Both the position numbers and the translations under genes were made by a program. A stretch of 64,000 bases of DNA, from positions 30,646 through 94,645 of the forward strand of contig JBMNFJ010000015.1 in NCBI GenBank assembly GCA_050949255.1. The letters are read 5' to 3'. Below are positions 1 through 64,000 of the stretch, in pieces. How positions within the stretch are numbered: position 1 is the first letter of the stretch; each line of letters begins with the position of its first letter. This stretch comes from Caldicoprobacterales bacterium (GTDB lineage: Bacteria; Bacillota; Clostridia; Caldicoprobacterales; UBA3941). The notes beneath the pieces were generated by a model, which saw nothing but the letters and a program-made list of their open reading frames with translations, ran no database searches and was not told where the DNA came from.

Positions 1-306
1 TTATGTATAAAAATTAAAAAGCAGGACTTATAGGATAATAATCATTATATACCAAAATTGCGATTTTTGGTTTTCTTTATTGAAACTTCCAGACATTTTT
101 ATTTTCAATCGGTGAATAATAGACTCGAGGAGGGATTAAAGGTGAAAAAGTTTTTGTGTCTCTGTGTTTTTAACCTGATGATTCTAAACTTTTTTACTCT
201 CCCTGTTGATGCCCGCCATAGCAACGTAAGTGTGGACGATGATCCATCCTTCGTTGATAGCCTATCCCAAAGGGAAACCCCATGAAAGTCAGAGGATCTT
301 GAACTT

Positions 307-645
307 TTGGCCAGGGTTATCCATGGGGAGGCCCGTGGCGAGAGCTATCTTGGTAAATTGGCCGTTGGTGCCGTTGTAGTAAACAGGCTGAATTCCCCAT
401 TGTTTCCGGATACCTTGTATGAGGTAATATATGAACCTTGGGCATTTACCTGTGTGCAGGACGGGCAGATAAACCTGGAGCCTGATGAGGAAAGCTATAG
501 GGCTGCTATGGATGCCCTGAATGGAATTGACCCAACGAATGGATGCCTGTTCTACTACAATCCCAAAACCGCAACGTCCAGATGGATGTTCAAACGGCCT
601 ACCGATTATACCGAAACCATAGGCAATCATGTCTTTATGAAATAA
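307..645 (+). CDS. SleB/CwlJ-family cell wall hydrolase catalytic domain protein (spore cortex-lytic type)
   Basis: Translation ARVIHGEARGESYLGKLAVGAVVVNR..YEPWAFTCV..FYYNP fits the SleB/CwlJ (Hydrolase_2) domain. TTG start as drawn. The same frame continues upstream through TGA 283-285 into a signal-peptide-like ORF (GTG 142 with GAGGAGGG RBS). Confidence 0.7.
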   Translation: MARVIHGEARGESYLGKLAVGAVVVNRLNSPLFPDTLYEVIYEPWAFTCVQDGQINLEPDEESYRAAMDALNGIDPTNGCLFYYNPKTATSRWMFKRPTDYTETIGNHVFMK

Positions 646-650
646 TATAA

Positions 651-693
651 ACAATAATCGCCCGGAATCATATAGGATTCGGGCGATTATTGT
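651..693 (+). terminator. Stem-loop after the hydrolase gene
   Basis: ACAATAATCGCCCGGAATC / GATTCGGGCGATTATTGT inverted repeat directly after the stop; the following T tract is weak (TTGTTTG). Confidence 0.55.
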
Positions 694-796
694 TTGTCGC
701 TATATAATTAATCCCAAAAAAGCAACACCGCAAGGCAGACAAGGCCCGGCGGTGTACTTTGATTATTTAAGACAAAACCTAGGTGATCCTAATATA

Positions 797-974
797 CAAT
801 AGCTATTGATCGTTAAGTACGTATATCTAATAGGAGGATGACTTGCTCAGGCAGCGATCAAGTTACATCGGAAAGCTGCCAGATGCTATCTATAGCTAAC
901 TGAAATAGCTGGAGTAGCAACGATCATCATAGCTATTGAACGCAACTTCATCATCTGCTTATCAATAGCTCATT
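797..974 (+). repeat. Rearranged/truncated copy of the modular intergenic element (type II modules)
   Basis: CAATAGCTATTGATCGTTAAGT..GGAGGATG..ACATCGGAAAGCTGCC..TATAGCTAACTGAAATAGC..ATAGCTATTGAACGC..CTTATCAATAGCTCATT aligns by eye with 41877-42060 and with the reverse complement of 28265-28528. Confidence 0.7.
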
Positions 975-1031
975 TTTGTCAGGCAACAAGCTAAATAAGC
1001 AAAAGTTTTATCGTTGGGTATCTGTAAAAAT

Positions 1032-1163
1032 TTATCCAAGGTTAATAAACTTTGAAAACAGGTCCATAAAAACAACGGGAAACATAAATGCTAAAATGAT
1101 GCCGATGGACAATCCCACACCCGTGATACCCCTTACAATATCGGATTTTAAGATTGTGTTCAT
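1032..1163 (-). CDS. Small hypothetical membrane protein (43 aa), below the ORF-track length cutoff
   Basis: GGAGGGG RBS about 6 nt before ATG 1163. Translation MNTILKSDIVRGITGVGLSIGIILAFMFPVVFMDLFSKFINLG has one hydrophobic helix. The 976..1188 plus-strand ORF on the opposite strand has no RBS. Confidence 0.4.
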   Translation of the reverse strand: MNTILKSDIVRGITGVGLSIGIILAFMFPVVFMDLFSKFINLG

Positions 1164-1418
1164 CGTTTCCCCTCCCTGCGTGTTTTAGTAAACCTATGAT
1201 GCTATGTTAATTTAATCTATCCGGGAAAAGCTGCTTTTGTAAAATTACTCTTTTCCTTGTGCATATTATAACCCAAAAATATTTCAAAAGTTTTACGAAA
1301 CATTTATAGTTCTTTTAATTACCATATAACAGAGTTTTAATAACTATATTACACATATATAGTATATTATCACCATTTTTCCCCTGGGTTAAACATCATT
1401 TATATTCAATTTTTTTAA

Positions 1419-1443
1419 TAAAAAAAGACGGTCAAAGACCGCC
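1419..1443 (-). terminator. Short hairpin plus T tract overlapping the stop of the DUF815 gene
   Basis: Minus strand GGCGGTC-TTT-GACCGTC followed by TTTTTTTATT. Confidence 0.5.
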
Positions 1444-2757
1444 CTCTATATGATCAATAAATTGTTTGGCTGTTCGGCCTGAACGGCCATTGTACCTCTT
1501 CTCCCACCTTAAGGCCTCGGCCCGCAGTACTTCCCTGTCAACATCCAGTCCCCGCTCCCTGGCCATAGCCTCCACCATTTCAAGGTAGCCCTCCTGGTTT
1601 GGGGATATAAAGGTCAGGGTAATGCCAAACCGGTCCGCCAGGGACAACTTCTCCTGCATGGAATCCGTGGGCGATATTTCATTTCTGTCGTTGTAATTAT
1701 AGCCCACGCTGCTCCTGTCCGCCACAACCTCCCTCACCAGATGCCTGCGGTTGGAGGTGGCGTAGACCAACAGGTTGGATGGTTTAGGTTGAAGGCCCCC
1801 TTCCAGCAGTGCCTTGATATGCTTGTATTCCACCTCATGCTCTTCAAAGGAAAGGTCATCGATGAAGAGAATAAACCTGTACATCCTGCCCTCTATATAC
1901 CTGAGTATGGAATAATAATCGCCCAGGTGTTTTTTGGGCAGTTCGATCATTCTAAGGCCCCTGTCTCCAAACTCATGGATCAGGGCTTTGACCATGGAGG
2001 ACTTTCCCGTCCCCTTGTCCCCGTAAAGAAGGACGTTGTTGGCCGGATAGCCGGACACAAACCTTTCGGTGTTGTCCAGCAACACCTGCTTTTGAATATC
2101 GTAACCCAATAGCCGATCCAGAGTTATGGGATCGGTGTTTTTAATCCCTTTTAGGGTAGAGCCGTCCCAATAAAAGCCGTAATACCTGCTGAAGATACCG
2201 GAGCCCTTAAGCCTGTAGTGCTCTTTCAGTGCCTCTACATTCCAGCCTTTAAGTCCCCTGCGGCCGCAGACTTCCGGCCAACCTCCGGCCTCCTGGCCAG
2301 AAAAAATGTTTACCGGATGGAAACCGTCTGTTTCCTCCCCCAACACCTCCACAAGGTCCTGCCAGGGGATATCCGCCAGCCTTTGGATGGAACGAAGGTC
2401 ATTCTCCACCGCTATGGACATGGCCTTGGGTAGATGGTCCTTATTTTTTTCTGCCCAAAGGGTAAATTTATTCTCCGTATATAGCACTGCATCCAGAATC
2501 CAATCCTTCCATGAATAGTCATGGGATTCGTCCATGGGGATTGAGGATAAAAAGGCATTTAAGAAACCGGTATAGCTCTCTATGAGCCGGGCCGGGCCCC
2601 AGGACTTCTCCAAAAGCCCTTCCAGGAGCTCCGCTAAACGCCTTAAAGCAGGCAGCCGGGTCAGCTCTTCATAGACGATGAGGCTTCTGGCTGCCATTAA
2701 AATCTCCCCAAGTTCCTCCCTGAAAGCCCTCGCATCTATTATTTTCCTGTTGTTCAT
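1432..2757 (-). CDS. DUF815-family AAA-type ATP-binding protein
   Basis: 441 aa ORF. Walker A GDKGTGKSS and FILFIDDLSF Walker B-like motif in the C-terminal half, typical of DUF815 ATPases. Confidence 0.8.
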   Translation of the reverse strand: MNNRKIIDARAFREELGEILMAARSLIVYEELTRLPALRRLAELLEGLLEKSWGPARLIESYTGFLNAFLSSIPMDESHDYSWKDWILDAVLYTENKFTLWAEKNKDHLPKAMSIAVENDLRSIQRLADIPWQDLVEVLGEETDGFHPVNIFSGQEAGGWPEVCGRRGLKGWNVEALKEHYRLKGSGIFSRYYGFYWDGSTLKGIKNTDPITLDRLLGYDIQKQVLLDNTERFVSGYPANNVLLYGDKGTGKSSMVKALIHEFGDRGLRMIELPKKHLGDYYSILRYIEGRMYRFILFIDDLSFEEHEVEYKHIKALLEGGLQPKPSNLLVYATSNRRHLVREVVADRSSVGYNYNDRNEISPTDSMQEKLSLADRFGITLTFISPNQEGYLEMVEAMARERGLDVDREVLRAEALRWEKRYNGRSGRTAKQFIDHIEGGL

Positions 2758-2775
2758 CTTCCGTCTACCCCCAGA

Positions 2776-4083
2776 TCATCCATTACTCGTACCCATTACC
2801 CTATTATAGATGCTTCCAACCTCAGAATACACCCTGTCCAGATCTATTGTTAACAGTTCCTTCTTCTCCAAGAGTTTCCTGCCGTTGACCCACACGCTGT
2901 CCACATCCCCGGAATGCCCGCTGTACACCAGATGGGTTGCCCAATCCCCATGGGGCTGGTAGTGGGGCTTGTCGGTATCCACCAGGACTATATCAGCCTT
3001 TTTGCCGGGGCTGAGGCTCCCTATCCTGTCCTCCAGGCCCAGGGCTCTGGCTCCGTGACTTGTAGCCATCTTAAGAGCAAGGGCAGCCGGCACAAGGGTG
3101 GCATCTTCTCTTACCCCCTTTGAAACAAGGGCGGCCAGGGCCATCTCCTTAACTATGCTCAGGTTGTTGTTGCTGGCAGCACCGTCAGTACCCAAAGAGA
3201 CGGTGATTCCCCGATCCAACATCTCCTGGACCGGCGCAATACCGCTTCCCAGCTTTAAATTGCTGGCGGGACAATGGGCCACCCTGACATCCTTCTCCCT
3301 TAGGATGTCCAGATCCTCCGGAGACAGGTGGACACAGTGGGCTGCCAGGGTATGGCCGTCCAGGAGACCCAGGTCATACAGGTGCCTGACCGGACTCTTG
3401 CCATATTCCTTTATGCAGTTCTCCACTTCCTGCCTGGTTTCCGACAGGTGTATATGTATCCCTGTCCCCAGCTTATGAGCCAGGTCTCTGACTTCCACAA
3501 GGTAGGAAGGCCCGCAGGTATAGACTGCGTGGGGCCCTACCATCACCTGGATTCTGCCGTCCCCTTCTTCATGCCAGTTTTCCCAGAGTATTCGGTTCTC
3601 TTCCAGCCTGTTATGGGATTTCCCGTCCGGCCCCTGAAGGCCTCTGGCCAAAACCCCTCTTACCCCGGAATGAAGTACGGCCCTGGCCGTCTGTTCCATA
3701 AACATATACATATCGGCAAAAACGGTCACCCCGCCCCTTATCATCTCGGCAATGGCCAGCATGGACAGCCAATAGGCATCGGCCTCCTCCAGCCTGTCCT
3801 CTGCAGGCCAAATCAATTCCTCCAACCATTTCATAAGGGGGAGATCGTTGGCATATCCTCTAAAGAGGGACATGGCCGTATGGGTATGGGTGTTTACAAG
3901 GCCGGGTATTGCCAGCATTCCCCTGCCGTCTTCTATTATATCGTAATCATCAGCCTTTCCAAGGTCTGCCTCACTGCCTGCAAAGGCAATCTCATCATCT
4001 TCAATGAGGATGCAGCCCCCCTGGATGTGACCCAGTTTTTCGTCCATGGTCAAAATATCTATGTTTTTTATAAGAGTTCTCAT
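2776..4083 (-). CDS. mtaD: 5-methylthioadenosine/S-adenosylhomocysteine deaminase (amidohydrolase family)
   Basis: 435 aa; GLVNTHTHTAMSLFRGYANDLPLMKWL and HLSET..HCVH motifs of MtaD-type amidohydrolases; AAGGAG RBS. Confidence 0.85.
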   Translation of the reverse strand: MRTLIKNIDILTMDEKLGHIQGGCILIEDDEIAFAGSEADLGKADDYDIIEDGRGMLAIPGLVNTHTHTAMSLFRGYANDLPLMKWLEELIWPAEDRLEEADAYWLSMLAIAEMIRGGVTVFADMYMFMEQTARAVLHSGVRGVLARGLQGPDGKSHNRLEENRILWENWHEEGDGRIQVMVGPHAVYTCGPSYLVEVRDLAHKLGTGIHIHLSETRQEVENCIKEYGKSPVRHLYDLGLLDGHTLAAHCVHLSPEDLDILREKDVRVAHCPASNLKLGSGIAPVQEMLDRGITVSLGTDGAASNNNLSIVKEMALAALVSKGVREDATLVPAALALKMATSHGARALGLEDRIGSLSPGKKADIVLVDTDKPHYQPHGDWATHLVYSGHSGDVDSVWVNGRKLLEKKELLTIDLDRVYSEVGSIYNRVMGTSNG

Positions 4084-4300
4084 ATAATCTCCTTCTTTTG
4101 CCTGGATATTAACAAATATTTAGCTCTGAATCCGGATATTTTTTAAAACAACCTTTAAATATAGCCCTAAATATGGTATAATTTCCATAATGGCTCTCTT
4201 GCGCACATCATTGTCTTTCCTATTACTCTTCGCTTTGACACTTGAAATCATTCTTGAACGTAATTCTACTTAAGGAGAGCTAAATACGTTTAAGGAGGGA

Positions 4301-4606
4301 ATGTCAATGCCTACACCACAATATGTTAAGGAGTTCAACGCAGACCTGGGTGAATTATCCATTAACACTGGTGCCGGTAAACATTGGAAAAGATTTGCAG
4401 CCAAGAATATAGCAGCCATACGTAAGACACAGGTAGAAAAGAAAAAGTTATTCATTACCAGAACCGTTGATAGGTTGGAAATTGATATCCATGGTGAAGA
4501 GGTCCCATACATCATAGAAAAAGGCATCATAAAAGACGATTTTGAATGGGTCACCGGCGTACTTAAATCCTTCGCTGAGAAGAACAAGGTAAACTATATC
4601 GAGTAA
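4301..4606 (+). CDS. Hypothetical protein (101 aa)
   Basis: AAGGAGGG RBS before ATG 4301, coding-like composition, hairpin after the stop. No family recognised. Confidence 0.55.
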   Translation: MSMPTPQYVKEFNADLGELSINTGAGKHWKRFAAKNIAAIRKTQVEKKKLFITRTVDRLEIDIHGEEVPYIIEKGIIKDDFEWVTGVLKSFAEKNKVNYIE

Positions 4607-4632
4607 TGGAAAGGTCCTTTGGACTTTTCCAT
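4606..4632. terminator. Shared hairpin between convergent genes
   Basis: ATGGAAAGGTCC-TTT-GGACTTTTCCAT with T-rich sequence after it on the plus strand; it overlaps both stop codons. Confidence 0.55.
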
Positions 4633-5783
4633 TATTTTATTTTAACGACGATAACCGCCACATCATCTCTGAGCCTCTCTACACTATCCTTGCCAAAATC
4701 CTTAACTATGGAATCCAGGAGCAAGGCAGGGTCTCCCTTTACCATATCCTTATGCCTGTCTATATAATCCAAAAAATCATTGCAGTTTCTCATATCATTG
4801 CCTTCCTCTTTTGGCTCCAGGAGGCCGTCCGTGTACATTAATATGTAATCCCCGGGATTTATCTCCCTGCTGTAAGTCTTATACTCATAATCCTCCATAA
4901 CCCCCAGGATAAGTCCGTTTTCCTCCAGCATATAGGTCCTGTTGTCCCGGGAATCCAGGATCACCGGATAGGGATGGCCCCCATTGCAATAGGTAAGGAT
5001 CCCATCCTCTATCAGGCCCACAAAGGCGGTTATAAAATAGGTGCCGTCGGTCAGGTTATAGAAGGTCGCATTCATGCTGTCCAGAACCTGTGCCGGAGAG
5101 GTATGCTGCTCAACCAGGTTTTGAAACATAACCTTTATCATGGAGGAGATCATGGCAGAGGCCACACCATGGCCTGAAACATCCGCTATCAGCATCCATA
5201 CCCTATCCCCTATCTGCAGGCATTCATAGTAATCCCCGCTGAGCTCGGCACTTGGGATATACCTGCCTACCATGTCGATTCCGGGCAGGGACTTGGATCC
5301 GTCTATCAGGATGCTCTGAAGGGCAGTGGCAAACTCCAGCTCTTCCCTCATCCTTTGATTCATCTGGACCAGGAGCCGCTTTTGCTCATATGCCTTCAGG
5401 GCGTTCTTTACCTTTACAGGCAAGACCACCCCCATCTGCTCCATAGTCAGGGGCTTTGTAAAATAGTCCGTCGCCCCCAGCTCCAATGCCCTCTGGATGA
5501 CACCAATTTCATCCACGGCGGAATTCACTATTATTGGGATATCCCTGTACTGTCTTGAGCTTTTTAGCTCCTTGATCACCTCAAAGCCGTCCTTGTTTGG
5601 CATTATGAGGTCCAGGATGATTATATCCACCCTATCTTTGTATATATACTTCAGGGCTTTTTCTCCGTCCTCCGCTTCATAAAAGTCCACATCCTCTATC
5701 CTCTGCTCCAGGGCCCTTTTAATCAGCTTTCTGTTAACCAGCATATCATCAGCAATTAAAACCTTGTATGCCACCTTACCCAC
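4632..5783 (-). CDS. Response regulator with REC domain fused to a PP2C (SpoIIE/RsbU-type) serine phosphatase
   Basis: N-terminus KVLIADDMLVNRKLI..DIIILDLIMPNKDGFEV (REC). C-terminus SGDYY..ADVSGHGVASAM..YTDGLLE..DDVAVIVVK (PP2C_SIG). Last gene of the che operon. Start may be the GTG 9 nt downstream. Confidence 0.85.
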   Translation of the reverse strand: MGKVAYKVLIADDMLVNRKLIKRALEQRIEDVDFYEAEDGEKALKYIYKDRVDIIILDLIMPNKDGFEVIKELKSSRQYRDIPIIVNSAVDEIGVIQRALELGATDYFTKPLTMEQMGVVLPVKVKNALKAYEQKRLLVQMNQRMREELEFATALQSILIDGSKSLPGIDMVGRYIPSAELSGDYYECLQIGDRVWMLIADVSGHGVASAMISSMIKVMFQNLVEQHTSPAQVLDSMNATFYNLTDGTYFITAFVGLIEDGILTYCNGGHPYPVILDSRDNRTYMLEENGLILGVMEDYEYKTYSREINPGDYILMYTDGLLEPKEEGNDMRNCNDFLDYIDRHKDMVKGDPALLLDSIVKDFGKDSVERLRDDVAVIVVKIK

Positions 5784-5814
5784 CCCTTTATAAACATGCA
5801 GAAGGAATAACTGA

Positions 5815-6216
5815 TTAGACTATACCGGAAATTGCACTTATGATCTTGTAATCGTTAAAGGGCTTTTTCAAGAAGTTGTCGATCCCCAATTCCTTTGCCC
5901 GGTTAACAATTTGCTCATCACCCATGGCGCTTAGCATGATAATCCGGGCCTGGGGATCCATTTTCAAAATTTCCCCGGAGGCTTCCAACCCGTCCATCAC
6001 CGGCATGGTTATGTCCATAAACACCAGATCCGGTTTTAAGGATTGGTACATTGAAACCGCCTCCCGGCCATTCTTGGCATCGCCGCATACTTCATATCCG
6101 TGGGCTTCCAGGGTCCTTCTCAGCAGTTTGTGTATAATGGGTGAATCATCTACCAACAGTATCCTCTTAATGGTACTTTTCTTTTCCACTACGGTCTTCA
6201 GCTCCCTCAATTCCAT
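5815..6216 (-). CDS. cheY: CheY-like single-domain response regulator
   Basis: KRILLVDDSPIIHKLL..DLVFMDITMPVMDGLE..KKPF receiver motifs. ATG 6216 chosen. The ORF stays open to ATG 6321, but that 35-aa extension is AT-rich and Cys/Phe/Trp/Asn-rich, unlike CheY. Confidence 0.75.
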   Translation of the reverse strand: MELRELKTVVEKKSTIKRILLVDDSPIIHKLLRRTLEAHGYEVCGDAKNGREAVSMYQSLKPDLVFMDITMPVMDGLEASGEILKMDPQARIIMLSAMGDEQIVNRAKELGIDNFLKKPFNDYKIISAISGIV

Positions 6217-6327
6217 TTTAACATCATTAAAGTAACAATTATTACACTTCTTCAACCCTATTTGCCAAAAAAATGGATTTGAAAAGGTAGACTTACATTT
6301 AATTCTACCATATCCGACCATTTTTTG

Positions 6328-6789
6328 CTATATTTCCAGGCCAATATTTACTTCAACTTTTCCCAGGGAGGTTTCCATATCTATCTTAAGGGTCTCCACG
6401 GAACTGATGATGAAGTATACATCCTTACCGAATATGATGGAAGGCGGGGTAATGTCAACCTGCACCCCGGAGTTGGATAGGAGGGTCGAGGCATTTCCTG
6501 TGACCATGTTGGAAAATTCACCCAGGGCACTCCGTCCCATCTCGTCCAGCTCCTCCACCGGCATACCCATCATCATAGCTGACACTATCTTTTTAGCCGT
6601 ATCCTCCGCCATGGAATAGGCGATATTTCCCCTTACCTGACCTACCATACCCACCACGGCGGTTATATCCGTATCCACATACATCAGGTCATTCCTGGCC
6701 ATATCTCCTCTCCTGATATCAACAGCCCCAAATTGCTCCAATACACCCTTGAGGGCCTCCAAAAATGGAAGTATGTATTTTATGTCCAT
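6328..6789 (-). CDS. cheX: CheX/CheC-family CheY-P phosphatase
   Basis: 153 aa. S-ALG-E-FS-N followed about 22 residues later by PP fits the CheC/CheX/FliY active-site pattern. Its ATG overlaps the upstream TGA (TGATG). Confidence 0.8.
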   Translation of the reverse strand: MDIKYILPFLEALKGVLEQFGAVDIRRGDMARNDLMYVDTDITAVVGMVGQVRGNIAYSMAEDTAKKIVSAMMMGMPVEELDEMGRSALGEFSNMVTGNASTLLSNSGVQVDITPPSIIFGKDVYFIISSVETLKIDMETSLGKVEVNIGLEI

Positions 6790-7265
6790 CAGCTGCCGCC
6801 CCCTTCCCAGGCTATATTGATCCTGATCCTCCCGTATTCCGTTTCTCCCCAGGACGAGAGGGACCTTAACCTGGGGATTGAAATCACCACATCCCTGCCC
6901 GCGAAAACCACCGGCGGGGCCAGCCGCAGGTCCATAAGCAACTCGTTGTTGATTCCGGTGATGGCGTTCCCCGATATGATATTGTTCACCTCAGCCACCA
7001 GGGACAGGACCATGGGATCCTTTACATCCCCATATTCCTCGCCTAAAACAGCACCGGCCATGGACAGGGCAAGACCGGGCTCCATATCCAGGAGCAATCT
7101 GCCCTTTCTGGCTCCGGCAAAGGTGATGATGGACGATACCCCCATGGAGGTTAACTCATGTCGCTCCTCCTCAAGGGAATCCATCCCAACCACATCAATA
7201 TCCGACATCTCCTTGATAATCTCCCCGACACTTATGCAAAAGGGCTTGTAAAGCTTTTCATCCAC
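6789..7265 (-). CDS. Second CheX/CheC-family phosphatase paralog
   Basis: 158 aa. S-LVA-E-VN-N followed about 22 residues later by PP. Translationally coupled to the downstream cheX. Confidence 0.7.
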   Translation of the reverse strand: MDEKLYKPFCISVGEIIKEMSDIDVVGMDSLEEERHELTSMGVSSIITFAGARKGRLLLDMEPGLALSMAGAVLGEEYGDVKDPMVLSLVAEVNNIISGNAITGINNELLMDLRLAPPVVFAGRDVVISIPRLRSLSSWGETEYGRIRINIAWEGGGS

Positions 7266-7319
7266 AGGCTTTACACCCCCCTGTCATCCCGGCAAAATCA
7301 GGTTTTGAACCCATATGAT

Positions 7320-8168
7320 CTACTCCTTTACCTTATAATATACGCCTCCGCTATGAAGCTTCCTTGTAAAATAATCCCCATACTGGGTGTACACTTCGGA
7401 ATTGCCCAGGAAAAGCACTCCACAGGGCCGGTTCAGGGCTCCTGCAATCTTCCTGAAGATCTCCCGCTTCAGATCCGGGGAAAAGTATATGGTTACATAC
7501 CGGCAGAAGACTGCATCAAACCTGCCCAGGGCAACAAAGTTGTTTTGCAGGTTGAACTGTTTAAACTCCACCCTGTCCCGGATCCCCTTGTCCAGGACCC
7601 AGGTTTTGCCCTCCCTGGAAAAGTATCTGCTCCTGTACTCCAGGTCCAGTCCCCTGGAAATGGACACATCATCGTACTTTCCCGCTTTGGCTGTCTCCAA
7701 CACGCTGTGGGATATATCCGTAGCCAGGATCTCAAAGCTCTCGGGGGATACATCCCTGATCCTTTCCCTGGTCAGGTACCTGTCTATGAGCATGGCTATG
7801 GAATAGGGCTCCTGGCCTGTGGAGCAGCCCGCGCTCCATATCCTGATCCTTTTGCGCTTACCGGCCCGGATTTCCTCTATGTATCCCGGCAGCAGGACCT
7901 CTTCCAAAGTCTTAAAAGGGGTTTTGTCCCTAAACCAGAGGGTTTCGTTGGTGGTTATGGCGTCTATTACCCTCTCCTTTATCCTTGGATCACTTTGGCT
8001 TTTCAGAGCATAATAAAGCCCCTGATAGGAAGGTATGCCAAATTCGGTCAATATCTTTGACAGCCGGCTGGTAATCAGATAGGCCTTCTCCTTTCCAAGG
8101 GCTATTCCACACTCTTCTTCTATGTAACTGCGCATCAAGTCAAATTCCCTGGAAGTTAAGTCCTTCAT
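7320..8168 (-). CDS. cheR: Chemotaxis protein methyltransferase CheR
   Basis: FDLMRSYIEEECGI..NETLWFRD..RIWSAGCSTGQEPYSIAM..FCRYVTIYF motifs. ATG 8168 overlaps the cheB TAA; the ORF track start is GTG 8174. Confidence 0.9.
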   Translation of the reverse strand: MKDLTSREFDLMRSYIEEECGIALGKEKAYLITSRLSKILTEFGIPSYQGLYYALKSQSDPRIKERVIDAITTNETLWFRDKTPFKTLEEVLLPGYIEEIRAGKRKRIRIWSAGCSTGQEPYSIAMLIDRYLTRERIRDVSPESFEILATDISHSVLETAKAGKYDDVSISRGLDLEYRSRYFSREGKTWVLDKGIRDRVEFKQFNLQNNFVALGRFDAVFCRYVTIYFSPDLKREIFRKIAGALNRPCGVLFLGNSEVYTQYGDYFTRKLHSGGVYYKVKE

Positions 8169-9343
8169 TAACACCTACCCCTGTTTATCTCTATAATTCT
8201 ATTTCCGATATCCTTTAAGTCCACTACCTCATCGGACAGCCCCGCCTCATAGACGCTTCTGGGCATCCCGTAAATGACACTGGTTTCCCGGCTTTGGGTG
8301 ATACAGTAGCATTGGCAGGCTTCCTTCAAAGCCCTGACCCCGGCGGTACCATCGCTGCCCATTCCTGTGAGTATAACGGCCAACACCCTTTTACCTGCAT
8401 AGGCTCTTGCCACGGATTGGAACAGGACATCGGCGGCAGGCCGCACCCCATTAACCGGTGGGGTTGTAGTAAGGGTGATTTTCAGGTCATCGGGGTCTAC
8501 CACCATATGGTATCCTCCCGGTGCCACCAGGACCCGGCCGTTTAAAATCTCATCACCCTCCTCAGCCTCCTTCACCGACATTCCGCATTTTTTTCCCAGG
8601 AACCTGGCGAATATTTTGGTAAAATCCGGTGGCATATGCTGGACTATCAGGATGGGCCTGGTAAATCCCGGGCCCAGTGCCTGGCAGACCTCTTCCACGG
8701 CGCCGGGACCTCCGGTGGATGAGGCCACCACCACCAGATCTATCCCGCTCAGGCATGTGGTACCGTAGTCCGGAACTAAATCGCCCTTCCGGGGGATATC
8801 CCTGTCCTCCGTCCTTATACCGGATCCGGTGCTTGGGCGGCTTTCCATCCCGATAGGGACAGGGTCCCGTCCCTCTTCCCCGGATTTGGGATCCGATCCC
8901 CTCTTCCCCTGTCTCTCCCGGCTTTTTGCTGCATACCTGTCTATCAGGATCTGGGAGAACAGTATGGTAAGATGCCTGCTGATGGTTTCGATATTCTTCT
9001 CTCCGGAGCCCTGAGAAGGCTTTAAGATAAAATCCATAGCCCCCTCTTCCAGGGCCCTCACCGTCAGCCTGGCCCCGTCTACTCCGCCGCTGCTTATAAT
9101 TATAACGGGAAGGTCCTCATACTTTTCCTTTATTCTTGCCAGGGTTTCGATACCGTCCATGCCCGGCATATAGACATCCATAAGGACAACATCAATGGAC
9201 CTTTGCTCCAGTCGCTCCAGGGCGGTTATCCCGCTTGAGGCAGTGCAGTCCACTACGGCCCGCTCCGTCCTTTCCACCGCCCTGGAGATAATCTTCCTGT
9301 AGACCAGAGAATCATCCACCACCAAAACCTTAAGCTTGTGCAC
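8168..9343 (-). CDS. cheB: Protein-glutamate methylesterase CheB (REC + methylesterase) with a long charged/Pro-rich linker
   Basis: KVLVVDDS..MDVYMPGMDG REC domain. Catalytic half has VVVASSTGGP, QHMP and GMGSDG. GGGGGGA RBS before GTG 9343. Confidence 0.9.
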   Translation of the reverse strand: MHKLKVLVVDDSLVYRKIISRAVERTERAVVDCTASSGITALERLEQRSIDVVLMDVYMPGMDGIETLARIKEKYEDLPVIIISSGGVDGARLTVRALEEGAMDFILKPSQGSGEKNIETISRHLTILFSQILIDRYAAKSRERQGKRGSDPKSGEEGRDPVPIGMESRPSTGSGIRTEDRDIPRKGDLVPDYGTTCLSGIDLVVVASSTGGPGAVEEVCQALGPGFTRPILIVQHMPPDFTKIFARFLGKKCGMSVKEAEEGDEILNGRVLVAPGGYHMVVDPDDLKITLTTTPPVNGVRPAADVLFQSVARAYAGKRVLAVILTGMGSDGTAGVRALKEACQCYCITQSRETSVIYGMPRSVYEAGLSDEVVDLKDIGNRIIEINRGRC

Positions 9344-9380
9344 GAAATATCCCCCCTAAGTATTGGTTGATCTGGTTTGG

Positions 9381-11723
9381 TCAGACCTTGAACTGCCTGA
9401 CCAGCTCTTCCAGCTTTTCACCCAGTTCCGCCAGATCAACGGCTGCGCTGTTGGTATCGCTGGCCCCAATAGCCGCTTCATGGGCAGCCTGGTTGATCTC
9501 CTGGGTGCTGAGGGTAATATCGCTGACTCCCTTTGACACCTCGCTGGTGGACAGGGCGATCTGCTCCATCTTCCTGGAGGACTCTTCGGTCTTATGGGCT
9601 ACCTCGTTGGCCGCCTGGGACAATTCCTGGGCGGATCTGGCTATCTCCTGTACACCGGCCGAGGCCTTCCCCGCATTCTGGGCCGCACCCTCGGATTTCT
9701 CTGCTACCTCCTGTATCTCCTCACTTATCAGGTTGACCTCACTGGCCGCATCCAGGATGGAGGTGGATATCTCCCCGGTTATAGCGGATTGCTCTGTAAC
9801 CGCAGCCGCAATGGCGTTGGTTATCTGGGTTGTTTCCTCTATAACCTTGTTTATGGTCTCCACAGCCTCTACGGCCTGGCTCATGTTGTTTTGCATATCC
9901 TCTATCTGCTGGGCAATCTCTTCCGTGGCCTCTGCAGTCTGCTTGGCCAGCTCCTTAACCTCGTTGGCCACAACAGCAAAGCCCTTGCCCGCCTCTCCGG
10001 CCCCTGCTGCCTCTATGGCCGCATTAAGGGCCAGCATGTTGGTCTGATCCGCTATATCGTTTATAACATTGACTATCTTGCCTATCTGTTTGGAGGATGT
10101 ATTGAGCCTCTTTATAATCTCATTGGTCTGCTGGGCCCTCTGCTGTGCCCCGGATATTATAACCATGGAGCGCTCGGAATTGCTGCTGACATCCCCCAGG
10201 GAAATATTGAGTTCCTTGATTGCCGTGGCACCCCCATTTACCGCCAGGGATACCTGGGCCGCGGAACCGGCTATCCTGGTAATCATATCGGAAATCTCCT
10301 GTATGGCCATCCTCACCTGTTCCACATTCCCCGAGGTCTCCTCGGAAGCCATTGCCAGGTTATGTGTGGAAGCGGACATCTCTTCAATAGCCGATGCCAC
10401 TACGCTCATATTGTTCTTTGTATCATTGGAAGCCAGAGCCGTATCGTCAATGCTTACGGTTATCTCTTCCAAGGCCGCCATTACGTTATCGGTCTTTGCA
10501 TTCATCTCCTCGCTGTTGGCAGCCAGGGCGTTGGACACCTGGGTAAGGGTGCTGGAAGACTCCGACAGGGCCATGGTCATATCGTATATCTCCCGGGCCA
10601 TGGTCTGTATCTTCTCAACAAACTGGTTGAAATACCTGGCCAATCTTCCCGCTTCGTCCTGGGAGGTCTCGGGTATCCTTATGGTCAGATCCCCCTGTCC
10701 CCTGGATATGTCCTCCAGCATTGCTATGGTCTCGTCCAGGGGTTTTAAACTGGTTGCCGTTATCCTCCACAGGAAGAAGAGCCCCAGTATGGACAGGCCG
10801 CCCCCAACGGCTATGACCATCAGGTTGAAGGTCTTTATGGGCTGCATGAAGATGTCCCTGTTAAGGGTGATGGCCAGGGACCATCCCAGGCCTTCAAAAT
10901 CGCCGACCCCGGACATATGGGTATATCCTACCAGCTTTTCTACACCTTCATAGGTGTACTCACCGCTACCGCTTTCACCGGAAATCATCTTATGGGCGAT
11001 CTCTCCCAGGGCATCATCCCTGTCGGCGATATTCTCGTTTCCCATCTTTTCCGCGACGGGATGCCATACCAAAGTCCCCTCTTTATCCAATATGTATGGG
11101 TAACTGCCGGTATTGCCCTGCTCTACCAGGTCATCGATTATGTCCTCCATCATATCGTGGATGATCTTGTCCGACATACGGGCCGTCAGTATCCCTATGG
11201 GCTTATTGGATCTGTCGAAAATGGGATAGCTGAAGGTCACGACATTCTTCCCAAGATCCCTGCTCATCCTGTATTCATAATAAATGTTCTGTTTTTCCCT
11301 GGTGTTTACAAACCAGGATGCGTCGCTGTAATCGTTTCGTACATTTGCGCTGCTGGAGGCTATCAGCTTTCCGTTCATATCCACCATCAGCATATCATGA
11401 TATGTATCCCCGTACTGGGTTATGGCATGGGACAGGGTATCCTGTTTCAGGCTGACACTGGCCGTAGTGTCCACTATATCCTTATTGTTGGCAAGGATAC
11501 GGACATCCCCAATGCGCTCATTCATGAAATGGTCCAGCATCTCCCCGTGGGCATCAGCCATGGACTGGATGCTTGCCTTGGAATTTTTTATGAGTAGGGT
11601 ACCTGCTATCCTCATGGCGGTTATGACTACAAAGGCCAGGATGGCAAGTATGAGGATCCCTGTAAGAAAAGGGATTTTCACCTTTAGACTCTTGGATCTG
11701 TGCTTATTGGTGCTTCCCATCAT
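9381..11723 (-). CDS. Methyl-accepting chemotaxis protein (N-terminal TM, Cache-like periplasmic domain, second TM, HAMP, long MA signalling domain)
   Basis: 780 aa. Signalling hairpin core [37 protein letters not shown]. The only MCP in the operon. Confidence 0.9.
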
Positions 11724-11786
11724 TGGTCTTCCTTTCTATAGTGTAGTTGGGGGTGTTGTAGTGAAGAGTAATGCTTAATTGAATCC

Positions 11787-11968
11787 GTTGTACTTAACTT
11801 GTAATGGCTATTGAGCGCTCCTGACTTCGTAAGAGCAACGTCATCGCTGAAGTTTCAAAAAAATAATTATAATTTTGATATAGCAAACCTTAATGGTATA
11901 GTGTTTTTTGAAACTTCCCTACATCCAACACCGATTTGGAGAAAACTAAGGCTTATTCCATTTGAAGC
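11787..11968 (-). repeat. Truncated copy of the modular intergenic element between cheW and the MCP gene
   Basis: GTAATGGCTATTGAGCGC..GAAGTTTCAAAAAAA..TTTTTTGAAACTTCC..CGATTTGGAGAAAACTAAGGCTTATTCCATTTGAAGC aligns with 31902-32090 and with the reverse complement of 42190-42250. Confidence 0.8.
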
Positions 11969-11970
11969 AT

Positions 11971-12393
11971 CTAACCGAATATCCTATGGATATCCAAAAC
12001 GGCCACCAGCTCATCTTCCAATCGTACAACCTCTTTTATGTATTGTCCATATTCATGCTCCAGGTTCTCAGGCAGGGGCTGACGCCATTGGTCAGGTATA
12101 TCCAGGACGTCCCCCGGCCTGTCCACCACGAAGCCCAAATATTCATTTTCCGCATCATTATTCTTTAAAACTATACAGGTGGGCCCCTCAGGAATGTCGG
12201 ATTTCCTCTTATGGAGGATGCAGGCCACATCAAATATGGTTACGACCTGTCCCCTCATATTATATAATCCGACTATATGCTCCGGGGCACCGGGCACCTC
12301 TGTATATTTGATTTTTCTGTTAATCTCTTTTACCAGCCCGATATCTATCCCGAATAACTCGCCTTCCAGATAAAAGGTCAATATCCTTATCAT
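11971..12393 (-). CDS. cheW: Chemotaxis coupling protein CheW
   Basis: ILTFYLEGELFGIDIGLVKEI..VPGAPEHIVGLYNMRGQVVTIFD. ATG 12393 overlaps the cheA TGA; the track start is TTG 12396. Confidence 0.9.
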   Translation of the reverse strand: MIRILTFYLEGELFGIDIGLVKEINRKIKYTEVPGAPEHIVGLYNMRGQVVTIFDVACILHKRKSDIPEGPTCIVLKNNDAENEYLGFVVDRPGDVLDIPDQWRQPLPENLEHEYGQYIKEVVRLEDELVAVLDIHRIFG

Positions 12394-14609
12394 CAATACC
12401 GGCCCTCCTTCCCCGCGTTAGCTTCCATAAGGCTTCCTCCTCCATACTCTTCGGGAGCGGCCTTCTGTAATAGTTCATCCAGGTCCAGGGCCAGCACAAT
12501 CCTCCTGTTCCAGAATGTGGTACCCTTTATTCCATGGGCCTTTATGTCCTGCTCATTAAATTCCGAGGGCAGGACAACGGTGTCATGGATTCTGCCGATC
12601 AACAGCCCCATGGGCTGACCCGTCAGCTTTGGTATGATAACGTAGAGCTTTTTCCTATCATATTCCCTCCTGGAGATGGGCAGATATTCCTCCGGCCTTA
12701 TAAGCCTCAGGGTCCGTCCCCTGAATTCTATATATTCCTTATCCCCGACCAGTTCTATATCATCAGGCCTGATCTCCTCAACCCGGGAAACCTGGGATAG
12801 TTCAAGGCCCAGGGTCTCCGTTCCGGAACAGCTGAACAACAGCATGGTCTTTTCTCCCACTGCTGTCTTTTTGGTATCCTGCCTGCTTTCCGAGTCCTTG
12901 TCGGTCTCGGGAAACTTAAGCTCACCTTGAGCAGCCAATCCTTCAGCATCCAGTATCATGGCGATTTTACCATCGCCCAGTATGGTAACTCCGGAATAGC
13001 ACTTAAGATCCTTTAAGTGCCTGGGCAGGGGCTTTACCAGAATTTCCTCATCATCCCGTATGGCGTCTACTACCAAACCGAACCTTCTGTCCCCTATCTT
13101 CAGGACCAGGATCCTTATGACCTCCCGATGGTTTACCAGGCTCTCCCAGGATGAATCCTGTGACAGGCCCAACACCCGGGACAGGGACAGGATGGGCAGC
13201 AATCTATGGCGAAAGCGTAGTACAGGATAACCGTTCAAGAGCTCGATTGACCTATCCCTGTCTCCTGCTTTTACCCTTATCATCTCCTGCAGGTTTACCT
13301 GGGGCAGGGCAAAGTTATGACCTCCGGATTCAACGATAAGGGAGGATATTATGGCCAGGGTCATGGGCAGGTTCAGCTTAAAGGTAGTACCCCCTCCGGC
13401 CTGACTGTCTATTTCGATGCTTCCCCCCATCTTCTCTATGTTGGTCCGTACAACGTCCATGCCCACGCCTCTGCCGGACAGGTCGGTAACACTGCTGGCC
13501 GTTGAAAAGCCCGGCTGCATGATTTGTCCCAGAATCTCCTTCTCATCCATAAGGGATAATTCTTCCTGGGTTTTCAGGCCCTTTTGAAGTATTCTGGCTT
13601 TAAGGAGCTCCACATCTATCCCTGCTCCGTCGTCAGCCACCAGGATGGAGACATATCCCCCTTCCTGAAAGGCGCTGATCTTTACAAGTCCTTCCCTGCT
13701 CTTTCCTGCATCCTCCCGGTCCTGGGGCTTTTCAATACCATGATCTGCAGCATTGCGAATAAGGTGGGTCAGGGGGTCTGCCAGGGCTTCGATGATGGAT
13801 TTATCCAGCTCCACCTGGGTACCCTCCATTTCCAGCCTTATCTCCTTGCCCAATTGTCTTGACAGATCCCTTATTATCCTCGGAAATTTATTGAATACAT
13901 TGCCCAGGGGCTGCATTCTCGTCTGCATAACCCGTTCCTGCAGCTGGGTTGTTATGCTGTCTATGTTTTGAAGTATGGGGTCCAGGCCCTCCACGTGTTT
14001 CCTATGGCCTTCCAATCCCCGCAATAGTTGATTCCTGCCCAAAACCAGTTCGCTGGTCAGGTTCATAAGATCGTTGAGGAGCCCTATGGATACCCTTATG
14101 CTGTCCTCACCCGAGACAGCGGGGACGTTACCCTTAATGTCCTGGTTGCTGTCATGAGAAGGAACAGGGTTGTCATGAACAGTCCCGGCTGCCTCTGTTT
14201 TATCCCCTGGGGACTCTTCAGATAAAATTGCATCCAGGGTATGGATGTAATGCGAGATATCAATTTTGTGACTATTCACCGGATCTTTGACCATGGTGCC
14301 CAGACAATCGTTGGCCTCTAACAGAGCGTCGATGGAAAGGTCATCCAGTTGAACCTTTTCACTCCGAACCGCCCCAAAGAGGCTTTCCATGGAATGGGAC
14401 AGCTTAACTATATTGTCCAGTCCAAAAAAGCCCGCCGTTCCCTTTATACTATGTACGCTTCTAAAAAGTTGGTTTACCAGCTCCTGATCGTTAAGATTGC
14501 TGGCAAGTTTTATAAGATGTGATTCGATTTGCTCTATATGCGACCCGGCTTCATCAATAAAATCCTGTATAAACTCTTCATTCTTCAGCAACCAAATTAC
14601 CCCCGTCAC
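12393..14609 (-). CDS. cheA: Chemotaxis histidine kinase CheA (Hpt, dimerisation, HATPase, two tandem CheW-like domains)
   Basis: FRSVHSIKGTAGFFG (Hpt), NAADHGIE and DDGAGI..GRGVGMDVV (HATPase), then two CheW-like segments. Start could be TTG 14591 (GGGGGT RBS) rather than GTG 14609. Confidence 0.9.
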   Translation of the reverse strand: MTGVIWLLKNEEFIQDFIDEAGSHIEQIESHLIKLASNLNDQELVNQLFRSVHSIKGTAGFFGLDNIVKLSHSMESLFGAVRSEKVQLDDLSIDALLEANDCLGTMVKDPVNSHKIDISHYIHTLDAILSEESPGDKTEAAGTVHDNPVPSHDSNQDIKGNVPAVSGEDSIRVSIGLLNDLMNLTSELVLGRNQLLRGLEGHRKHVEGLDPILQNIDSITTQLQERVMQTRMQPLGNVFNKFPRIIRDLSRQLGKEIRLEMEGTQVELDKSIIEALADPLTHLIRNAADHGIEKPQDREDAGKSREGLVKISAFQEGGYVSILVADDGAGIDVELLKARILQKGLKTQEELSLMDEKEILGQIMQPGFSTASSVTDLSGRGVGMDVVRTNIEKMGGSIEIDSQAGGGTTFKLNLPMTLAIISSLIVESGGHNFALPQVNLQEMIRVKAGDRDRSIELLNGYPVLRFRHRLLPILSLSRVLGLSQDSSWESLVNHREVIRILVLKIGDRRFGLVVDAIRDDEEILVKPLPRHLKDLKCYSGVTILGDGKIAMILDAEGLAAQGELKFPETDKDSESRQDTKKTAVGEKTMLLFSCSGTETLGLELSQVSRVEEIRPDDIELVGDKEYIEFRGRTLRLIRPEEYLPISRREYDRKKLYVIIPKLTGQPMGLLIGRIHDTVVLPSEFNEQDIKAHGIKGTTFWNRRIVLALDLDELLQKAAPEEYGGGSLMEANAGKEGRY

Positions 14610-14928
14610 TAGCTATACACTTAATAGCCATTATACCGTATAGTCTTATATAATTTATATCGAATTTTAAAAGATTTTGTCATATAACTGTTTAATGATA
14701 ACCCTATTTCACAAAAGTCAAACATATATCAAAAGGCGATACTGGCATATCATATTACATCCCATGTCCAGGTGGTAAGCATGTGTCCGGATAAGAAAAG
14801 ATTATTGGGAAACCATAAGGCAAAAAGACCTGATAGTCATCCATATGGCGAATCACCAGCCAAACCCATACATAAAAAAGGCCATGTAAGTTTTCTGACA
14901 ATTGCAGCTTTTAATTTAAAAAATGTTA

Positions 14929-14957
14929 TTGTTTTAACTTACGTTTTGTGGTATAGT
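14929..14957 (+). promoter_or_regulatory. Candidate sigma-A promoter for the citrate synthase gene
   Basis: TTGTTT, 17 nt spacer, TATAGT, about 60 nt upstream of the start. Confidence 0.3.
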
Positions 14958-15018
14958 ATGGTTCATATATCTATACACATTGCAATGATACAATGTAAAC
15001 GAGAGGTGTTGTTTGATC

Positions 15019-16386
15019 ATGGGATTTAACGGGAACGATGTGATAATGAAAGTTTTGCCCGATGAGTTGCGAATACTTGCGGAATCCAATAATTTTATTC
15101 CTATAGAATTACACCAGGTTCACAATACAAAAAGGGGACTTAGAAACAGTGACGGCACGGGTGTGCTGGTTGGTTTAACCCAGATCGGGGATGTAATAGG
15201 CTACTACCGCGAGAACGGCAGGAAGGTACCTACGGAAGGCCGCCTACTCTACCGGGGCATCGATATACATGATATAGTTAAGGGTTTCCAGGCCGACAAG
15301 AGGTTCGGATTTGAGGAAACCGCCTATCTGCTTCTATTTGGCAAGCTGCCGGATGCCAAACAACTAAAGGAGTTTGAAGAGCTCCTGGGTGAATACAGGA
15401 CCTTGCCCGATGGTTTTGCCGAGGATATGATATTTAAGGCCCCAAGTATTGATATTATGAATAAGCTGGCCAGGAGCGTCCTTGCCTCCTATTCCTACGA
15501 TGAAAATCCGGACGATATCAGTGTTCGTAATGTGTTGAGGCAATGCATCGAATTGATAGCCAGATTTCCCGCCTTCGTAGCATGTGCCTATCAGGCCAAG
15601 TGTCATTACCATGATGGTGAGAGCCTCCACATCCATTATCCCCAGAAGGACCTCAGCACTGCAGAGAATATCCTGTATCTGGTAAGGCCTGATAATAAAT
15701 TCACGAGATTGGAAGCAGAGCTGCTGGATCTATCCCTGGTCCTTCACGCTGAGCATGGTGGCGGTAACAATTCCAGCTTTACCACTCATGTGGTTACCTC
15801 ATCGGGTACTGATACTTACTCCGCTATTGCAGCGGCTGTAGGTTCACTGAAGGGTCCCAAGCACGGCGGAGCCAACGCCAAGGTAATGGCCATGATGGAG
15901 GATATCAAGGCCAATGTATATGATTGGTCCAATGATAGGGAGGTAGCCAACTATATTCGGAAGATCCTGCGCAGAGAAGCCTTTGACGGCAGCGGTCTGG
16001 TCTACGGCCTGGGCCATGCGGTCTATACCCTTTCCGATCCCAGGGCCGTCCTCCTAAAGGAAAAGGCCGAGCAATTGGCTGAGGTAACGGGGATGGTAAA
16101 GGAATTTGAACTCTATAAATCCATAGAGAGGCTGGCTCCTGAAATCTTCTGTGAGGTAACAAAGAATACCAAAACCATTTCGGCCAATGTAGATTTCTAT
16201 TCCGGTTTTGTCTATAAGATGCTCAATATACCGGAGGATCTCTATACCCCCATCTTTGCAATAGCCAGGATGCCGGGTTGGGCTGCTCACAGAATAGAAG
16301 AGCTGGTCAGCGGGGGCAGGATTATCAGGCCTGCATATAAGAACGTCATGCCCTGCAATGACTACATTCCTCTCAAGGACAGATGA
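15019..16386 (+). CDS. Citrate synthase
   Basis: LVLHAEHGGGNNSSF..GPKHGGAN..GLGHAVY..VDFYSG citrate synthase signatures. ATG 15019 preferred over TTG 15013. Confidence 0.9.
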   Translation: MGFNGNDVIMKVLPDELRILAESNNFIPIELHQVHNTKRGLRNSDGTGVLVGLTQIGDVIGYYRENGRKVPTEGRLLYRGIDIHDIVKGFQADKRFGFEETAYLLLFGKLPDAKQLKEFEELLGEYRTLPDGFAEDMIFKAPSIDIMNKLARSVLASYSYDENPDDISVRNVLRQCIELIARFPAFVACAYQAKCHYHDGESLHIHYPQKDLSTAENILYLVRPDNKFTRLEAELLDLSLVLHAEHGGGNNSSFTTHVVTSSGTDTYSAIAAAVGSLKGPKHGGANAKVMAMMEDIKANVYDWSNDREVANYIRKILRREAFDGSGLVYGLGHAVYTLSDPRAVLLKEKAEQLAEVTGMVKEFELYKSIERLAPEIFCEVTKNTKTISANVDFYSGFVYKMLNIPEDLYTPIFAIARMPGWAAHRIEELVSGGRIIRPAYKNVMPCNDYIPLKDR

Positions 16387-16414
16387 ACCGATATAAAATA
16401 TTAAATCAACACGT

Positions 16415-16683
16415 TATGCTAGTTCATAATCTTAGGTAATGGCTATTGATAAGCGGATGACTTCATTGATTTGGTTAAGAAAACTTGGCTTGTGAAATGC
16501 AGAAAAGCCGTAGTTTTCTCCAAATCGATGTCGGAATAGTGAAGTTTCAAAAAATACATTATCATTAACGTTTGCTGACTAAAAACTATAATAGATTTTT
16601 TTGAAACTTCAACGATGCCGTAACTTTTATGATGGTAGTAAAGCGATCAATAGCCATTACCGGCATATGATTGACTAGCACAA
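16415..16683 (+). repeat. Full-length (~270 bp) modular intergenic element, reference copy
   Basis: Terminal inverted repeats TTATGCTAGTTCATAATCTTAGGTAATGGCTATTGA ... TCAATAGCCATTACCGGCATATGATTGACTAGCACAA. Internal hairpin A and palindromic module B (GAAGTTTCAAAAAAT...ATTTTTTGAAACTTC). Confidence 0.9.
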
Positions 16684-16710
16684 AAGTTTTAATCATATCA
16701 TTTCTACCAT

Positions 16711-16755
16711 AGGAAAGGACCTATCCACCGACAATGGATGGGTCCTTTCCTTTTC
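16711..16755 (+). terminator. Rho-independent terminator of the citrate synthase transcript, downstream of the repeat
   Basis: AGGAAAGGACCTATCCA-CCGACAA-TGGATGGGTCCTTTCCT followed by TTTT. Confidence 0.8.
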
Positions 16756-16922
16756 TGAATGATTTTCTTCCATAAACAAATAATATCCTTATGCTAACCT
16801 GGGGTTTTTTTACGTGGGTACTTCCCGTATTGATGAATAATCCCAGGTAATGTACTTTGCATTTAATCGGATCAAAGTATTCAATTGGACCAAAGAATTA
16901 CGCAAAAATCAGGAGGAAGTTT

Positions 16923-18077
16923 ATGAGAAGAGTTGTTACAGTCCTAATTATATTGCAAGTTATGTCTTCATTATATATATGGACCCCGTCCATGGGGGCC
17001 CCACCGGAAAACTCGGCCAGGGCTGCAGTCCTGATGGAAGTGGAATCAGGCAGGGTCTTGTATGAAAAGAATCCTCATGAGAAGTTGCCCATGGCCAGCA
17101 CCACCAAGATAATGACCGCCATTCTGGCCATTGAAAACACTCACCCCTCGGATGTTGTTAAGATCTCTCCCCAGGCCTCGGGGATAGAGGGCTCTTCCCT
17201 GTACCTGGTTGCAGGTGAAGAGTTGACCATGGAACAGCTCCTGTATGGTCTTATGCTAAGGTCCGGCAACGATGCCGCAACTGCCATTGCAGAGCATATA
17301 GCCGGATCCGTAGAGGATTTTGCCATGATGATGAACAAGAAGGCCAGGGAGCTCGGAGCCATGAACACCAACTTTATGAACCCCCACGGCCTCCATCATG
17401 AGCAGCATTATACCACTGCTTATGATTTAGCCCTGATTTCGGCTTATGCCATGAAAAACTCCACCTTCCGTGAGATCGTGTCCACCAGATACCATAGGAT
17501 TCCCTGGCAGGACCAGCCCTGGGACAGGGTACTTATGAACAAAAACGCCCTGCTCTGGGACTATAAGGGCGCAAACGGCATAAAGACCGGGTATACCAAG
17601 GCCGCCAGAAGATGCCTTGCCTCGGCAGCCCTGCGGGACGGAATGCAGCTGGTGGCCGTAGTACTAAACTGCCAGCCCTGGTTTGAGGACAGCGCAGCCA
17701 TACTGGACTACGGTTTCAGGGAATACCGGATGACTCCCCTGTTTTCCCAGGGAGAAAGGGTAGGCAGCATACCTGTAAAAAACGGCTTTAAGAAAGAGGT
17801 GGAACTGATCGTCAAGGATGATATCTCCGTCCCCTTAACCGATGAGGAGCGTGAGCAGGTCTCCATAACCCTTAAGCATCCGGAATCTCTTAGAGCCCCT
17901 GTTACTGCAAACACCAGGGTTGGGACTATAAATATCTCCCTGGGAAACAACTTCACCTTATCAAAGGATATATACACGGCTTCCGATGTAAGGGAGAATT
18001 CCTTTACCTCCAACCTTCAAAGGATTATCAGACAATGGATGAGCAATACCTGGGACATCCTCTTCCCCAGCCCCTGA
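16923..18077 (+). CDS. D-alanyl-D-alanine carboxypeptidase (peptidase S11, PBP5-like)
   Basis: ASTTK (SxxK), SGND (SxN) and KTGYT (KTG) motifs; signal peptide; AGGAGGA RBS before ATG 16923. Confidence 0.9.
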   Translation: MRRVVTVLIILQVMSSLYIWTPSMGAPPENSARAAVLMEVESGRVLYEKNPHEKLPMASTTKIMTAILAIENTHPSDVVKISPQASGIEGSSLYLVAGEELTMEQLLYGLMLRSGNDAATAIAEHIAGSVEDFAMMMNKKARELGAMNTNFMNPHGLHHEQHYTTAYDLALISAYAMKNSTFREIVSTRYHRIPWQDQPWDRVLMNKNALLWDYKGANGIKTGYTKAARRCLASAALRDGMQLVAVVLNCQPWFEDSAAILDYGFREYRMTPLFSQGERVGSIPVKNGFKKEVELIVKDDISVPLTDEEREQVSITLKHPESLRAPVTANTRVGTINISLGNNFTLSKDIYTASDVRENSFTSNLQRIIRQWMSNTWDILFPSP

Positions 18078-18235
18078 AATCCCACAGGATATGGGTCAAT
18101 ATGCTAAATAATGGCAGGAGGAACCGGCCGGCCCAAGGGACTGACTGTCCTTTTTTGTATAAAACAATTGTTGCTATATCAGGATATCCATTATAAAATA
18201 TAAGATGGGAGGTAAAAGATTGGAGGCGTTAGACT

Positions 18236-19288
18236 TTGAAAAATCGTATGTTCTTACCCATAACCATAAAGGGGAAAAATATCCGGAACAGGGTAGTTAT
18301 GCCCCCTATGGTCTATTTTGGTAGGGCAGGAAATGATGGGCTGGTAACCCAACAGCATATAGATCATTATATGGCCAGGGCCAAGGGCGGTACTGGATTA
18401 ATAATAGTAGAAGCCGCATGTGTGCATCCGGAGGGCAGGTTGTCCAACGACCAGCTGGGAATATGGTCCGATGAACATATCCCGGGACTAAAAGCCATAG
18501 TTGATGCTTGCCATCAGTATGGAGCAGTGGTCATGATCCAGATCCACCATGCGGGGATAAAGAGTCCCACATCGGTGACCGACAGACCAGTAGCACCATC
18601 CCCGGTAGAAGGCAATACAGCTTGTGAATTGACTGTTGAAGAGATAGAGGAAATCAGACATTGTTTTGTTCAGGCCGCGCTCAGGGCCAGAAAGGCCGGC
18701 TTCGACGGAATAGAACTCCACGGGGCCCACGGATACTTACTTAGCCAGTTCTCATCAAGTCTGACCAATCGGAGAACCGATGAGTACGGCGGAGACCTTG
18801 TAAAACGCATGAAATTGGCCCTTGATATAATCCATGACATTCGCAGGGAATTGGGCCATAAAAACTTCATTATAGGCTATCGGATGGGGGGTAACGATCC
18901 AACCCTGGATGACGGTATCAAGATCGCCAAGCTGTTGGAGGAGGCAGGGGTGGATCTGATCCATGTCTCAGCAGGAATTACAGACCCTGATATTCCACTG
19001 CCTGAAACCCCGAAAAACTTTCCCTTCAATTGGATCGTCTATTGTGGAACAGTAATCAATAAGCACGTAAGCATACCCGTTATTGTTGTGAATAACATCA
19101 AAACCGGCGAGGAGGCTGCCCTTATCATAGAGAACAGGCTGGCCGATTTTGTAGCCATAGGCCGGGGCCATTTGACAGATCCTGAATGGACCAACAAGGC
19201 TATGGACAAACTCGAAGCCACACGCTGTCTGGATTGCAAGCCCCGTTGCCGTTGGTTTACCGTTGGGGATGCTTGTCCTGGAGATTAA
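18236..19288 (+). CDS. NADH:flavin oxidoreductase, Old Yellow Enzyme family, with a Cys-rich C-terminal tail
   Basis: VMPPM..GTGLIIVEA..IQIHHAG..GFDGIELHGAHGYLLSQF. TTG start 9 nt after GGAGG. Confidence 0.85.
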   Translation: MKNRMFLPITIKGKNIRNRVVMPPMVYFGRAGNDGLVTQQHIDHYMARAKGGTGLIIVEAACVHPEGRLSNDQLGIWSDEHIPGLKAIVDACHQYGAVVMIQIHHAGIKSPTSVTDRPVAPSPVEGNTACELTVEEIEEIRHCFVQAALRARKAGFDGIELHGAHGYLLSQFSSSLTNRRTDEYGGDLVKRMKLALDIIHDIRRELGHKNFIIGYRMGGNDPTLDDGIKIAKLLEEAGVDLIHVSAGITDPDIPLPETPKNFPFNWIVYCGTVINKHVSIPVIVVNNIKTGEEAALIIENRLADFVAIGRGHLTDPEWTNKAMDKLEATRCLDCKPRCRWFTVGDACPGD

Positions 19289-19808
19289 ACCGGAACCTCT
19301 TGTGGTCCGGTTTTTTTGAGCCTTCTTCTCTGAACCGGGCCTGGGTTTCCCGAATCAGCTCCAGAGCCGCTTCCTTGTCCCGCCATCCCTCGATGGTAAC
19401 CTCCTTGTGTTCCAGATCCTTGTAGATGGCAAAGAAATGCTCTATTTCCCTAAGGAGATGGGGGGGTACGTCCTCAAGGCTCCGTATGTGATTCCACAGG
19501 GGATCGTTCTTGGGAACGCACAGGATCTTTTCATCATCACCCTTTTCGTCCCTCATCATAAACAGGCCTATGGGAAAGGTCTCGATGAGGCAGCCGGGGA
19601 AAGTTGATTCCCATACCAAAACCAGGGCATCCAAGGGATCCCCGTCCCGGGCCAGGGTATTAAGTATGAAGCCGTAGTCAGCGGGATAATGTACCGGAGA
19701 AAAGAGCATCCGATCAAAGCGTATGGCTCCCTTAACCGGATCGTATTCGTACTTATTCCTGCTTCCCTTAGGTATTTCTATCATGACATCAAAGGTTTCT
19801 ATTTTCAT
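19257..19808 (-). CDS. ppa: Inorganic pyrophosphatase (family I)
   Basis: IEIPKGSRNKYEYD..YPADYGFI..DGDPLDALV..DEKGDDEKIL. The 3' end overlaps the convergent OYE gene by 32 nt. Confidence 0.9.
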   Translation of the reverse strand: MKIETFDVMIEIPKGSRNKYEYDPVKGAIRFDRMLFSPVHYPADYGFILNTLARDGDPLDALVLVWESTFPGCLIETFPIGLFMMRDEKGDDEKILCVPKNDPLWNHIRSLEDVPPHLLREIEHFFAIYKDLEHKEVTIEGWRDKEAALELIRETQARFREEGSKKPDHKRFRFNLQDKHPQR

Positions 19809-19981
19809 GCTATCAATCCTTATATCTTATTAAATATTTGCTTTTATTATTGGCTAGACATATAATTAGTATGATATCAAATAAATCGCGATACCGCAAT
19901 CAGGCTATATCCATGGGGATATCTTTTTATTTTACCCATGAAGCTTTTGTGTACTATATCACCACAAAATACTGTTTGACC

Positions 19982-20051
19982 GAAGTTTCAAAGACCTGAG
20001 TCATGACCTTGCTACATGAATCGGCGGGAAATGGGATTTTTTGAAACTTTT
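19982..20051. repeat. Solo copy of repeat module B (palindromic arms only)
   Basis: GAAGTTTCAAAG..N..GGGATTTTTTGAAACTTTTTC in the divergent ppa/DUF1846 intergenic region. Confidence 0.55.
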
Positions 20052-20264
20052 TCAATTATTCGCATGATGGTTATTCTATATTGATATCTGTCAGGAATAT
20101 CCATCACCGATGAAATGCCCTTTTTGTAAATGGACATTTTCCATTTACCGTGTTAATTTCTACTAATAAAATGGTATTGTATATATAGCCAACCGTCTGG
20201 TATTATAGTACGGTAGTTTTTTAGTAATTTAAAAATTAGAGATTGGACCAGGGGGAACAACTGT

Positions 20265-21782
20265 ATGACTGAGATTGGGTTTGACAATGAAAAATATCTG
20301 GACAAACAGGCGGCAGCCATATTGGAAAGGGTTAACCTTTTTAAGGATAAACTCTATCTGGAATTTGGGGGCAAGCTTTTCTACGATTACCATGCCTCAA
20401 GGGTGCTGCCGGGGTTTGATCCAAATATAAAGATAAAGCTTCTGCGCAAGCTGAAGGATAAGGCCGATATCATTCTTTGCGTTGCTGCCGGGGATATCGA
20501 ACGCAAGAAGATCCGGGCCGATTTTGGTATAACCTATGATATGAACGTTTTAAAGCTGATAGACGATTTCAGGGAATGGAACCTGGATGTCGCAGGAGTG
20601 GTTATTACCCTCTTTGATAACCAGCCCTCGGCTGTTCATTTCAGGAATAAGCTGGAGCGGCAGGGAATCAGGACTTATACCCACGGCTTCACCAAGGGTT
20701 ATCCTGCGGATATAGATACCATAGTCAGCGATGAGGGCTATGGCTCCAATCAATATATTGAGACTAAAAACAAGCTGGTTATCGTCACCGCACCGGGACC
20801 GGCCAGTGGCAAGCTGGCTACCTGTCTTTCCCAGCTTTATCATGATTACAAAATGGGTTTGGAGTCGGGATATGCCAAGTTCGAAACCTTCCCCATATGG
20901 AATCTCCCGCTCAAACATCCGGTAAATATCGCCTATGAGGCCGCTACGGCTGATATTCGGGACTTCAATATGATAGACCCCTTTCATTTGGAGTCATATG
21001 GGGAGATGGCCATTAACTATAACAGGGACGTTGAGATCTTTCCGGTGATTAAACGGATTTTGGACAAGATTACATCGGGAGCTTCCCTATACAAGTCGCC
21101 TACGGATATGGGGGTTAATAAGGCCAGCTATGGAATAATCCGGGACGATGTTGTCCGGGAAGCCTCCAAACAGGAAATAATCAGGCGATATTTTTGGTAC
21201 AACGTTGAGTACATTAAAGGATCCATCGATCAGGAAACCTTGACCCGGGCTGAGCTGTTGATGAAGAATTTGGGGCTCAACCCGGAGGATAGGAAGGTAG
21301 TGCTCCCTGCCAGGGAAGTTGTATCCAAAAGGCGGTCCGATGCCATGGACGATACATACGAAAACCTAAGCGCCGCCGCTATAGAGCTGAAGGACGGAAC
21401 CATAGTCACGGGTAAGAACTCCTGCCTTATGGACGCGGCATCCAGCCTGATCCTGAATGCCATCAAGACCGTGGCCGGGATACCGGATAACATCCACCTC
21501 CTGTCGCCCAACGTCATCGAGTCCATCCAGCGGCTAAAGGGGGATATACTTGGGGAAAAGACCAAGGCTCTGAACCTGGAAGAAACCCTCATTGCCCTTG
21601 GGATCAGTGCCACCACCAATCCCACAGCCCAGGTGGCCCTGGGCTGCCTGAAGGATCTGGCAGGTTGTGAGGTCCATTTTACCCATATTCAGTCGCCCAC
21701 CGATGAAAATGCCCTTCGAAAGCTTAAGGTCAACATGACGGCTGACCCCAAGTTTCCGTCAAAGAACCTATTTATGATATAG
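20265..21782 (+). CDS. DUF1846 (UPF0371) family protein
   Basis: N-terminus [31 protein letters not shown] is characteristic of UPF0371; 505 aa. Confidence 0.85.
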
Positions 21783-22748
21783 GGATTCAAACACCTGGGG
21801 GTTGATGGCGGAAGCCGGCATCTTCCCGTCGAAAAAGTCTATGATATTCTGGCAGGCCTCCCTGGTCATCTCCAACCTCACCTCATGGGTGGCGGTGCCG
21901 ATATGAGGAGTCATCACTACATTATCCATTTCCAGAAGTTCCTGCGGAATATGGGGTTCATTTTCAAAGACATCCAGCCCTGCACCGGCTAAGCTGCCCT
22001 GCTCCAAATGCCGGATCAGGGCTTTTTCGTCGACTACCTCACCTCTGGCGGTATTTATGAGGTAGGCGGACTTTTTCATCCTGGCCAGCTGCTCCTCCCC
22101 TATCAGGTGACGGGTCTCCGGTGTAAGGGGAGTGTGCAGGGATACAACATCCGATACCTCCAGCAGTTGATCCAGGGGAAGATAGTCCACACCCAATGCT
22201 TTTTCCTCTTCCCTGTCCAGCCGATTCCTATTGAAATAGAATACCTTCATTCCGGATGCCAGGCCCCTTCGGGCAACTGCCTTCCCGATACGGCCCAGGC
22301 CTACAATTCCCAGGGTCTTGCCATACAGGCTTTGGCCTTCATTCATCATCATGCCCCATCTGGAGCCTGGATTGTTCCTCAGCCATCTGTCCCTGGCGGC
22401 TATGTTTCTGGCAGTGGCCAGCATGAGTCCAAAGGCCAGTTCAGCAGTGGACTCCGTGACGGATTCCGGTGCATTGGCTACCAGAATATTTTGCCTGCTG
22501 GCCTCATCAACATCAATACTGTCGTAACCTGCACCATATACGCTGATAATCTTTAAGTTGCCGGCAGCCCTGATCAGCTCGGCATCCATTCCAATGCCTG
22601 TGGCTAAAATTCCGTCAAATTCATGGATGATTTCAAGAAGCTCATCCCTGGTATATCTACCCTTGTCCGGGTGAGTTACATTAAAACGACCCTTAAGGGC
22701 GTCCATCCCCTGGCCCGTCAGGGGCATAGTCACAAGTACTTTTTTCAT
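21768..22748 (-). CDS. D-isomer-specific 2-hydroxyacid dehydrogenase (glyoxylate/hydroxypyruvate reductase-like)
   Basis: [18 protein letters not shown] fold; NTARG..D and the DVFENEP motif. ATG 22748 with GGAGGAG RBS. Confidence 0.88.
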
Positions 22749-22931
22749 TGGATCTCCTCCTGTCACTTTCCGGTTGTCACCTGGATATTATACCCTTTAA
22801 TAATTCAATGAAACAAGCCCCCTTTTAATTAGGGCTTTTCTTTGCTATAATAGATATGTATGTGTATTCATAAGCCCAATTATGGGACACTTGGATTTTT
22901 ATGGTATCTTAAACAAACAGGGAGGTATAAC

Positions 22932-24089
22932 ATGAAGTATCGTAAGTTTGGAGATCTTGGTTTTGATGTATCTACATTTGGAGTTGGATGTATGAGATTA
23001 CCTCTAAAGGTACAGCCGGATGGCACCACAGACCGTACAAAAATAGACGAAGAGGAAGCCATAAAGATGATTCGTCACGCCATTGACAGCGGGGTAAACT
23101 ACATAGATACCGCTTACCCTTATCATGGCGGAGCCAGCGAACTGTTGGTAGCCAAGGCTTTAAAGGACGGGTATAGGGAAAAGGTTAAGCTGGCAACCAA
23201 GTTGCCTGTGTGGCTGACCAATTCCTATGAAGATTTTGAGAGGATATTGGATGAGCAATTGGCTAAGTTAGAAGTCGAAACCATAGATTTCTATCTGCTT
23301 CATTCCCTCTCAAAGGACAGATGGGAACATATAAAGGAAATGGGCGTTCTGGATTTCCTCGATAAGGCAGTAGAATCCGGTAAGATTAAATATCCCGGCT
23401 TCTCCTTCCACGATGATTTGCCGGTATTTAAGGATATTATCGATTCCTATGACTGGAAGATGTGCCAGATCCAGCTCAACATCCTGGATGAAAATCACCA
23501 GGCTGGGCTGGAGGGATTGCGCTACGCCGGATCCAAGGGCATACCTGTCGTAATCATGGAACCCCTCAGGGGCGGTAAACTTGCCCATAATGTACCCAAA
23601 GATGTAGCTGAACTGTGGAATCAGTTCGAAGTTAAGCGCTCTCCTGTAGAATGGGCATTCAGATGGCTCTATAACTTCCCTGAAGTCACTGTAATTCTCA
23701 GTGGTGTCAGCACCATGGAACAGCTGAAGGACAATCTGGAAATATTCAGCAAAGATGATGCTGTAGCCAATTCCATGTCCAATGAAGAGTTGGAGCTGGT
23801 AAAGAAGGTTCAGGCTCAATACGAGAGCAAGATCAAAGTCGGATGCACCGCCTGTGACTATTGCATGCCCTGTCCTTCAGGGGTTGATATCCCCGGTACC
23901 TTCGCCCTTTATAATGACTTTTCCATGTTTGAAGGGTCGCAGGATTACAAGGATCGCTACCAGAGCTTTATAGAGGATGGCAAGGACGCTTCCAACTGCG
24001 TAGAATGTGGACAGTGCGAATCCGAGTGCCCACAGCATATATCCATTATCGAGAAGCTGAAGGAAGCCCATGCGGCTTTGACGTCATAA
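22932..24089 (+). CDS. Aldo/keto reductase with a C-terminal 4Fe-4S-binding extension
   Basis: GVGCMRLP..YIDTAYPYHGG AKR motifs. C-terminal CTACDYCMPCP and CVECGQCESECP clusters. GGGAGG RBS before ATG 22932. Confidence 0.88.
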   Translation: MKYRKFGDLGFDVSTFGVGCMRLPLKVQPDGTTDRTKIDEEEAIKMIRHAIDSGVNYIDTAYPYHGGASELLVAKALKDGYREKVKLATKLPVWLTNSYEDFERILDEQLAKLEVETIDFYLLHSLSKDRWEHIKEMGVLDFLDKAVESGKIKYPGFSFHDDLPVFKDIIDSYDWKMCQIQLNILDENHQAGLEGLRYAGSKGIPVVIMEPLRGGKLAHNVPKDVAELWNQFEVKRSPVEWAFRWLYNFPEVTVILSGVSTMEQLKDNLEIFSKDDAVANSMSNEELELVKKVQAQYESKIKVGCTACDYCMPCPSGVDIPGTFALYNDFSMFEGSQDYKDRYQSFIEDGKDASNCVECGQCESECPQHISIIEKLKEAHAALTS

Positions 24090-24181
24090 CAGGATAAGGC
24101 AGGCCTGCTACTCGATTAAGACGGCTTAAACTATTACCGGCTTACCTATCGTATGCCTACAATAGCTATCATAATAATAAA

Positions 24182-24218
24182 AAGCAAACATCCCTGGAGA
24201 TCCCAGGGATGTTTGCTT
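24182..24218. terminator. Bidirectional terminator between convergent genes
   Basis: AAGCAAACATCCCTGG-AGATC-CCAGGGATGTTTGCTT, with a T tract on the minus-strand side. Confidence 0.8.
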
Positions 24219-24241
24219 ATCCACGCTAAAGGAGTAGCTAT

Positions 24242-24763
24242 CTATGCCCTTATGATATATCCTTCCTTCCTGGGTTTTGGTTCCGGATAATCCCCGTCAT
24301 AATATCCCAGGATACAGTTACCTATACCTACATAATTTCCTTCGATTCCCCATTCCTTGAGTAGTTCCTTCCCTTCAGGGGTTTCGAACATCTCCCTGGC
24401 CCTGTGGATCCAGCAGGAGTTCACTCCAACGGAGTAGGCGGCGTTCATAAGATTGCCCATTACCAGGCTCCCGTCCTCTATATGGGTATTTACGTCACTG
24501 TCTGCCAGGACAATCACTACAGTCGGTGCCCCATAGAAGGGATCCCCGTCAGGGTCACCGGTGAATCTGGCATTGAGCCTGGAGAGCTTTTGGATTAGCT
24601 CCGGATCCTGCACAACCACCATGATAGCGGATTGTCTTCCCATACCGCTGGGAGCATAGGTTCCGGCCTCAAGGATGAGATTTAATTGTTCCTCGTTTAT
24701 CTGTTCCTTCTTATACTGGCGGATACTTCTTCTCTCCTTTAAGGTCCTCAAGGTTTCATTCAT
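24242..24763 (-). CDS. Nitroreductase family protein
   Basis: LKERRSIRQY..EAGTYAPSGMGRQ nitroreductase signature. ATG 24763 is 8 nt after GGAG; the ORF is open to 24772. Confidence 0.85.
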   Translation of the reverse strand: MNETLRTLKERRSIRQYKKEQINEEQLNLILEAGTYAPSGMGRQSAIMVVVQDPELIQKLSRLNARFTGDPDGDPFYGAPTVVIVLADSDVNTHIEDGSLVMGNLMNAAYSVGVNSCWIHRAREMFETPEGKELLKEWGIEGNYVGIGNCILGYYDGDYPEPKPRKEGYIIRA

Positions 24764-25130
24764 TTCCATCACTCCATTTTACTTGAATATTAATCATATT
24801 TCTTGCAGACACTCCGACACTTTTTTATGTAAATATGGTTGAACAAAAGGATAAGTTAAATCGTATGGTCCTCTATAGTACCTAATTCGTAAAAATTCAC
24901 TTTTGTCATATGTAACACCTTACTGTTAATTGCCTGACGGGACACATCTCCCCATAAAAATGACATTCTATAAGAATTATATATCTTAATCAAGACTATT
25001 TGAACAACTTTAAATTTACGTCAACATATACATTTTATGTATTTATTATAACACAGATTGTGCAAAAAAAGATTCCCTGTCTCTATATGTAAACCAAAAC
25101 TTTTATCAGTGGTTTTTCTGTAAAAATATG

Positions 25131-25164
25131 TTCACATAAACCACTTTACAGCGGTTTATGTGAA
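25131..25164 (-). terminator. Candidate terminator downstream of nrdJ
   Basis: 12-bp stem TTCACATAAACC / GGTTTATGTGAA with a 10-nt loop, followed on the minus strand by CATATTTTTAC. Confidence 0.6.
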
Positions 25165-25243
25165 CTAAAATATAACAGAATTTAATTGTCCGGAATATGA
25201 CTTAATTATCTTAGATCAACAAACAGTAACTTATTATCCCTAA

Positions 25244-28231
25244 TTAGGAGCAGCCCGTTGTAGCGCCACATTCCTCGCATACCTTGCAGGTGCCGTTCCT
25301 TCTCAGCCTGATACTGCCGCAATTGGCACAAACCTCACCATAGATGCGTTCGCCCAGTTCATCCTCCTGATCATGGTAGCTGCTGGTATCCGCCATGGCC
25401 GGTGCCGGATTGTTCGGGGCTTTGACCAGATCCCTGGCTGACAGGACATCCCCATCCATACCGGGCTTTGCCTCACATCTTGAGAAGTTACCCAGCTCGA
25501 TGTCGATGATTTTGCTTACCAGATCCGATATTGATGATGCATGCTTGATATAGGGATGACGGCTGACAAAGCCCGATGGCTCGTACTGCTGTCCCCTGAG
25601 CATCCTGGAAATCTCCTGGGGAGGGATATTGTATTGCAGCATGTTGGATATGGCTTTTGACAGGGAAGCCAACAAGCCCTTTACAACGGTACCCTCCTTG
25701 TCGGTAGAGATAAAGAGTTCCGCTATCCTGCCATCAGGATAGAAGTTAACGGTTACATAGAGTTCAATATCCCCTATCTTGGCGCTGTGGGTAAATCCAG
25801 GCCTTCTTCCTGTGGCCTTCCTTCGGACTGCCACCCTTTCCCTGCTGGCCCTGGCTATATCCAAAAGCTCCTGATAGGTCATATCCTCCAACCTTTTCGT
25901 CTCTCCGTTCTCTATGGAAGATGTCAGGGGCTGACTGGCTTTGGAACCGTCTCTATAAATGGCTATAGCCTTGGTACCGGTAGTATAGGCCAGCAGATGG
26001 ATCCTTTCTATGTCCTCCCTGGTAGCGGAATTGGGCAGGTTGACCGTCTTGGATATGGAACCGGAAATCAATGGCGTGATTGCCGACACCATAAGTACAT
26101 GGCCTTCGGGAGAAATGACCCGCTCCCCGGTTCCGCACTTGCCGGCAGTATCGAATATGGGGTAATGTTCCGGTTTCAGATAGGGTGCGCCCTCTATCTT
26201 ACCGTCTATTATGAAATCGTTCTTATCCTTACGCAGAATATAGCCCAGGATCCCATCTATCTGTTCCTCCGGGTAGCCCAACCTCTTCAGGGCTGTCTCA
26301 ATTACCGGATTTACCATGACCATGGAAGCCCCGCCCGCCAGCTTTTTATAGATTACATGGGCATAGAAGGGCTCAATGGACGTAGCACCGCAGTCCATGG
26401 CAAAGGATATGGTGCCGGTGGGGGCAACAACCGTAACCTGGGCATTGCGATATCCGTTCTTCTCACCGCTGTCATAGGCCATATTCCATACTCTCTTTAA
26501 TACATCGCTGACCTTATTCCATCCAAGCCCTTTCAGGGTTTCATGATCCACTTCCATGGGCTTGTAGCTGAGATCCTCATAGTCGTCATCCCTGGCGCCG
26601 GCCACCCTTCCGTGATTCCGAATAACCCTAAGCATGTGCTGGGAATTTATATCGTATTTTTCAAAGGGGCCCAGTTTTTCTGCCATCAGGGAGGATACAT
26701 AATAGGAGTATCCGGTCATCATTCCCATTATGGAGGCAGCCATGGTCCTGGCCTCGTGGGAGTCATAGGGGTACCCACAGGACATAATAAGGGAGGCAAG
26801 GTTGGCCGGACCCAGTCCCGTTGTCCTGAACATATGGGTTTTTCTAGCAATATGCTTTGTGGGGAATTGTCCCCAATGTATGGAAGCTTCCAGAACCAAC
26901 TGTACCAGGGCAACGGTATGCAAAAAGTCCTCAACCTTAAACTGTCCCGTTTCTATATCCAAATAATTGTACAGGTTTATGGATGCCAGGTTACAGGAGG
27001 TATCGTCCAGGAAAGCGTACTCGCTGCAGGGGTTGGTCGCATTTATCTGGTTATGCTTGGCCCAGGTTTGGCCGTCTTCCCCGGCAGGGCAGGTATGCCA
27101 TTGGTTGAATCTGTCGTGGAATTGAAGCCCGGGATCGGCGCAGGAGTATGCGGATTCGTTTATGGCATCCCAAAGCTCCCTTACCTTCAGCTCCTTATCG
27201 ACGCTTGGGTCCACCCGTCCTTTGAGGGTTATAGTCGCATCGGGATCCTTATCCAGGTTCATAATCTTCTTCATGGTCTCGTCATACAACCTGACGGAGT
27301 TATTACCGTTTTGACCGGAAACCGTATTGTAGGCTTCACCGTTGAAGTCCGTATCATAGCCCATCTTACCCAGGGCACGAACCTTTTCCTCCTCCAGCCT
27401 CTTCCAATTGACAAAATCCATGATGTCCGGGTGATTGTCGTCTACGATTACCATCTTGGCTGCTCTTCGGGTCGTTCCACCGGATTTAATGGCCCCTGCA
27501 TTCCTGTCAAAACCCTTTAAGAAGCTCAACAGACCGGATGAAACACCGCCCCCGGACAGCCGCTCACCCTCCGCCCTCAGGGTGGAGAAATTGGTGCCCG
27601 TACCGGAACCGCCCTTAAAGAGCTTGGTCTCGGTGACATACTGCTCGGATATGGACTTATCCCCCATGAGCTTATCTTCGATGGAGATAATAAAGCAGGC
27701 GGATGCCTGGGTTCTTGTATACTGGTCCTTGCTCTCCACAACTTCCTTCTTTTCCAGATCATAATAGTACAGACCGCTGGGTTCACCGGCTATTCCATAG
27801 GCGTGTTTCAGGCCGGTATTAAACCATTGGGGTGAGTTGGGTGCAAAGGACTGGGATAATAACAGGTAGACCAATTCATCATATAGAATTTGCTTTTGTT
27901 CTTCTCCCTGGATCATGCCTTCATCTTCCAGGGAAGCAACCCAAAAAGCTACCATACGATGGACAACCTGGCGCATACTGGTCTCATGCCCTACAGGGTC
28001 CTTCAGCCCCGCCTTTCTAAAATAGTGGCTGGCGATAATATCGCAGGCGTTCTGCGAATAATGGGCCGGAAATTCCAGATTCCTCATATCATGAATTATT
28101 TCATTAGTCCGATAGTCCTTTATAATTACATCTACCCTTTTCCATTGGAAGAGATCGTACACAGTCCGATCCTTGTCACCTTCCAGTTCCTTGGTAAACC
28201 TTCTTACAATCAGGTCATCGATGGTTTTCAT
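25244..28231 (-). CDS. nrdJ: Adenosylcobalamin-dependent (class II) ribonucleotide reductase with a C-terminal Cys4 zinc-ribbon tail
   Basis: 995 aa; NPCSEY, SCNLASINL and TGTISF class II RNR motifs; tail CANCGS..CKVCEECG. GGGGGAAGG RBS. Confidence 0.92.
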   Translation of the reverse strand: MKTIDDLIVRRFTKELEGDKDRTVYDLFQWKRVDVIIKDYRTNEIIHDMRNLEFPAHYSQNACDIIASHYFRKAGLKDPVGHETSMRQVVHRMVAFWVASLEDEGMIQGEEQKQILYDELVYLLLSQSFAPNSPQWFNTGLKHAYGIAGEPSGLYYYDLEKKEVVESKDQYTRTQASACFIISIEDKLMGDKSISEQYVTETKLFKGGSGTGTNFSTLRAEGERLSGGGVSSGLLSFLKGFDRNAGAIKSGGTTRRAAKMVIVDDNHPDIMDFVNWKRLEEEKVRALGKMGYDTDFNGEAYNTVSGQNGNNSVRLYDETMKKIMNLDKDPDATITLKGRVDPSVDKELKVRELWDAINESAYSCADPGLQFHDRFNQWHTCPAGEDGQTWAKHNQINATNPCSEYAFLDDTSCNLASINLYNYLDIETGQFKVEDFLHTVALVQLVLEASIHWGQFPTKHIARKTHMFRTTGLGPANLASLIMSCGYPYDSHEARTMAASIMGMMTGYSYYVSSLMAEKLGPFEKYDINSQHMLRVIRNHGRVAGARDDDYEDLSYKPMEVDHETLKGLGWNKVSDVLKRVWNMAYDSGEKNGYRNAQVTVVAPTGTISFAMDCGATSIEPFYAHVIYKKLAGGASMVMVNPVIETALKRLGYPEEQIDGILGYILRKDKNDFIIDGKIEGAPYLKPEHYPIFDTAGKCGTGERVISPEGHVLMVSAITPLISGSISKTVNLPNSATREDIERIHLLAYTTGTKAIAIYRDGSKASQPLTSSIENGETKRLEDMTYQELLDIARASRERVAVRRKATGRRPGFTHSAKIGDIELYVTVNFYPDGRIAELFISTDKEGTVVKGLLASLSKAISNMLQYNIPPQEISRMLRGQQYEPSGFVSRHPYIKHASSISDLVSKIIDIELGNFSRCEAKPGMDGDVLSARDLVKAPNNPAPAMADTSSYHDQEDELGERIYGEVCANCGSIRLRRNGTCKVCEECGATTGCS

Positions 28232-28264
28232 AGCCTTCCCCCTATAAATATGTAGTTTAAACTC

Positions 28265-28528
28265 TTGTGCCAGTCGTATAAATGCCGGTAATGACTGTTG
28301 AACGCTATTTCCATCATCCGCTTATCAATAGCTCATTACTTATAAATGGATGCTTCAGTCAGCTATAAGTTTTGCATTTACTTCTAGCGGGGAAGATGGA
28401 TTTGTGGAGGCAGCTTCCCGATGTAATTTGGAAGTCGCCGGAATAAACCATCCTCCTATACAAAGAAGCAACTTAGCTTTCGATGGCCATTACCTATCTT
28501 AACCATTAGATTAAAAAACTAACACAAC
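28265..28528 (-). repeat. Type II copy of the modular intergenic element in the nrdJ upstream region
   Basis: TTGTGCCAGTCGTATAAATGCCGGTAATGACTGTTGAACGC..CTTATCAATAGCTCATTAC..GGATTTGTGGAGGCAGCTTCCCGATGTAATTTGGAAG..CCATCCTCC..CGATGGCCATTACC. Confidence 0.85.
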
Positions 28529-28634
28529 AAGTGAATTAAGGTATTGTAGATCAGTCTGGCAGTGGTAAGTCAAAAATTTATGTATAAGTCATGAAATCCC
28601 CGCAACTGGGGCGATTCCGGAAAAATAAAAAAAT

Positions 28635-28671
28635 AGTAAAGCACAATACACATTATATAGTGTGCTTTACT
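28635..28671 (-). terminator. Hairpin plus T tract downstream of the alpha/beta hydrolase gene
   Basis: AGTAAAGCACA / TGTGCTTTACT arms, followed on the minus strand by ATTTTTTTATTTTT. It overlaps the NrdR-box-like palindrome. Confidence 0.6.
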
Positions 28672-28695
28672 ATTATACTACACTAATCCTTGTAT
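28648..28695 (-). promoter_or_regulatory. Candidate NrdR operator (one strong and one weak box, starts 32 bp apart)
   Basis: ACACATTATATAGTGT (28648-28663) matches the NrdR-box consensus acaCwAtATaTwGtgt at 15/16. ACACTAATCCTTGTAT (28680-28695) matches 11/16. Confidence 0.4.
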
Positions 28696-28759
28696 GTAAA
28701 CGACTAAATAGATTTTATTTCCCTAATTTTCTCCAATCTTAGACAATTATATTTAACCC

Positions 28760-29779
28760 TTAAAGCCACTTAACCAGCCAATCGTATGCCTTCCGCCCCG
28801 AAATCTCGTGATCCCCCTGGAAAAAATCAGAATCTATCCTGTCCTCTGCGTCAAGGAATCTATATATGGCCTTAATCTTTTCGTAGGCTTCCCTGGTCGC
28901 ATCTATGGGGAATATCGGATCATCTGATCCTGATTCCACAAGCAGAGGTCTGGGGGCTATAAGCCCGATAATATCCGGCATTTCAGCATGATTGACCACA
29001 CCCGGTATAAAGTTGTCCACACAATGGTAGATGGACATAACGCTGTCCTTAAAGGTGTTGGTATACCCGCTGATTACCGCTGCCTTAATCCTGGTATCCA
29101 GAGCTGTGGCAAAACTACATACAAGGCCTCCTCCCGATATGCCCATGGCGCCAATTCTATCGGTATCCACATCATTTCTGGTTTCCAGATAGTCAATGGA
29201 GCGCTTAACGTCATTTACCCTAAGCCCCGCCATGGTCTTACCCATCATCAACAGATATGTGGATATCATATAGCAGGAGCTCTCATTGGGCTCTTTGTTC
29301 AGGTCCTCCTTAAGCCGCCTGTCCCCAAAGCCTAAAAGTTCCGGTACGATTACTATGAATCCCCTCCTCATAAGCTCCAGGGCAAAGTTCTTCTGGTAGC
29401 TGGGTTCACCTATATTATCTGTCCCATCAGGATTCAATCCTACAATCTCCTTGCTCCCGTAGCCGTGCCCATGGCAGGCTACCACAGCAGGCAGCTTCCC
29501 GGATGCGTTCTTGGGCTTTAACAGGTATGCGGGTATGGGAAGATCCACATCCCCTGCATATACCACTCGCTGCATCAAGTAATCCGGGTATTCCCTCTCT
29601 TCAACAACGGTTGGACTAAGGTCAACCTCCGGTTTGGGAAATCCTCCCAAATCCCGGGCAAAAATCTCCCTCAGCCCATCCCTCCATCTTGTGTACTCAT
29701 CCATATGCCTTACGTCAAATTTAAACTTAGGCCGATTTTTTTCATATAAATTTTTTAAATATCTATCAGGATTCCACAT
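28760..29779 (-). CDS. Alpha/beta hydrolase (acetyl-esterase / dienelactone-hydrolase-like)
   Basis: GISGGG nucleophile elbow and HGHGY segment. ATG 29779 preceded by GGAAGGGGGGAG; the ORF is open to 29818. Confidence 0.75.
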   Translation of the reverse strand: MWNPDRYLKNLYEKNRPKFKFDVRHMDEYTRWRDGLREIFARDLGGFPKPEVDLSPTVVEEREYPDYLMQRVVYAGDVDLPIPAYLLKPKNASGKLPAVVACHGHGYGSKEIVGLNPDGTDNIGEPSYQKNFALELMRRGFIVIVPELLGFGDRRLKEDLNKEPNESSCYMISTYLLMMGKTMAGLRVNDVKRSIDYLETRNDVDTDRIGAMGISGGGLVCSFATALDTRIKAAVISGYTNTFKDSVMSIYHCVDNFIPGVVNHAEMPDIIGLIAPRPLLVESGSDDPIFPIDATREAYEKIKAIYRFLDAEDRIDSDFFQGDHEISGRKAYDWLVKWL

Positions 29780-29947
29780 GTAACTCCCCCCTTCCAAATA
29801 CCTTATTCTACGCTGCATTCAACAATTCCTGCCTAAGGGGAATTAATCATAACCTATTTGTAACAATACTTTTAAACTACCTATCCCATATCCGGTATGG
29901 GAGACAATGCCCATTCCTCGTCGGTCTTAATCTGCATAGCTTAAAGA

Positions 29948-30787
29948 CTATAAACTGGGGATCCCTTGTAATATATCCAGGAGTATCTCCTTTGCCTTGA
30001 GGATATCCTCCCTTTGCCGGGGACCGGATATCTCCCTTTCGATTATCAGGGCGCCCTTGTAGTTATGTTCCCTCAACTTCCTTATCAATACAGGGAAATC
30101 CACCATGCCTTCCCCTACAGGTGTCTCACTGCCCAACCGGTGTCCATCGGTGGGATAGAGCCCGTCCTTTACATGTACTCCTCTGATATAGTCTCCGTAC
30201 ATATCCACCGCATCCTGGGGGTTGCCCCTTCCGTACATCAAAAGGTTTGCAGGATCCAGATTTATACCCAGGTTGTCAAGCCCGATATCCTGAATGGTTC
30301 TAAGCAGGGTTATGGGAGTTTCCTGACCTGTCTCAAAGTTAAAGTACAGGCCCAGATCCTTGCAGTACCTGGCCACATCCCTTATTATCATCACTGTCTC
30401 CATGTACTCGGTGGTAGAAGGGTTTTCCGGAATAAAGCCCACATGGGTCGTAATATCGGTGACGCCCAGAAGTTTTGCGAAATCCGCACCCTTTTTAAGG
30501 GCCTTCATCCTCTCAAAGCGAAACTCCTTGGGTACCAGACCCAGGGTAGAGGGTCCGTCAATAAAATCCCAAATGGCCGGCCCGGGCCAACCTACCCACA
30601 GGCTGGAGATCTTAATATTATTGTCCTCCATCATCCCTTTGACCTCCCGGGCATTCTCTTCAGTGAAGTTTTCGCTTTGCCACCCGTTTAGCTGGCATAC
30701 ATTGAGGCTCAGATCCTTAATCTCCTGCACCCCATTCTCCAGTACCTTCTCCAGGGAAATTATAACTCCTATATCCAGCTTATACAT
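29948..30787 (-). CDS. Sugar phosphate isomerase/epimerase (xylose isomerase-like TIM barrel)
   Basis: 279 aa; FNFETGQE..GINLDPANL..HVKD pattern of AP_endonuc_2/XylA-like TIM barrels. Confidence 0.85.
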   Translation of the reverse strand: MYKLDIGVIISLEKVLENGVQEIKDLSLNVCQLNGWQSENFTEENAREVKGMMEDNNIKISSLWVGWPGPAIWDFIDGPSTLGLVPKEFRFERMKALKKGADFAKLLGVTDITTHVGFIPENPSTTEYMETVMIIRDVARYCKDLGLYFNFETGQETPITLLRTIQDIGLDNLGINLDPANLLMYGRGNPQDAVDMYGDYIRGVHVKDGLYPTDGHRLGSETPVGEGMVDFPVLIRKLREHNYKGALIIEREISGPRQREDILKAKEILLDILQGIPSL

Positions 30788-30844
30788 AAACCAACACTCC
30801 CTATGATTTAATAAGCATCTGAAACCATGGCTACGGCAATTTGC

Positions 30845-31867
30845 TTACAGCTCAACAAATTCACCCTGCCTGTCAGCGGATTCCGCCTCTGCATTAGCGA
30901 TTCTTATGGTCTCCATGGTGCTGTATGGGTCTGCCGTCTCTATAGGAGTATCGTTAAGAAGGGCATCTATAAAGTACCTGATCTCCCTATAGTATCCCGA
31001 TCCCTCTTCAAGTTCCGGTGTAAAGGATTCCTCTCCATGGGGGTAGACCGTCAATTTGCCCTTTTCGTATATGAGAGTAGCCTTTTCAAAGTTCACCCTA
31101 AAGGTCATCTCAAACCCAAAGTCAGTGCTGTTGATGGTCCAATCATCCTGGGCGTTTATAACCATGTTATCGTAGATATAGTTGGTGGAAACCGCATCAT
31201 AGCCGCTTTCGGGGAATACGTTTCTGGCCACCGTTGACACTTTCCTGGGTGTGCCGAAAAGCCAGTTGATGGTGTCTACATCGTGGACGTGCTGGTCCAG
31301 GAGTACCCCACCGCTCTTTTCCTTCTTAAGGAGCCAGTTGTTATAGGACCATTTGGGTGTAGTCCCTCCTCTGAAGAAATATCCACTGACTACCTTGCCG
31401 TATTCGCCGTTGTCCACACATTTTTTCAGGTACTCGTATTCCGGCCAGAACCTTAAGCATTGGGCAATCATCAGCTTCTTCCCATTGGCCTCTGCCGCAT
31501 CTATCATGGCCTGGCATTCATCGGGGTTAAGGGCCATTGGCTTTTCGCACAATACATGGATGCCCTTATTGAGGGCCTTTATGGTCGCTTCCGCATGAAG
31601 ATATGTAGGCAGGGCGATGTCAACATAGTCCAGCTCCTCCTTCTCCAGCATTTCGTCGATATCCGTATAGAGATTGTACTTGCTGAAGTCATATTTTTGG
31701 TTGCCTACATCTATATTCCCGGGCAGGAACTTGCCCTGGAACTTGTCTTCATCTATATCGCATATTGCCACCAGCTCTACGGGGTGCCCTTCCTCTGCCA
31801 ACTGCATGTAGATGTCAAGATGGCCCCTTCCCATGAAGCCTATGCCGATTAATCCTACTTTCAACAT
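30845..31867 (-). CDS. Gfo/Idh/MocA family oxidoreductase
   Basis: MLKVGLIGIGFMGRGH Rossmann N-terminus and VLCEKP motif. AAAGGAGG RBS. Confidence 0.9.
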   Translation of the reverse strand: MLKVGLIGIGFMGRGHLDIYMQLAEEGHPVELVAICDIDEDKFQGKFLPGNIDVGNQKYDFSKYNLYTDIDEMLEKEELDYVDIALPTYLHAEATIKALNKGIHVLCEKPMALNPDECQAMIDAAEANGKKLMIAQCLRFWPEYEYLKKCVDNGEYGKVVSGYFFRGGTTPKWSYNNWLLKKEKSGGVLLDQHVHDVDTINWLFGTPRKVSTVARNVFPESGYDAVSTNYIYDNMVINAQDDWTINSTDFGFEMTFRVNFEKATLIYEKGKLTVYPHGEESFTPELEEGSGYYREIRYFIDALLNDTPIETADPYSTMETIRIANAEAESADRQGEFVEL

Positions 31868-31901
31868 ATAATTGCCTCCTTTTTTTCTTTAAATTAACTC
31901 A

Positions 31902-32169
31902 TTGTGCTACTCAACCATATGGCGGTAATGGCTATTGACCGCTACCTAACATCGTAAGAGTAACTTTATCGTTGAAGTTTCAAAAAATTAATTATAGTTT
32001 TATGTAGCAAACGTTAATGGTAATGTATTTTTTGAAACTTCCCTCTTCCGACATTGATTTGGAGAAAACTAAGGCATTTCTGCATTCCATAAGCCAAGTT
32101 TTCTTGGCCAAATCAATGAAGTCATCCGCTTTTCAATAGCCAATTACCTAAGGTTGTGAATTAGCACAA
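31902..32169 (-). repeat. Second full-length copy of the modular intergenic element (inverted relative to 16415-16683)
   Basis: Its reverse complement aligns end to end with 16415-16683, with most positions identical. It lies between two co-directional genes, ending about 17 nt from the Gfo gene RBS. Confidence 0.9.
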
Positions 32170-32226
32170 GAGGTTTAATTTATCCCTATATTAAGTTAAA
32201 CTTAAAAAATTTCTGTTACTCATGAA

Positions 32227-33072
32227 TTATAGCCCCAGGATCCTGTCCATAGCTATGGAAGTGGTGTAGATGGTTTGGTCGGGATAGTTTTTATACACGC
32301 CCATTTCTGCTATCACATAATCGTCATAGCCCACCTTCCTGAACTGCTCCATAACCGCAGGATAGTTTACATCGCCGGACAAAAGGTCTACAAATCCGTT
32401 TATATTACCTACGCTGACTCTAAAATCCTTGAAGTGTACCTTTTTGATCCTCTTGCCCAGGATCTTGATCCAGTGTTCCGGATAGCCCGTGCTTACCACG
32501 TTACCCACGTCAAAATACACTCCAACGTAAGGGCTGTCTATCTTGTCTACAAAATCCCTCATCTCCAAGGGGGACAGGAGGAACTTGTTCCATACATTCT
32601 CCAACCCTATATTTACCTTTACCTCCTCGGCATACTCCTTTAATTCCATAAAGGCTTCCAGGGCCAAGTCGTAGGCAACATCGTATTCCGTTACCTCACC
32701 GTCCGGTATAAAGTCAGCCCCTACAAGGCCGGGCACTACCAAAATGGTGTCAGCACCCAAAAGGGCTGCCAGGTCCAGCTGCCTCCGGACTATGGATTTG
32801 GCCTTTTCCCTGGTATTCCTGTCGGAGCTGGTAAACGGATATCTCCAGTACAGGCCGGTGGCCAGGCTGGGGGTCTCTATCCCCTCCCCTTCGGCAATCC
32901 GCTTAAGTTCCCTGATATCCTCGTCACTACTGTCAAGCCCCACTATACCGGTTTCATCAAGCCCGAATTCTATGCCGTCATAACCTGCGTCCTTTGCCAT
33001 TTCGATATACTCCCTGGCAGTAAGTCCTCCCCTAAAGGACCAGATGTTTATCCCCTTCTTCACATATACCAC
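32227..33072 (-). CDS. Sugar phosphate isomerase/epimerase (xylose isomerase-like TIM barrel), second paralog
   Basis: 281 aa; GYDGIEF..GLENVWN..YFDVGN..HFKD pattern. Confidence 0.85.
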   Translation of the reverse strand: MVYVKKGINIWSFRGGLTAREYIEMAKDAGYDGIEFGLDETGIVGLDSSDEDIRELKRIAEGEGIETPSLATGLYWRYPFTSSDRNTREKAKSIVRRQLDLAALLGADTILVVPGLVGADFIPDGEVTEYDVAYDLALEAFMELKEYAEEVKVNIGLENVWNKFLLSPLEMRDFVDKIDSPYVGVYFDVGNVVSTGYPEHWIKILGKRIKKVHFKDFRVSVGNINGFVDLLSGDVNYPAVMEQFRKVGYDDYVIAEMGVYKNYPDQTIYTTSIAMDRILGL

Positions 33073-33101
33073 CTCTACCTTTCTTAAACTAACCTCTCTA
33101 C

Positions 33102-33638
33102 CTAGCTCTGCGGTACAGCCTCGTCTACTCTTTTAGTCTTCCTTTTACGCTTGTTGGCCAGATAAATTTTTTCCCTCTCCCTGAACAGGGCCTCTTCTTC
33201 AGGTGTTCTCAGTTCCAGTTCGGGAACCTTGGTGGGTCTGTTGTTGTCATCTAAAGCCACCATGGTGAAGTAAGCGGTGAGGGCCACCTTTGGGGGTTCG
33301 TCCACCTTCAGATCCTCCACCAAAACCCTGACTGCTATTTCCATGGAGCTCCTCCCTACAAAGACCAGCTGGGTTTTGCAGGTTACCAGCTGCCCCACCA
33401 GTATCGGGAGGTAAAATTCCAATTCGTCCACCCTGGCAGTGACAACGTTGGTGCGGCAATGCTTTACAGCGGTGACAAAGGCCGTGGTATCCATAAACTT
33501 CATTATCTCACCGCCATGGACATTGCCCGCGGGGTTGGCCTCGCTGGGTAACATGATCCTTGACATAACGGTACGGGATTCCGCCACGGTTTTAGATGTG
33601 CTTTTGGGTTCAACTCTTGTTCCATCTTTGGATGACAT
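33102..33638 (-). CDS. Acyl-CoA thioesterase (hotdog fold, YciA/BFIT-like)
   Basis: MLPSEANPAGNVHGGEIMKFMD..VTARVDELEF motif. GGAGG RBS. Confidence 0.8.
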   Translation of the reverse strand: MSSKDGTRVEPKSTSKTVAESRTVMSRIMLPSEANPAGNVHGGEIMKFMDTTAFVTAVKHCRTNVVTARVDELEFYLPILVGQLVTCKTQLVFVGRSSMEIAVRVLVEDLKVDEPPKVALTAYFTMVALDDNNRPTKVPELELRTPEEEALFREREKIYLANKRKRKTKRVDEAVPQS

Positions 33639-33814
33639 ATAATAACCTCCGCCTAAGCTATATTGTTGATATCGTTCTTAAAGCCTTTATAGAGCTTCAT
33701 ATGAATTATACCCCACATAATGGCAGTGAAAAACATTTGACGATTATTTTATGTAATAATTACTGTAAAGTCCGTGGATGCCCTGCTGGCTATGGGGTAT
33801 AACCATGATGAAAA

Positions 33815-34783
33815 CTAACCTATGCCCAACATCTGCCGGGCAAAATTATAGGCGTTTACAAAGCTTTTAGGGGAGGCGATGCCCTTGTAGGCGATGTCAA
33901 AGGCTGTCCCATGATCTACCGAAGTCCGGATCACCTTAAGGCCCAGGGTGACATTTACTCCGCCCTCAAAGTCCAAGAGCTTTATGGGAATGTGCCCCTG
34001 GTCATGATACATGCACACTACGGCATGGTATTCCTTGTTAACTGCCTTTAAGAATACCGTATCAGGAGATATCGGCCCGACTGCGTCTATCCCCAATTCC
34101 CGGGCAGAATGTACCGCCGGCAGTATCTCGTCTATCTCTTCCCTCCCAAAGGCGCCGCCCTCTCCGGCATGGGGATTCAGGCCGGCCACTGCGATTTTGG
34201 GGTTTTCGATAAAGGGGCTAAGAGCATTATGGGTTAACTCTATAACTCTTAAAATCCGCTCCCTTTTTACGGCGGCTATGGCTTCCTGCATCGAGACATG
34301 GGTACTTACATGGGTCACCACCAACCTGTCCGATGCCAACATCATGGTGTAGTTGTCCTGTTGGCAGACCTGTGCGATAAGTTCAGTGTGGCCTGTAAAA
34401 TCAGGAAAGCTTAAGCGGGTGGCCTCCTTGTTCATAGGCAGGGTGACAATGGCATGAATGATGCCATCAAGGGCCATCTCCGTTGCCCTTTCCACATATC
34501 TATAGGCCGCATAGCCGCTGGTCTTTGAGATTTGGCCTATCTCCAACATGGATTCGTCCATCAGCCCCATATCGTATATATTCAGCATACCTTTCCTGTA
34601 TTCTGAAACATCTTCTATTCTGTTAAAAGGTATTTCTATGTCCAGGAGCCTACCACAATAATCCAGGATCTTGTAATCCCCTATTACGATAAAGTCCCCT
34701 TCCAGGCTGTCCTCCCTAAAGGCCCTCAAGATAAGTTCAGGGCCGATACCGCTTGCATCTCCCATGGTTATGCCTATTAACAT
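33815..34783 (-). CDS. PdxA-family 4-hydroxythreonine-4-phosphate dehydrogenase-like enzyme (PdxA2-type)
   Basis: IGITMGDASGIGPE..HTEL..GLNPHAGEGG..MYHDQGHIP..SVDHGTAFDIA. ATG 34783 overlaps the kinase stop by 7 nt. Confidence 0.88.
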   Translation of the reverse strand: MLIGITMGDASGIGPELILRAFREDSLEGDFIVIGDYKILDYCGRLLDIEIPFNRIEDVSEYRKGMLNIYDMGLMDESMLEIGQISKTSGYAAYRYVERATEMALDGIIHAIVTLPMNKEATRLSFPDFTGHTELIAQVCQQDNYTMMLASDRLVVTHVSTHVSMQEAIAAVKRERILRVIELTHNALSPFIENPKIAVAGLNPHAGEGGAFGREEIDEILPAVHSARELGIDAVGPISPDTVFLKAVNKEYHAVVCMYHDQGHIPIKLLDFEGGVNVTLGLKVIRTSVDHGTAFDIAYKGIASPKSFVNAYNFARQMLGIG

Positions 34784-36069
34784 CCTCTTATCCCTTCTTT
34801 TCTGCAATTTATCCTCTGTCCGATTATGTCCATAAGGGTGCCCTCATCTCCAAAACCTCCAGCCTTGGTTATCAGAGTGCCCTTAAATAATTTGCTCTCC
34901 AGGGTAGACAGGGGAATCCCTGTCAGCAATTCGGTTTTGGGTATAATAGCGGTACAATGAAGTTTCTCCACTATTCCCAGGGCAGTATCCCCGCCAAAGA
35001 CTATCAAGGTTCCTATATTTATACACTTCATTACATCCCTGACAAGGGAACCAATAAATTCTGCTATCATCCTGTATGTACTTACTCCACCGGGTCCATC
35101 CCCATGGTCCCTTATGGGGATTATGTCCCCCTTTTCCGTAGCGGTCTTCAAAATAAAGCACCCATGGTCCATAAGAGCCTGTACTGTATTCTCTGTCATG
35201 GTTTCATAATCCGGCCTGTTTAAGCAGGCATCTTGAACCATCATATGTGGGCTTATGAGCTGACTCTTTATTCCCTGCTTTTCAGCATATGCTACCTGGG
35301 ACATGGACACCTGGTTGACACTGCCGCAGACTATTAGAATTGGTTTATGTAAACTATTCTCGATACCTGCCTCTCTACTCTCCGATTTAAGGTTGAATAG
35401 CCGGGGCAAATACGGGGCGAACCCTGCACAGCCGGCAACCCCCATAATGTCTTGTCTCCGGGTTAGCATATGAGATATCTGTACCAGGTCCTCTTCCGTC
35501 ATGGCATCGAAAACAAAGATGCCCTTCCCCTCATCCATGCTCAACCCACGGCTGATATGGGAGGTCTTTATAACGTGAATCTCCTTATCCGTCTGTTTAT
35601 TAATAATGCTTGGTATATGGGCTTCTTCTATGGGGTTTAAGGGGTCCCTTGCAAAAACTGTCCTATGAAGGGGTATGTCATCTACGTATTGATTCCCATC
35701 CTTCGTGGTCCTGCCGGCCTTGGGATAGGCGGGGATAAACGGCAATCTTTCCATCTTGCAGGCATCCATCAATGCGGCTATTTCAGAGCCTATGTTTCCC
35801 CTTAAGGTGGAATCTGTCTTCTTATAGAAGAACTTCACTCCCCTTCTCCCAGCCTCACGGCAGAGATGATACACCCTTTTATATGCCTCCTGAGGCTCTA
35901 TATGCCGGCTTTGGGTGTCCACCACCAGTACCTTAACCTGATCTTCTATATTATCCCAGTCCATATCCTCATGGAGAAAAACCTGGGTAGTTATCCCCAT
36001 ATGGGAAAACTGGACACCGGTGTCCAAGGCCCCGGTAAAATCATCAGCAATGATCAATAACCTATCCAT
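34777..36069 (-). CDS. Four-carbon acid sugar kinase family protein (DUF1537)
   Basis: LLIIADDFTGALDTGVQF N-terminus and C-terminal ITKAGGFG are typical of DUF1537 kinases. AGGAGG RBS. Confidence 0.85.
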   Translation of the reverse strand: MDRLLIIADDFTGALDTGVQFSHMGITTQVFLHEDMDWDNIEDQVKVLVVDTQSRHIEPQEAYKRVYHLCREAGRRGVKFFYKKTDSTLRGNIGSEIAALMDACKMERLPFIPAYPKAGRTTKDGNQYVDDIPLHRTVFARDPLNPIEEAHIPSIINKQTDKEIHVIKTSHISRGLSMDEGKGIFVFDAMTEEDLVQISHMLTRRQDIMGVAGCAGFAPYLPRLFNLKSESREAGIENSLHKPILIVCGSVNQVSMSQVAYAEKQGIKSQLISPHMMVQDACLNRPDYETMTENTVQALMDHGCFILKTATEKGDIIPIRDHGDGPGGVSTYRMIAEFIGSLVRDVMKCINIGTLIVFGGDTALGIVEKLHCTAIIPKTELLTGIPLSTLESKLFKGTLITKAGGFGDEGTLMDIIGQRINCRKEGIRGC

Positions 36070-36108
36070 ACAAGCCTCCTGAGAAGTTCCCAGCTATGAT
36101 GTGTTGAA

Positions 36109-37350
36109 TCAAAGGGTTTTTAAACGTCCATCTTTATTAAGGATTGGCTCCGCTTCACCCAAAATCCGGATTTCCCGCTCTTTATAGACGGGATCTTTCA
36201 TAATTCTCTCCAGGGCAGCCGGGGAAACCTGCAACTCCCCCAGTTCCAGGGTAGATGGTATCCTCATGGCAAGGATATCCTCGGGCTTTCTGGGGCCCAT
36301 TGCCCTTAAGGCCCATTCTATTGCCTGGGCATCATCCCTGGCCACCATTGGCATCCTGCCCCGCTTTATAAAGGAAGAAGTCATAACGTTTTCGTAGGTC
36401 ACGGCAAAATCGATATCATTGTAAAAGTCCTGGGTTATAAAGTCTGCCAGACCCATTCCCAGGGCATTTCCCCCTGAAGCCTTTGTCAGTGAACAGGCTA
36501 TAATGTAGGATATGTTGGGAACCTCCGGCTCCTCCTGACCCAGAATACCCATTCTGCCTATTATATTGGTATCAAGGCCTGTGCCGCTCTTGTCCTTGCC
36601 CAGCTGGTCCACGATGAGAAGGTCCAATCGGTCTATAGGGAGTGAAGGCATATTCTTACGGGCCAAATCCAATAATTCGGCATCCAGGGCTTCTATCCCC
36701 CGGGAGTCCGCCGCCTTTATCGCAAGGGTCTGATCCAGGGCATTCTCAACTATGCCAATACCCAGCAGGATTTTTCCTGTAGCCAGGATCTTCCTCGCGG
36801 CCTTCGGCACCAGCTCCCGCAATCCGTATACCCCCAGCCTATGCATCTCAAGAGCCTGGGCATGTTTTCCCAAACCTATAACGCACATCTTCATCAATCC
36901 CGATTCTACCGGACCATGAAAGTCCGTATGGGGCTTTACCCGGTTGATAACTATTACCCCGTCGGCCTCATAGGCATCCCTGGACATATACAGCTTAAAG
37001 TCGTTGTCCTCGTTTGGTATCGATACCACGTCCATGGTTGAGATGATGGGAGCCCCCATTGTCTCTTCCGTAATGCCGTAATGCTCCAGAACCTCCCTTT
37101 GCCCTTCTGCCGTTGCGCCACCATGGCTGCCCATGGCTGGGATAATAAAGGGTAGTGCGCCTTGGGATTTAACTTCATCAACAGCAGCCTTTGTAATAGC
37201 AGCTATATTTGCAATGCCGCGGCTCCCCGCCGTAATAGCAATGCGGCTGCCCTTCTTAAATTTGACTCCCGTATTTTGCATCTGCTTTCTTGTAGTCCCG
37301 CTGATATCGTCAACTTTCTCACTTGAAAAGCTTTGAGCGATAGGTATCAT
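36109..37350 (-). CDS. LarA N-terminal-domain-like (DUF2088-type) protein, function unknown
   Basis: RIAITAGSRGI..FIIPAMGSHGGAT..ADGVIVINRVKPHTDFHGPVESGLMKM parallels the LarA N-domain layout but without the LarA His residues. Start uncertain: ATG 37350 has an AGAGGA RBS; the ORF is open to GTG 37422. Confidence 0.55.
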   Translation of the reverse strand: MIPIAQSFSSEKVDDISGTTRKQMQNTGVKFKKGSRIAITAGSRGIANIAAITKAAVDEVKSQGALPFIIPAMGSHGGATAEGQREVLEHYGITEETMGAPIISTMDVVSIPNEDNDFKLYMSRDAYEADGVIVINRVKPHTDFHGPVESGLMKMCVIGLGKHAQALEMHRLGVYGLRELVPKAARKILATGKILLGIGIVENALDQTLAIKAADSRGIEALDAELLDLARKNMPSLPIDRLDLLIVDQLGKDKSGTGLDTNIIGRMGILGQEEPEVPNISYIIACSLTKASGGNALGMGLADFITQDFYNDIDFAVTYENVMTSSFIKRGRMPMVARDDAQAIEWALRAMGPRKPEDILAMRIPSTLELGELQVSPAALERIMKDPVYKEREIRILGEAEPILNKDGRLKTL

Positions 37351-37435
37351 CAATAGGTCCTCTGCATGCATAAGCCAGTTCATCTCCCATTTTTTATCGG
37401 TATTCTTATTGTATAATATCACAGTTTAATGTGGG

Positions 37436-37500
37436 GTAGCAATTAAATAAGGTGACACGGATATCGATGAAGTCATCCACTTATCAGTAGCAATTACTAT
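37436..37500 (-). repeat. Short degenerate fragment of the intergenic element (one end plus start of hairpin A)
   Basis: Reverse complement AGTAATTGCTACTGATAAGTGGATGACTTCATCGAT resembles GGTAATGGCTATTGATAAGCGGATGACTTCATTGAT. Confidence 0.5.
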
Positions 37501-37731
37501 TACACCAACTATCCTTTGGTGTCATAGTCAAGACAGCAATCCAGCTTATTGCTCCTTCATACATTCTATTCCCGTGCAAAATCCTAATCAACCGTAGGTT
37601 TCAAATAGAATAGGCTATATAATTTTTTGAAGAGTGTATCATAAAACAGTATACCATGGGGACATCTGAAAAATAAGTGAAGATATATTGATAAACATTT
37701 GGCTGATTATTTTTTGAAAGAAAAAATTTTG

Positions 37732-37759
37732 TTGGTAATTTCTCAGATAGGTGTATAAT
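37732..37759 (+). promoter_or_regulatory. Candidate sigma-A promoter
   Basis: TTGGTA, 16 nt spacer, TATAAT, about 85 nt upstream of ATG 37845. Confidence 0.4.
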
Positions 37760-37844
37760 AGACATTATTAATATCTCATTTTCTGGATATGGGGTACGCT
37801 AACATAAACAGCTAACCTTATCCATCTATAAAGGAGGCCCCAGC

Positions 37845-38333
37845 ATGAGGTTTATAGTGAGACAAAGGATATTCTCCTTTGGGGACAGTTTCACCATCAA
37901 GGATGAACTGGGAAATGACCATTTTGTAGTCAAGGGTAGAGTTTTTACCCTGGGGAACAAGCTTAGGATCTATGACATGGCCGGACAGGAATTGTACTAT
38001 ATAGAGCAGAAGATACTAAGATTTCTACCCGAATATAACATATATCAATACGGCCAGCCCATAGCAAAGGTTAAAAAGGAATTCACCTTCTTAAAGCCCC
38101 GATTCAACATTACCAGTACCCTCGGTAACTTTACCATTCATGGTAATTTCCTGGGTATGAACTTTTCCATTCTAAAAAATGGCCGTCACGTAGCCGAGGT
38201 ATCCAAACGCTGGTTCTCATTTTCCGACACCTATGGTGTAGATATTGCGGAAGGCGAGGATTATGGATTTCTGCTGGCCTTGGCCATAGTGATAGACCAG
38301 ACAATCCACGATAACAATCACAATAACAGTTAA
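37845..38333 (+). CDS. LURP-one-related (YxjI/DUF567, tubby-like fold) family protein
   Basis: RQRIFSFGDSFTIKDELGNDHFVVKGRVFTLGNKLRIYDMAGQELYYIEQK repeat pattern typical of this family. AAAGGAGG RBS. Confidence 0.8.
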   Translation: MRFIVRQRIFSFGDSFTIKDELGNDHFVVKGRVFTLGNKLRIYDMAGQELYYIEQKILRFLPEYNIYQYGQPIAKVKKEFTFLKPRFNITSTLGNFTIHGNFLGMNFSILKNGRHVAEVSKRWFSFSDTYGVDIAEGEDYGFLLALAIVIDQTIHDNNHNNS

Positions 38334-38387
38334 CAGGCAAATGTTGGCTTATGATTTTTTGCCTTGCACTGAACCAGATCAAGCTAA

Positions 38388-38412
38388 AATAGGGCGGTTA
38401 AACCGCCCTATT
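38388..38412. terminator. Perfect palindrome between convergent genes
   Basis: AATAGGGCGGTT-A-AACCGCCCTATT; T tracts are weak on both sides. Confidence 0.55.
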
Positions 38413-38419
38413 GACTTTA

Positions 38420-39115
38420 TCACATTTCATCATTTCTATATATATGCTCTATTCCTGAAGGTCTTTGTCTGTACCATCTGATAAGCTCATCCATGGAATC
38501 TATATCTCCAGGTAAAATTATACCCCCTCTTCCAACATCCCCTGTTTGATGTGAGTCTGATCCCGAGCTCATCATTAAGCCGTTGCTTTTAGCATAGTTG
38601 TAAGCCCTGTCGTTGCCGGAATCATGCCTGGGGTTTCCGTTGTGTACCTCCATGCCATCCAACAGATTACCGGCTGCGGGGGTCAGGCCTGGACGAAAAG
38701 GATGGGCCTGGAAGATCAAAGCTCCCGTCTCTTGGATATGGTCCCTGAAGTCTTCCAATGTGTAGAGGTATAGCCTTGGATTCTGAAGCAAATAGTCCTC
38801 GTCCAGCCCAAACACCAGGTAGTCTTCCGATCCGTAGACGAACCTGATTTCCATCCCGAGAAAAACCTTTACTCCAAGGGCATTACCTCTCTCCAAGGCG
38901 GCTTTATAGCCGGAAAGAAAGGATTGGATCTTTTCCTCCCAGGGTCTATTCCCCAGGGATTCAAAGTACCCCTTATAATAGTGATCCGTTATTATAACGC
39001 CTCCGTAACCGGCCTCCTTATAAAGCTCAATCATCTCCTCGGCTGGTACCTTTCCGCAGGGGCTAACCTGGCTGGTGTGCACGTGGGTGTCAAGCAGCAT
39101 CAGATTATCCTTCAT
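38420..39115 (-). CDS. PHP-domain metal-dependent phosphoesterase
   Basis: LLDTHVHTSQVSPCG..VIITDHY..GMEI..FQAHPFR..SGSDSH. Confidence 0.8.
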   Translation of the reverse strand: MKDNLMLLDTHVHTSQVSPCGKVPAEEMIELYKEAGYGGVIITDHYYKGYFESLGNRPWEEKIQSFLSGYKAALERGNALGVKVFLGMEIRFVYGSEDYLVFGLDEDYLLQNPRLYLYTLEDFRDHIQETGALIFQAHPFRPGLTPAAGNLLDGMEVHNGNPRHDSGNDRAYNYAKSNGLMMSSGSDSHQTGDVGRGGIILPGDIDSMDELIRWYRQRPSGIEHIYRNDEM

Positions 39116-39117
39116 TC

Positions 39118-40536
39118 CTACGCCTCCAGCAGGAAGGCCCGATAACCTCTCATGGTTTCATAAATATCGGCCTTGCTGGCCACCTCCCATGGGGCATGCA
39201 TATTATGAAGGGCTACACCGCAGTCTATTACGTCCATACCGTATTCCGCCAGGATATATGCTATAGTTCCGCCACCGCCCTGGTCTACCTTCCCCAGTTC
39301 CGATGTCTGCCACATAACATCATGCTTCTCCATAATAGCCCTGAGCTGGGCTATGAATTCCGGATTGGCGTCATTGCTGCCGCTCTTTCCCCTTACCCCC
39401 GTATACTTGTTGAAGGTCATCCCTTTACCCAGGTAAGCAGTGTTTCTGGGCTCAGTGACCGAGGGATGGTTGGGATCATATGCAACGCTGACATCGCCGG
39501 ACAGCATCTTTGAGTTAGCCAAACATCTGCGCAGTTTCAGCTCACTGTAATCTCCCGTCAGATTCATAATCTCGGCCATGGTATTTTCAAAGAATCTGGA
39601 AGTCATGCCGGTGGCTCCTACACTACCGATCTCCTCCTTGTCAACCATAAGGGCAACACAGGTTTTATCCGGGTTTTCTATATCCATGAGGGCCTTAAAG
39701 GCTGTATAGGCGCATACCCTGTCATCGTGTCCGTAGCCCATAACCATGCTTCTGTCCAACCCATAGTCCCTGGCCTTCCCTGCGGGGACCACTTCCAGCT
39801 CCGCAGAGACAAAATCTTCCTCATCTATACCATACTTTTCGTTAAGGAGCCTCAGGATGTTTTTCTTAACCCTGGCCTTGTCCTCCTTATCTCCCACGGG
39901 GATGCTTCCCAGGGAGACATTTAAGTCCTCTCCCTCTATTGCCTTGGAGAGCTTTTTATCCATTTGATCCGCCGCCAGGTGGATTAACAGATCCGTTATC
40001 CCTACCACCGGATCGGCTTCGTCTTCCCCTATTACTACATCCACAAGGCTGCCGTCCTTTTTTACTACCACGCCGTGGATGGCCAGGGGCAGGGTAACCC
40101 ATTGGTACTTCTTTACACCGCCATAATAGTGGGTCTTGAAAAGGGCCAGGCCCGAGTCTTCATACAGGGGATTCTGCTTTAGATCCAGCCTTGGGGAGTC
40201 CACATGGGCCCCTATAATCCTCAGCCCATTCTCCATAGGCTGACTGCCAATGACGAATAAGGCCAGGGTCTTGCCCGCATTGTTGGCATAGACCTTATCC
40301 CCGGGTTTTAAAGCTTGTTTTTCCTCAATTAAGGTAGCCAGATCCCTGTATCCCTTTTCCTCGGCCAGTCTGATAAACTCAGTTACGCATTCCCTCTCGG
40401 TCTTGCATTTGGAAATAAATTCCTTGTAGTCTTCGGAAAATGCAAAGACCTGGTCCAATTTCTCCCCGGTATATTTATCCCATACATACCCGTAGGTTTT
40501 TTCTAAATCTTCCCCTCTTTTATCCTCCATACTCAT
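39118..40536 (-). CDS. M18-family aminopeptidase
   Basis: IGAHVDSPRLDLK..HYYGGVKKYQW..GYGHDDRVC..DKEEIGS..DVIDCGVALHNMH. Start ambiguous among 40530, 40536 and 40545. Confidence 0.85.
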   Translation of the reverse strand: MSMEDKRGEDLEKTYGYVWDKYTGEKLDQVFAFSEDYKEFISKCKTERECVTEFIRLAEEKGYRDLATLIEEKQALKPGDKVYANNAGKTLALFVIGSQPMENGLRIIGAHVDSPRLDLKQNPLYEDSGLALFKTHYYGGVKKYQWVTLPLAIHGVVVKKDGSLVDVVIGEDEADPVVGITDLLIHLAADQMDKKLSKAIEGEDLNVSLGSIPVGDKEDKARVKKNILRLLNEKYGIDEEDFVSAELEVVPAGKARDYGLDRSMVMGYGHDDRVCAYTAFKALMDIENPDKTCVALMVDKEEIGSVGATGMTSRFFENTMAEIMNLTGDYSELKLRRCLANSKMLSGDVSVAYDPNHPSVTEPRNTAYLGKGMTFNKYTGVRGKSGSNDANPEFIAQLRAIMEKHDVMWQTSELGKVDQGGGGTIAYILAEYGMDVIDCGVALHNMHAPWEVASKADIYETMRGYRAFLLEA

Positions 40537-40631
40537 CAAACACATCTCCTTCTATTTGCTTATGGAATCGATACCGCAATTATTGCTTAAACTTTTCTGA
40601 AATAATTACAGCGATTATTACGGGTCAATCC

Positions 40632-41075
40632 CTATAAGTTCCTTTCTTCTATCTCTCTAATCATATCTACCCTTCTCTGGTGCCTGCCGCCTTTAAATTC
40701 CGCCTTCAGCCAACTGTCTATGATCATCTTTGCAAGGCCAATGCCCACAACCCTGGCGCCTAAAGCCAGGATATTGGTGTCGTTATGCTCCCTGGACAAC
40801 ACTGCCGTGTAGCAATCGCTGCAGGCCACGGCTCGTATTCCCTTAACCTTGTTAGCCGCCAGGGATATACCCACCCCTGTACCGCAGATTAGGATGGCTT
40901 TCTCACACTCGCCCCTGGCCACGGCCTTGGCGACCGCCTCACCATAGATGGGATAGTCGGTACTCTCTTCTGAATACGTACCAAAATCCTTATAGGCTAT
41001 TCCCTTTTCATCAAGATATTTTTTTATCTCCTCTTTAAAACGGAAAGCAGCATGGTCACTGCCAATAGCCAACAT
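40632..41075 (-). CDS. rpiB: Ribose-5-phosphate isomerase B (RpiB/LacA/LacB family)
   Basis: IGSDHAAF..ILICGTGVGISLAANK..RAV..SREHNDTNILALGARV. Confidence 0.9.
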   Translation of the reverse strand: MLAIGSDHAAFRFKEEIKKYLDEKGIAYKDFGTYSEESTDYPIYGEAVAKAVARGECEKAILICGTGVGISLAANKVKGIRAVACSDCYTAVLSREHNDTNILALGARVVGIGLAKMIIDSWLKAEFKGGRHQRRVDMIREIEERNL

Positions 41076-41152
41076 AAAAGCACACTCCTTGTAATTATTT
41101 TAAAACAGCCCAAACTACCAACAATCCTTATCGAGGGGCGACAAGAAACCAA

Positions 41153-41740
41153 TCAGTCCTTTATCAAGGCGGGGTGTTTCAGCTTGTCAGCCAATAGCTC
41201 CCAGGCCTTTGGACAATCTTCGAAGGTATAAAGTGGCCTGAATCCAAAATCCAGATACATGTTGATCGCCTTCCAGCTGGTGGTCTGAGAAGTTAGATAG
41301 GCCTTCTCGTGGGATTCCTGCATCCGTTTAATAGCCCTGGCTACCAGTGGTTTTCCCAGTCCCCTGCCCTGGTGGCTGGGGCGTATTGCTATCCAGTGCA
41401 GCCTGCCGATTTCCTCACCTTTAAAATCCTTATCATACCAGCCCATGGATGTCCCTATGGGTCCGTCGTTCTTGTCACACAGGAAAAAACATCTGGTAGC
41501 CAGCTCGGACTCCAGTCCCCCAAACTCGTCCATAAATCGTTCCAGGGCCTTATCCTTGCTGGGAAATTCTCCTGCGGCGGTCTCAATATCGGCCCAGATT
41601 GACTCATCCCCAGCCTGGAAGTTGCGGAAATAATAGCCTTCCGGCAATGGTTTATCAACATTGCTGTTCTTTAAGTCGTTGTGGATCATCCTTATACGGT
41701 AATATTTCACCACAGATCCCCCCATGAAAGTTTCATTCAT
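41153..41740 (-). CDS. GNAT-family N-acetyltransferase
   Basis: HWIAIRPSHQGRGLGKPLV acetyl-CoA binding motif; start uncertain. Confidence 0.75.
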   Translation of the reverse strand: MNETFMGGSVVKYYRIRMIHNDLKNSNVDKPLPEGYYFRNFQAGDESIWADIETAAGEFPSKDKALERFMDEFGGLESELATRCFFLCDKNDGPIGTSMGWYDKDFKGEEIGRLHWIAIRPSHQGRGLGKPLVARAIKRMQESHEKAYLTSQTTSWKAINMYLDFGFRPLYTFEDCPKAWELLADKLKHPALIKD

Positions 41741-41876
41741 ATTGTCTATGAATTCTCTACCCTGGATACTAACATTATACCCAGGTCTTCTAAATCATTA
41801 TCATCATTTATTCCTATTGTCAACAACCCATTATTTCAAATCATTATTCCAATCTTATGGCAAACAGTAATACGTA

Positions 41877-42298
41877 GGTAATGGCTATTGATCGCTAAGT
41901 TACGTTATTATATGGGAGGATGGTTTGTATCTGCTGCTTCCAAATTACATCGGGAAGCTGCCTTAATAGAATCTACCTCCACAAATCCATCCTCCTTAAT
42001 AACATTACTAATATATCAACTTGTATAGCATATAGCTAACTGAGATAGTGCTTGTAATGGAAATTGGCTATTGATAAGCGAATGACTTCATTGATTTGGG
42101 TAAGAAAACTTGGCTTATGGAATGCAGAAAAGCCGTAGCTTTAAGCAGGACGCTTAAAGCAGCTTCCTTCCGGCAGGACGCCGGATTGGAAGCGGTAGGC
42201 TTTTCAAATGGAATAAGCCTTAGTTTTCTCCAAATCGATGTCGGAAGGAGCGATCAATAGCTATTGCCATAACATAGTTAAGCAATAAGCTAATACAC
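41877..42298 (+). repeat. Compound (~420 bp) copy of the intergenic element: type II modules + hairpin A carrying an extra two-hairpin insert
   Basis: GGTAATGGCTATTGATCGCTAAGT..GGAGGATGG..CCATCCTCC..TATAGCTAACTGA..GGCTATTGATAAGCGAATGACTTCATTGATTTGG..[insert 42139-42223]..CCAAATCGATGTCGGAAGGAGCGATCAATAGCTATTGCC. Confidence 0.85.
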
Positions 42299-42337
42299 CA
42301 GCATAAAATTGCCTTATTCTATTGAACCGTTCAACTG

Positions 42338-43843
42338 TTATTCAGCTGCCGGCCTTTTCTTTGCCTTATCTGCAGCTCCGGCATTTTCGGTAGCTGCCTG
42401 GCGATCCTGTGCCATCTCTTCAACGGTCTTGGTCTTGAGCCTGGCGGCACCCTTGTAGCCTTCCCTGGTTGGGATCAGATTGCCTTTGGCCAGCCTTTCC
42501 TTAGCTTTTGCTATAGCCTCTCCATATTGGGGCAGCCACTGTTCCTGGGCTACCAGCATCTCATCCACCATTTGCCAAATCTCCGGAGGATTGCATACAG
42601 CCCCGACCAAGGGATCCATCATCATGGCCTGGCGCAACAGGGTGTCATCGGCATGGACTGCTGCTTCCACAGCCAGCCTTTGTACCGATATGCTGGCATT
42701 GCATATGGCAGCGCATCCCAGGGGCAGGTCCCCTATCTTTGGAATACTGATTCCGTTATAGTCTACATACCCCGGCACTTCAACGATGGCATCATCGGGC
42801 AGGTTGGTTATGGTTCCGTTGTTTACCACATTAAAATGCCCTCTATAGACTCGCCCTGTTTCCAGCCCCTCTACTATATAGGAGCCATGTTCGCCGCTTC
42901 TGTCATTGGGATCAAATTTGCGGGGCTCTTCCTTTAACCAGTTGGGAAAATCGGTCTCAAACCAATTGCGCCCTTCGGTACAAACCCTCAGATATCCTCC
43001 GGTTTCCCCGTTTATCCAGGTGCCCAAATCAATCCAGTCCATGATCTCGTCGGGACGTTTCCTGTACCAGGGCAGGTATTCGCTCAGATGGCCGTTGGAT
43101 TCCGTGCTGTAGTAGCCAAAACGCCGCAGTATATCTATGCGCACCTTTTCGGTTTTGCTGTAAACGGGATGCTCCTCGAAGGCCTTTAAAAGCTTACCCG
43201 TCATGTCCTCTCCCTTATGCTTTACCTGTATATACCATGTTTGATGGTTGATACCGGCGCAGATAATATCCACCTCGTCCTGCTCCAGTCCAAGAACCTC
43301 TGCGATTTGCTGGTGTCCGCCCTGAACACCGTGACACAGCCCGATGGTATTTACTCCGCCATACTTGTTGCATGCCCAGGTGATCATGGCATTGGGATTT
43401 GCATAGTTAAGAAGCAGGCAGCCGGGCTCTGCAACCTCCCTGATATCCTTGCAAAACTCCAACATAACCGGGATACCCCGCTGACCGTACATGATACCAC
43501 CTGCACACAGGGTATCGCCTACACATTGGTCCACACCATATTTAAGGGGTATATCCACATCCAACTGAAAGGCTTCAAGGCCACCTATCCGAACTACGTT
43601 GAATACATACCTGGCATCCCTTAGCGCCTCCCGGCGATCGGTAGTGGCCATGATCTTGATGTCAAGGCCATTGGCGTCGATATCCCTTTGGCAGAGCTGG
43701 GTGACCATGGACAGATTGCGTTCGTTTATATCCGTAAATGCCACCTCAATATTGTGGAACTCCGGCACCGAAAGCAGATCCTTTAAAAGTCCCCTGGTAA
43801 ACCCTATACTTCCGGCCCCAATAAATGCAACTTTAAAAGACAT
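42338..43843 (-). CDS. Glycoside hydrolase family 4 (NAD/Mn-dependent alpha-galactosidase/alpha-glucosidase type) with a Lys/Ala-rich C-terminal tail
   Basis: FKVAFIGAGSIGFT..NYANP..GLCHG GH4 signatures. GGAGG RBS before ATG 43843. Confidence 0.88.
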   Translation of the reverse strand: MSFKVAFIGAGSIGFTRGLLKDLLSVPEFHNIEVAFTDINERNLSMVTQLCQRDIDANGLDIKIMATTDRREALRDARYVFNVVRIGGLEAFQLDVDIPLKYGVDQCVGDTLCAGGIMYGQRGIPVMLEFCKDIREVAEPGCLLLNYANPNAMITWACNKYGGVNTIGLCHGVQGGHQQIAEVLGLEQDEVDIICAGINHQTWYIQVKHKGEDMTGKLLKAFEEHPVYSKTEKVRIDILRRFGYYSTESNGHLSEYLPWYRKRPDEIMDWIDLGTWINGETGGYLRVCTEGRNWFETDFPNWLKEEPRKFDPNDRSGEHGSYIVEGLETGRVYRGHFNVVNNGTITNLPDDAIVEVPGYVDYNGISIPKIGDLPLGCAAICNASISVQRLAVEAAVHADDTLLRQAMMMDPLVGAVCNPPEIWQMVDEMLVAQEQWLPQYGEAIAKAKERLAKGNLIPTREGYKGAARLKTKTVEEMAQDRQAATENAGAADKAKKRPAAE

Positions 43844-43974
43844 GTAAGTATACCTCCCTATTAAATGAATAATGTTAAACCCCAAATAATAAGCTATATT
43901 GCTCTTTAATCGCTTAATTGAAGATCTTTGGATCTTGAGCAGGCAGTCCCATAAAATCCTGACAAAAAGCAGTA

Positions 43975-44003
43975 TTGCAATCCACAGCCCTATGGTTTAA
44001 ACT
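43975..44003 (+). promoter_or_regulatory. Candidate sigma-A promoter for the small Cys-rich gene
   Basis: TTGCAA, 17 nt spacer, TAAACT. Confidence 0.4.
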
Positions 44004-44068
44004 ATCATGGTAATTAATTTTTCTTTATGGTAGCCATGGATGATCATGACAAAAAAGGGGATATGCCC

Positions 44069-44254
44069 ATGCATATAGAATGTTTCAAATGCAAAGCCCT
44101 CTTTGATGAGGAGACAAATACCCGCTGCCCCAGATGTCAGACCCCTGCTGATGAAATTATGCCCGGATGCGGTGGCTGCGGGGGTTGTGGCAATGAAAGG
44201 GCTTGTGGAGGCTGCTTAGGTTGCGGTATTCATGCCCACTTAGTAAACCAATAG
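44069..44254 (+). CDS. Small Cys/Gly-rich protein (zinc-ribbon-like CxxC..CxxC followed by GCGGCGGCG..CGGCLGCG)
   Basis: AAAGGGGA RBS 9 nt before ATG 44069 (ORF open from 44027), own promoter-like motif, strong terminator. Confidence 0.6.
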   Translation: MHIECFKCKALFDEETNTRCPRCQTPADEIMPGCGGCGGCGNERACGGCLGCGIHAHLVNQ

Positions 44255-44276
44255 GATGGATATTAATTTTTAAAAA

Positions 44277-44306
44277 GCAGAGTCGACAATAGACTCTGCT
44301 TTTTTT
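44277..44306. terminator. Bidirectional rho-independent terminator
   Basis: GCAGAGTC-GACAATA-GACTCTGC flanked by AAAAA upstream and TTTTTTT downstream. Confidence 0.85.
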
Positions 44307-44346
44307 ACATCTATCGGACATCTTGAGATATTGATTTGGCTATCTC

Positions 44347-44718
44347 TTATCGTTTCTCCGGAACGATCTCTATCCAGTATCCATCGGGATCCTCGATAAA
44401 GTATATGCCCATATCCTTGTTTTCAAAGCATATGCAGCCCATCTCCTTGTGGTGCTGGTAGGCTGCGTCCATGTCGTCAACTACCAGGGCCAGATGGATT
44501 TCATTATCAGATAGGTCGTAGGGCTCTTTCCTGTCCCTCAGATATGTAAGTTCCACTTGATGGCCCGTGACTCCATCACCCATAAACACCAGGATGAAGC
44601 TGCCGTCTTCAGCCTCAACCCGCCTTACCTCTTCAAGTCCCAAGGCCTCTTTGTAGAACTGGACGCTTTTATCCATGTCCATGACGTTAAAGTTGGTGTG
44701 CGCAATCTTAAACTTCAT
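44347..44718 (-). CDS. VOC-family protein (glyoxalase I-like)
   Basis: HTNFNVMDMDKSVQFYKEALGL..ELTY..HLAL..DPDGYWIEI. Confidence 0.85.
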   Translation of the reverse strand: MKFKIAHTNFNVMDMDKSVQFYKEALGLEEVRRVEAEDGSFILVFMGDGVTGHQVELTYLRDRKEPYDLSDNEIHLALVVDDMDAAYQHHKEMGCICFENKDMGIYFIEDPDGYWIEIVPEKR

Positions 44719-44776
44719 TTCCTTTGTCCCCTTTCTCTTTGTCCCTATTTATAATTCCTACTCGCCCATATGGCTT

Positions 44777-45520
44777 TTAGAATATGATCTCCTGCCCCCT
44801 GTGGGTTAACTCTACCACTCTTGTTTTATCCAATGCCTTGACTCTTTGAGCAAATGCACTGGTTATACCATACTCTTCCCCAAAATGCATGGGGATAAAG
44901 ACCTTAGGTTTAAATCTTTTTATAAAATACTCCCCACCCATATAATAATACTCCTTAAGCCTGGGGTCAACCGGAAAGAAGGCAATGTCAACGGACATGT
45001 CCCCCATCCTGTCCAGCTCCCTTAAAAAGCTGCCCTTGTCCTCCTTCAACTCCTGAAGGGTTGATTCATAATACCAATACCAGCAATTAAGGTCTCCGGC
45101 ATGAAAGATCCTGAGGCCGTCTATTGTAACCAGGAAGGAAACCCCCAGGTCTGTGGAATCATAGGTTTTGACGGTAATGCCGTCACCTGTGTATTCCTCG
45201 TAGGGAGCCATGCTCTGGTACCTCAGGCTTCCTGAAGGTGTTTCCACTTCAAAGCTTAAGAAGTAGTGGATATCCTCATTTATCTCCTTCCAATCATAGA
45301 TAACCGGGTTGTAATGATCGTGATGGCTGTGGGATACAAAGACGTATACTTTCCGGGCATCCCTCAGATCCTTAGGGGATATGGTTCCCTCCCTAAGCCC
45401 TCTGGCCCCCGATTCGGACTGGTCGGAATAATAATCGAAGATCAGCAGGTTACCCTTATACTTAAGGGCAAATCCACTGTGGTACAGGTAATATATCCTT
45501 GCCAGATTATCGTCCAACAT
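44777..45520 (-). CDS. MBL-fold metallo-hydrolase
   Basis: VFVSHSHHDHYNP (HxHxDH) and FHAGD motifs. GGGGAG RBS. Confidence 0.8.
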   Translation of the reverse strand: MLDDNLARIYYLYHSGFALKYKGNLLIFDYYSDQSESGARGLREGTISPKDLRDARKVYVFVSHSHHDHYNPVIYDWKEINEDIHYFLSFEVETPSGSLRYQSMAPYEEYTGDGITVKTYDSTDLGVSFLVTIDGLRIFHAGDLNCWYWYYESTLQELKEDKGSFLRELDRMGDMSVDIAFFPVDPRLKEYYYMGGEYFIKRFKPKVFIPMHFGEEYGITSAFAQRVKALDKTRVVELTHRGQEIIF

Positions 45521-45878
45521 CTATCACTCCCCTATTTAAATATCTGAATCAATAGTTATGGCTGACCAAACACAATTTGTCCAACTAAGACAAGGGATTG
45601 GTTTAATAATATATAACACCCAACCGGTCCTTAAAACCACAATAAGATTATATATTGGAGCTTAACCAAATGCATACATCCTATTCCAGTATCACCATTC
45701 GAATCTGAAGAGGACTTACTACATCTTTCACTATAGATAAAAGAGTACAAAATATCAAAATATAATAATATAATCAACATGCTTTTTTTGATAGAGTGTA
45801 ATTAGTATTGGATTATTCCAGCATGTATTGACTATTTTATCTGAAATAAAATTACACTCTGTCCAAGGAGGAATAGGT

Positions 45879-46916
45879 ATGAATTCATTAGAAAGAGTAT
45901 CCCTGATTCTCCAACACAAGGAAGCCGACCATGTGCCGGTCTATCCCCTGATCAATAGCATATCCCGGAACTACACCGGTATAGACTACGCCACCTGGTG
46001 TCAGGATACCAATCTGTGCGCCGAGTCCATAATCAGGGCCACCGACGATCTGGGAGTGGACGTCATCTGTTCATTGGTGGACCTGTCCGTAGAGGCGGCA
46101 GATTTTGGCCAGCCCATAGAATACCCCAAAAATGAAGCGGCCCGTCCTGTCCACAACGAGAGAATAATTAAATCCATTGAAGAGTATAAAAATGTTGAGC
46201 CGGTCAATCCCAGGAAAACCCATAGGATGAGCGAGCATATCCGCCTATGCGATATCCTGATGAAGGCCAGAGGTAAGGAGAAACCGGTGGTCGCCTTTGT
46301 CTTCGGGCCCCTGGGGGTTGTCAGCATGATGAGGGGTCAGCAGGAGATGTTTATGGACGTCCTGGACGACCCGGAATCCGTACACCTAGCCCTGGAGGCG
46401 GTTACCCAGACCCTTATGGAATATTGCACCGCCCTTATGGAAACCGGAGTCCATGCCATTATGTTCGATACCCTGTATGCCTCCCAATCCATTATGAGCA
46501 AGGGGATGTGGGATGCCCTGGAAGGCCCCTATATGGAACGCCTGGCCAACCATGTCCATGACAACGGCTGTATGGTCATGATCCACAACTGCGGGACCGG
46601 CATCTATTTTGATGTGCAGATTAAGAGGATGAGGCCTCAGGCAATCTCATTCCTGCACATTCCGGATGATTGCAGCTCCTTTGCGGAAACCAAGGAGAAG
46701 TACGGGTCACAGACCACCCTCATTGGCCATTTACCCCCAAGCATGATTCTCACCGCCACAGCCCAAGAGATAGAAGAGGAATGCAAGAAAGAGATAGACA
46801 CCCTGAAAAAGGATGGCGGGTTCATACTGGCTACGGGATGTGAATACCCGGCCAATGCCAGTGTAGACTATGCCAGGCTTATGGTAAAAACAGCTCAAAC
46901 CTACGGAAGGTATTAA
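45879..46916 (+). CDS. Uroporphyrinogen decarboxylase-family protein (MtaA/CmuA-like methylcobamide methyltransferase type)
   Basis: HKEADHVPVYPLI N-terminus, URO-D-like length and C-terminal GGFILATGCEYP. AAGGAGG RBS before ATG 45879. Confidence 0.8.
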   Translation: MNSLERVSLILQHKEADHVPVYPLINSISRNYTGIDYATWCQDTNLCAESIIRATDDLGVDVICSLVDLSVEAADFGQPIEYPKNEAARPVHNERIIKSIEEYKNVEPVNPRKTHRMSEHIRLCDILMKARGKEKPVVAFVFGPLGVVSMMRGQQEMFMDVLDDPESVHLALEAVTQTLMEYCTALMETGVHAIMFDTLYASQSIMSKGMWDALEGPYMERLANHVHDNGCMVMIHNCGTGIYFDVQIKRMRPQAISFLHIPDDCSSFAETKEKYGSQTTLIGHLPPSMILTATAQEIEEECKKEIDTLKKDGGFILATGCEYPANASVDYARLMVKTAQTYGRY

Positions 46917-46927
46917 AAAGCTGAACC

Positions 46928-46960
46928 AAGGGGCGATACGATATCGCCCCTTTTCCTTTT
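46928..46960 (+). terminator. Rho-independent terminator
   Basis: AAGGGGCGAT-ACGAT-ATCGCCCCTT followed by TTCCTTTT. Confidence 0.85.
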
Positions 46961-47007
46961 ACCGCTATTTTTTGCTTTATCACATGTGGGTTTCTATCTT
47001 AAATATC

Positions 47008-47700
47008 CTATCTTTCACTCTCCAGCTTCCAGGTCTCATATAGATGAGGATCAAAGGGCGCCCTGCGTTTCTCACAGTTCTCCCTGGGGCAGAGCTGGCA
47101 GTTAATAAACTCCTTGTCAGATGAAAACCGGATGCCTGATATGGATTTCATAGGAAGCATTAAAAAGCTGTCGGTGAGCTCCACACCAACCTTTTCAAAT
47201 GGATCCCCCAGGAGGGTAAAGAGCTGCCTTTGCTGACTTATGGGCCAATCCTCCAGGGAACCGGGATTCATATTGGATACGGAGTCCAGCCCGTAATTGG
47301 ACTTCAGATGGTTCTGAAATGCGAGTATGGCCTCTTCCAGGACCGCCTCCATTATCTTGTCCATCCAATACTGCTCCAGTATATCCTCCAGTGACTTTGC
47401 CCAGTCATACAATTCCCGGCCGCAGGTACAGATATAGGGGTATACCCTGTCCAAGGAGTCCAGGTTTGCCCTCAGAAGCCGGCTGCTGAACTTCACCCCA
47501 TCTATCACTACATAATCCTGGCCTTTTTCTTCGATTTTCGCTTCTTTGTACAATACCTTGGGTTTTCCGATTTCCTCGGCAACCTTAATCAGTCTAAGTA
47601 AATCCTCTATATCTTCACTTTCCTCATCCATATGGAGCTTTTCCAGAATGCGGTTTAAATCCAGTTTAAAATCTATGGAATCTAAGATAATGGTATCCAT
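47008..47700 (-). CDS. Protein resembling the stand-alone methionine synthase B12-activation domain family
   Basis: 230 aa; SNMNPGSLEDWPISQQRQLF..LMLPMKSISGI pattern as in Met_synt_B12-like proteins. AAAGGGG RBS before ATG 47700. Confidence 0.65.
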   Translation of the reverse strand: MDTIILDSIDFKLDLNRILEKLHMDEESEDIEDLLRLIKVAEEIGKPKVLYKEAKIEEKGQDYVVIDGVKFSSRLLRANLDSLDRVYPYICTCGRELYDWAKSLEDILEQYWMDKIMEAVLEEAILAFQNHLKSNYGLDSVSNMNPGSLEDWPISQQRQLFTLLGDPFEKVGVELTDSFLMLPMKSISGIRFSSDKEFINCQLCPRENCEKRRAPFDPHLYETWKLESER

Positions 47701-47831
47701 GATGATAACCCCTTTCATATCTGGGAAATAACATGTGGGCCGGCAAGGCCAGCCCACATATCAATGCCGATGATCAGTACCTCTTGATCTTATCATATAC
47801 AACCCGTCAATGGAAGTGCAGAAAAGCTTCC

Positions 47832-51205
<3,374 letters not shown>

Positions 51206-51206
51206 A

Positions 51207-52193
51207 TCAAACTTCCACTATACTCTTCTCCCTATGGGACTTATAGGCTCCCTCCATAAGGCGGGTAAGCTCTATTCCATCTTCCAGACCAAAGAGTATC
51301 TCTCCGTCCCGTAGGATTCCTTCGACCCACTGGTCGATAGCGCTGGGTAGTGGATCCGGAAGTTGGGTAGGAGTTATCCAACCAGGCACCTGGCTTTCCA
51401 TCTTGCTGGATACAAGCCTGATCTGATTATCGGCCCCGCCTATAAACAGGCTTCCATGAGTTCCATAGAGCTCCAGGGAAAAGGGGCTGTCGGAGGTTAC
51501 AAAGCCGGTTTCATTTATGGCTATGGCCTTGTTCTTAAACTCTATGACGCTAACGGCGTTATCCTCTACAGGCTTGTCTATGTAGTTGTTGAACATGGAG
51601 GTTATACGGACAGGTTCGCCCAATAGCCACCTGGACAGGTACATACCATGGGCACCCAGATCTATCATGGCACCGCCGCCGCATTCAACCGGATCATAAA
51701 AATGGTCAGGGAGCCAGCCGGCCACGGAACCGTTGTGAGCATTCCTGATTCGCAGCAGGGTGATATCACCTATCAAGCCCTCGTCCACTACCTTCTTGGC
51801 AAACAGGTTGTGGGGCATGGTGCGATGAGGGAAGGATATGCAGAACTTTACTCCTGCCTCACGGACCGCCTGGGCAATCTCTTCGCATTCCCTTACAGTA
51901 AGGGCCATTACCTTCTCCGTAAATATGTGCTTTCCTGCCTTGGCAGCGGCTACCATTACCTCCCTATGCATGTTGGTAGGGGTATTGATGACCACCGCGT
52001 CAACATCGTTCCTGCCAAGCAGGGCATCCAAATCCGCTTCAAATGCGGCACCGATCTCCTTGGCGTTCTTTTCGCCTCTTTCGGGGATTTCATCCCAAAC
52101 CGCCGTAATTTTTACATCATCCCGAGCCATTAGCTGCTTGGTATAGTCCCAGGCATGAACATGCCAATAGCTGAGCATAGCAACCTTTAACAT
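51207..52193 (-). CDS. Gfo/Idh/MocA family oxidoreductase
   Basis: Rossmann N-terminus and IFTEKV motif. GGGGAGG RBS. Confidence 0.88.
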   Translation of the reverse strand: MLKVAMLSYWHVHAWDYTKQLMARDDVKITAVWDEIPERGEKNAKEIGAAFEADLDALLGRNDVDAVVINTPTNMHREVMVAAAKAGKHIFTEKVMALTVRECEEIAQAVREAGVKFCISFPHRTMPHNLFAKKVVDEGLIGDITLLRIRNAHNGSVAGWLPDHFYDPVECGGGAMIDLGAHGMYLSRWLLGEPVRITSMFNNYIDKPVEDNAVSVIEFKNKAIAINETGFVTSDSPFSLELYGTHGSLFIGGADNQIRLVSSKMESQVPGWITPTQLPDPLPSAIDQWVEGILRDGEILFGLEDGIELTRLMEGAYKSHREKSIVEV

Positions 52194-52317
52194 ATCTTTC
52201 CTCCCCTTTCGGTAATCTTAAATTATCACAAATAGTCTTAACCAAATACTACATATACTGGTGATCTTAGTTTACTCTTGTGCAGCTTAATTATAGCATA
52301 AAACACCAATTATTTCT

Positions 52318-53226
52318 TCAATTGCTTAAGGTTTTTCCAACTGCCAACCTGCCGTGTAAAAATTCTAATTTTGTTTCTGCTATTATTATTCCAATCAATA
52401 TTAGGAGGCAGCCGACCAGCATGGTAGGGGTAAATACATCCCCATGAAATATAATGGCGAATATTGAACCAAAAACGGCTTCCAGGCAGAGAATTATAGA
52501 GGTATGGCTTGCCGTGGTGTATTTTTGGGCAATGGTCTGAATGGAAAAGCAAAAGAGGGTACAAACCGCTATGATATACAGCATGGACCCATATGTCTCC
52601 CTGGATATTTGACTAGGAAACGATTCAAACAAGAGGGCACAAACCAGGGCCAAAAAACCGGTGGTAAGCATTTGGGTTACGGTTAAAACCGCAAGATCCG
52701 CCCGCTTCGACCAATGCCCCAGCATTGTTATATGCCCGGCAAAGAAGAATGCGCAGGCCAGGGTCAGAAGATCCCCCAGGTTTATTCCGTTGCCTCCCTT
52801 TAGGGTAAGAAAACCGATTCCGATAAGGCATAGTATGGAGGCTATAACCGAATATATATCCAGCCTGTTCCTATACATTATCCAGGCCATAAAGGGTACG
52901 ATTACCACATTAACCCCCGTCAGGAAAGCCTGTTTACCCGCCGTCGTATAAAGAGCCCCAATGGTTTGAGTGGTAAAGCCCAAAAACAGGAATATGCCTA
53001 CCAGGATCCCTCCCTTTATATCCTGGATTTTTGCACCCTTTAGTCTCTTAAAATAAAAGAGGGATAGCACCAGGCCGGATATAACAAACCTGGCAGCAAT
53101 CAAATAAAAGGGAGCCACGTCATTTACAGCGTCTTTCACCGCTACAAAGCCGCCGCCCCACAAAACAGCCACCAGGGCCAAACCCAGATCTGCAATTATT
53201 ATCTTCTTGCTCTTTATCTTTGCCAA
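52318..53226 (-). CDS. DMT-superfamily (EamA-like) transporter
   Basis: 302 aa with about 10 hydrophobic helices in two EamA-like halves. TTG start 8 nt after GGGGTGA. Confidence 0.85.
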   Translation of the reverse strand: MAKIKSKKIIIADLGLALVAVLWGGGFVAVKDAVNDVAPFYLIAARFVISGLVLSLFYFKRLKGAKIQDIKGGILVGIFLFLGFTTQTIGALYTTAGKQAFLTGVNVVIVPFMAWIMYRNRLDIYSVIASILCLIGIGFLTLKGGNGINLGDLLTLACAFFFAGHITMLGHWSKRADLAVLTVTQMLTTGFLALVCALLFESFPSQISRETYGSMLYIIAVCTLFCFSIQTIAQKYTTASHTSIILCLEAVFGSIFAIIFHGDVFTPTMLVGCLLILIGIIIAETKLEFLHGRLAVGKTLSN

Positions 53227-53360
53227 TTCGTCACCCCACGCTGTTGATAAGTAAGTTTAGTTGTATGTAGGATATCATTTCGACTCGATATATTCTTACA
53301 TTTAATATTCCTGTTGTCAACTACATGGAAAATCGAAGGGCTGCCAATAAACGAAAATTG

Positions 53361-53397
53361 CATAAAAAATTGGCTGCAAAAGGGCTTGCAGCCAATT
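53361..53397 (-). terminator. Rho-independent terminator after the serpin gene
   Basis: 12-bp stem AATTGGCTGCAA / TTGCAGCCAATT followed on the minus strand by TTTTTAT. Confidence 0.8.
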
Positions 53398-53475
53398 GAC
53401 CTGTTGAAAAGTTTACTCATTTTTTCTTGAGATTATCTATTTCCCGTACCAAGCTATTTAACGGGTTGTATCCGT

Positions 53476-54834
53476 CTACTTGGCAGGGTTCTCGCAGACC
53501 CCCACGAACAGGAGGGCTCCGTTTTGTGACGTGATGCCGTAGATAAAGGGTCGGTCCAGAATCATTTCGGCCCGGTCCTCCGGGAGAGCAGCTCCACAGT
53601 AGTCTATCTGGGTAAAGGCGGAAGCCTCAACCCCGTCCTCATCTATGGATATATGGGTATCCTGCCTTATATCGGTTATAAAGGCCATGTGATCTGCGAT
53701 ACCTGAAAAATCAGCATCCCTCTCAAAAGCCGAGTTAACACCAAGGTCCCTGATCACGTCTAGAAGCTTAAGGCTGGTACCGAATTTGAACTTGGGTACC
53801 TTCCATACCACCTCTCCGTAAAACTCCTCCCCGCCTTCGAAGGCTTCCCGCATCTGCTCCGGCGATGAAAGGAGGTCATAGGGGGTAATGCCCTCGTCGG
53901 GCAGTATAAAGATCATCCTTCCTGCATTCTTAAGCCCCAAAGATGACCTGGTAAAACCGTCCCCACGTGCAAAGCCTGCGGAGCCGAAGGTCTGATTCAT
54001 AAATTCGGTCTTTACCTCATCACCGTTTGAAAGATGGAAAACATCAAAGGCGGTCTTATCCTTATTAAACCTGTCAATCCATTGGTCATAGAAGTAGATG
54101 GTATTGATGATGCTGAGGATCTGATCCCTGTCAAATTCAAAGGATGGATTCAAGGTGCCATTGGTATTGTCGAAGACCCATTTGGTCATGGCCTTCTCGG
54201 TGGTATCTGCATCGGCAAAGTCCACACTATGGGAGGATGCATAGAAATTCTCCGCAGCGTTTTTCACAAAACTCTTCTTAAACTCGATGGGCTCTCCATT
54301 CATGTCATCATCAAGCCACAGGGAATTGGCTATCTTCAATTTTCCAATTTCGTTATCGGTATATAACAGGCGGTATAGATTCCCGCTTTGGATGGACAGG
54401 GTTTCACCGTCGGCCACCCCCAACAGGGATAAGAGCTCCCTTTGGGTGTCCCCCTCCGCGCCTGAGGCAGCCAGGGCCAGGGCATAGTAGAGGGATAAGG
54501 GGGAGTAGTTTATATTATCGCCCCTGTTTTCAAAAATCCGGACAGAGGTTTTATATGCAAAATCCTTTATAGCCGCCTCAAAGGCCTCATCCACGGGGTT
54601 TTCATCCCGGACCTCCCATGCCCCGTCTGTATCCTCAAAAGCAAGGGCTTTGGGGTAAATCACATCCATGATCGGCTCTGTGCCGCCACCAGAACCTCTT
54701 CCTGAAAAAATTACCTGCCATATAGAGGTAAGCTGACCTATGCCCAGCACCAGTACCAGGCAGGCGGCAACTATGCCCCAAATCCTCCATGGTTTGATTC
54801 TCTTTTTCAGCTTGACTGTTCGTGCTTCATCCAC
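53476..54834 (-). CDS. Membrane-anchored serpin-family protein
   Basis: N-terminal TM WRIWGIVAACLVLVLGIGQL, then serpin features (NYSPLSLYYALALAASGAEGDTQREL; hinge-like DEDGVEASAFT; ILDRPFIYGI). GTG 54834 as drawn; see the frameshift finding. Confidence 0.8.
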   Translation of the reverse strand: MDEARTVKLKKRIKPWRIWGIVAACLVLVLGIGQLTSIWQVIFSGRGSGGGTEPIMDVIYPKALAFEDTDGAWEVRDENPVDEAFEAAIKDFAYKTSVRIFENRGDNINYSPLSLYYALALAASGAEGDTQRELLSLLGVADGETLSIQSGNLYRLLYTDNEIGKLKIANSLWLDDDMNGEPIEFKKSFVKNAAENFYASSHSVDFADADTTEKAMTKWVFDNTNGTLNPSFEFDRDQILSIINTIYFYDQWIDRFNKDKTAFDVFHLSNGDEVKTEFMNQTFGSAGFARGDGFTRSSLGLKNAGRMIFILPDEGITPYDLLSSPEQMREAFEGGEEFYGEVVWKVPKFKFGTSLKLLDVIRDLGVNSAFERDADFSGIADHMAFITDIRQDTHISIDEDGVEASAFTQIDYCGAALPEDRAEMILDRPFIYGITSQNGALLFVGVCENPAK

Positions 54835-54882
54835 TAACTCATCATCTACTTCTGTAATGGCATCAAAGAGTCCTCTTCCCCT

Positions 54883-55440
54883 TCATAGCCAAATACCCTC
54901 CTTTTCCAGTTCTATCCTGAGGCTCTGCCTTAGGCGGTACATCCGTCCCGCCAGCTTGTTGGGTGTAGTACCCCATTCCCTGGCAAGGGCATTTAAGGTT
55001 TCACAGAACCAATATCTGCGGAGGAACAGTACCCTGTCCCCTTGAGACAGGGAGCGAAGCCAATTGTTTAAAACTTTGGTTATCTCCCTGGATTGGATTT
55101 CCCCTTCCACGTCCTCCCGTGAAGGAGCGCACTGGGAAAGCTCCGATAACAGTACTTCCGTCCCCCCAAACCTCTTTTGGGCATGGTTTTTGTTCCAGCG
55201 GTTGATGGACAGATTGCGCACAATCCGGCCCAAGTAGGCTGCCAGCGAATTGGGCCGCTTGGGCGGTATGGACTGCCAGGCTTTGTTGTATGTATCGTTG
55301 ACGCATTCTTCGCTGTCCTGCGGGCTGCTTAATATGTTTATGGCGATGGAATAGCACAGTCCGCCATATTTCGCCTGGGTCTCCTTTATCGCACCCTCAT
55401 CCCTGGCCCAGTAGAGGTCCAGAATTTTTGAATCCTCCAT
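54883..55440 (-). CDS. ECF-type sigma-70 family RNA polymerase sigma factor
   Basis: ILDLYWARDEGAI..ECVNDTYNKAW (region 2) and RVLFLRRYWFCETLNALAREWGTTPNKLAGRMYRLRQSL (region 4). AAGGGGGA RBS before ATG 55440. Confidence 0.85.
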   Translation of the reverse strand: MEDSKILDLYWARDEGAIKETQAKYGGLCYSIAINILSSPQDSEECVNDTYNKAWQSIPPKRPNSLAAYLGRIVRNLSINRWNKNHAQKRFGGTEVLLSELSQCAPSREDVEGEIQSREITKVLNNWLRSLSQGDRVLFLRRYWFCETLNALAREWGTTPNKLAGRMYRLRQSLRIELEKEGIWL

Positions 55441-55540
55441 AGATATCCCCCTTACCCTATGAATTAAGGCCTTCATATATATAGACAGGAAAAAGATAAG
55501 GATATTCGCCTTTGTTTTCTATTATATCTGTAAATTTCCA

Positions 55541-55567
55541 AAAATAAAACCCGGTTAAGGGTTTTAT
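55541..55567 (-). terminator. Rho-independent terminator after the histidine kinase gene
   Basis: ATAAAACCC-TTAACC-GGGTTTTAT followed by TTTT on the minus strand. Confidence 0.75.
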
Positions 55568-55599
55568 TGGTCCGATCCACTTTAAATTGTATTGGCACC

Positions 55600-57747
55600 T
55601 TAGATTGTATTAAAGGACAGGATAGCCTTAAACAGGTCTCCATCCACCTTTATTTCAAAGTCCCCACCGCAGGATTGGGTGAAGTTTTGAGCAATAGCCA
55701 GGCCCAATCCGGAACCTTCGCTGGTGCGCGCCTTGTCTCCCCTAAAGAAGCGCTCGGTTATCTCCTCTTCACTGAAATTCATCTCGTAATTTGCAGTGTT
55801 CTTTATTTCTACAAGGGCTCTGCCTTCTTCAACGGTCAGGTCCACATACACCCTGGTCCCTATCAGGGAATATTTCAGGGCATTTGAAAACAGGTTTGCA
55901 AATACCCGGTAGAGCTTGTTGCCATCGCTTGTTATAAACACCGGCTCATCCGGAAGGTTTAGCCTTAATCCAAGCCCGGACTCCTGAATCCTGTCCTCCA
56001 GATCGGCCAGGGTCTGCTGTATGAGCTTCACCAGATCCAGGGTTTTCATGTCAAATTCCATCTGCCCGCTGGCTACCTTGGACAGGTCGAAGAGGTCCTG
56101 GATGAGGAACTTAAGTCTATCGGACTTTTGTGCCAGTATCCCTATATAATCCCTTACATGCTCCGGCAATCCGCCTTCCTTTGATAACAGGTCCACATAG
56201 CTGATGATGGAGGTAAGGGGGGTCTTCAGGTCATGGGATATGTTGGTAATAAGCTCCACCTTCATCCTCTCGCTCTTAATGCTGTTTTCCACAGCCGTAG
56301 CCATACCCTCCTGAATCGTGTTCAGATTGTCTTCCAAAACCTTCAGGTCCGAACCGGGGCTAAGCTCCAATTTGGTCCCTATATCACCCTTCCTTATGCG
56401 CTCCGTCTGTTCTATTATCCTGTCTATGTCCACCAGATTATTGGCAAAGCGCCGGGTATATAGATAGAATAGGAAAATACCAACACAGACCAGAATAAGC
56501 GCCATAACAAAGAATACTATTTCACTTTCAGCGGCAGCAAGGAGAACAAGCAGAATGGAGAAGAAGATAAACAGGGCCTCAAGTATTATCATTATGCGTA
56601 TTCTTATGAGTTGGGCCTTGTGAAAGGGCCGCACCCCCTCCAAGTGCCAATACCATTTCACCAGTTTCCATGTCATGTTTTTCGTTAGGATGTATTCACG
56701 GTTTGCGCGAATATCTATAAATGCAAAATATGCCAGCCACAGGAGCACACTTGCAACATAGAAGAGCTTTAAAAACCCTGCCCAATAGTGTCCCTCAACA
56801 AGATACATTGAGATTATCCATACCACAAGAATGAACAGGATTTTAAACTCCAGTAACACCTTACCCAGAACTCCTCCTATGGTCCTTTCCAATTCCCTTC
56901 CTAGATTTCGATTCAGGAGGGAAAATATAAAGAGTCCTAGTTCGGCGGTAAAGGCCAGCAGCAGGGCTAAGTACAAATACTTCTGCTTAGTCAGATTCTT
57001 TTCCATGGAATATAGGATGCTGTACTCATATGGAACTGTTACCAGGTCCTTTTTTACCGCTAAAAGTATTTGGCATCCCCGGATGTCGGGAACATCCTGG
57101 TGGATTCCTTTTACATCCCAATCTCCTCCGATATAGTTGTAGAATTGTGTACTCCAGTATCCGTTATTGCTTTCGTATATATCCAGGGGTTTTCCGGCAT
57201 TTTGTACCAGAAATCTTTGCCCGTCATAGTGGATATAAAAGTCATAGCCCTTTGGCAGGGTCAGGGGTTGGTCATTGGTAATCCCAAGGTCGGTAGCGGA
57301 GTTGGTCAGAGAAACATCAGTCTTTGGATTTGCGGCGTAGTAGATTAGATTCTGGCCTTCAGCCCTGAATGACCTAAGCTGCCAGTCCACATAGTCGCGA
57401 AAGTCCCTCTCCGCCTGAATCCTTTCCATGGCTTTACGCTCATTCTCATCCATATTCTCATCATAGTCATAGGTATAATATGAATCGCCGACTTTGGCTA
57501 AATCCCCTTCATAGTCGTAATCCCAGTCATGAGTTATATACTCGGCCAGGAAGTGAAACTTTTCCCCCAAAAAATCCTTGAACTGCTGGGTATCCCTATA
57601 ATCCAGACTTATAATATCCGTACCCAGATAGTTGACCTGATACCTTCCCCTGGAGGCCATGGTCAGGCAGAAAACCACTATGTATATACCGATAAAGAGA
57701 TACAGCCATATCCTAAAGGGTCTAGATCTTTTCAATCCGATATCCAA
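55600..57747 (-). CDS. Sensor histidine kinase with a large extracytoplasmic N-terminal domain and a multi-helix membrane block
   Basis: ISHDLKTPLTSI H-box and a GSGLGLAIA G2 box. About 230 aa follow the first TM before further helices. Overlaps the response regulator stop by 26 nt. Confidence 0.88.
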   Translation of the reverse strand: MDIGLKRSRPFRIWLYLFIGIYIVVFCLTMASRGRYQVNYLGTDIISLDYRDTQQFKDFLGEKFHFLAEYITHDWDYDYEGDLAKVGDSYYTYDYDENMDENERKAMERIQAERDFRDYVDWQLRSFRAEGQNLIYYAANPKTDVSLTNSATDLGITNDQPLTLPKGYDFYIHYDGQRFLVQNAGKPLDIYESNNGYWSTQFYNYIGGDWDVKGIHQDVPDIRGCQILLAVKKDLVTVPYEYSILYSMEKNLTKQKYLYLALLLAFTAELGLFIFSLLNRNLGRELERTIGGVLGKVLLEFKILFILVVWIISMYLVEGHYWAGFLKLFYVASVLLWLAYFAFIDIRANREYILTKNMTWKLVKWYWHLEGVRPFHKAQLIRIRIMIILEALFIFFSILLVLLAAAESEIVFFVMALILVCVGIFLFYLYTRRFANNLVDIDRIIEQTERIRKGDIGTKLELSPGSDLKVLEDNLNTIQEGMATAVENSIKSERMKVELITNISHDLKTPLTSIISYVDLLSKEGGLPEHVRDYIGILAQKSDRLKFLIQDLFDLSKVASGQMEFDMKTLDLVKLIQQTLADLEDRIQESGLGLRLNLPDEPVFITSDGNKLYRVFANLFSNALKYSLIGTRVYVDLTVEEGRALVEIKNTANYEMNFSEEEITERFFRGDKARTSEGSGLGLAIAQNFTQSCGGDFEIKVDGDLFKAILSFNTI

Positions 57748-58420
57748 TTCCCCACACCACCTTCAAGTACTCGGGTTCCCTAGGGTTTATCTCTATCTTT
57801 TCCCTGATCCTGCGGATATGTACCATGACGGTATTCTCCACGCTGTAGGGTGTTTCATTCCAGACTCTTTCGTAGATCTCTTCCGCAGAGAATATGCGCC
57901 CCAAATTCTTCATAAGCAGCTCTACGATCTTAGTCTCCGTTGCCGTTAGCCTGACGGGAACCCCATCAGCCGTGAGACAGCGGGTATCGGTATCAAAGGC
58001 CAGCCTCCCGGTCCTTATGATGTTGCTGCCGTTGGAGTTTACATCTCCCAGAGTCATATACCTTCGGATCTGGGATTTTACCCTGGCCATAAGCTCCATA
58101 GGGTTAAAAGGCTTGGTAACGTAGTCATCCGCGCCCATGGACAAGCCCAGGATCTTATCCGAGTCCTCGGATTTTGCAGATAGGATAATTATAGGTATAT
58201 TTTTGTCCTGACGTATCTTCATGGTAGCCGATAGACCATCCAGTCTGGGCATCATTATGTCCAGTAAAATCAAATGAATGTCCTGGCTGCTTATGGCATC
58301 CAGGGCCATTAAACCATCATAGGCCACTATAACCCTGTAACCTTCGTTTTGGAGGTTGATGCTAATGGCTCTGACAATCTCCCTGTCATCATCTACAACC
58401 AATACACACGGCTTTTCCAT
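57722..58420 (-). CDS. OmpR/PhoB-family response regulator
   Basis: VLVVDDD..LILLDIMMPRLDG..KPF REC domain plus winged-helix LTATETKIVELL..VWGIGY. Confidence 0.9.
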   Translation of the reverse strand: MEKPCVLVVDDDREIVRAISINLQNEGYRVIVAYDGLMALDAISSQDIHLILLDIMMPRLDGLSATMKIRQDKNIPIIILSAKSEDSDKILGLSMGADDYVTKPFNPMELMARVKSQIRRYMTLGDVNSNGSNIIRTGRLAFDTDTRCLTADGVPVRLTATETKIVELLMKNLGRIFSAEEIYERVWNETPYSVENTVMVHIRRIREKIEINPREPEYLKVVWGIGYRIEKI

Positions 58421-59031
58421 ACGTCTCACCTTCCCTAATAACTAAACAATAGAGTAAAACACTGAACCCTAGGGATATTATAGCTGAATATCCTTACGAA
58501 AAGATAGCCCTGTTTCTTACGGAATTCTTAATCTGTCTTAGGTAGGGGCCAAAAGGCGGCTGGAGCAGAATCCTGGTATACGGATCATGACAGGGCTACC
58601 TGGGCGGGTACCGGTACCGGTGTTCCATTTACAGCAGCTTATCTTATGTGAAAAGAAGATCCCATTGCAGATTTAGTGGAAGATATGGCTGCTGAGGAAA
58701 AAGCCTGAGCCAACATATGAGCATTTGATTGATCTAGCGGATGATCCGGATGTAATAGATCCGCTGCGATGGCTGAAAGAAAGAGAATTATCCACTTCCA
58801 ACGTTCCCGTAAGATTTTAATAAGCTTTATACCGGAAGGATAGTACGAAACATTATTAGCTGATAGGCCTGCTGATGCAGGCCTATTTAACACATTATTT
58901 TACCAGTTAAATATTACAATATATCAAACAAAATTTTTCCATTCTTTAATAAAATTAGTATTATCAAATCGGTCTATAGTGCATAGACTAAAAACATGAG
59001 GTCGATCCAATATAGACCAAGGAGGCTTGTC

Positions 59032-59394
59032 ATGAAAGAATATAAACTTACGGAAAGTGAAGAAAAGTTCGCAAATATCATTTGGTTGAATGAACCTATT
59101 GCTTCAGGTGATCTGGTAAAGCTATCTGAAAAGGAAATGAACTGGAAGAAGTCTACCACTTATACTGTCCTGAAGAAACTATGCGAAAAAGGCATTTTCA
59201 AAAATGAAAATGCTGTTGTTTCATCTTTAATCACTAAGAATGAATACTATGCAAAGCAAAGCATCCTCTTCGTTGAAGATACTTTTGGAGGGTCTTTACC
59301 TAGATTCTTAACAGCATTTATAGGAGAAAAAAAATTAAGTAAAAAGCAAGCAGAAGAGTTGAAAAGATTGATTGATAAGCACAAGGAGGTTTAG
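59032..59394 (+). CDS. BlaI/MecI/CopY-family transcriptional repressor
   Basis: LTESEEKFANIIW..TTYTVLKKLCEKGI winged-helix pattern. AAGGAGG RBS before ATG 59032. Confidence 0.88.
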   Translation: MKEYKLTESEEKFANIIWLNEPIASGDLVKLSEKEMNWKKSTTYTVLKKLCEKGIFKNENAVVSSLITKNEYYAKQSILFVEDTFGGSLPRFLTAFIGEKKLSKKQAEELKRLIDKHKEV

Positions 59395-59396
59395 TA

Positions 59397-61199
59397 ATGA
59401 GTATCTTATTCATTTCCGTTTTGAATATGAGCATTACGGCAAGCTATGTAATCCTATTTGTAATAGTTATCAGATTGATGCTTAAAAAAGCTCCAAAGGT
59501 CATCTCTTATGCCTTATGGAGTGTGGCTGCTTTTCGTCTTCTAATTCCATTCTCATTTAAAAGTGTCTTTAGTCTTATGCCACGTAAAACGAATGCTGTT
59601 CCACTCCCCAATGGGGTTATCTATCAGCAAAGTTCGCAGATTGATAATGGTATAAGAGTACTCGACTCTTTCACAAGTGAGTCACTTCATGCACAACATA
59701 CCAGTGCCAGTTTAAGTCCCTTGCAGATTTTTATAGAATATGGGGCATACATCTGGATGTTAGGCATAATAGTATTGTTTGTTTACAGTTTCGTATCTAT
59801 CTTGGTCTTAAGAAGACGGCTTAAGGCTGCACAATTAATAGAAAGGAACATTTTTGAAGCCAGGAATTTGCAAACACCATTTGTGCTTGGACTAATAAGA
59901 CCTAAGATATATTTGCCGGTTGGACTGAAGGATGATGAAAGGGATTATATTTTGCTGCATGAACAGATCCATATTCGCCGAAAAGACCATATCATTAAGA
60001 TGTTAGCTTTCTTTGTATTGTGTTTCCATTGGTTTAATCCTCTTGTATGGGTTGCGTATTTAATTATGAGCATGGATATGGAGCTTTCATGTGATGAAAG
60101 AGTACTGAAAGAAATGGATGAAAAAATTAAAAAGCCTTATGCTAACTCATTGTTATCCCTTGCTGCCGGAAGACATATTCTAAACGGAAGTCCAATTGCA
60201 TTTAGCGAGAGCAAGGTAAAGTGGAGAATTAAAAATGTGTTGAATTATAAGAAGCCTGCTTTTTGGGTTACTCTGGTCTCCGTATTATTTGCCCTTGCAA
60301 TAGGAATAGGACTGTTAGCAAACCCACAGGATAAGGGTTACAATGAGATCATTAATAGCGATAATGGCCCTGGGGAAAGCATCCAGTTAGCAACAACTCA
60401 AGGCGACAGTCATGAGTTAACGGGAAGGGTTGCTAAGGATAAGGGGAATATAATTGAAAGTTTTTCGGAAATAGATAAGTATATTAAAGATTATACTTTT
60501 GATGTTTCATATGAGGAAGATTTGGAATTGGGTCAACGAGTTTATAGTTTTCATGGCAAATATGACTTAAATGGAGATGGCGAAGCAGATAGCATAAATG
60601 CAGTATTAATAACGGATAATGAGGACGGTTCCTATATTGAGGTTAATGGTATGAAAGTGGAGTTAAACCTCTACAATCCAACAGGTGCGGTAAAAATTAT
60701 TGATTTGGATAGCGAGGATGGTTATACCGAAGTTGCTATTTTTGACGATGGGGCAAGTGGAGATCCTGCGTTTACATTTATTCGCTATGATGGTACAAAG
60801 CTATATACCTTAGGAACAATAGATCGGCATGCATTAATGGATGGAAAGGGAAAATTCATATCAAGGTTTCATTTGGCCAATAACTTCAAACCTCAATTCT
60901 TTTCAGCATTGGGAGAATTTAAGAACAATGAATACCTTATAACGAATTATGATGTGGAACAATATATAGGGGAGACTTATGAAGTCTATGGAACTGGCTT
61001 TTTTGTACCCTTAGACTTTTATCCAGAAGACTATTTTGAACATGTTGTATGGGACTCAGAAAATCTGAGAGAATTTAAAGCAACGAAAATAAAGCTACTA
61101 GGTATTCATATAAGCCCGGATAATCCGACTCTAAACTGGTTTTATGTTGAACTGCCGGATGGTGAGAAAGGACTCTTGTATTTCTGGATAGGAGATTGA
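59397..61199 (+). CDS. BlaR1-like M56 signal-transducing metallopeptidase with a non-PBP C-terminal domain
   Basis: Multi-TM N-terminus with LLHEQIHIRRKDH (HExxH). The C-terminal ~300 aa lack SxxK/KTG and contain DLNGDGEAD-type Asp-rich loops. Confidence 0.85.
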   Translation: MSILFISVLNMSITASYVILFVIVIRLMLKKAPKVISYALWSVAAFRLLIPFSFKSVFSLMPRKTNAVPLPNGVIYQQSSQIDNGIRVLDSFTSESLHAQHTSASLSPLQIFIEYGAYIWMLGIIVLFVYSFVSILVLRRRLKAAQLIERNIFEARNLQTPFVLGLIRPKIYLPVGLKDDERDYILLHEQIHIRRKDHIIKMLAFFVLCFHWFNPLVWVAYLIMSMDMELSCDERVLKEMDEKIKKPYANSLLSLAAGRHILNGSPIAFSESKVKWRIKNVLNYKKPAFWVTLVSVLFALAIGIGLLANPQDKGYNEIINSDNGPGESIQLATTQGDSHELTGRVAKDKGNIIESFSEIDKYIKDYTFDVSYEEDLELGQRVYSFHGKYDLNGDGEADSINAVLITDNEDGSYIEVNGMKVELNLYNPTGAVKIIDLDSEDGYTEVAIFDDGASGDPAFTFIRYDGTKLYTLGTIDRHALMDGKGKFISRFHLANNFKPQFFSALGEFKNNEYLITNYDVEQYIGETYEVYGTGFFVPLDFYPEDYFEHVVWDSENLREFKATKIKLLGIHISPDNPTLNWFYVELPDGEKGLLYFWIGD

Positions 61200-61249
61200 A
61201 TGATGCCTATATGAGTGAAAAGATAGCAAGAAACATTTTTAGAGATCAT

Positions 61250-61273
61250 GACCCGCTAAGCGGGTCTTTTTTT
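61250..61273 (+). terminator. Rho-independent terminator
   Basis: GACCCGC-TAA-GCGGGTC followed by TTTTTTT. Confidence 0.9.
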
Positions 61274-61565
61274 GAGCCTATGAAGAAATGGGAGGCCCCA
61301 TGGTTCACCAGCTGATGAAGGAGCAACCATGGAGCAAATCAAAGCAGCCGGGGCTGAATCCTGGTACACAGATTAAAAATAACATTAATCTTACCAAATA
61401 TGAGCAAATTCCAACTATTCATATACCAAACCGGTAAATAGAATATAGATATCAAATGTTAAACATATTATCCCGAGGATTTGGAGAAGTACTATAACTC
61501 AGACTAGTCGCGTGAAATACTCGAAAAACACCAATAACAAGAAAGAATAAAAGGAGGATTATTCT

Positions 61566-62513
61566 ATGTTTTCAACTAAAAAAAGAAGGCCTATTCAACT
61601 CTTATTCCAACTAACATCCTTGATTTTGATTGTGTTGCTTCTTGTCAGCTGCGGTGGAAAAGCTACTTCGGGCGATGAAATGAATAATAAAGGACAATCG
61701 GAAGTGGTGGAAAAGCCGGAAGAACAGCAAGATGCGAATTCGGAGTCGCAGGATATTGGGTCAGATGATTCTGATTCATCTGATACTGTATCAGAGGATT
61801 CTGATTCATCTGATACTGTATCAGAGGATTCTGGTTTTCCTGCTACCGCATCTGACAATTCCGGTTCTCCTGCAACTGCATCAGAATCATATTCTGCTTT
61901 CATTCAGGCAAAAGGCGAATTGTTAACAAAACTGTCCGATGCATTGGCAAACAATCCCGAAACTGCATTAAACTCAATGTCCCTGCTTGGTATATCAATG
62001 ATAGACTTGGCCCTGGTTCCGGCCAGCAGCTTTGGGCTTGGTGAAGAATCCGCCCTTATGGTGCTTGGGTTCCTGGGAGCAGAGGATCTCGTATACAGCG
62101 AAAACGGCAACCAATACAGTGTTAAGTATAAGGGTGAAGACGGTAAAAGTTATGAACTGCAGGGCGAGTATGACAAGGCGGCAGACGCCCTTAAATGTAC
62201 TTCGTTAGTAGACGGCAAGGAAACCTTGACCTCTGAACATCGAAAAACACCCTATGGATATGTGAGTCAGGCATATGTTATTGATGATGACGGTTCAGCA
62301 TATGTTTACCAGCTGACAGCGACCGGAACTGATGGTGTGGTGGGCATGTCCAAGGCATCTGAAAAGCCTTCGTCTCTGACAGGCAGCGAATCAATTGATT
62401 TCCCAAAGCAGTGCCAGGAATGGTATGCTATGAACGGCAACAGGGTAACGGGACTAACTGCTGATGGAGATGAGATATCGTTTGATTACACTCCATCAGA
62501 GGATGGCGAATAG
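61566..62513 (+). CDS. Lipoprotein with an acidic Ser/Asp-rich tandem-repeat linker
   Basis: Signal peptide with lipobox LLVSCGG. AAAGGAGG RBS. No family recognised for the C-terminal domain. Confidence 0.75.
   Translation: MFSTKKRRPIQLLFQLTSLILIVLLLVSCGGKATSGDEMNNKGQSEVVEKPEEQQDANSESQDIGSDDSDSSDTVSEDSDSSDTVSEDSGFPATASDNSGSPATASESYSAFIQAKGELLTKLSDALANNPETALNSMSLLGISMIDLALVPASSFGLGEESALMVLGFLGAEDLVYSENGNQYSVKYKGEDGKSYELQGEYDKAADALKCTSLVDGKETLTSEHRKTPYGYVSQAYVIDDDGSAYVYQLTATGTDGVVGMSKASEKPSSLTGSESIDFPKQCQEWYAMNGNRVTGLTADGDEISFDYTPSEDGE
61767..61886 (+). repeat. Four tandem 30-bp units inside the lipoprotein gene
   Basis: GATTCTGATTCATCTGATACTGTATCAGAG twice without mismatch, then two diverged units (GATTCTGGTTTTCCTGCTACCGCATCTGAC, AATTCCGGTTCTCCTGCAACTGCATCAGAA). 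Confidence 0.9.
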
Positions 62514-62516
62514 GCA

Positions 62517-63875
62517 ATGAAAAAATGGGTATTGATACTAATACTCTGTGCCATAGTTTTAACCGCTGCTTCAGTTATATCCGTAACTGTGCTGGTGCCT
62601 CTAATAAGCTATAATCAGGCAGAAACTGCATTGAACGAAGGCAGGTATGAGGATGCAATTGCTGCATTTGCAGAACTGGGAGATTATAAAGACAGTTCGG
62701 AAAAGCTGCTGGAATCCCGGTACATGGCTGCAAAGGCAAAACTGGATGAAGGAAAGTATGAACAGGCAATGCAGGAGTTCTCAGATCTGAAATCATACCG
62801 GGACAGTCCCGATCTTTACCGCGAAGCTCGATTCCGCTGGGGAAAGGCACTTATGGACGAAGGAGCATACAGAGATTCTCTGGAGCTGTTCTTAGCAGAT
62901 ATAGAGTATTCTGGTGTGAGGGATGAATTAAAGAATGTCTATGAAAAAGCAGTCCAAAGCGGAGAAATTGCCGTGGCTTATGACGCAGCAACAGCTCTGC
63001 GGGATTTTGAGGCTATTGCCGGTTTGAATTTGCAGGTTATAGCAGCCGGCCGTAATCATGTGGTTGCTTTACGCAGAGACGGCACTGTAGTGGCGGCAGG
63101 CAACAATGATAAGGGTCAGTGTAATGTACAGGATTGGACGGATATCATAGCAGTCGCTGCAGGGTTTGAATACACGGTTGGATTGAAGTCCGACGGTACC
63201 GTTGTCGCTACAGGATCCAATCATAACGGCCAGTGCGATGTTCAGGACTGGACTGATATCGTGACAATTTATGTAGGCAATACCGCTACTGATACAATAG
63301 GAGTCAAATCTGACGGGACAATAGTAGGTGTAGGCGGCACTGAGGGAGATATTTACCATCAGCAGATACCCGGAAAAGCTGATGGTATGGTAAAGATCTG
63401 TCCCGGATGGAGGGGCATCCTGGTACTTATGGAAGATGGCGATGTTGAATTGATTCCCCCATCGACCAGCATGAAGGAAATTAACCGATGGATGAGCATA
63501 AAAGATATGGCTATAGGAACCGGGCATGCTGTAGGATTGATGGTTGATGGAACAGTGGTGACGGCAGGAAGAAACACGTCCGGTACAAACGATGTTGATG
63601 GCTGGACTGATATTATTGCCCTTGCCGCTTCCAACAGCAATACAGCCGGCTTGAAGAAAGATGGAACCGTGATGGTGGCAGGAGATGACAAAAAGGGGCA
63701 GAAAGATGCAGAAGAGTGGAAAGATATTGTTGCTGTATCTGTAGGACCGGGTTATGTCGCAGGACTCAGAATAGACGGCACGGTAGTGGCGGCAGGACAA
63801 ATAACCAGAGCTGAGGAAAACGAGAAGTTATTTGAGGAAATTGCTTCATGGCAAAATATCGGACCTGCGTCATAG
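62517..63875 (+). CDS. Membrane-anchored protein with TPR-like G-Y-x-DA/LGDYKDS repeats and RCC1-like beta-propeller repeats
   Basis: N-terminal TM. Repeats of EGRYEDAIAAFAELGDYKDS type. At least seven repeats of WTDI..AAG..H.VGLK.DGTVVA.G.N..GQC.V type. Confidence 0.8.
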   Translation: MKKWVLILILCAIVLTAASVISVTVLVPLISYNQAETALNEGRYEDAIAAFAELGDYKDSSEKLLESRYMAAKAKLDEGKYEQAMQEFSDLKSYRDSPDLYREARFRWGKALMDEGAYRDSLELFLADIEYSGVRDELKNVYEKAVQSGEIAVAYDAATALRDFEAIAGLNLQVIAAGRNHVVALRRDGTVVAAGNNDKGQCNVQDWTDIIAVAAGFEYTVGLKSDGTVVATGSNHNGQCDVQDWTDIVTIYVGNTATDTIGVKSDGTIVGVGGTEGDIYHQQIPGKADGMVKICPGWRGILVLMEDGDVELIPPSTSMKEINRWMSIKDMAIGTGHAVGLMVDGTVVTAGRNTSGTNDVDGWTDIIALAASNSNTAGLKKDGTVMVAGDDKKGQKDAEEWKDIVAVSVGPGYVAGLRIDGTVVAAGQITRAEENEKLFEEIASWQNIGPAS

Positions 63876-63922
63876 GTGGTGTATTAGTAAGTTTGGAATA
63901 GTTTTTCATCAGGAGAATTTGT

Positions 63923-63960
63923 AAGAGCGCAACGGGCTGTATTGAGCCCATTGCGCTCTT
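63923..63960 (+). terminator. Long hairpin after the last gene
   Basis: AAGAGCGCAACGGGCT-GTATTG-AGCCCATTGCGCTCTT; no clear T tract. Confidence 0.55.
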
Positions 63961-64000
63961 TAGGTGTAATGAAATAGATAGTTGGTCAATATAAGTTAAT

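Follow-up and report, generated by a model that had tools for sequence, protein, structure and literature searches.

The window, that is, the whole 64-kb stretch of DNA that was analysed, has near-identical counterparts (94-98% of sampled words) among the contigs of over 20 anaerobic-digester or biogas metagenomes, and its proteins are also present on a closed 2.6-Mb record. Its intergenic regions carry copies of a modular repeat bounded by inverted repeats, and the genes around these copies are ordinary: a chemotaxis operon, citrate synthase, PBP5, ribonucleotide reductase and sugar enzymes. The copy taken as reference lies 3' of the citrate synthase gene and has the following parts:

16401-16409: left 9-nt flanking direct repeat, TTAAATCAA, a putative target-site duplication
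16410-16687, + strand: reference element, full length, 278 bp
16410-16449: left inverted repeat, with its core at 16435-16449
16450-16463: TAAGCGGATGACTT motif
16464-16530, + strand: hairpin A, a TwoAYGGAY P1 stem with the core deleted, which alone gives no match to RF01731
16541-16610, + strand: module B hairpin, GAAGTTTCAAAAAAT ... ATTTTTTTGAAACTTC
16647-16687: right inverted repeat
16688-16696: right 9-nt flanking direct repeat, TTTAATCAT

The letters of this segment agree with those given in a preliminary description of the DNA, which had set the limits of the element at 16415-16683 and the length of its inverted repeats at 35-40 bp. Both the element and the inverted repeats stand; an alignment of 19 ends from 10 copies, however, places the true ends approximately 5 nt further out on each side and gives terminal inverted repeats of ~45-50 bp, of two differentiated types, left and right. 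The left end reads CCTCTTGTGCTAGTTCATAATCTTAGGTAATGAGCTATTGA-TAAGCGGATGA and the right end ..GCGGTCAATAGCCATTACCGGCATATGATTGACTAGCACAACGCG, and the ends look like GTTRRRY / RYYYAAC. The 9-mers that flank the reference copy match at seven of nine positions, with an unusual TCA variant common to both. Both strands of the element fold far beyond shuffled sequences, with z-scores of -7.1 and -8.5. Copies range from minis of ~110 nt, which consist of a left end and a right end and nothing more, up to composites of ~450 bp, and there is no ORF in them. The module B loop contains TTAACG-16-TATAAT and the right inverted repeat an outward-facing TTGACT, 17 nt from the element edge; promoters at these two places are no more than a conjecture, and promoter-like matches are no more frequent than in shuffled sequence.

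Copies in the window were found by repeat finding, by self-BLAST and with a profile HMM trained on four full-length copies. The following were located besides the reference copy:

31898-32173, - strand: second full-length copy, 276 bp, with flanking 9-mers at 31889-31897 and 32174-32182 (7/9 match)
11771-11966, - strand: truncated copy that keeps module B and the right arm of hairpin A, its right inverted repeat being degenerate
41836-42290, + strand: composite copy, with a degenerate inverted repeat, a type 2 module (~41892-42050), a left core (42054-42074), a complete TwoAYGGAY and a right core (42247-42268)
42086-42243, + strand: complete TwoAYGGAY RNA (RF01731), whose predicted fold has a long P1, a P2 and two AGGAC-loop hairpins
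28243-28540, - strand: composite copy, with a right inverted repeat (28252-28307), a core-loop-core mini hairpin (28287-28341), a type 2 module and a degenerate left-type inverted repeat (~28476-28540)
797-974, + strand: partial copy, with a partial type 2 module (798-880) and a core-loop-core mini hairpin (930-974)
37463-37513, - strand: fragment, left core and GGATGA motif
51023-51205, + strand: type 2 module fragment that ends in GCTGTTGATAAGCGAAATCAA, 76.7% identical to 41969-42082 (E=1e-17)
14621-14635, - strand: weak core remnant with three mismatches (HMM E=5.9); L121, the sister species, carries a mini hairpin there
19981-20051, + strand: lone module-B-like hairpin (HMM E=0.25); L121 shares it in an internally deleted form, and the more distant relative L123 does not have it

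The earlier count of at least 10 loci thus becomes eight solid loci and two weak ones, and the existence of the family is upheld. The reverse complement of 31882-32195 aligns to the reference over its full length with 85-87% identity, which bears out the full-length copy previously placed at 31902-32169. Truncated or composite copies had also been reported, and those at 797-974, 11771-11966, 28243-28540, 37463-37513, 41836-42290 and 51023-51205 hold, while the one at 19982-20051 is weak, though synteny in the sister species supports it. As for the three probable solo ends, those at ~24140-24175 and ~45548-45585 give no HMM match even at E<=20, and that at 14623-14638 is weak, yet a mini copy occupies the orthologous site in L121.

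The 15-nt core GGTAATGGCTATTGA occurs 15 times in the window with up to three mismatches, against 2.63 expected, and none of 100 shuffles reached 15. Its exact 8-mer, GCTATTGA, likewise occurs 15 times against 2.4 expected, so that the claimed excess is real; the added statement that it always lies between genes is not, since 12 occurrences are in repeat loci and three (10384, 45952 and 48952) are within ORFs, the number expected by chance. The copies themselves are all intergenic and are found in both orientations. A tendency of their left-to-right orientation to follow transcription, which first seemed to hold for ~19 of 24, was discarded when independent loci and a stricter rule gave 16 sense and 11 antisense copies (p=0.44).

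Part of the repeat corresponds to a catalogued RNA. TwoAYGGAY is known from Clostridia, gamma-proteobacteria and the human gut, with 216 representatives, and its P1 stem is often very large, up to 24 bp by the description of its discoverers (Weinberg et al. 2010, PMC2864571). The segment at 42086-42243(+) matches its model, RF01731, over model positions 1-168 with 55.4 bits (gathering cut-off 43, E=1e-8), and a second segment, 6476-6633(-) of L121 in the sister species, also exceeds the cut-off, with 46.1 bits. In the window match both GGA-loop hairpins are present and are closed by long P1 and P2 stems; its loops are AGGAC pentaloops instead of AYGGAY, the Y before GG being missing. The match came from a scan of 41800-42340 with laxer filters. 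A scan of the whole window at gathering thresholds returned nothing, as the speed filters lost this above-cut-off match, and a 67-kb multi-locus scan also missed known TwoAYGGAY copies through filtering, so that small windows were needed; the loss of an above-cut-off match in such a scan is a practical warning.

The reference copy gives no match to RF01731 at E<=1 in 16350-16760, as only the P1 stem is left. Hairpin A is the collapsed P1 stem of TwoAYGGAY, and a deletion series can be read from forms set side by side. The long form (163 nt) has P1, P2 and two AGGAC-loop hairpins; in the intermediate form (135 nt) one hairpin is deleted between repeated GCAGGACGC; in the short form (78 nt), the hairpin A of the reference copy, the entire core is deleted between direct repeats AAGCCNTAG. 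The minis are further deletions, for example between two ACTTCA repeats. Most copies have lost both GGA-loop hairpins through deletion between short direct repeats. In all ten copies compared, which are related and not independent, G-U pairs make the fold of the sense strand more stable than that of the antisense strand, as is expected if the repeat descends from an RNA gene containing such pairs.

The preliminary description had not recognised the repeat as a described family. That view stands for the inverted-repeat shell, module B and the type 2 module, for which nothing was found in Rfam, among PLSDB plasmids or among INPHARED phages, and these parts appear to be undescribed in the libraries searched; it does not stand for hairpin A and the insert at 42140-42200, which together make up RF01731. 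The window motif resembles TwoAYGGAY elsewhere in that the whole 168-position model is matched, with a very long P1 and two GGA-loop hairpins, and in being multi-copy: seven entries of the original alignment are from Psychromonas ingrahamii, with repeated flanks (PMC2864571). It differs, apart from its pentaloops, in being nested in an inverted-repeat shell with a target duplication, and most copies of the window type, the reference included, consist of P1 only and fail the model. None of the longer core strings of the window repeat occurs in the original TwoAYGGAY alignment.

Beyond the window, an exact 19-mer (the left core plus GCGGATGA) was found among 185,579 species genomes on 17 contigs of JAAYRX01 and two of DASRNX01, as well as in two archaeal matches, a number at the level expected by chance. 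In these matches the similarity to the window is confined to the repeats and does not extend to the flanks. Similarly, a 20-mer from the outer left inverted repeat occurs at nine metagenome loci with unrelated flanks. Four related digester genomes or assemblies carry the family, which is found in the window species, in its sister species (L121, L132) and in the MAGs JAAYRX01 and DASRNX01, while the relatives L124, L128, L129, L131 and L133, at 80-89% protein identity, have no copies in the 9-21 kb covered in each. Only a small clade of digester Clostridia carries the repeat. The most abundant segment of the repeat, the left core with the GGATGA motif, reaches ~50-65x genome depth in four metagenomes and ~48x in a fifth measurement, the right arm of hairpin A ~20-70x and the TwoAYGGAY core ~13-30x, and many read joints are those of modules combined in other ways. 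Read depth, read joints and the loci in other genomes together show that this is a dispersed family, with dozens of copies per genome, and not a local duplication.

The orthologous sites of relatives differ in their content. The sister species L121 has 95% protein and ~88% DNA identity to the window, and at sites shared with the window the sister species has other forms or orientations of the repeat. At the citrate synthase 3' site, where the window has a full copy in plus orientation, L121 has a truncated copy in opposite orientation with the same starting point; there is no copy in DASRNX01 (87%) or JAWLDD01 (84%). The MCP-CheW spacer is 247 nt long in the window and 643 nt in L121, with a different mix of modules, against 60 nt in DASRNX01, where it is empty. 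Both sites are empty in L123; module B is missing from the L121 spacer exactly between GCTATTGAGCGCT and ACATCC. The spacer between the AP_endonuc and GFO genes measures only 11-14 nt in L128, L129 and L133, from which it follows that these genes form an operon, versus 359 nt in the window, with the full copy at 31898-32173; it is 174 nt in the sister species, with a mini copy in opposite orientation, and 216 nt in DASRNX01, with a degenerate remnant. Altogether, empty orthologous sites were found in L123, L124, L128, L129, L131 and L133. At strain level, no empty site was seen at two copies in eight DNA metagenomes, a lack of presence/absence variation that gives no sign of recent mobility. 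Between genomes whose proteins share only 76-89% identity, the left halves of copies are 83-94% identical, and copies within a genome are no more alike than copies from different genomes. A host function could be an alternative cause of this high conservation between species.

An AT-rich 9-mer with the consensus TTAANTTAA flanks the inverted repeats, and because this consensus is nearly palindromic it first looks like a part of them. The flanks were therefore compared in 14 complete copies, with registers anchored by hand. Read as direct repeats, the two 9-mers of a copy agree at 6.14 of 9 positions, versus 5.66 of 9 between copies (permutation p=0.020); flanks matching at seven or more positions are found in 7 of the 14 copies, against 26% of between-copy pairs (p=0.019), and the middle base is identical in eight (p=0.03). 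When the same 14 copies are read under an inverted-repeat model, the within-copy excess is absent (p=0.90). Clear pairs flank copies in L112 (TTGATTTAT / TTGATTTAG), L140 (TTATATTAA / TTAAATTAA) and L132 (TTAGCTTAA / TTAACTTAA). With a statistical signal of p about 0.02, the flanking 9-mers are probably a 9-bp AT-rich target-site duplication, a reading that sets the limits of the reference element at 16410-16687 and of the second full copy at 31898-32173. A TA duplication with TAANTTAAC termini inside the inverted repeat is disfavoured, as the 9-mers act as direct and not as inverted repeats. An 8-bp duplication, TAAAGGAT, around the mini copy of L132 is missing around other copies and probably reflects local history.

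The reference copy had been expected to belong to the 3' UTR of citrate synthase, and metatranscriptomes agree. Contigs pass out of the citrate synthase coding sequence and into the element until the repeat collapses the assembly; beyond the element RNA coverage picks up, continues to the terminator and then falls to zero. The 3' UTR of citrate synthase thus includes the reference copy. Words of the element are several-fold to tens-fold deeper in RNA than the flanking genes, a depth that fits copy number multiplied by read-through and is not proof of independent transcription.

Taken together, the family likely consists of non-autonomous DNA transposons of the miniature inverted-repeat kind (MITEs). 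The copies have terminal inverted repeats and, statistically, a target duplication of fixed length; they are small, non-coding and dispersed, and orthologous sites are empty. A likeness to MITEs or to BOX or REP-BIME elements had been suggested beforehand: the MITE part is sustained by the inverted repeats, the 9-nt flanks, the lack of an ORF, the dozens of intergenic copies, the deletion derivatives and the empty sites, while the long inverted repeats and the target duplication speak against REP/BIME. The earlier remark that the window has no transposase or RAYT gene also held for the window ORFs checked, which hold no reverse transcriptase either: Pfam returned only housekeeping families, and neither transposase, RAYT, TnpA(Y1), integrase nor reverse transcriptase, in the window or in ~28 flanking or large ORFs. 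No multi-copy ORF was seen in ~0.3 Mb of element-bearing or window-syntenic loci, and neither the window, these ~0.3 Mb nor the plasmid, phage and viral collections yielded a cognate autonomous insertion sequence whose ends match those of the repeat. By blastn the repeat matched no plasmid or phage, and there was no match among viral contigs.

In the mechanism that we propose, a DDE-type transposase supplied in trans would bind the element ends and, through a 9-bp staggered cut that leaves the 9-nt direct repeats behind, place the element in 9-bp targets that are AT-rich and roughly palindromic (about TTAANTTAA). The progenitor would have carried a complete TwoAYGGAY RNA gene and module B between its ends. 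The long, intermediate, short and mini forms would have arisen where short direct repeats (AAGCCNTAG, GCAGGACGC and ACTTCA) slipped or recombined, and the composites through recombination or nested insertion at the shared core; copies settled in UTRs and operon spacers would be passively co-transcribed with neighbouring genes. Mobilisation by a trans-acting DDE transposase and the family of this enzyme are what we infer, and the elements may still be active.

The classic bacterial MITEs are Correia/NEMIS of Neisseria and RUP of Streptococcus pneumoniae. Like the window repeat, they are ~100-300 bp long, have terminal inverted repeats, a target duplication and no ORF, are present in dozens of copies or more, lie in intergenic regions and UTRs where they are co-transcribed into long hairpins, and form internal-deletion subtypes. 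There is no sequence similarity between them and the window repeat, and their duplication is TA, whereas here it would be 9 bp and AT-rich; here, moreover, the much longer inverted repeats (~45-50 bp) fall into a left and a right type, a catalogued structured RNA forms the cargo and no cognate insertion sequence was found. The pneumococcal BOX element, boxA-boxB(n)-boxC, is likewise modular, with internal modules that vary in number and kind, and is also intergenic and transcribed; BOX, however, has no long inverted repeats or 9-bp duplication and no sequence similarity to the window repeat, in which the modules are parted by a repeated core. REPs, which go together with a RAYT gene, are palindromes of 20-40 nt that have neither inverted repeats nor a target duplication. 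They and BIMEs are dispersed intergenic hairpins too, some of them within operons, but the window repeat has long inverted repeats and 9-nt direct repeats, and there is no RAYT among the ORFs scanned. DDE transposition of the IS4/IS10 type produces a 9-bp duplication at a symmetric target, to which the 9-nt duplication at a roughly palindromic consensus compares; the analogy is one of mechanism only, as the window ends are not recognisably of the IS4 family and no transposase was found.

Other explanations have to be weighed against this one. The repeat might be a structured RNA selected by the host, whose GGA-bearing hairpin loops (the AGGAC pair of TwoAYGGAY, and AAGCGGAUGA beside the left core) bind CsrA and serve as an sRNA sponge or as cis sites that bring nearby genes under the control of CsrA, and which transposition only disperses. 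TwoAYGGAY was earlier proposed as a CsrA-binding sRNA of Clostridia (Gardner and Eldai, PMC4333381), and the consistently more stable sense strand of the ten related copies, the plentiful, co-transcribed element RNA, a between-species conservation far above that of neutral DNA and the top abundance of the segment with the left core and GGATGA motif would all suit such a role. Yet most copies lack both GGA-loop hairpins, orientation is unbiased with respect to transcription, of the three complete TwoAYGGAY copies two run antisense to the genes that flank them, and orthologous sites are empty in relatives; we regard selection by the host as rather unlikely. That TwoAYGGAY RNA works with a reverse transcriptase and that its copies arise from RNA through cDNA, as SINEs do, is prompted by the term counts of a September 2026 bioRxiv preprint (10.64898/2026.09.22.753630), with 52 occurrences of twoAYGGAY, 14 of "reverse transcriptase" and 24 of cDNA. 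Long inverted repeats and a flanking repeat of fixed length are hallmarks of DNA transposons instead; 5'-truncation gradients and A-tails are absent, there is no reverse transcriptase in the window or in the neighbouring ORFs scanned, and the TwoAYGGAY core is missing from most copies, so that a retro-mobile origin appears very improbable.

The hairpin-rich element, with its modular core-loop-core layout and ends that resemble GTTRRRY / RYYYAAC, also recalls hairpins mobilised as single-stranded DNA by an HUH enzyme (REP/BIME with RAYT, or PATE of the IS200/IS605 type), or attC-like recombination sites. These systems, however, act without target duplication and use short subterminal palindromes, not inverted repeats of ~45-50 bp, and no RAYT, TnpA(Y1) or integrase is encoded among the ORFs scanned; we rate them as less probable still. 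Integron attC-like ends with gene cassettes were rejected separately, as the flanks are syntenic housekeeping genes, not cassettes, and are found in repeat-free relatives too. As to immobile relics of local duplications confined to the region of the window, the clustering of copies in the window and nothing else speaks for them, and they are refuted by at least 17 contigs of another MAG, nine metagenome loci with unrelated flanks and a depth of ~50x the genome, which leaves them next to no credibility. The transposon reading, with an RNA motif carried between the ends of a MITE, is thus the one we prefer.

What is new is a MITE-like family; its cargo is the known orphan RNA motif TwoAYGGAY. 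This provides a named, bounded repeat family for an uncultured, globally recurring lineage of digester Clostridia. The repeats fragment short-read MAGs, many of the matches being at contig ends, and they inflate intergenic regions, as in the operon spacer of 11-14 nt that has grown to 359 nt. The family also places an Rfam motif without an assigned function in a mobile-element context, in which the decay of the motif from 163 to 135 to 78 nt is visible, and this is relevant to the interpretation of TwoAYGGAY matches and to the CsrA and reverse-transcriptase hypotheses. There is also an outside chance that TwoAYGGAY, an orphan motif for 16 years, may natively be the cargo of transposable elements rather than a free-standing sRNA gene. 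If so, its giant P1 stems and its multi-copy occurrence elsewhere, as with the seven entries of Psychromonas ingrahamii, would share one cause. GGA-loop hairpins scattered into UTRs and operon spacers would then spread CsrA sites, or sites for the reverse transcriptase that the 2026 preprint, by its term counts, appears to link to TwoAYGGAY, and either way transposition would rewire post-transcriptional control throughout the genome.

A scan of the whole window (1-64000) against Rfam at gathering thresholds returned no match; nevertheless, the complete TwoAYGGAY copy (RF01731) at 42086-42243(+) exceeds the cut-off of that family by 12 bits. The whole-window scan misses this copy because the speed filters drop the TwoAYGGAY match in long inputs. 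On the strand opposite the TwoAYGGAY core, Bacillaceae-1 RNA (RF01690), the other family put forward as a CsrA binder (PMC4333381), matches weakly, scoring 22-25 bits where the cut-off is 35, in the window and at the sister-species locus L121:

Window 42142-42205, minus strand: RF01690 match, below the cut-off of 35 bits
L121 6515-6577, plus strand: RF01690 match, below the cut-off of 35 bits

The element family carries a second repeated cargo, the type 2 module, in which an inner hairpin is enclosed by the long-range pairing GGGAGGATGGTTTGT ... ACAAATCCATCCTCC, and for which no Rfam match was found at E<=1. It is present in the window at:

41892-42050: type 2 module
28342-28475: type 2 module
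798-930: type 2 module
51086-51166: type 2 module

Among the surrounding genes, the chemotaxis operon has one extra MCP gene in the sister species (L121 1400-3781) compared with the window, and a serpin gene lies a few kb away from a gene for a BlaR1-type peptidase:

Window 53476-54834, minus strand: bacterial serpin, 452 aa (PF00079, E=2e-64)
Window 59397-61199: BlaR1-type M56 peptidase gene

Over 56000-64000 the G+C content drops from about 0.47 to 0.42, and at 60-64 kb the GC skew goes from negative to +0.20 and the genes change to the plus strand where it turns; the 56000-64000 region possibly marks a strand switch or is of foreign origin.

Within 11948-16397, a 4180-nt contig of run X1 connects position 14889 with 11948 in inverted order, the arrangement that an inversion of 11948-14888 in the strain behind this contig would give; the support is one contig from one small run. 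The joint coincides with a short match in inverted orientation, GAGAAAACTAA / TAAGTTTTCT, which is related to the hairpin A arm.

In DASRNX01, another family-bearing MAG, one right and one left element end meet head to head (L123 9528-9607) with one 9-mer common to both, the junction reading GGGCACAAAGCG-TTAAATTAG-CCTGTTGTGC; this arrangement could represent two neighbouring elements or an end-to-end junction.

Follow-up and report, generated by a model that had tools for sequence, protein, structure and literature searches.

Catabolism of D-threonate and D-erythronate by DUF1537 kinases (DtnK, DenK) together with PdxA2 was reportedly worked out by Zhang et al. (PNAS, 2016), and the pathways are said to hold no epimerase and to assign a separate kinase/dehydrogenase pair to each epimer. 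A second body of work concerns LarA and its homologs, some of which show, as a side activity, epimerisation of 4-deoxy-threonate to 4-deoxy-erythronate (PMC11770544). Within this superfamily, Group 22 (LarAH22) is listed as of 'unknown function' in Table S3 of Desguin 2020, and no member is among the purified enzymes of Table 1 (PMC7583248). Public data contain at least 7,999 sequence clusters of this group at E <= 1e-30; among the matches listed, most are annotated simply as DUF362, DUF2088 or hypothetical. No paper joining LarA group 22 and DUF1537/PdxA2 systems was found in the literature. The locus presented here, from an anaerobic Clostridia genome, places the two side by side; it lies in a window of 64,000 nucleotides, the whole stretch of DNA that was analysed.

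Operon layout and flanking genes

Three co-directional ORFs occupy the minus strand at 36109-37422, 34777-36069 and 33815-34807, confirming the three-gene set of the initial annotation. The longest ORF of gene 1 extends to a GTG at 37422; its start is probably the ATG at 37371 (gene 36109..37371, minus strand, 420 aa), since residues 1-15 of the long form are disordered in the structural model and close homologs begin at this ATG. Gene 2, encoding a DUF1537 acid-sugar kinase of the DtnK/DenK type (34777..36069, minus strand, 430 aa), starts with an ATG at 36069, 39 nt past the gene 1 stop and preceded at 6 nt by an AGGAGG ribosome-binding site. Gene 3, encoding a PdxA2-type NAD-dependent decarboxylating dehydrogenase (33815..34783, minus strand, 322 aa), reads from an ATG at 34783, and with this start the 7-nt overlap with the kinase stop (34779-34777) noted earlier holds. 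The trio is best read as an operon of three genes for the catabolism of a small acid sugar, a reading that stands at about an even chance once the epimerase role of gene 1 is included.

The upstream intergenic region (37372..37844) is common to gene 1 and a divergent LURP-one-related (LOR) gene (37845-38333, plus strand) and presumably holds the operon promoter. No Rfam family match was found in this region, and shuffled sequence gives promoter-like matches at least as often. Among the loci of relatives (given below as L numbers), L011 and L059 likewise have a divergent LOR gene as neighbour. On the other side, a hotdog-fold (4HBT) thioesterase gene (33102..33638, minus strand; PF03061, 60.5 bits) lies 176 nt downstream of the PdxA gene and may be transcribed together with it; it also follows PdxA in L012, at 79% identity, and in L059. 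Farther downstream, a co-directional module assigned by Pfam (28760..33072, minus strand) encodes a xylose-isomerase-like TIM barrel, a Gfo/Idh/MocA oxidoreductase, a second TIM barrel and an alpha/beta hydrolase. This module may be functionally tied to the trio: homologs of the oxidoreductase occur near LarAH22 in five loci (L012, L015, L018, L019 and L022), a TIM-barrel homolog in L015 and an alpha/beta hydrolase homolog in L019. As stated earlier for the immediate surroundings, there are no larB, larC or larE genes, transporter or regulator within about 8 kb of the trio.

Gene 1 belongs to LarA group 22

The family of gene 1 is set by NF052515, the NCBIfam model "nickel pincer cofactor-dependent isomerase, group 22", which corresponds to Group 22 of Desguin 2020. 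The match scores 497.8 bits (E 2e-149; model positions 4-389 of 392) against a curated equivalog cut-off of 400 bits, and is thus to an isomerase family that is NPN-dependent, not to a non-isomerase family. The Group 22 signature A-R-H-H-T-D-K-H, as given in the same work (PMC7583248), is present. With Pfam, Lar_N (PF09861, formerly DUF2088) reaches 17.5 bits, under its gathering threshold of 23.3, and DUF362, its sister family in clan CL0471, reaches 29.2 bits, above its threshold of 24. A phmmer search of gene 1 against the PDB returned no match. The AF2 model of the protein (pLDDT 91.3, pTM 0.88) has the two-domain LarA fold, and the best 15 Foldseek matches in the PDB are all LarA-family structures (probability 1.00, E 2e-11 to 3e-7), the first match after them falling at E 8e-4. 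The motifs that had first suggested a LarA-like N-domain, RIAITAGSRGI, IIPAMGSHGG and VINRVKPHTDFHG..SGLMK, are all found in the translation.

To the initial annotation the cofactor-binding histidines did not look conserved, and this is corrected by the alignment: across 24 homologs of 37-84% identity, R68, H100, H165, K178 and H194 never vary. By the alignment columns of Desguin 2020 Dataset S2, these residues are equivalent to R75, H108, H174, K184 and H200 of LarA. By the same equivalence, K178 would be the cofactor-tethering lysine, H194 the nickel-ligand histidine, at 16 residues past K178 as in LarA, and R68 the phosphate-binding arginine, with H100 (in GSHGG) and H165 (in KPHTD) as the two catalytic histidines. 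The machinery for making the cofactor is present in the genome, where a search recovered larE, larB and larC, all over their curated cut-offs, clustered on contig 8, another contig than that of the operon, behind a nik-like (nikABCDE-like) ABC transporter. LarC is likewise found in eight of ten other genomes with a group-22 gene. With catalytic and cofactor residues kept and larBCE encoded elsewhere in the genome, the earlier alternative of an unrelated enzyme using the same fold is unlikely, and binding of NPN by gene 1 is predicted.

The substrate side of the active site is another matter. At the positions where LarA contacts substrate and ribose (D72, Y294, Q295 and K298), gene 1 has A65, D284, T285 and I288, and these replacements are common to the whole of Group 22 (Desguin 2020 Dataset S2, PMC7583248). 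As Y294, Q295 and K298 are the residues for the substrate carboxylate in LarA (Desguin 2020, PMC7583248), their exchange for D, T and I indicates that substrate binding differs from that of the studied LarA enzymes. Judged from the alignment, the replacements argue against the specificity of a lactate racemase, not against membership of the LarA superfamily. They could also signal that LarAH22 uses NPN for another chemistry, such as a redox isomerisation in which a 2-hydroxy acid becomes a 2-oxo acid and the hydride is returned elsewhere, or that it acts on a phosphorylated intermediate only. An invariant glycine-rich GK-x-x-SG-x-G ahead of the substrate helix, possibly an anion or phosphate site, would fit this view, and reactions other than epimerisation are anticipated for some LarAH groups in PMC7583248 and PMC13524815. 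The groups with such proposals, however, are those missing one histidine, whereas the pair of catalytic histidines that typifies two-base racemisation is invariant here, which leaves this explanation a low probability. If true, it would provide the first LarA-fold enzyme to go beyond 2-hydroxy-acid racemisation or epimerisation.

The kinase and dehydrogenase

Gene 2 contains the two DUF1537 domains, SBD_N (PF07005, 192 bits) and NBD_C (PF17042, 60 bits), and is the sole DUF1537 gene of the genome. Its best NCBIfam model is D-threonate kinase (NF047819), at 239.7 bits against an equivalog cut-off of 450; the 3-oxo-tetronate kinase model scores 134.6 bits. Among PDB entries, 4xfm (113 bits) and 4xfr (104 bits) are the closest, and 5dmh, 1yzy and 3dqq score 60-72 bits. 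Gene 3 is a PdxA-family protein (PF04166, 340.6 bits) and the sole PdxA of the genome. It scores higher against the solved PdxA2 / D-threonate-4-phosphate dehydrogenases (2hi1, 276 bits; 6e85, 257 bits) than against E. coli PdxA (1ps6, 179 bits), and reaches 305.6 bits with the D-threonate 4-phosphate dehydrogenase model (NF002891), whose equivalog cut-off is 583. Because both proteins score under the equivalog cut-offs, the models leave their substrates unfixed.

The generic pdxA model TIGR00557, whose cut-off gene 3 exceeds, would label the dehydrogenase a vitamin-B6 biosynthesis enzyme, and some DUF1537 members phosphorylate 4-hydroxy-L-threonine, according to Thiaville 2016 as cited in PMC10971088. 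Together these could suggest a vitamin B6 salvage or repair pair, in which a 4-hydroxy-L-threonine kinase precedes PdxA and the LarA-like gene is a passenger. Such a role is very improbable. No match to pdxJ was found in the genome, which is 95.9% complete; there would hence be no onward route from the PdxA product to PLP, and gene 3 is for this reason not assigned to vitamin B6 synthesis. Gene 3 moreover resembles PdxA2 more closely than true PdxA, and its linkage to LarAH22 is kept across phyla.

Conservation of the linkage

The coupling to DUF1537 and PdxA genes proposed from this single locus is conserved in relatives. In one subclade of Group 22 (SH-aLRT 99), PdxA adjoins LarAH22 in 11 of 18 members, and DUF1537 is also present in six of those 11 loci; in one further member, L010, the contig ends just past a DUF1537 gene. 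Outside the subclade, PdxA linkage occurs in none of 10 members. The linked subclade spans Bacillota, Atribacterota and Planctomycetota, and the trio is also found on independent contigs (L051/L053, L055 and L057), accompanied in L057 by a GntP acid-sugar permease and a sigma-54 regulator. Four loci (L015, L018, L021 and L022) have LarAH22 and PdxA without DUF1537, and L051 and L055 each carry two divergent PdxA paralogs. A model of one kinase/dehydrogenase pair for two epimers leaves these kinase-less and double-PdxA loci unexplained. Frequent LarAH22 neighbours in relatives include sugar-type ABC transporters, GH4, Gfo/Idh/MocA, aldo/keto reductase and TIM-barrel genes, a hint that the pathway is more extensive and, perhaps, that its substrate is longer.

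The same enzyme classes could handle a pentonate or hexonate, acid sugars with longer chains. LarAH22 would then epimerise C2 of the aldonate, the DUF1537 kinase would phosphorylate the terminal hydroxyl, and the PdxA-type enzyme would oxidise C3 and decarboxylate, in the manner of 6-phosphogluconate dehydrogenase, to a tetrulose or pentulose phosphate that RpiB-like or TIM-barrel isomerases and transketolase may pass to central metabolism. The published Group 22 contexts (SDR, IlvD/EDD dehydratase, FGGY kinase and glucuronate isomerase; PMC7583248) suggest that other members act on pentonates or hexonates. RpiB/LacAB, transketolase, FBP aldolase and PHP genes adjoin LarAH22 in L052, L017, L020 and L025; in the window, RpiB and PHP genes are found 1-3 kb upstream of the trio, and the scores of the kinase and PdxA under their tetronate-specific cut-offs would also agree. 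To set against this, RpiB is a housekeeping gene that may adjoin by chance, the transketolase loci are without PdxA and DUF1537, and PdxA is nearest to the solved four-carbon dehydrogenases named above. All characterised DUF1537 kinases that we know of act on four-carbon acids or 3-oxo-isoapionate. On balance, the longer substrate is a tentative reading of modest probability.

Proposed function

The suggestion that gene 1 is a new LarA-type racemase or epimerase feeding the DUF1537/PdxA2 pair gains support from the profile family and the conserved linkage, the two points on which the initial annotation said it could fail; its substrate and reaction are inferences. The favoured reading, to which we give about equal weight for and against, is a C2-epimerase acting between D-erythronate and D-threonate, or between their 4-phosphates, which would let a single kinase/PdxA2 pair take both to DHAP. 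The NPN cofactor would be made for gene 1 by LarE, LarB and LarC, whose genes sit next to the nik-like nickel importer. His100 and His165 could then serve as the two acid/base residues in the proton-coupled hydride transfer of LarA, by which C2 of a 2-hydroxy acid would be inverted. The swap between D-erythronate and D-threonate may occur on the free acids or on the 4-phosphates made by the kinase, which would place the epimerase either before or after it. The single DUF1537 kinase and single PdxA2-type dehydrogenase would turn both epimers into DHAP and CO2.

A bolder proposal, which we consider unlikely though worth stating, is that Group 22 provides the first LarA-fold nickel-pincer enzyme to act on a phosphorylated sugar acid, or to go beyond plain C2 inversion, with the LarAH22-PdxA core, whether or not the DUF1537 kinase accompanies it and at times with two PdxA paralogs, marking an undescribed route. 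Under this joint proposal, the route could be the clearing or burning of 4-phosphoerythronate or the one-carbon shortening of longer aldonates.

The conserved association with a tetronate-type kinase and PdxA2 leaves a short list of candidate substrates, a few acids that can be purchased or easily made, and the function of group 22 becomes directly testable. If correct, the model would give four-carbon acid-sugar catabolism a branch assisted by an epimerase, and would extend nickel-pincer enzymology by a new physiological reaction.

Comparison with known systems

The operon shares its two downstream families with the DtnK/DenK-PdxA2 pathways, with the two genes here translationally coupled and DHAP as the expected end product, and both proteins have tetronate-pathway representatives as their nearest relatives among solved structures and NCBIfam models. 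Unlike those pathways, a LarA-type gene of predicted NPN dependence heads the operon, both partners fall under the equivalog cut-offs, and no TRAP transporter or regulator is adjacent. The published context table for Group 22 lists SDR, IlvD/EDD, LarE, TRAP and FGGY kinase and leaves PdxA and DUF1537 unmentioned (PMC7583248); the linkage described here marks one subclade of the group.

Gene 1 has the two-domain fold of LarA (5HUQ), the malate racemase Mar2 (6D6Z/7S91), the gluconate 2-epimerase GntE (4NAR) and the Isosphaera pallida LarA (9EIA). The 5HUQ entry is the lactate racemase, and 9EIA is a broad-spectrum enzyme. Gene 1 keeps the residues of the characterised homologs for cofactor tethering (Lys), nickel ligation (His), catalysis (two His) and phosphate binding (Arg), whereas sequence identity is only 11-16% and the residues at D72, Y294, Q295 and K298 differ. 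The single-His proteins LarASp and LarABw (9Q3K/9Q3J), structural matches of gene 1 at E 8e-9 and 3e-7, are likewise orphan LarA homologs in a carbohydrate-type neighbourhood, and a phosphorylated sugar ligand is suspected for them (PMC12611868). In LarASp and LarABw an Asn replaces the second catalytic His (PMC12611868), whereas Group 22 keeps both histidines, and true two-base epimerisation is therefore expected of it.

A divergent putative nickel-pincer isomerase

The first gene of the operon is a full-length equivalog match to NCBIfam NF052515, "nickel pincer cofactor-dependent isomerase, group 22" (497.8 bits against a cut-off of 400), and its product is referred to here as LarAH22. Its Pfam matches are weak, at 29 bits for DUF362 and a sub-threshold 17.5 bits for Lar_N; DUF362 and DUF2088 belong to a common clan. 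The group numbering is that of Desguin et al. 2020 (PMC7583248), where Group 22 is entered in Table S3 as "unknown function" and where the 20 Group 22 proteins of Dataset S2 carry the signature A-R-H-H-T-D-K-H at the columns of LarA D72, R75, H108, H174, F175, F176, K184 and H200. When gene 1 was aligned with 24 homologs (37-84% identity), R68, H100, H165, K178 and H194 proved invariant, and the spacing of 16 residues from K178 to H194 is the same as in LarA. The impression in the initial annotation that the cofactor histidines had been lost is therefore wrong. Lactate racemase was considered as an identity for gene 1 and rejected, as the substrate residues differ.

An AlphaFold model built from the 24-homolog alignment is confident (pLDDT 91.3, pTM 0.88). 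In a structure search of the PDB, its best 15 matches are all LarA-family proteins (E 2e-11 to 3e-7), including Mar2, LarA, GntE and single-His enzymes, and the next match follows at E 8e-4. Sequence comparison reaches less far. A phmmer search of gene 1 against PDB sequences returned none at E <= 1, and the 24-sequence profile gave only a marginal match to 9q2u (E 0.54) amid spurious TALE and parvovirus matches. Aligned by hhalign with the group-18 LarA homolog of the same genome, the gene 1 profile is not significant (probability 0.55%); the four catalytic motifs still line up. Since these links to solved LarA proteins fail, the family assignment rests on the NCBIfam match, the fold and the published Group 22 alignment, and gene 1 represents a very divergent LarA branch.

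Organization of the operon

All three genes lie on the minus strand. The longest open reading frame (ORF) of gene 1 spans 36109-37422, and its start is most likely the ATG at 37371, giving a product of 420 amino acids: a GGGAG precedes this ATG by 12 nt, the same methionine opens the close homologs, and the AlphaFold model shows disorder over residues 1-15 of the long ORF. Thirty-nine nucleotides beyond the gene 1 stop (TGA, 36111-36109) is the ATG of the DUF1537 kinase at 36069 (ORF 34777-36069), with AGGAGG 6 nt upstream. The PdxA ATG at 34783 (ORF 33815-34807) overlaps the kinase stop (TAA, 34779-34777) and gives a protein of 322 amino acids, the same length as its homologs; the 7-nt overlap described in the initial annotation is thus borne out, as is its statement that the surroundings contain no transporter, regulator or lar genes. 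Upstream, a LURP-one-related gene is transcribed divergently, and beyond it lie genes for PHP, M18 aminopeptidase, RpiB, GNAT and GH4 proteins. Downstream on the minus strand are a 4HBT thioesterase, two xylose-isomerase-like TIM barrels, a Gfo/Idh/MocA oxidoreductase and an alpha/beta hydrolase. A promoter and terminator scan found sites no commoner than in shuffled sequence, and Rfam gave no family match in 26-46 kb of the window.

Conservation of the linkage

Relatives of gene 1 were compared at 33 reference-genome loci. PdxA adjoins the LarA homolog at 10 of them (L011, L012, L015, L016, L018, L019, L021, L022, L023 and L024), at each of which that homolog is at least 49% identical to gene 1. 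DUF1537 is also present at half of the 10 (L011, L012, L016, L023 and L024), and two contigs, L010 and L013, end just past the DUF1537 gene. A maximum-likelihood tree of 28 proteins places the window and the 10 PdxA-linked loci (11 rows), together with the truncated L010, inside one clade of 18 (SH-aLRT 99) covering Bacillota, Atribacterota and Planctomycetota, while none of the 10 proteins outside it is linked. Of the clade members that lack PdxA beside LarAH22, five genomes were checked and four carry PdxA elsewhere, which is uninformative; in Fonticella (F. tunisiensis DSM 24455) it lies about 31 kb from LarAH22, apparently on the same contig, provided that the L014 record corresponds to genome contig C3.

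Independent metagenomic contigs, chosen by length alone, supplied three more arrangements of the trio: LacI - ABC transporter - PdxA - LarAH22 - DUF1537 - PdxA - GH4; PdxA - LarAH22 - DUF1537 - PdxA; and sigma-54 regulator - DUF1537 - PdxA - LarAH22 - GntP permease. On three further contigs, LarAH22 had no PdxA/DUF1537 linkage. All loci found to bear the trio come from metagenome-assembled genomes or metagenome contigs. L058 is the same sequence as L016 and was counted once, and L059, a JGI metagenome contig from a near-identical strain (98% identity), contributes synteny only. Taken together, the reference loci, the tree and the metagenomic contigs make PdxA the most constant partner of LarAH22, and the operon in the window is one instance of a recurring arrangement. 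The partner PdxA falls into at least three sequence subtypes, and the kinase is absent at some loci.

Several features of these loci deserve separate mention. On two contigs, paralogs of PdxA flank LarAH22 and DUF1537 (L051:4966-5967 and 8489-9457; L055:4933-5937 and 8484-9458); the paired copies are just 35-37% identical, and the upstream one is a third subtype with 31-40% identity to all other PdxAs compared. In L059, whose synteny is as in the window, LarAH22 is called as fragments of 315+85+30 amino acids and the kinase as 76+327, probably through sequencing frameshifts of that assembly.

Neighboring genes

Homologs of the Gfo/Idh/MocA oxidoreductase of the downstream module (28760-33072, minus strand) occur near LarAH22 in L012, L015, L018, L019 and L022, beside PdxA in most, and homologs of the window TIM barrel and alpha/beta hydrolase occur near it in L015 and L019, respectively. 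The module may therefore be tied functionally to the trio rather than forming a separate glycoside-cleavage unit. Upstream of the operon, at a distance of 5 kb, is the GH4 glycosidase gene (42338-43885, minus strand), and at three other loci (L012:8074-9363, L051:9492-10778 and L053:9502-10788) GH4 directly adjoins the LarAH22-DUF1537-PdxA block; a glycoside might therefore be the form in which the true growth substrate is delivered. In Petroclostridium sp. (L052, NPML01000003.1), a group-22 gene is flanked on one side by a TRAP transporter and on the other by an RpiB/split transketolase/FBP aldolase/PHP/GntR set, and PdxA and DUF1537 are both absent. PHP (38420-39115) and RpiB (40632-41075) are likewise found just upstream of the operon in the window.

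Kinase, dehydrogenase and cofactor supply

The second gene has the two-domain DUF1537 architecture and, among NCBIfam models, matches D-threonate kinase best, at 240 bits against a cut-off of 450, followed by 3-oxo-tetronate kinase at 135 bits. The third gene scores 276 and 257 bits with solved PdxA2/D-threonate-4-phosphate dehydrogenases and 179 bits with E. coli PdxA. Each is the sole member of its family in the genome (2.45 Mb, 95.9% complete). A role for gene 3 in vitamin B6 synthesis or salvage was rejected, since no pdxJ was found in this 95.9% complete genome. Gene 3 exceeds the cut-off of the generic NCBIfam model TIGR00557 (351.6 against 290), so automatic annotation would nonetheless call it a B6-biosynthetic PdxA; PdxA2-type genes are probably mis-annotated systematically under this model.

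The genome also encodes the cofactor pathway. On contig 8, larE, larB and larC are adjacent, each above its curated cut-off, and directly follow a nikABCDE-like ABC transporter, so that genes for importing nickel and for making the cofactor form one compact cluster (L045:2904-10862). LarC was found in 8 of 10 other genomes with a group-22 gene, the remaining two being metagenome-assembled genomes whose completeness is not known. A second nickel-pincer enzyme on contig 16 (L046:7398-11805) matches NF052594, group 18 "putative hexonate epimerase", at 669 bits, and its gene precedes those of a tagaturonate reductase and an altronate/galactarate-dehydratase-like protein.

Proposed function and relation to known pathways

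The group-22 family is already curated, if uncharacterised, and the kinase/PdxA2 pathway has been described. What is new is the joining of the two, which is undescribed in the literature searched: no paper there pairs "nickel-pincer" with "DUF1537", the LarA papers searched make no mention of PdxA, DUF1537 or a kinase, and the context table published for Group 22 (Desguin et al. 2020, PMC7583248) does not list the linkage.

In its aligned residues, group 22 keeps every element of the LarA machinery. LarA enzymes pass a hydride transiently to the nickel-pincer cofactor and so invert 2-hydroxy acids at C2, with two histidines as acid/base. D-erythronate and D-threonate differ solely at C2, a center that is lost once PdxA2 has oxidised C3 and decarboxylation has given DHAP. 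Acting before or just after the kinase, a putative LarAH22 epimerase would interconvert the two acids or their 4-phosphates, and we give even odds to the proposal that a single kinase/dehydrogenase pair could in this way consume both epimers. This reading has its weak points: no studied LarA has substrate-binding residues like those of group 22, the kinase and PdxA fall under the tetronate equivalog cut-offs, and loci without a kinase or with a double PdxA occur. The sugar-type transporter, GH4, Gfo/Idh/MocA and TIM-barrel neighbors hint that the pathway may be larger. The main rival, which we consider rather unlikely, keeps the same chemistry and applies it to a longer aldonate, yielding a ketose phosphate one carbon shorter. 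Should the tetronate epimerase be correct, the route in the window would use one pair for both epimers, whereas in the described D-threonate and D-erythronate pathways each epimer has its own kinase/dehydrogenase pair.

What the first reader, a model, noticed from the sequence alone, without database searches (positions are those of the whole stretch)
53476..55440. ECF sigma factor directly followed by a membrane-anchored serpin in the position usually held by an anti-sigma factor
The sigma gene (regions 2 and 4 recognisable) ends at TGA 54885-54883. The next ORF encodes a short cytoplasmic segment with the motif LFDAITEVDDELVDEA...KLKKRIKPWR, one TM helix, and an extracytoplasmic domain of about 400 aa.

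That domain has serpin hallmarks: NYSPLSLYYALALAASGA, a hinge-like GVEASAFT, and ILDRPFIYGI after the putative reactive-centre loop. The small residues at the predicted hinge (A-S-A) are compatible with an inhibitory serpin.

Gene order, tight spacing and topology are those of a sigma / anti-sigma pair. I do not know of a described serpin domain acting as the sensory module of an anti-sigma factor.

Hypothesis: engagement or cleavage of the reactive loop by an extracellular protease is transduced into sigma release, giving a protease-sensing ECF switch. The simpler alternative is that the serpin is just a sigma-dependent, membrane-tethered protease inhibitor.
Basis: inference. Interest (0 to 1): 0.65.

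Follow-up and report, generated by a model that had tools for sequence, protein, structure and literature searches.

The report
Serpin-tipped anti-sigma partner of ECF sigma
A small two-gene unit in a Clostridia bacterium from biogas digesters pairs a stress-type sigma factor with a membrane protein that probably holds the sigma in check from inside the cell and carries a protease-trapping serpin outside, which would link protease attack to gene expression; in this particular window the serpin gene has a one-base frameshift at its start.

Summary
The sigma (55440-54883, minus strand) is a distant ECF-type sigma. The next ORF is a full-length serpin (Pfam 2.4e-64) behind one TM helix and the LFDAITEVDDELVDEA segment. 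In this window that segment has no in-frame start: a 1-nt insertion (G, 54873) puts the ATG (54886-54884) out of frame. Every other copy examined at this position (six DNA contigs, four DNA runs, four RNA runs) is intact, with a 4-nt ATGA overlap.

Comparative data support a sigma/anti-sigma-type pairing. In 76 of 79 sigma-family loci the next gene starts with the same 16-residue acidic amphipathic motif, a basic stretch and a W..W...AAC TM helix, followed by unrelated ectodomains (serpin in 14). Among serpin relatives, an intact motif goes with an upstream sigma (9/10); decayed or absent motifs do not (1/41). A conserved ECF-type promoter-like motif precedes the sigma genes. Metatranscriptome contigs span both genes.

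Binding to the sigma and protease sensing are untested. My favoured model is loss of surface serpin, then intramembrane proteolysis, then sigma release and resynthesis. No paper found links serpins to anti-sigma factors. Verdict: new variant of a known kind; interest 0.7.

The parts
55482..55507 (-). ECF-type promoter-like motif GAATAT-N15-GTCTA upstream of the sigma gene
   Evidence: It is the only match in the window. The same two boxes (GAATAT or GCAAC, about 16 nt, then C/TGTCTA) are conserved upstream of sigma genes in 43 of 77 loci. The -35-like box differs between the two main sigma clades while the -10-like box is shared. Function is inferred.
55466..55486 (-). Conserved block GTCTATATATATGAAGGCCTT (-10-like box plus a conserved downstream element)
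   Evidence: Gibbs sampling and an anchored alignment give the consensus cGTCTaTATAGGTGAAgG. It is not coding, because its distance to the sigma ATG is not in frame across loci. The predicted 5' UTR shows no significant RNA fold (z = +0.9) and there is no Rfam hit. The role of the downstream part is unknown.
55498..55500 (-). 5' boundary of the sigma-serpin RNA in metatranscriptomes
   Evidence: RNA contigs end at 55498 (X25) and 55500 (X26, X27). In X26 adapter sequence follows directly. None of 8 runs extends further upstream. This lies 12-18 nt upstream of the -10-like box and is unexplained.
54883..55440 (-). ECF-type sigma factor gene (185 aa, stop included)
   Evidence: Pfam Sigma70_r2 and TIGR02937 hits. 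The profile matches SigW, SigE, SigL and CnrH in the PDB. There are 1,580 homologues, nearly all about 185 aa.
54863..54886 (-). Original start of the serpin gene, now an out-of-frame 7-codon ORF; inserted G at 54873
   Evidence: All other copies examined lack the insertion.
54823..54870 (-). Cytoplasmic motif LFDAITEVDDELVDEA (putative sigma-binding helix)
   Evidence: The motif is conserved in 76 of 79 sigma-linked partners. Column identity within serpin-type partners is 0.78. It is an acidic amphipathic helix: hydrophobic moment 0.61 against 0.26 for shuffles, net charge -5. AF2 pLDDT is below 50 when the protein is modelled alone.
54721..54789 (-). Single TM helix (P0001 residues 33-55) with W..W...AAC
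   Evidence: AF2 predicts a helix at 32-59. W33, W36, A40, A41 and C42 are at least 90% conserved in 84 diverse family members.
54589..54720 (-). Extracytoplasmic tether: a variable Gly/Ser stretch, then conserved PIMDVIYPKALAFED...RDENPVD (tengpin-like clamp region)
   Evidence: Column identity is 0.22 for residues 56-70 and 0.70 for residues 71-99. pLDDT is 70-86. Alignment to native tengpin starts at ENPV. The tengpin clamp peptide is ANLMDRIKANPVS (PMC1905895).
53485..54573 (-). Serpin domain
   Evidence: Pfam Serpin 2.4e-64. Conserpin 1.4e-37 and tengpin 9e-31 by sequence. AF2 body pLDDT is 80-95, and Foldseek finds native tengpin 2pee_A at rank 2 with target-normalised TM-score (TMt) 0.84.
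53581..53634 (-). Hinge and reactive-centre loop (G418 = P15 to P435 = P3'); predicted P1-P1' is A432-A433 (53592-53587)
   Evidence: Alignment to conserpin carrying the alpha-1-antitrypsin loop. Hinge column identity is 0.97. pLDDT is below 50 for residues 421-434. Expressed alleles with A432E and L434P occur in two RNA runs.
53368..53397 (-). Intrinsic terminator after the serpin gene
   Evidence: 13-bp stem followed by a T run. RNA contigs end at 53420 or 53345.

Best explanation
The locus is a self-contained, bicistronic ECF sigma/anti-sigma-type module.

Shown:
- The two genes are transcribed on one RNA.
- In all intact copies they are translationally coupled by an ATGA overlap.
- The partner has about 32 cytoplasmic residues, one TM helix and an extracytoplasmic serpin with an inhibitory-type hinge.

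Inferred, well supported: the 16-residue acidic amphipathic helix at the N terminus, together with the conserved W..W...AAC TM segment, is the module that binds and sequesters the sigma at the membrane. It would be a short, non-canonical anti-sigma domain that this sigma family uses with many different ectodomains.

Inferred, weaker: the serpin is the sensor.
1. When a secreted serine protease attacks the reactive loop, the serpin is consumed (covalent complex, stressed-to-relaxed transition).
2. This displaces the tengpin-like N-terminal clamp, which here is the tether to the membrane, and exposes it to site-1 cleavage.
3. A site-2 protease then cuts in the TM at the conserved Ala-Ala|Cys, as RseP cuts RseA, leaving an -AA end for Clp proteases.
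4. The sigma is released and transcribes its own operon from the conserved ECF-type promoter.

In this window the serpin gene is frameshifted at codon 5/6. If the base is real, this strain makes no normal anti-sigma/serpin.
For: Domain identities.

Pairing:
- 67 of 79 sigma-family loci have a 4-nt overlap with the next gene, and 76 of 79 encode the motif-basic-TM module.
- The ectodomains are unrelated: Serpin 14, Big_14 3, DUF4179 2, and DUF4367, RsgI_M, PepSY and a beta-propeller 1 each; the rest have no Pfam hit.
- These fall into many BLAST clusters, with serpins scattered over the sigma tree.
- DUF4179 and RsgI_M are Pfam domains known from anti-sigma factors: the ECF reclassification paper describes DUF4179-containing anti-sigma factors (PMC7826278), and Pfam describes RsgI_M as the 'Anti-sigma factor RsgI-like central domain'.

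Motif-sigma coupling among serpin relatives: intact motif with sigma 9, intact without sigma 1; decayed or absent with sigma 1, without sigma 40; p = 3e-8.
- Orphan P0051 has no sigma and a decayed motif, yet is 61% identical to the query overall.
- Lipoprotein-type and signal-anchor versions of the same serpin clade lack a sigma.

Family size: 8,968 clusters at 50% identity match the module, always at residues 1 to about 55.

Promoter: a conserved ECF-type motif precedes the sigma genes, with a clade-specific -35-like box, and occurs once in the window.

Co-transcription: one 2,078-nt RNA contig spans 55498-53420, and three more RNA contigs cross the gene junction.

Regulated-proteolysis hints:
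- A40, A41 and C42 are at least 90% conserved.
- RseA is cut by RseP between Ala108 and Cys109 (PMC10024687).

Clamp idea:
- Tengpin's N-terminal peptide holds the native state, and its site is taken by strand s1A after the transition (PMC1905895).
- The homologous NPV segment and tether are conserved here.

Inhibitory-type hinge: P17 E, P15 G, P14 V, P12 A, P10 A, P8 T, nearly invariant.
Against: - There is no direct evidence of sigma binding. The only complex-like prediction I could run (a single-sequence AF2 model of a read-through fusion) was uninformative, with mean pLDDT 44.
- The cytoplasmic part matches no known anti-sigma domain in Pfam or NCBIfam. It is far shorter than class I domains.
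- Two serpin genes keep an intact motif without a sigma: C. boliviensis L087, where only a remnant of about 36 nt (12 codons) of the sigma 3' end is left, and L101.
- RCL cleavage alone would not detach the ectodomain, because the loop is near the C terminus. An extra site-1 step has to be assumed.
- RNA 5' ends in 3 runs lie at 55498-55500, upstream of the -10-like box. The transcripts seen do not start where the ECF-type promoter predicts.
- The regulon outside this 64-kb window is unknown.
- No target protease is linked to the locus, and neighbouring genes differ between organisms.
Confidence: 0.55

Rival explanations
1. The serpin is only an effector. It is a membrane-tethered protease inhibitor whose expression depends on the sigma. 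The N-terminal motif does something other than inhibit the sigma, such as membrane targeting or assembly, or it acts as a positive co-factor of the sigma.
For: - Orphan copies with an intact motif exist (L087, L101).
- Closely related serpins work with a plain lipoprotein or signal anchor.
- No known anti-sigma domain is detected.
- The only promoter copy in the window drives the operon itself, so the serpin is at least an output.
Against: - The motif is found in front of many unrelated ectodomains, and almost only directly after this sigma family.
- It decays in lineages that lost the sigma while the anchor and serpin stay conserved.
- A 4-nt overlap that keeps near 1:1 synthesis is typical of sigma/anti-sigma pairs (own knowledge).
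- A targeting signal would not need a cognate sigma.
Confidence: 0.2
2. It is a sigma/anti-sigma pair, but the signal is not protease capture. The sigma is released by general envelope stress or by another ligand, and the serpin domain is a passive cargo or a non-inhibitory binding domain.
For: - The same module carries many other ectodomains, so the release mechanism may be generic.
- P9 is Phe, which is unusual for a hinge.
- No protease gene is linked to the locus.
Against: - The hinge is nearly invariant (0.97), with small or hydrophobic residues at P14, P12, P10 and P8.
- The RCL is predicted to be exposed.
- Predicted P1 and P2' vary between near-identical strains (A432E, L434P) and between homologues, as expected for a loop that engages proteases.
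- The nearest characterised relative, tengpin, is an active inhibitor (PMC1905895).
Confidence: 0.15
3. In this window the feature is a broken or mis-assembled copy. Either the extra G at 54873 is a consensus error and the gene is intact, or it is a real inactivating mutation that leaves the sigma without its partner.
For: - It is the only indel in 13.4 kb, in a cluster of three changes within 11 nt.
- The variant is absent from every indexed run and contig.
Against: Reads of the window's own source were not available, so error and mutation cannot be told apart. This rival concerns only this copy, not the nature of the system.
Confidence: 0.9

Closest known systems
SigV/RsiV (Bacillus subtilis, C. 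difficile, E. faecalis) and SigP/RsiP (B. thuringiensis)
   Same: An ECF sigma co-transcribed with a single-pass anti-sigma. The ectodomain directly binds an external agent (lysozyme, beta-lactams). Binding licenses site-1 cleavage, followed by site-2 cleavage and sigma release (PMC6066255, PMC8844934). The operon is autoregulated (own knowledge).
   Different: RsiV and RsiP have a full cytoplasmic anti-sigma domain and DUF4179-type regions. Here the cytoplasmic part is about 32 aa with a 16-residue motif, and the ectodomain is a serpin. The output appears to be the sensor itself rather than separate resistance genes.
RseA/SigmaE with DegS and RseP (E. coli)
   Same: A membrane anti-sigma removed by two-step proteolysis. 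RseP cuts RseA between Ala108 and Cys109 (PMC10024687), and the partner family here has a near-invariant Ala-Ala-Cys in its TM helix.
   Different: The anti-sigma domains are not related. The signal for RseA is unfolded porin C termini sensed by DegS, not a property of the RseA ectodomain.
Short (class II) anti-sigma domains: CnrY/CnrH, NepR
   Same: A very short sigma-binding segment instead of a four-helix domain (own knowledge). CnrH is among the PDB relatives of this sigma.
   Different: There is no detectable sequence similarity. CnrY works with CnrX as a separate sensor. The fold of the motif on the sigma is untested here.
SigI/RsgI of Clostridium thermocellum
   Same: One conserved N-terminal sigma-binding module fused to many alternative extracellular sensor domains in Clostridia (PMC3990059, PMC10328401). 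One partner in my survey even carries RsgI_M.
   Different: The sigma family is different (SigI has a sigmaI-C domain) and so is the N-terminal module (RsgI_N). Those sensors are carbohydrate-binding modules, not protease inhibitors.
Tengpin (Thermoanaerobacter tengcongensis serpin) and other Group T bacterial serpins (siropins, miropin, B. longum serpin)
   Same: The closest solved natural relative (9e-31; native structure at Foldseek rank 2). It has an N-terminal extension with an NPV segment that clamps the metastable native state (PMC1905895). Membrane-anchored prokaryotic serpins are a recognised class (PMC8233489).
   Different: Tengpin has only 56 residues before the serpin domain and no reported sigma link. 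I did not test whether it has one. The serpin literature states that prokaryotes do not use serpins in regulatory networks (PMC8233489).
Serpin-enzyme-complex feedback in mammals (complex receptor raises alpha-1-antitrypsin synthesis)
   Same: The same logic: consumption of a suicide inhibitor feeds back on its synthesis (own knowledge, not checked here).
   Different: The components are unrelated and separate in mammals. Here sensor, inhibitor and regulator would be one polypeptide plus a sigma.

Membership tests
Serpin superfamily (PF00079) | Full-length match to the serpin fold | tested here: met
   Pfam 2.4e-64 over model positions 2-370 of 370. AF2 body pLDDT 80-95. Foldseek top hits are all serpins, with native tengpin at TMt 0.84.
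Serpin superfamily (PF00079) | Inhibitory-type hinge (P17 E, P15 G, small or uncharged residues at P14 and P12-P9) and an exposed reactive loop | tested here: met
   The sequence E-D-G-V-E-A-S-A-F-T aligns to the conserpin/alpha-1-antitrypsin hinge. The residues that point inward (P14 V, P12 A, P10 A, P8 T) are suitable. P9 Phe is atypical. The hinge is 0.97 conserved and the loop has pLDDT below 50.
Serpin superfamily (PF00079) | Forms covalent, SDS-stable complexes with a target protease | not testable with these tools
   Needs biochemistry.
ECF (group 4) sigma-70 factors | Only sigma-2 and sigma-4 regions, about 170-200 aa | tested here: met
   185 aa. TIGR02937 scores 54.7 bits against a cut-off of 42.9 over residues 30-189. 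SigW aligns over residues 7-178. Pfam detects only region 2 in the window protein and in most homologues, which may have kept the family out of the ECF classification pipeline that requires both Pfam hits (PMC7826278).
ECF (group 4) sigma-70 factors | Autoregulated promoter with an AAC-type -35 and a CGT-type -10 | tested here: inconclusive
   A conserved GAATAT or GCAAC, about 16 nt, then C/TGTCTA lies upstream of the sigma genes. However, RNA 5' ends in metatranscriptomes lie at 55498-55500, upstream of the -10-like box.
ECF (group 4) sigma-70 factors | Assignment to a named ECF group | not testable with these tools
   ECF Hub models are not available. All equivalog or subfamily NCBIfam models score far below their cut-offs.
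Membrane anti-sigma factors | Gene directly downstream of, and co-transcribed with, the sigma gene | tested here: met
   4-nt overlap in 67 of 79 loci and in all intact copies of this locus. RNA contigs span the junction. In the window itself the start is out of frame.
Membrane anti-sigma factors | Recognisable cytoplasmic anti-sigma domain (class I four-helix or zinc-binding type, RskA, FecR, RsgI_N and so on) | tested here: not met
   No Pfam or NCBIfam hit in residues 1-60 of this protein or of 160 family members. Only a 16-residue motif within about 32 cytoplasmic residues.
Membrane anti-sigma factors | Single TM helix with N-in topology and a variable extracytoplasmic sensor domain | tested here: met
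   A basic stretch precedes the TM. AF2 predicts a helix at 32-59. Ectodomains are variable across the family.
Membrane anti-sigma factors | Binds and inhibits its sigma; released by regulated proteolysis | not testable with these tools
   The evidence is indirect only: motif-sigma co-occurrence (p = 3e-8) and the conserved Ala-Ala-Cys in the TM. The fusion-model attempt failed.

The most novel reading that the evidence does not exclude
The serpin's stressed-to-relaxed conformational change is itself the transmembrane signal. Capture of a protease (or loop cleavage) displaces the tengpin-like clamp that doubles as the membrane tether. That licenses site-1 and then site-2 (Ala-Ala|Cys) cleavage and frees the sigma. 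A single-use inhibitor would thereby drive its own resynthesis in proportion to its consumption. This would be a one-protein protease sensor, inhibitor and regulator, and one member of a very large, undescribed family (about 9,000 clusters at 50% identity) of short-motif anti-sigma factors in Clostridia.
Probability: 0.3. Interest if true: 0.85.

Novelty: new variant of a known kind. Interest (0 to 1): 0.7.

Why it matters
Serpins are textbook regulators of proteolytic cascades in animals. A recent superfamily analysis states that prokaryotes do not use them in regulatory networks (PMC8233489). A serpin wired to a sigma factor would be the first bacterial case of a serpin inside a signalling circuit.

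It would also give a directly testable model for how bacteria in protease-rich communities (digesters, guts) sense and buffer foreign proteases.

The work exposes a large partner-module family (8,968 clusters at 50% identity) with a short, unannotated sigma-linked N-terminal motif and mostly unknown ectodomains. That is a pool of candidate sensors, and of compact orthogonal sigma/anti-sigma pairs for synthetic biology.

Practically, current annotation calls these proteins only 'serpin family protein' and misses the regulatory half.

Tried and rejected
1. AF2 of a sigma-partner complex. A typed read-through fusion ran without an alignment and gave mean pLDDT 44, which is uninformative. No natural sigma-partner fusion was found among the longer homologues.
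2. Word-indexed search with the N-terminal module profile returned only 17 short fragments. These fragments were reused as the profile for the exhaustive search.
3. Coding explanation for the conserved GTGAAGG block (an N-terminal extension of the sigma). Rejected, because its distance to the sigma ATG is not in frame across loci.
4. RNA-structure explanation for that block. There is no significant fold and no Rfam family anywhere in the window.
5. Search for further promoter copies as regulon members. None in the window. A loose regex over the loci gave only noise.
6. Literature searches: serpin + anti-sigma, serpin + extracytoplasmic function, prokaryotic serpins + sigma factor, and serpin + membrane-anchored + Firmicutes + sigma. 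Nothing relevant. The supplement of the ECF classification paper is not held.
7. Stop-codon read-through giving a sigma-serpin fusion protein. Considered because both ORFs share a frame in the window. Rejected as a designed feature, because all other copies have the two genes in different frames with an ATGA overlap.
Full report
**What is in the window.** On the minus strand, a 185-aa sigma gene (55440-54883) follows a two-component system. It is preceded by a good RBS and followed by a long ORF that ends at 53476.
- The sigma hits Pfam Sigma70_r2 (5e-10) and the ECF superfamily model TIGR02937 above its cut-off. No equivalog model comes near its cut-off.
- A profile of 20 homologues finds SigW (1.2e-8, full length), then SigE, SigL, SigH and CnrH in the PDB. 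It is a distant ECF-type sigma.
- The downstream ORF matches the Pfam Serpin model end to end (2.4e-64). Its best solved relatives are conserpin (1.4e-37) and the bacterial serpin tengpin (9e-31).

**The flaw in this copy.** The two ORFs lie in one frame, separated only by the sigma stop codon.
- No ATG, GTG or TTG precedes the LFDAITEV motif. The first candidate start (GTG 54834) lies inside it.
- The ATG overlapping the stop (54886-54884) is in another frame and terminates after seven codons.
- The database holds a 469-aa protein, P0001, identical from Leu6 (LFDAIT) onward but starting MKGKRLFDAIT.
- P0001 is encoded on six contigs from digester metagenomes that share the window's gene order and are 99.6-99.7% identical.
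- Against these, the window has one extra G (54873) flanked by two private substitutions (54878, 54868). This is the only indel in 13.4 kb.
- None of the 20 indexed runs that hold the stretch holds the variant words. Four DNA runs and four RNA runs all show the intact form.
- Without the source reads I cannot tell a consensus error from a real mutation. Either way, the biology below is that of the intact allele.

**Is the partner an anti-sigma factor?** I asked what lies downstream of relatives of the sigma. A profile scan of one genome per species returned 80 loci (43-67% identity; Oscillospiraceae, Lachnospiraceae and other Clostridia).
- In 67 of 79 evaluable loci the next gene overlaps the sigma stop by 4 nt.
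- In 76 it encodes the same N-terminal module: (E)K-L-[FYL]-[DNE]-[AS]-[ILM]-[TGS]-x-[VI]-x-[DE]-[DE]-[LYF]-[IV]-E-E-A from about residue 5, then a basic stretch, W-[KR]-[KR]-W, and a TM helix from about residue 36.
- Beyond the membrane the proteins are unrelated: Serpin in 14, Big_14 in 3, DUF4179 in 2, and DUF4367, RsgI_M, PepSY and a beta-propeller once each. The rest have no Pfam hit. They form many BLAST clusters, and serpins are scattered over a neighbour-joining tree of the sigmas, which is a rough tree.
- This is the pattern of a sigma family with a dedicated partner module and swappable sensor domains, as in SigI/RsgI.
- An exhaustive profile search finds the module in 8,968 clusters at 50% identity (344 at E <= 1e-10). 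It is always at residues 1 to about 55, and W33, W36, A40, A41 and C42 are at least 90% conserved. Pfam recognises almost none of the attached domains.

**The reciprocal test used serpin relatives.**
- Tissierella and Sedimentibacter genomes have the sigma with the 4-nt overlap, in otherwise unrelated neighbourhoods.
- In a metagenome scan, serpins with an intact motif have the sigma directly upstream in 9 of 10 distinct cases. Serpins with a decayed motif, a lipoprotein signal or a plain signal anchor have it in 1 of 41 (Fisher p = 3e-8).
- That one case is L160, a more distant sigma with a divergent version of the motif, DIINMFDHVDPETLAET.
- P0051, seen on at least 130 contigs, has no sigma and a degraded motif (MNEKKEFDAVGDSPGKFVNEGK), yet its anchor and serpin remain about 60% identical to the query.
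- Two cases keep an intact motif without a sigma. In Clostridium boliviensis a remnant of about 36 nt (12 codons) of the sigma 3' end shows a recent deletion. The other case is L101.
- Decay of the motif after loss of the sigma is what one expects if the motif exists to bind the sigma.

**The motif's properties fit.** It is as conserved as the serpin core (0.78 against 0.74 column identity). It forms a strongly amphipathic, acidic helix. AF2 models it as disordered when the protein is modelled alone. It matches no known anti-sigma domain, and about 32 cytoplasmic residues are too few for a class I domain. In size it resembles class II domains such as CnrY (own knowledge).

**The serpin.**
- Aligned to conserpin carrying the alpha-1-antitrypsin loop, G418 is P15, V419 is P14, A421/S422/A423/F424 are P12-P9, A432 is P1 and A433 is P1', with a three-residue insertion on the prime side.
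- The inward-pointing hinge positions are small or hydrophobic. The hinge is almost invariant across 44 homologues.
- The loop is predicted to be exposed and the body is native-like, with native tengpin second in Foldseek.
- Two metatranscriptomes carry an allele with A432E and L434P in an otherwise at least 99% identical gene. Homologues have A, S, C, G or E at P1. Such variation suggests changing protease targets.
- Between the TM and the serpin there is a variable Gly/Ser stretch, then a conserved tether (PIMDVIYPKALAFED...RDENPVD) that is modelled with fair confidence.
- The tether's NPV part aligns with the tengpin N-terminal peptide. That peptide clamps the native state, and its binding site is occupied by strand s1A after the stressed-to-relaxed transition (PMC1905895).

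**Expression signals.**
- A conserved motif lies upstream of the sigma genes. In the window it reads GAATAT-N15-GTCTA (55507-55482). It consists of a -35-like box (GAATAT in one sigma clade, GCAAC in the other), about 16 nt, then C/TGTCTA, followed by a conserved TATA(A/G)GTGAAGG block.
- It resembles ECF promoters and occurs once in the window.
- A strong terminator follows the serpin gene.
- In biogas metatranscriptomes one 2,078-nt contig covers 55498-53420 and three other contigs cross the gene junction. The pair is therefore one transcript.
- The 5' boundary is at 55498-55500 in three runs, once with adapter directly attached. No run of eight extends further.
- That is 12-18 nt upstream of the -10-like box, so the RNAs seen do not start where the ECF-type promoter predicts. 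Either a second, basal start or a processing site exists, or the block is not a promoter. This stays unexplained. The UTR has no significant fold.

**Mechanism.** I favour regulated proteolysis of a serpin-tipped anti-sigma with the operon as its own target.
- Shown: domain identities, topology, co-transcription, the conserved pairing, and the motif-sigma dependence.
- Inferred: that the motif binds the sigma.
- More weakly inferred: that serpin consumption is the trigger.
- The serpin loop lies near the C terminus, so its cleavage cannot shed the ectodomain. A site-1 cut in the tether is needed. Clamp displacement during the serpin transition offers a way to couple the two.
- The near-invariant Ala-Ala-Cys in the TM mirrors the RseP cut in RseA, between Ala108 and Cys109 (PMC10024687). 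That cut leaves an Ala-Ala end recognised by ClpXP (own knowledge).
- The rivals are an effector-only serpin, a generic stress trigger, and a defective copy in this window. They are listed with their evidence in the Rival explanations section.

**Novelty.** Membrane-anchored prokaryotic serpins are known as a class (PMC8233489). ECF sigmas with ligand-binding anti-sigma factors are well known (RsiV, RsiP; PMC6066255, PMC8844934). I found no paper that links a serpin to a sigma or anti-sigma factor. Databases name these proteins only 'serpin family protein'. I therefore rate it a new variant of a known kind. It rests on strong comparative evidence for the pairing and on no direct evidence yet for the sensing step.

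Noticed in passing
window 54863-54886 (-): The three window-specific changes create GAGG-ACT-CTT-TGA. This has the same layout as the RF2 (prfB) +1 programmed frameshift site: a Shine-Dalgarno-like element, 3 nt, then CUU UGA (own knowledge). A +1 slip would restore the frame and give MKGKRTL-DAITEV..., with the conserved Leu-Phe replaced by Thr-Leu. It may be coincidence.
   Followed up: partly
window 55466-55481 (-); loci L007-L086 upstream of the sigma genes: A conserved element lies just downstream of the -10-like box: TATA(A/G)GTGAA(A/G)G(G/C)CTT. It often ends in a palindrome (AAGGCCTT, AAAGCTTT). It is not coding, has no significant RNA fold and has no Rfam hit. It could be an operator or an initial-transcribed-region signal.
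   Followed up: partly
window 55498-55500 (-): There is a sharp RNA 5' boundary in three independent metatranscriptomes, inside the spacer of the putative ECF-type promoter. A TATAAT hexamer lies at 55526-55521, but its expected start (about 55514) does not match either.
   Followed up: partly
window 53584-53592 (-): Expressed alleles in two RNA runs change predicted P1 Ala432 to Glu and P2' Leu434 to Pro, in a gene that is otherwise at least 99% identical. Several of the few polymorphisms in 2 kb cluster in the reactive loop.
   Followed up: partly
L160 1671-3688: A more distant sigma (183 aa) overlaps by 4 nt a 489-aa serpin protein with a divergent N-terminal motif (DIINMFDHVDPETLAET) and a longer cytoplasmic part. 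It is a second, remote sigma-serpin lineage.
   Followed up: partly
L087 4860-5003 (Clostridium boliviensis): The sigma gene is deleted except for about 36 nt (12 codons) of its 3' end (…GREGILL*). A sigma-70-like promoter (TTGATT-N17-TATAAT) lies upstream of the orphan serpin gene.
   Followed up: partly
L111, L113, L118, L120, L131, L144-L155 and others: Serpins related to this one (about 45-62% identical) carry lipoprotein-type signals (…SGC, …LSAC) or plain signal anchors instead of the motif, and have no sigma upstream. Anchor types have been exchanged within the clade.
   Followed up: partly
window 56161-56401 (-), histidine kinase gene: About 21 window-specific substitutions form a dense tract relative to six otherwise near-identical contigs. 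It looks like a recombination patch.
   Followed up: no
window 58996-61199 (+): A BlaI/MecI-type repressor (132 aa) is followed by a 600-aa Peptidase_M56 (BlaR1-like) protein. This is another membrane protease-based signalling pair, near the locus but not conserved with it.
   Followed up: no
protein family found: The N-terminal motif-TM module defines a very large family (8,968 clusters at 50% identity). Its ectodomains are almost all unknown to Pfam, and the module itself has no Pfam or NCBIfam model.
   Followed up: partly
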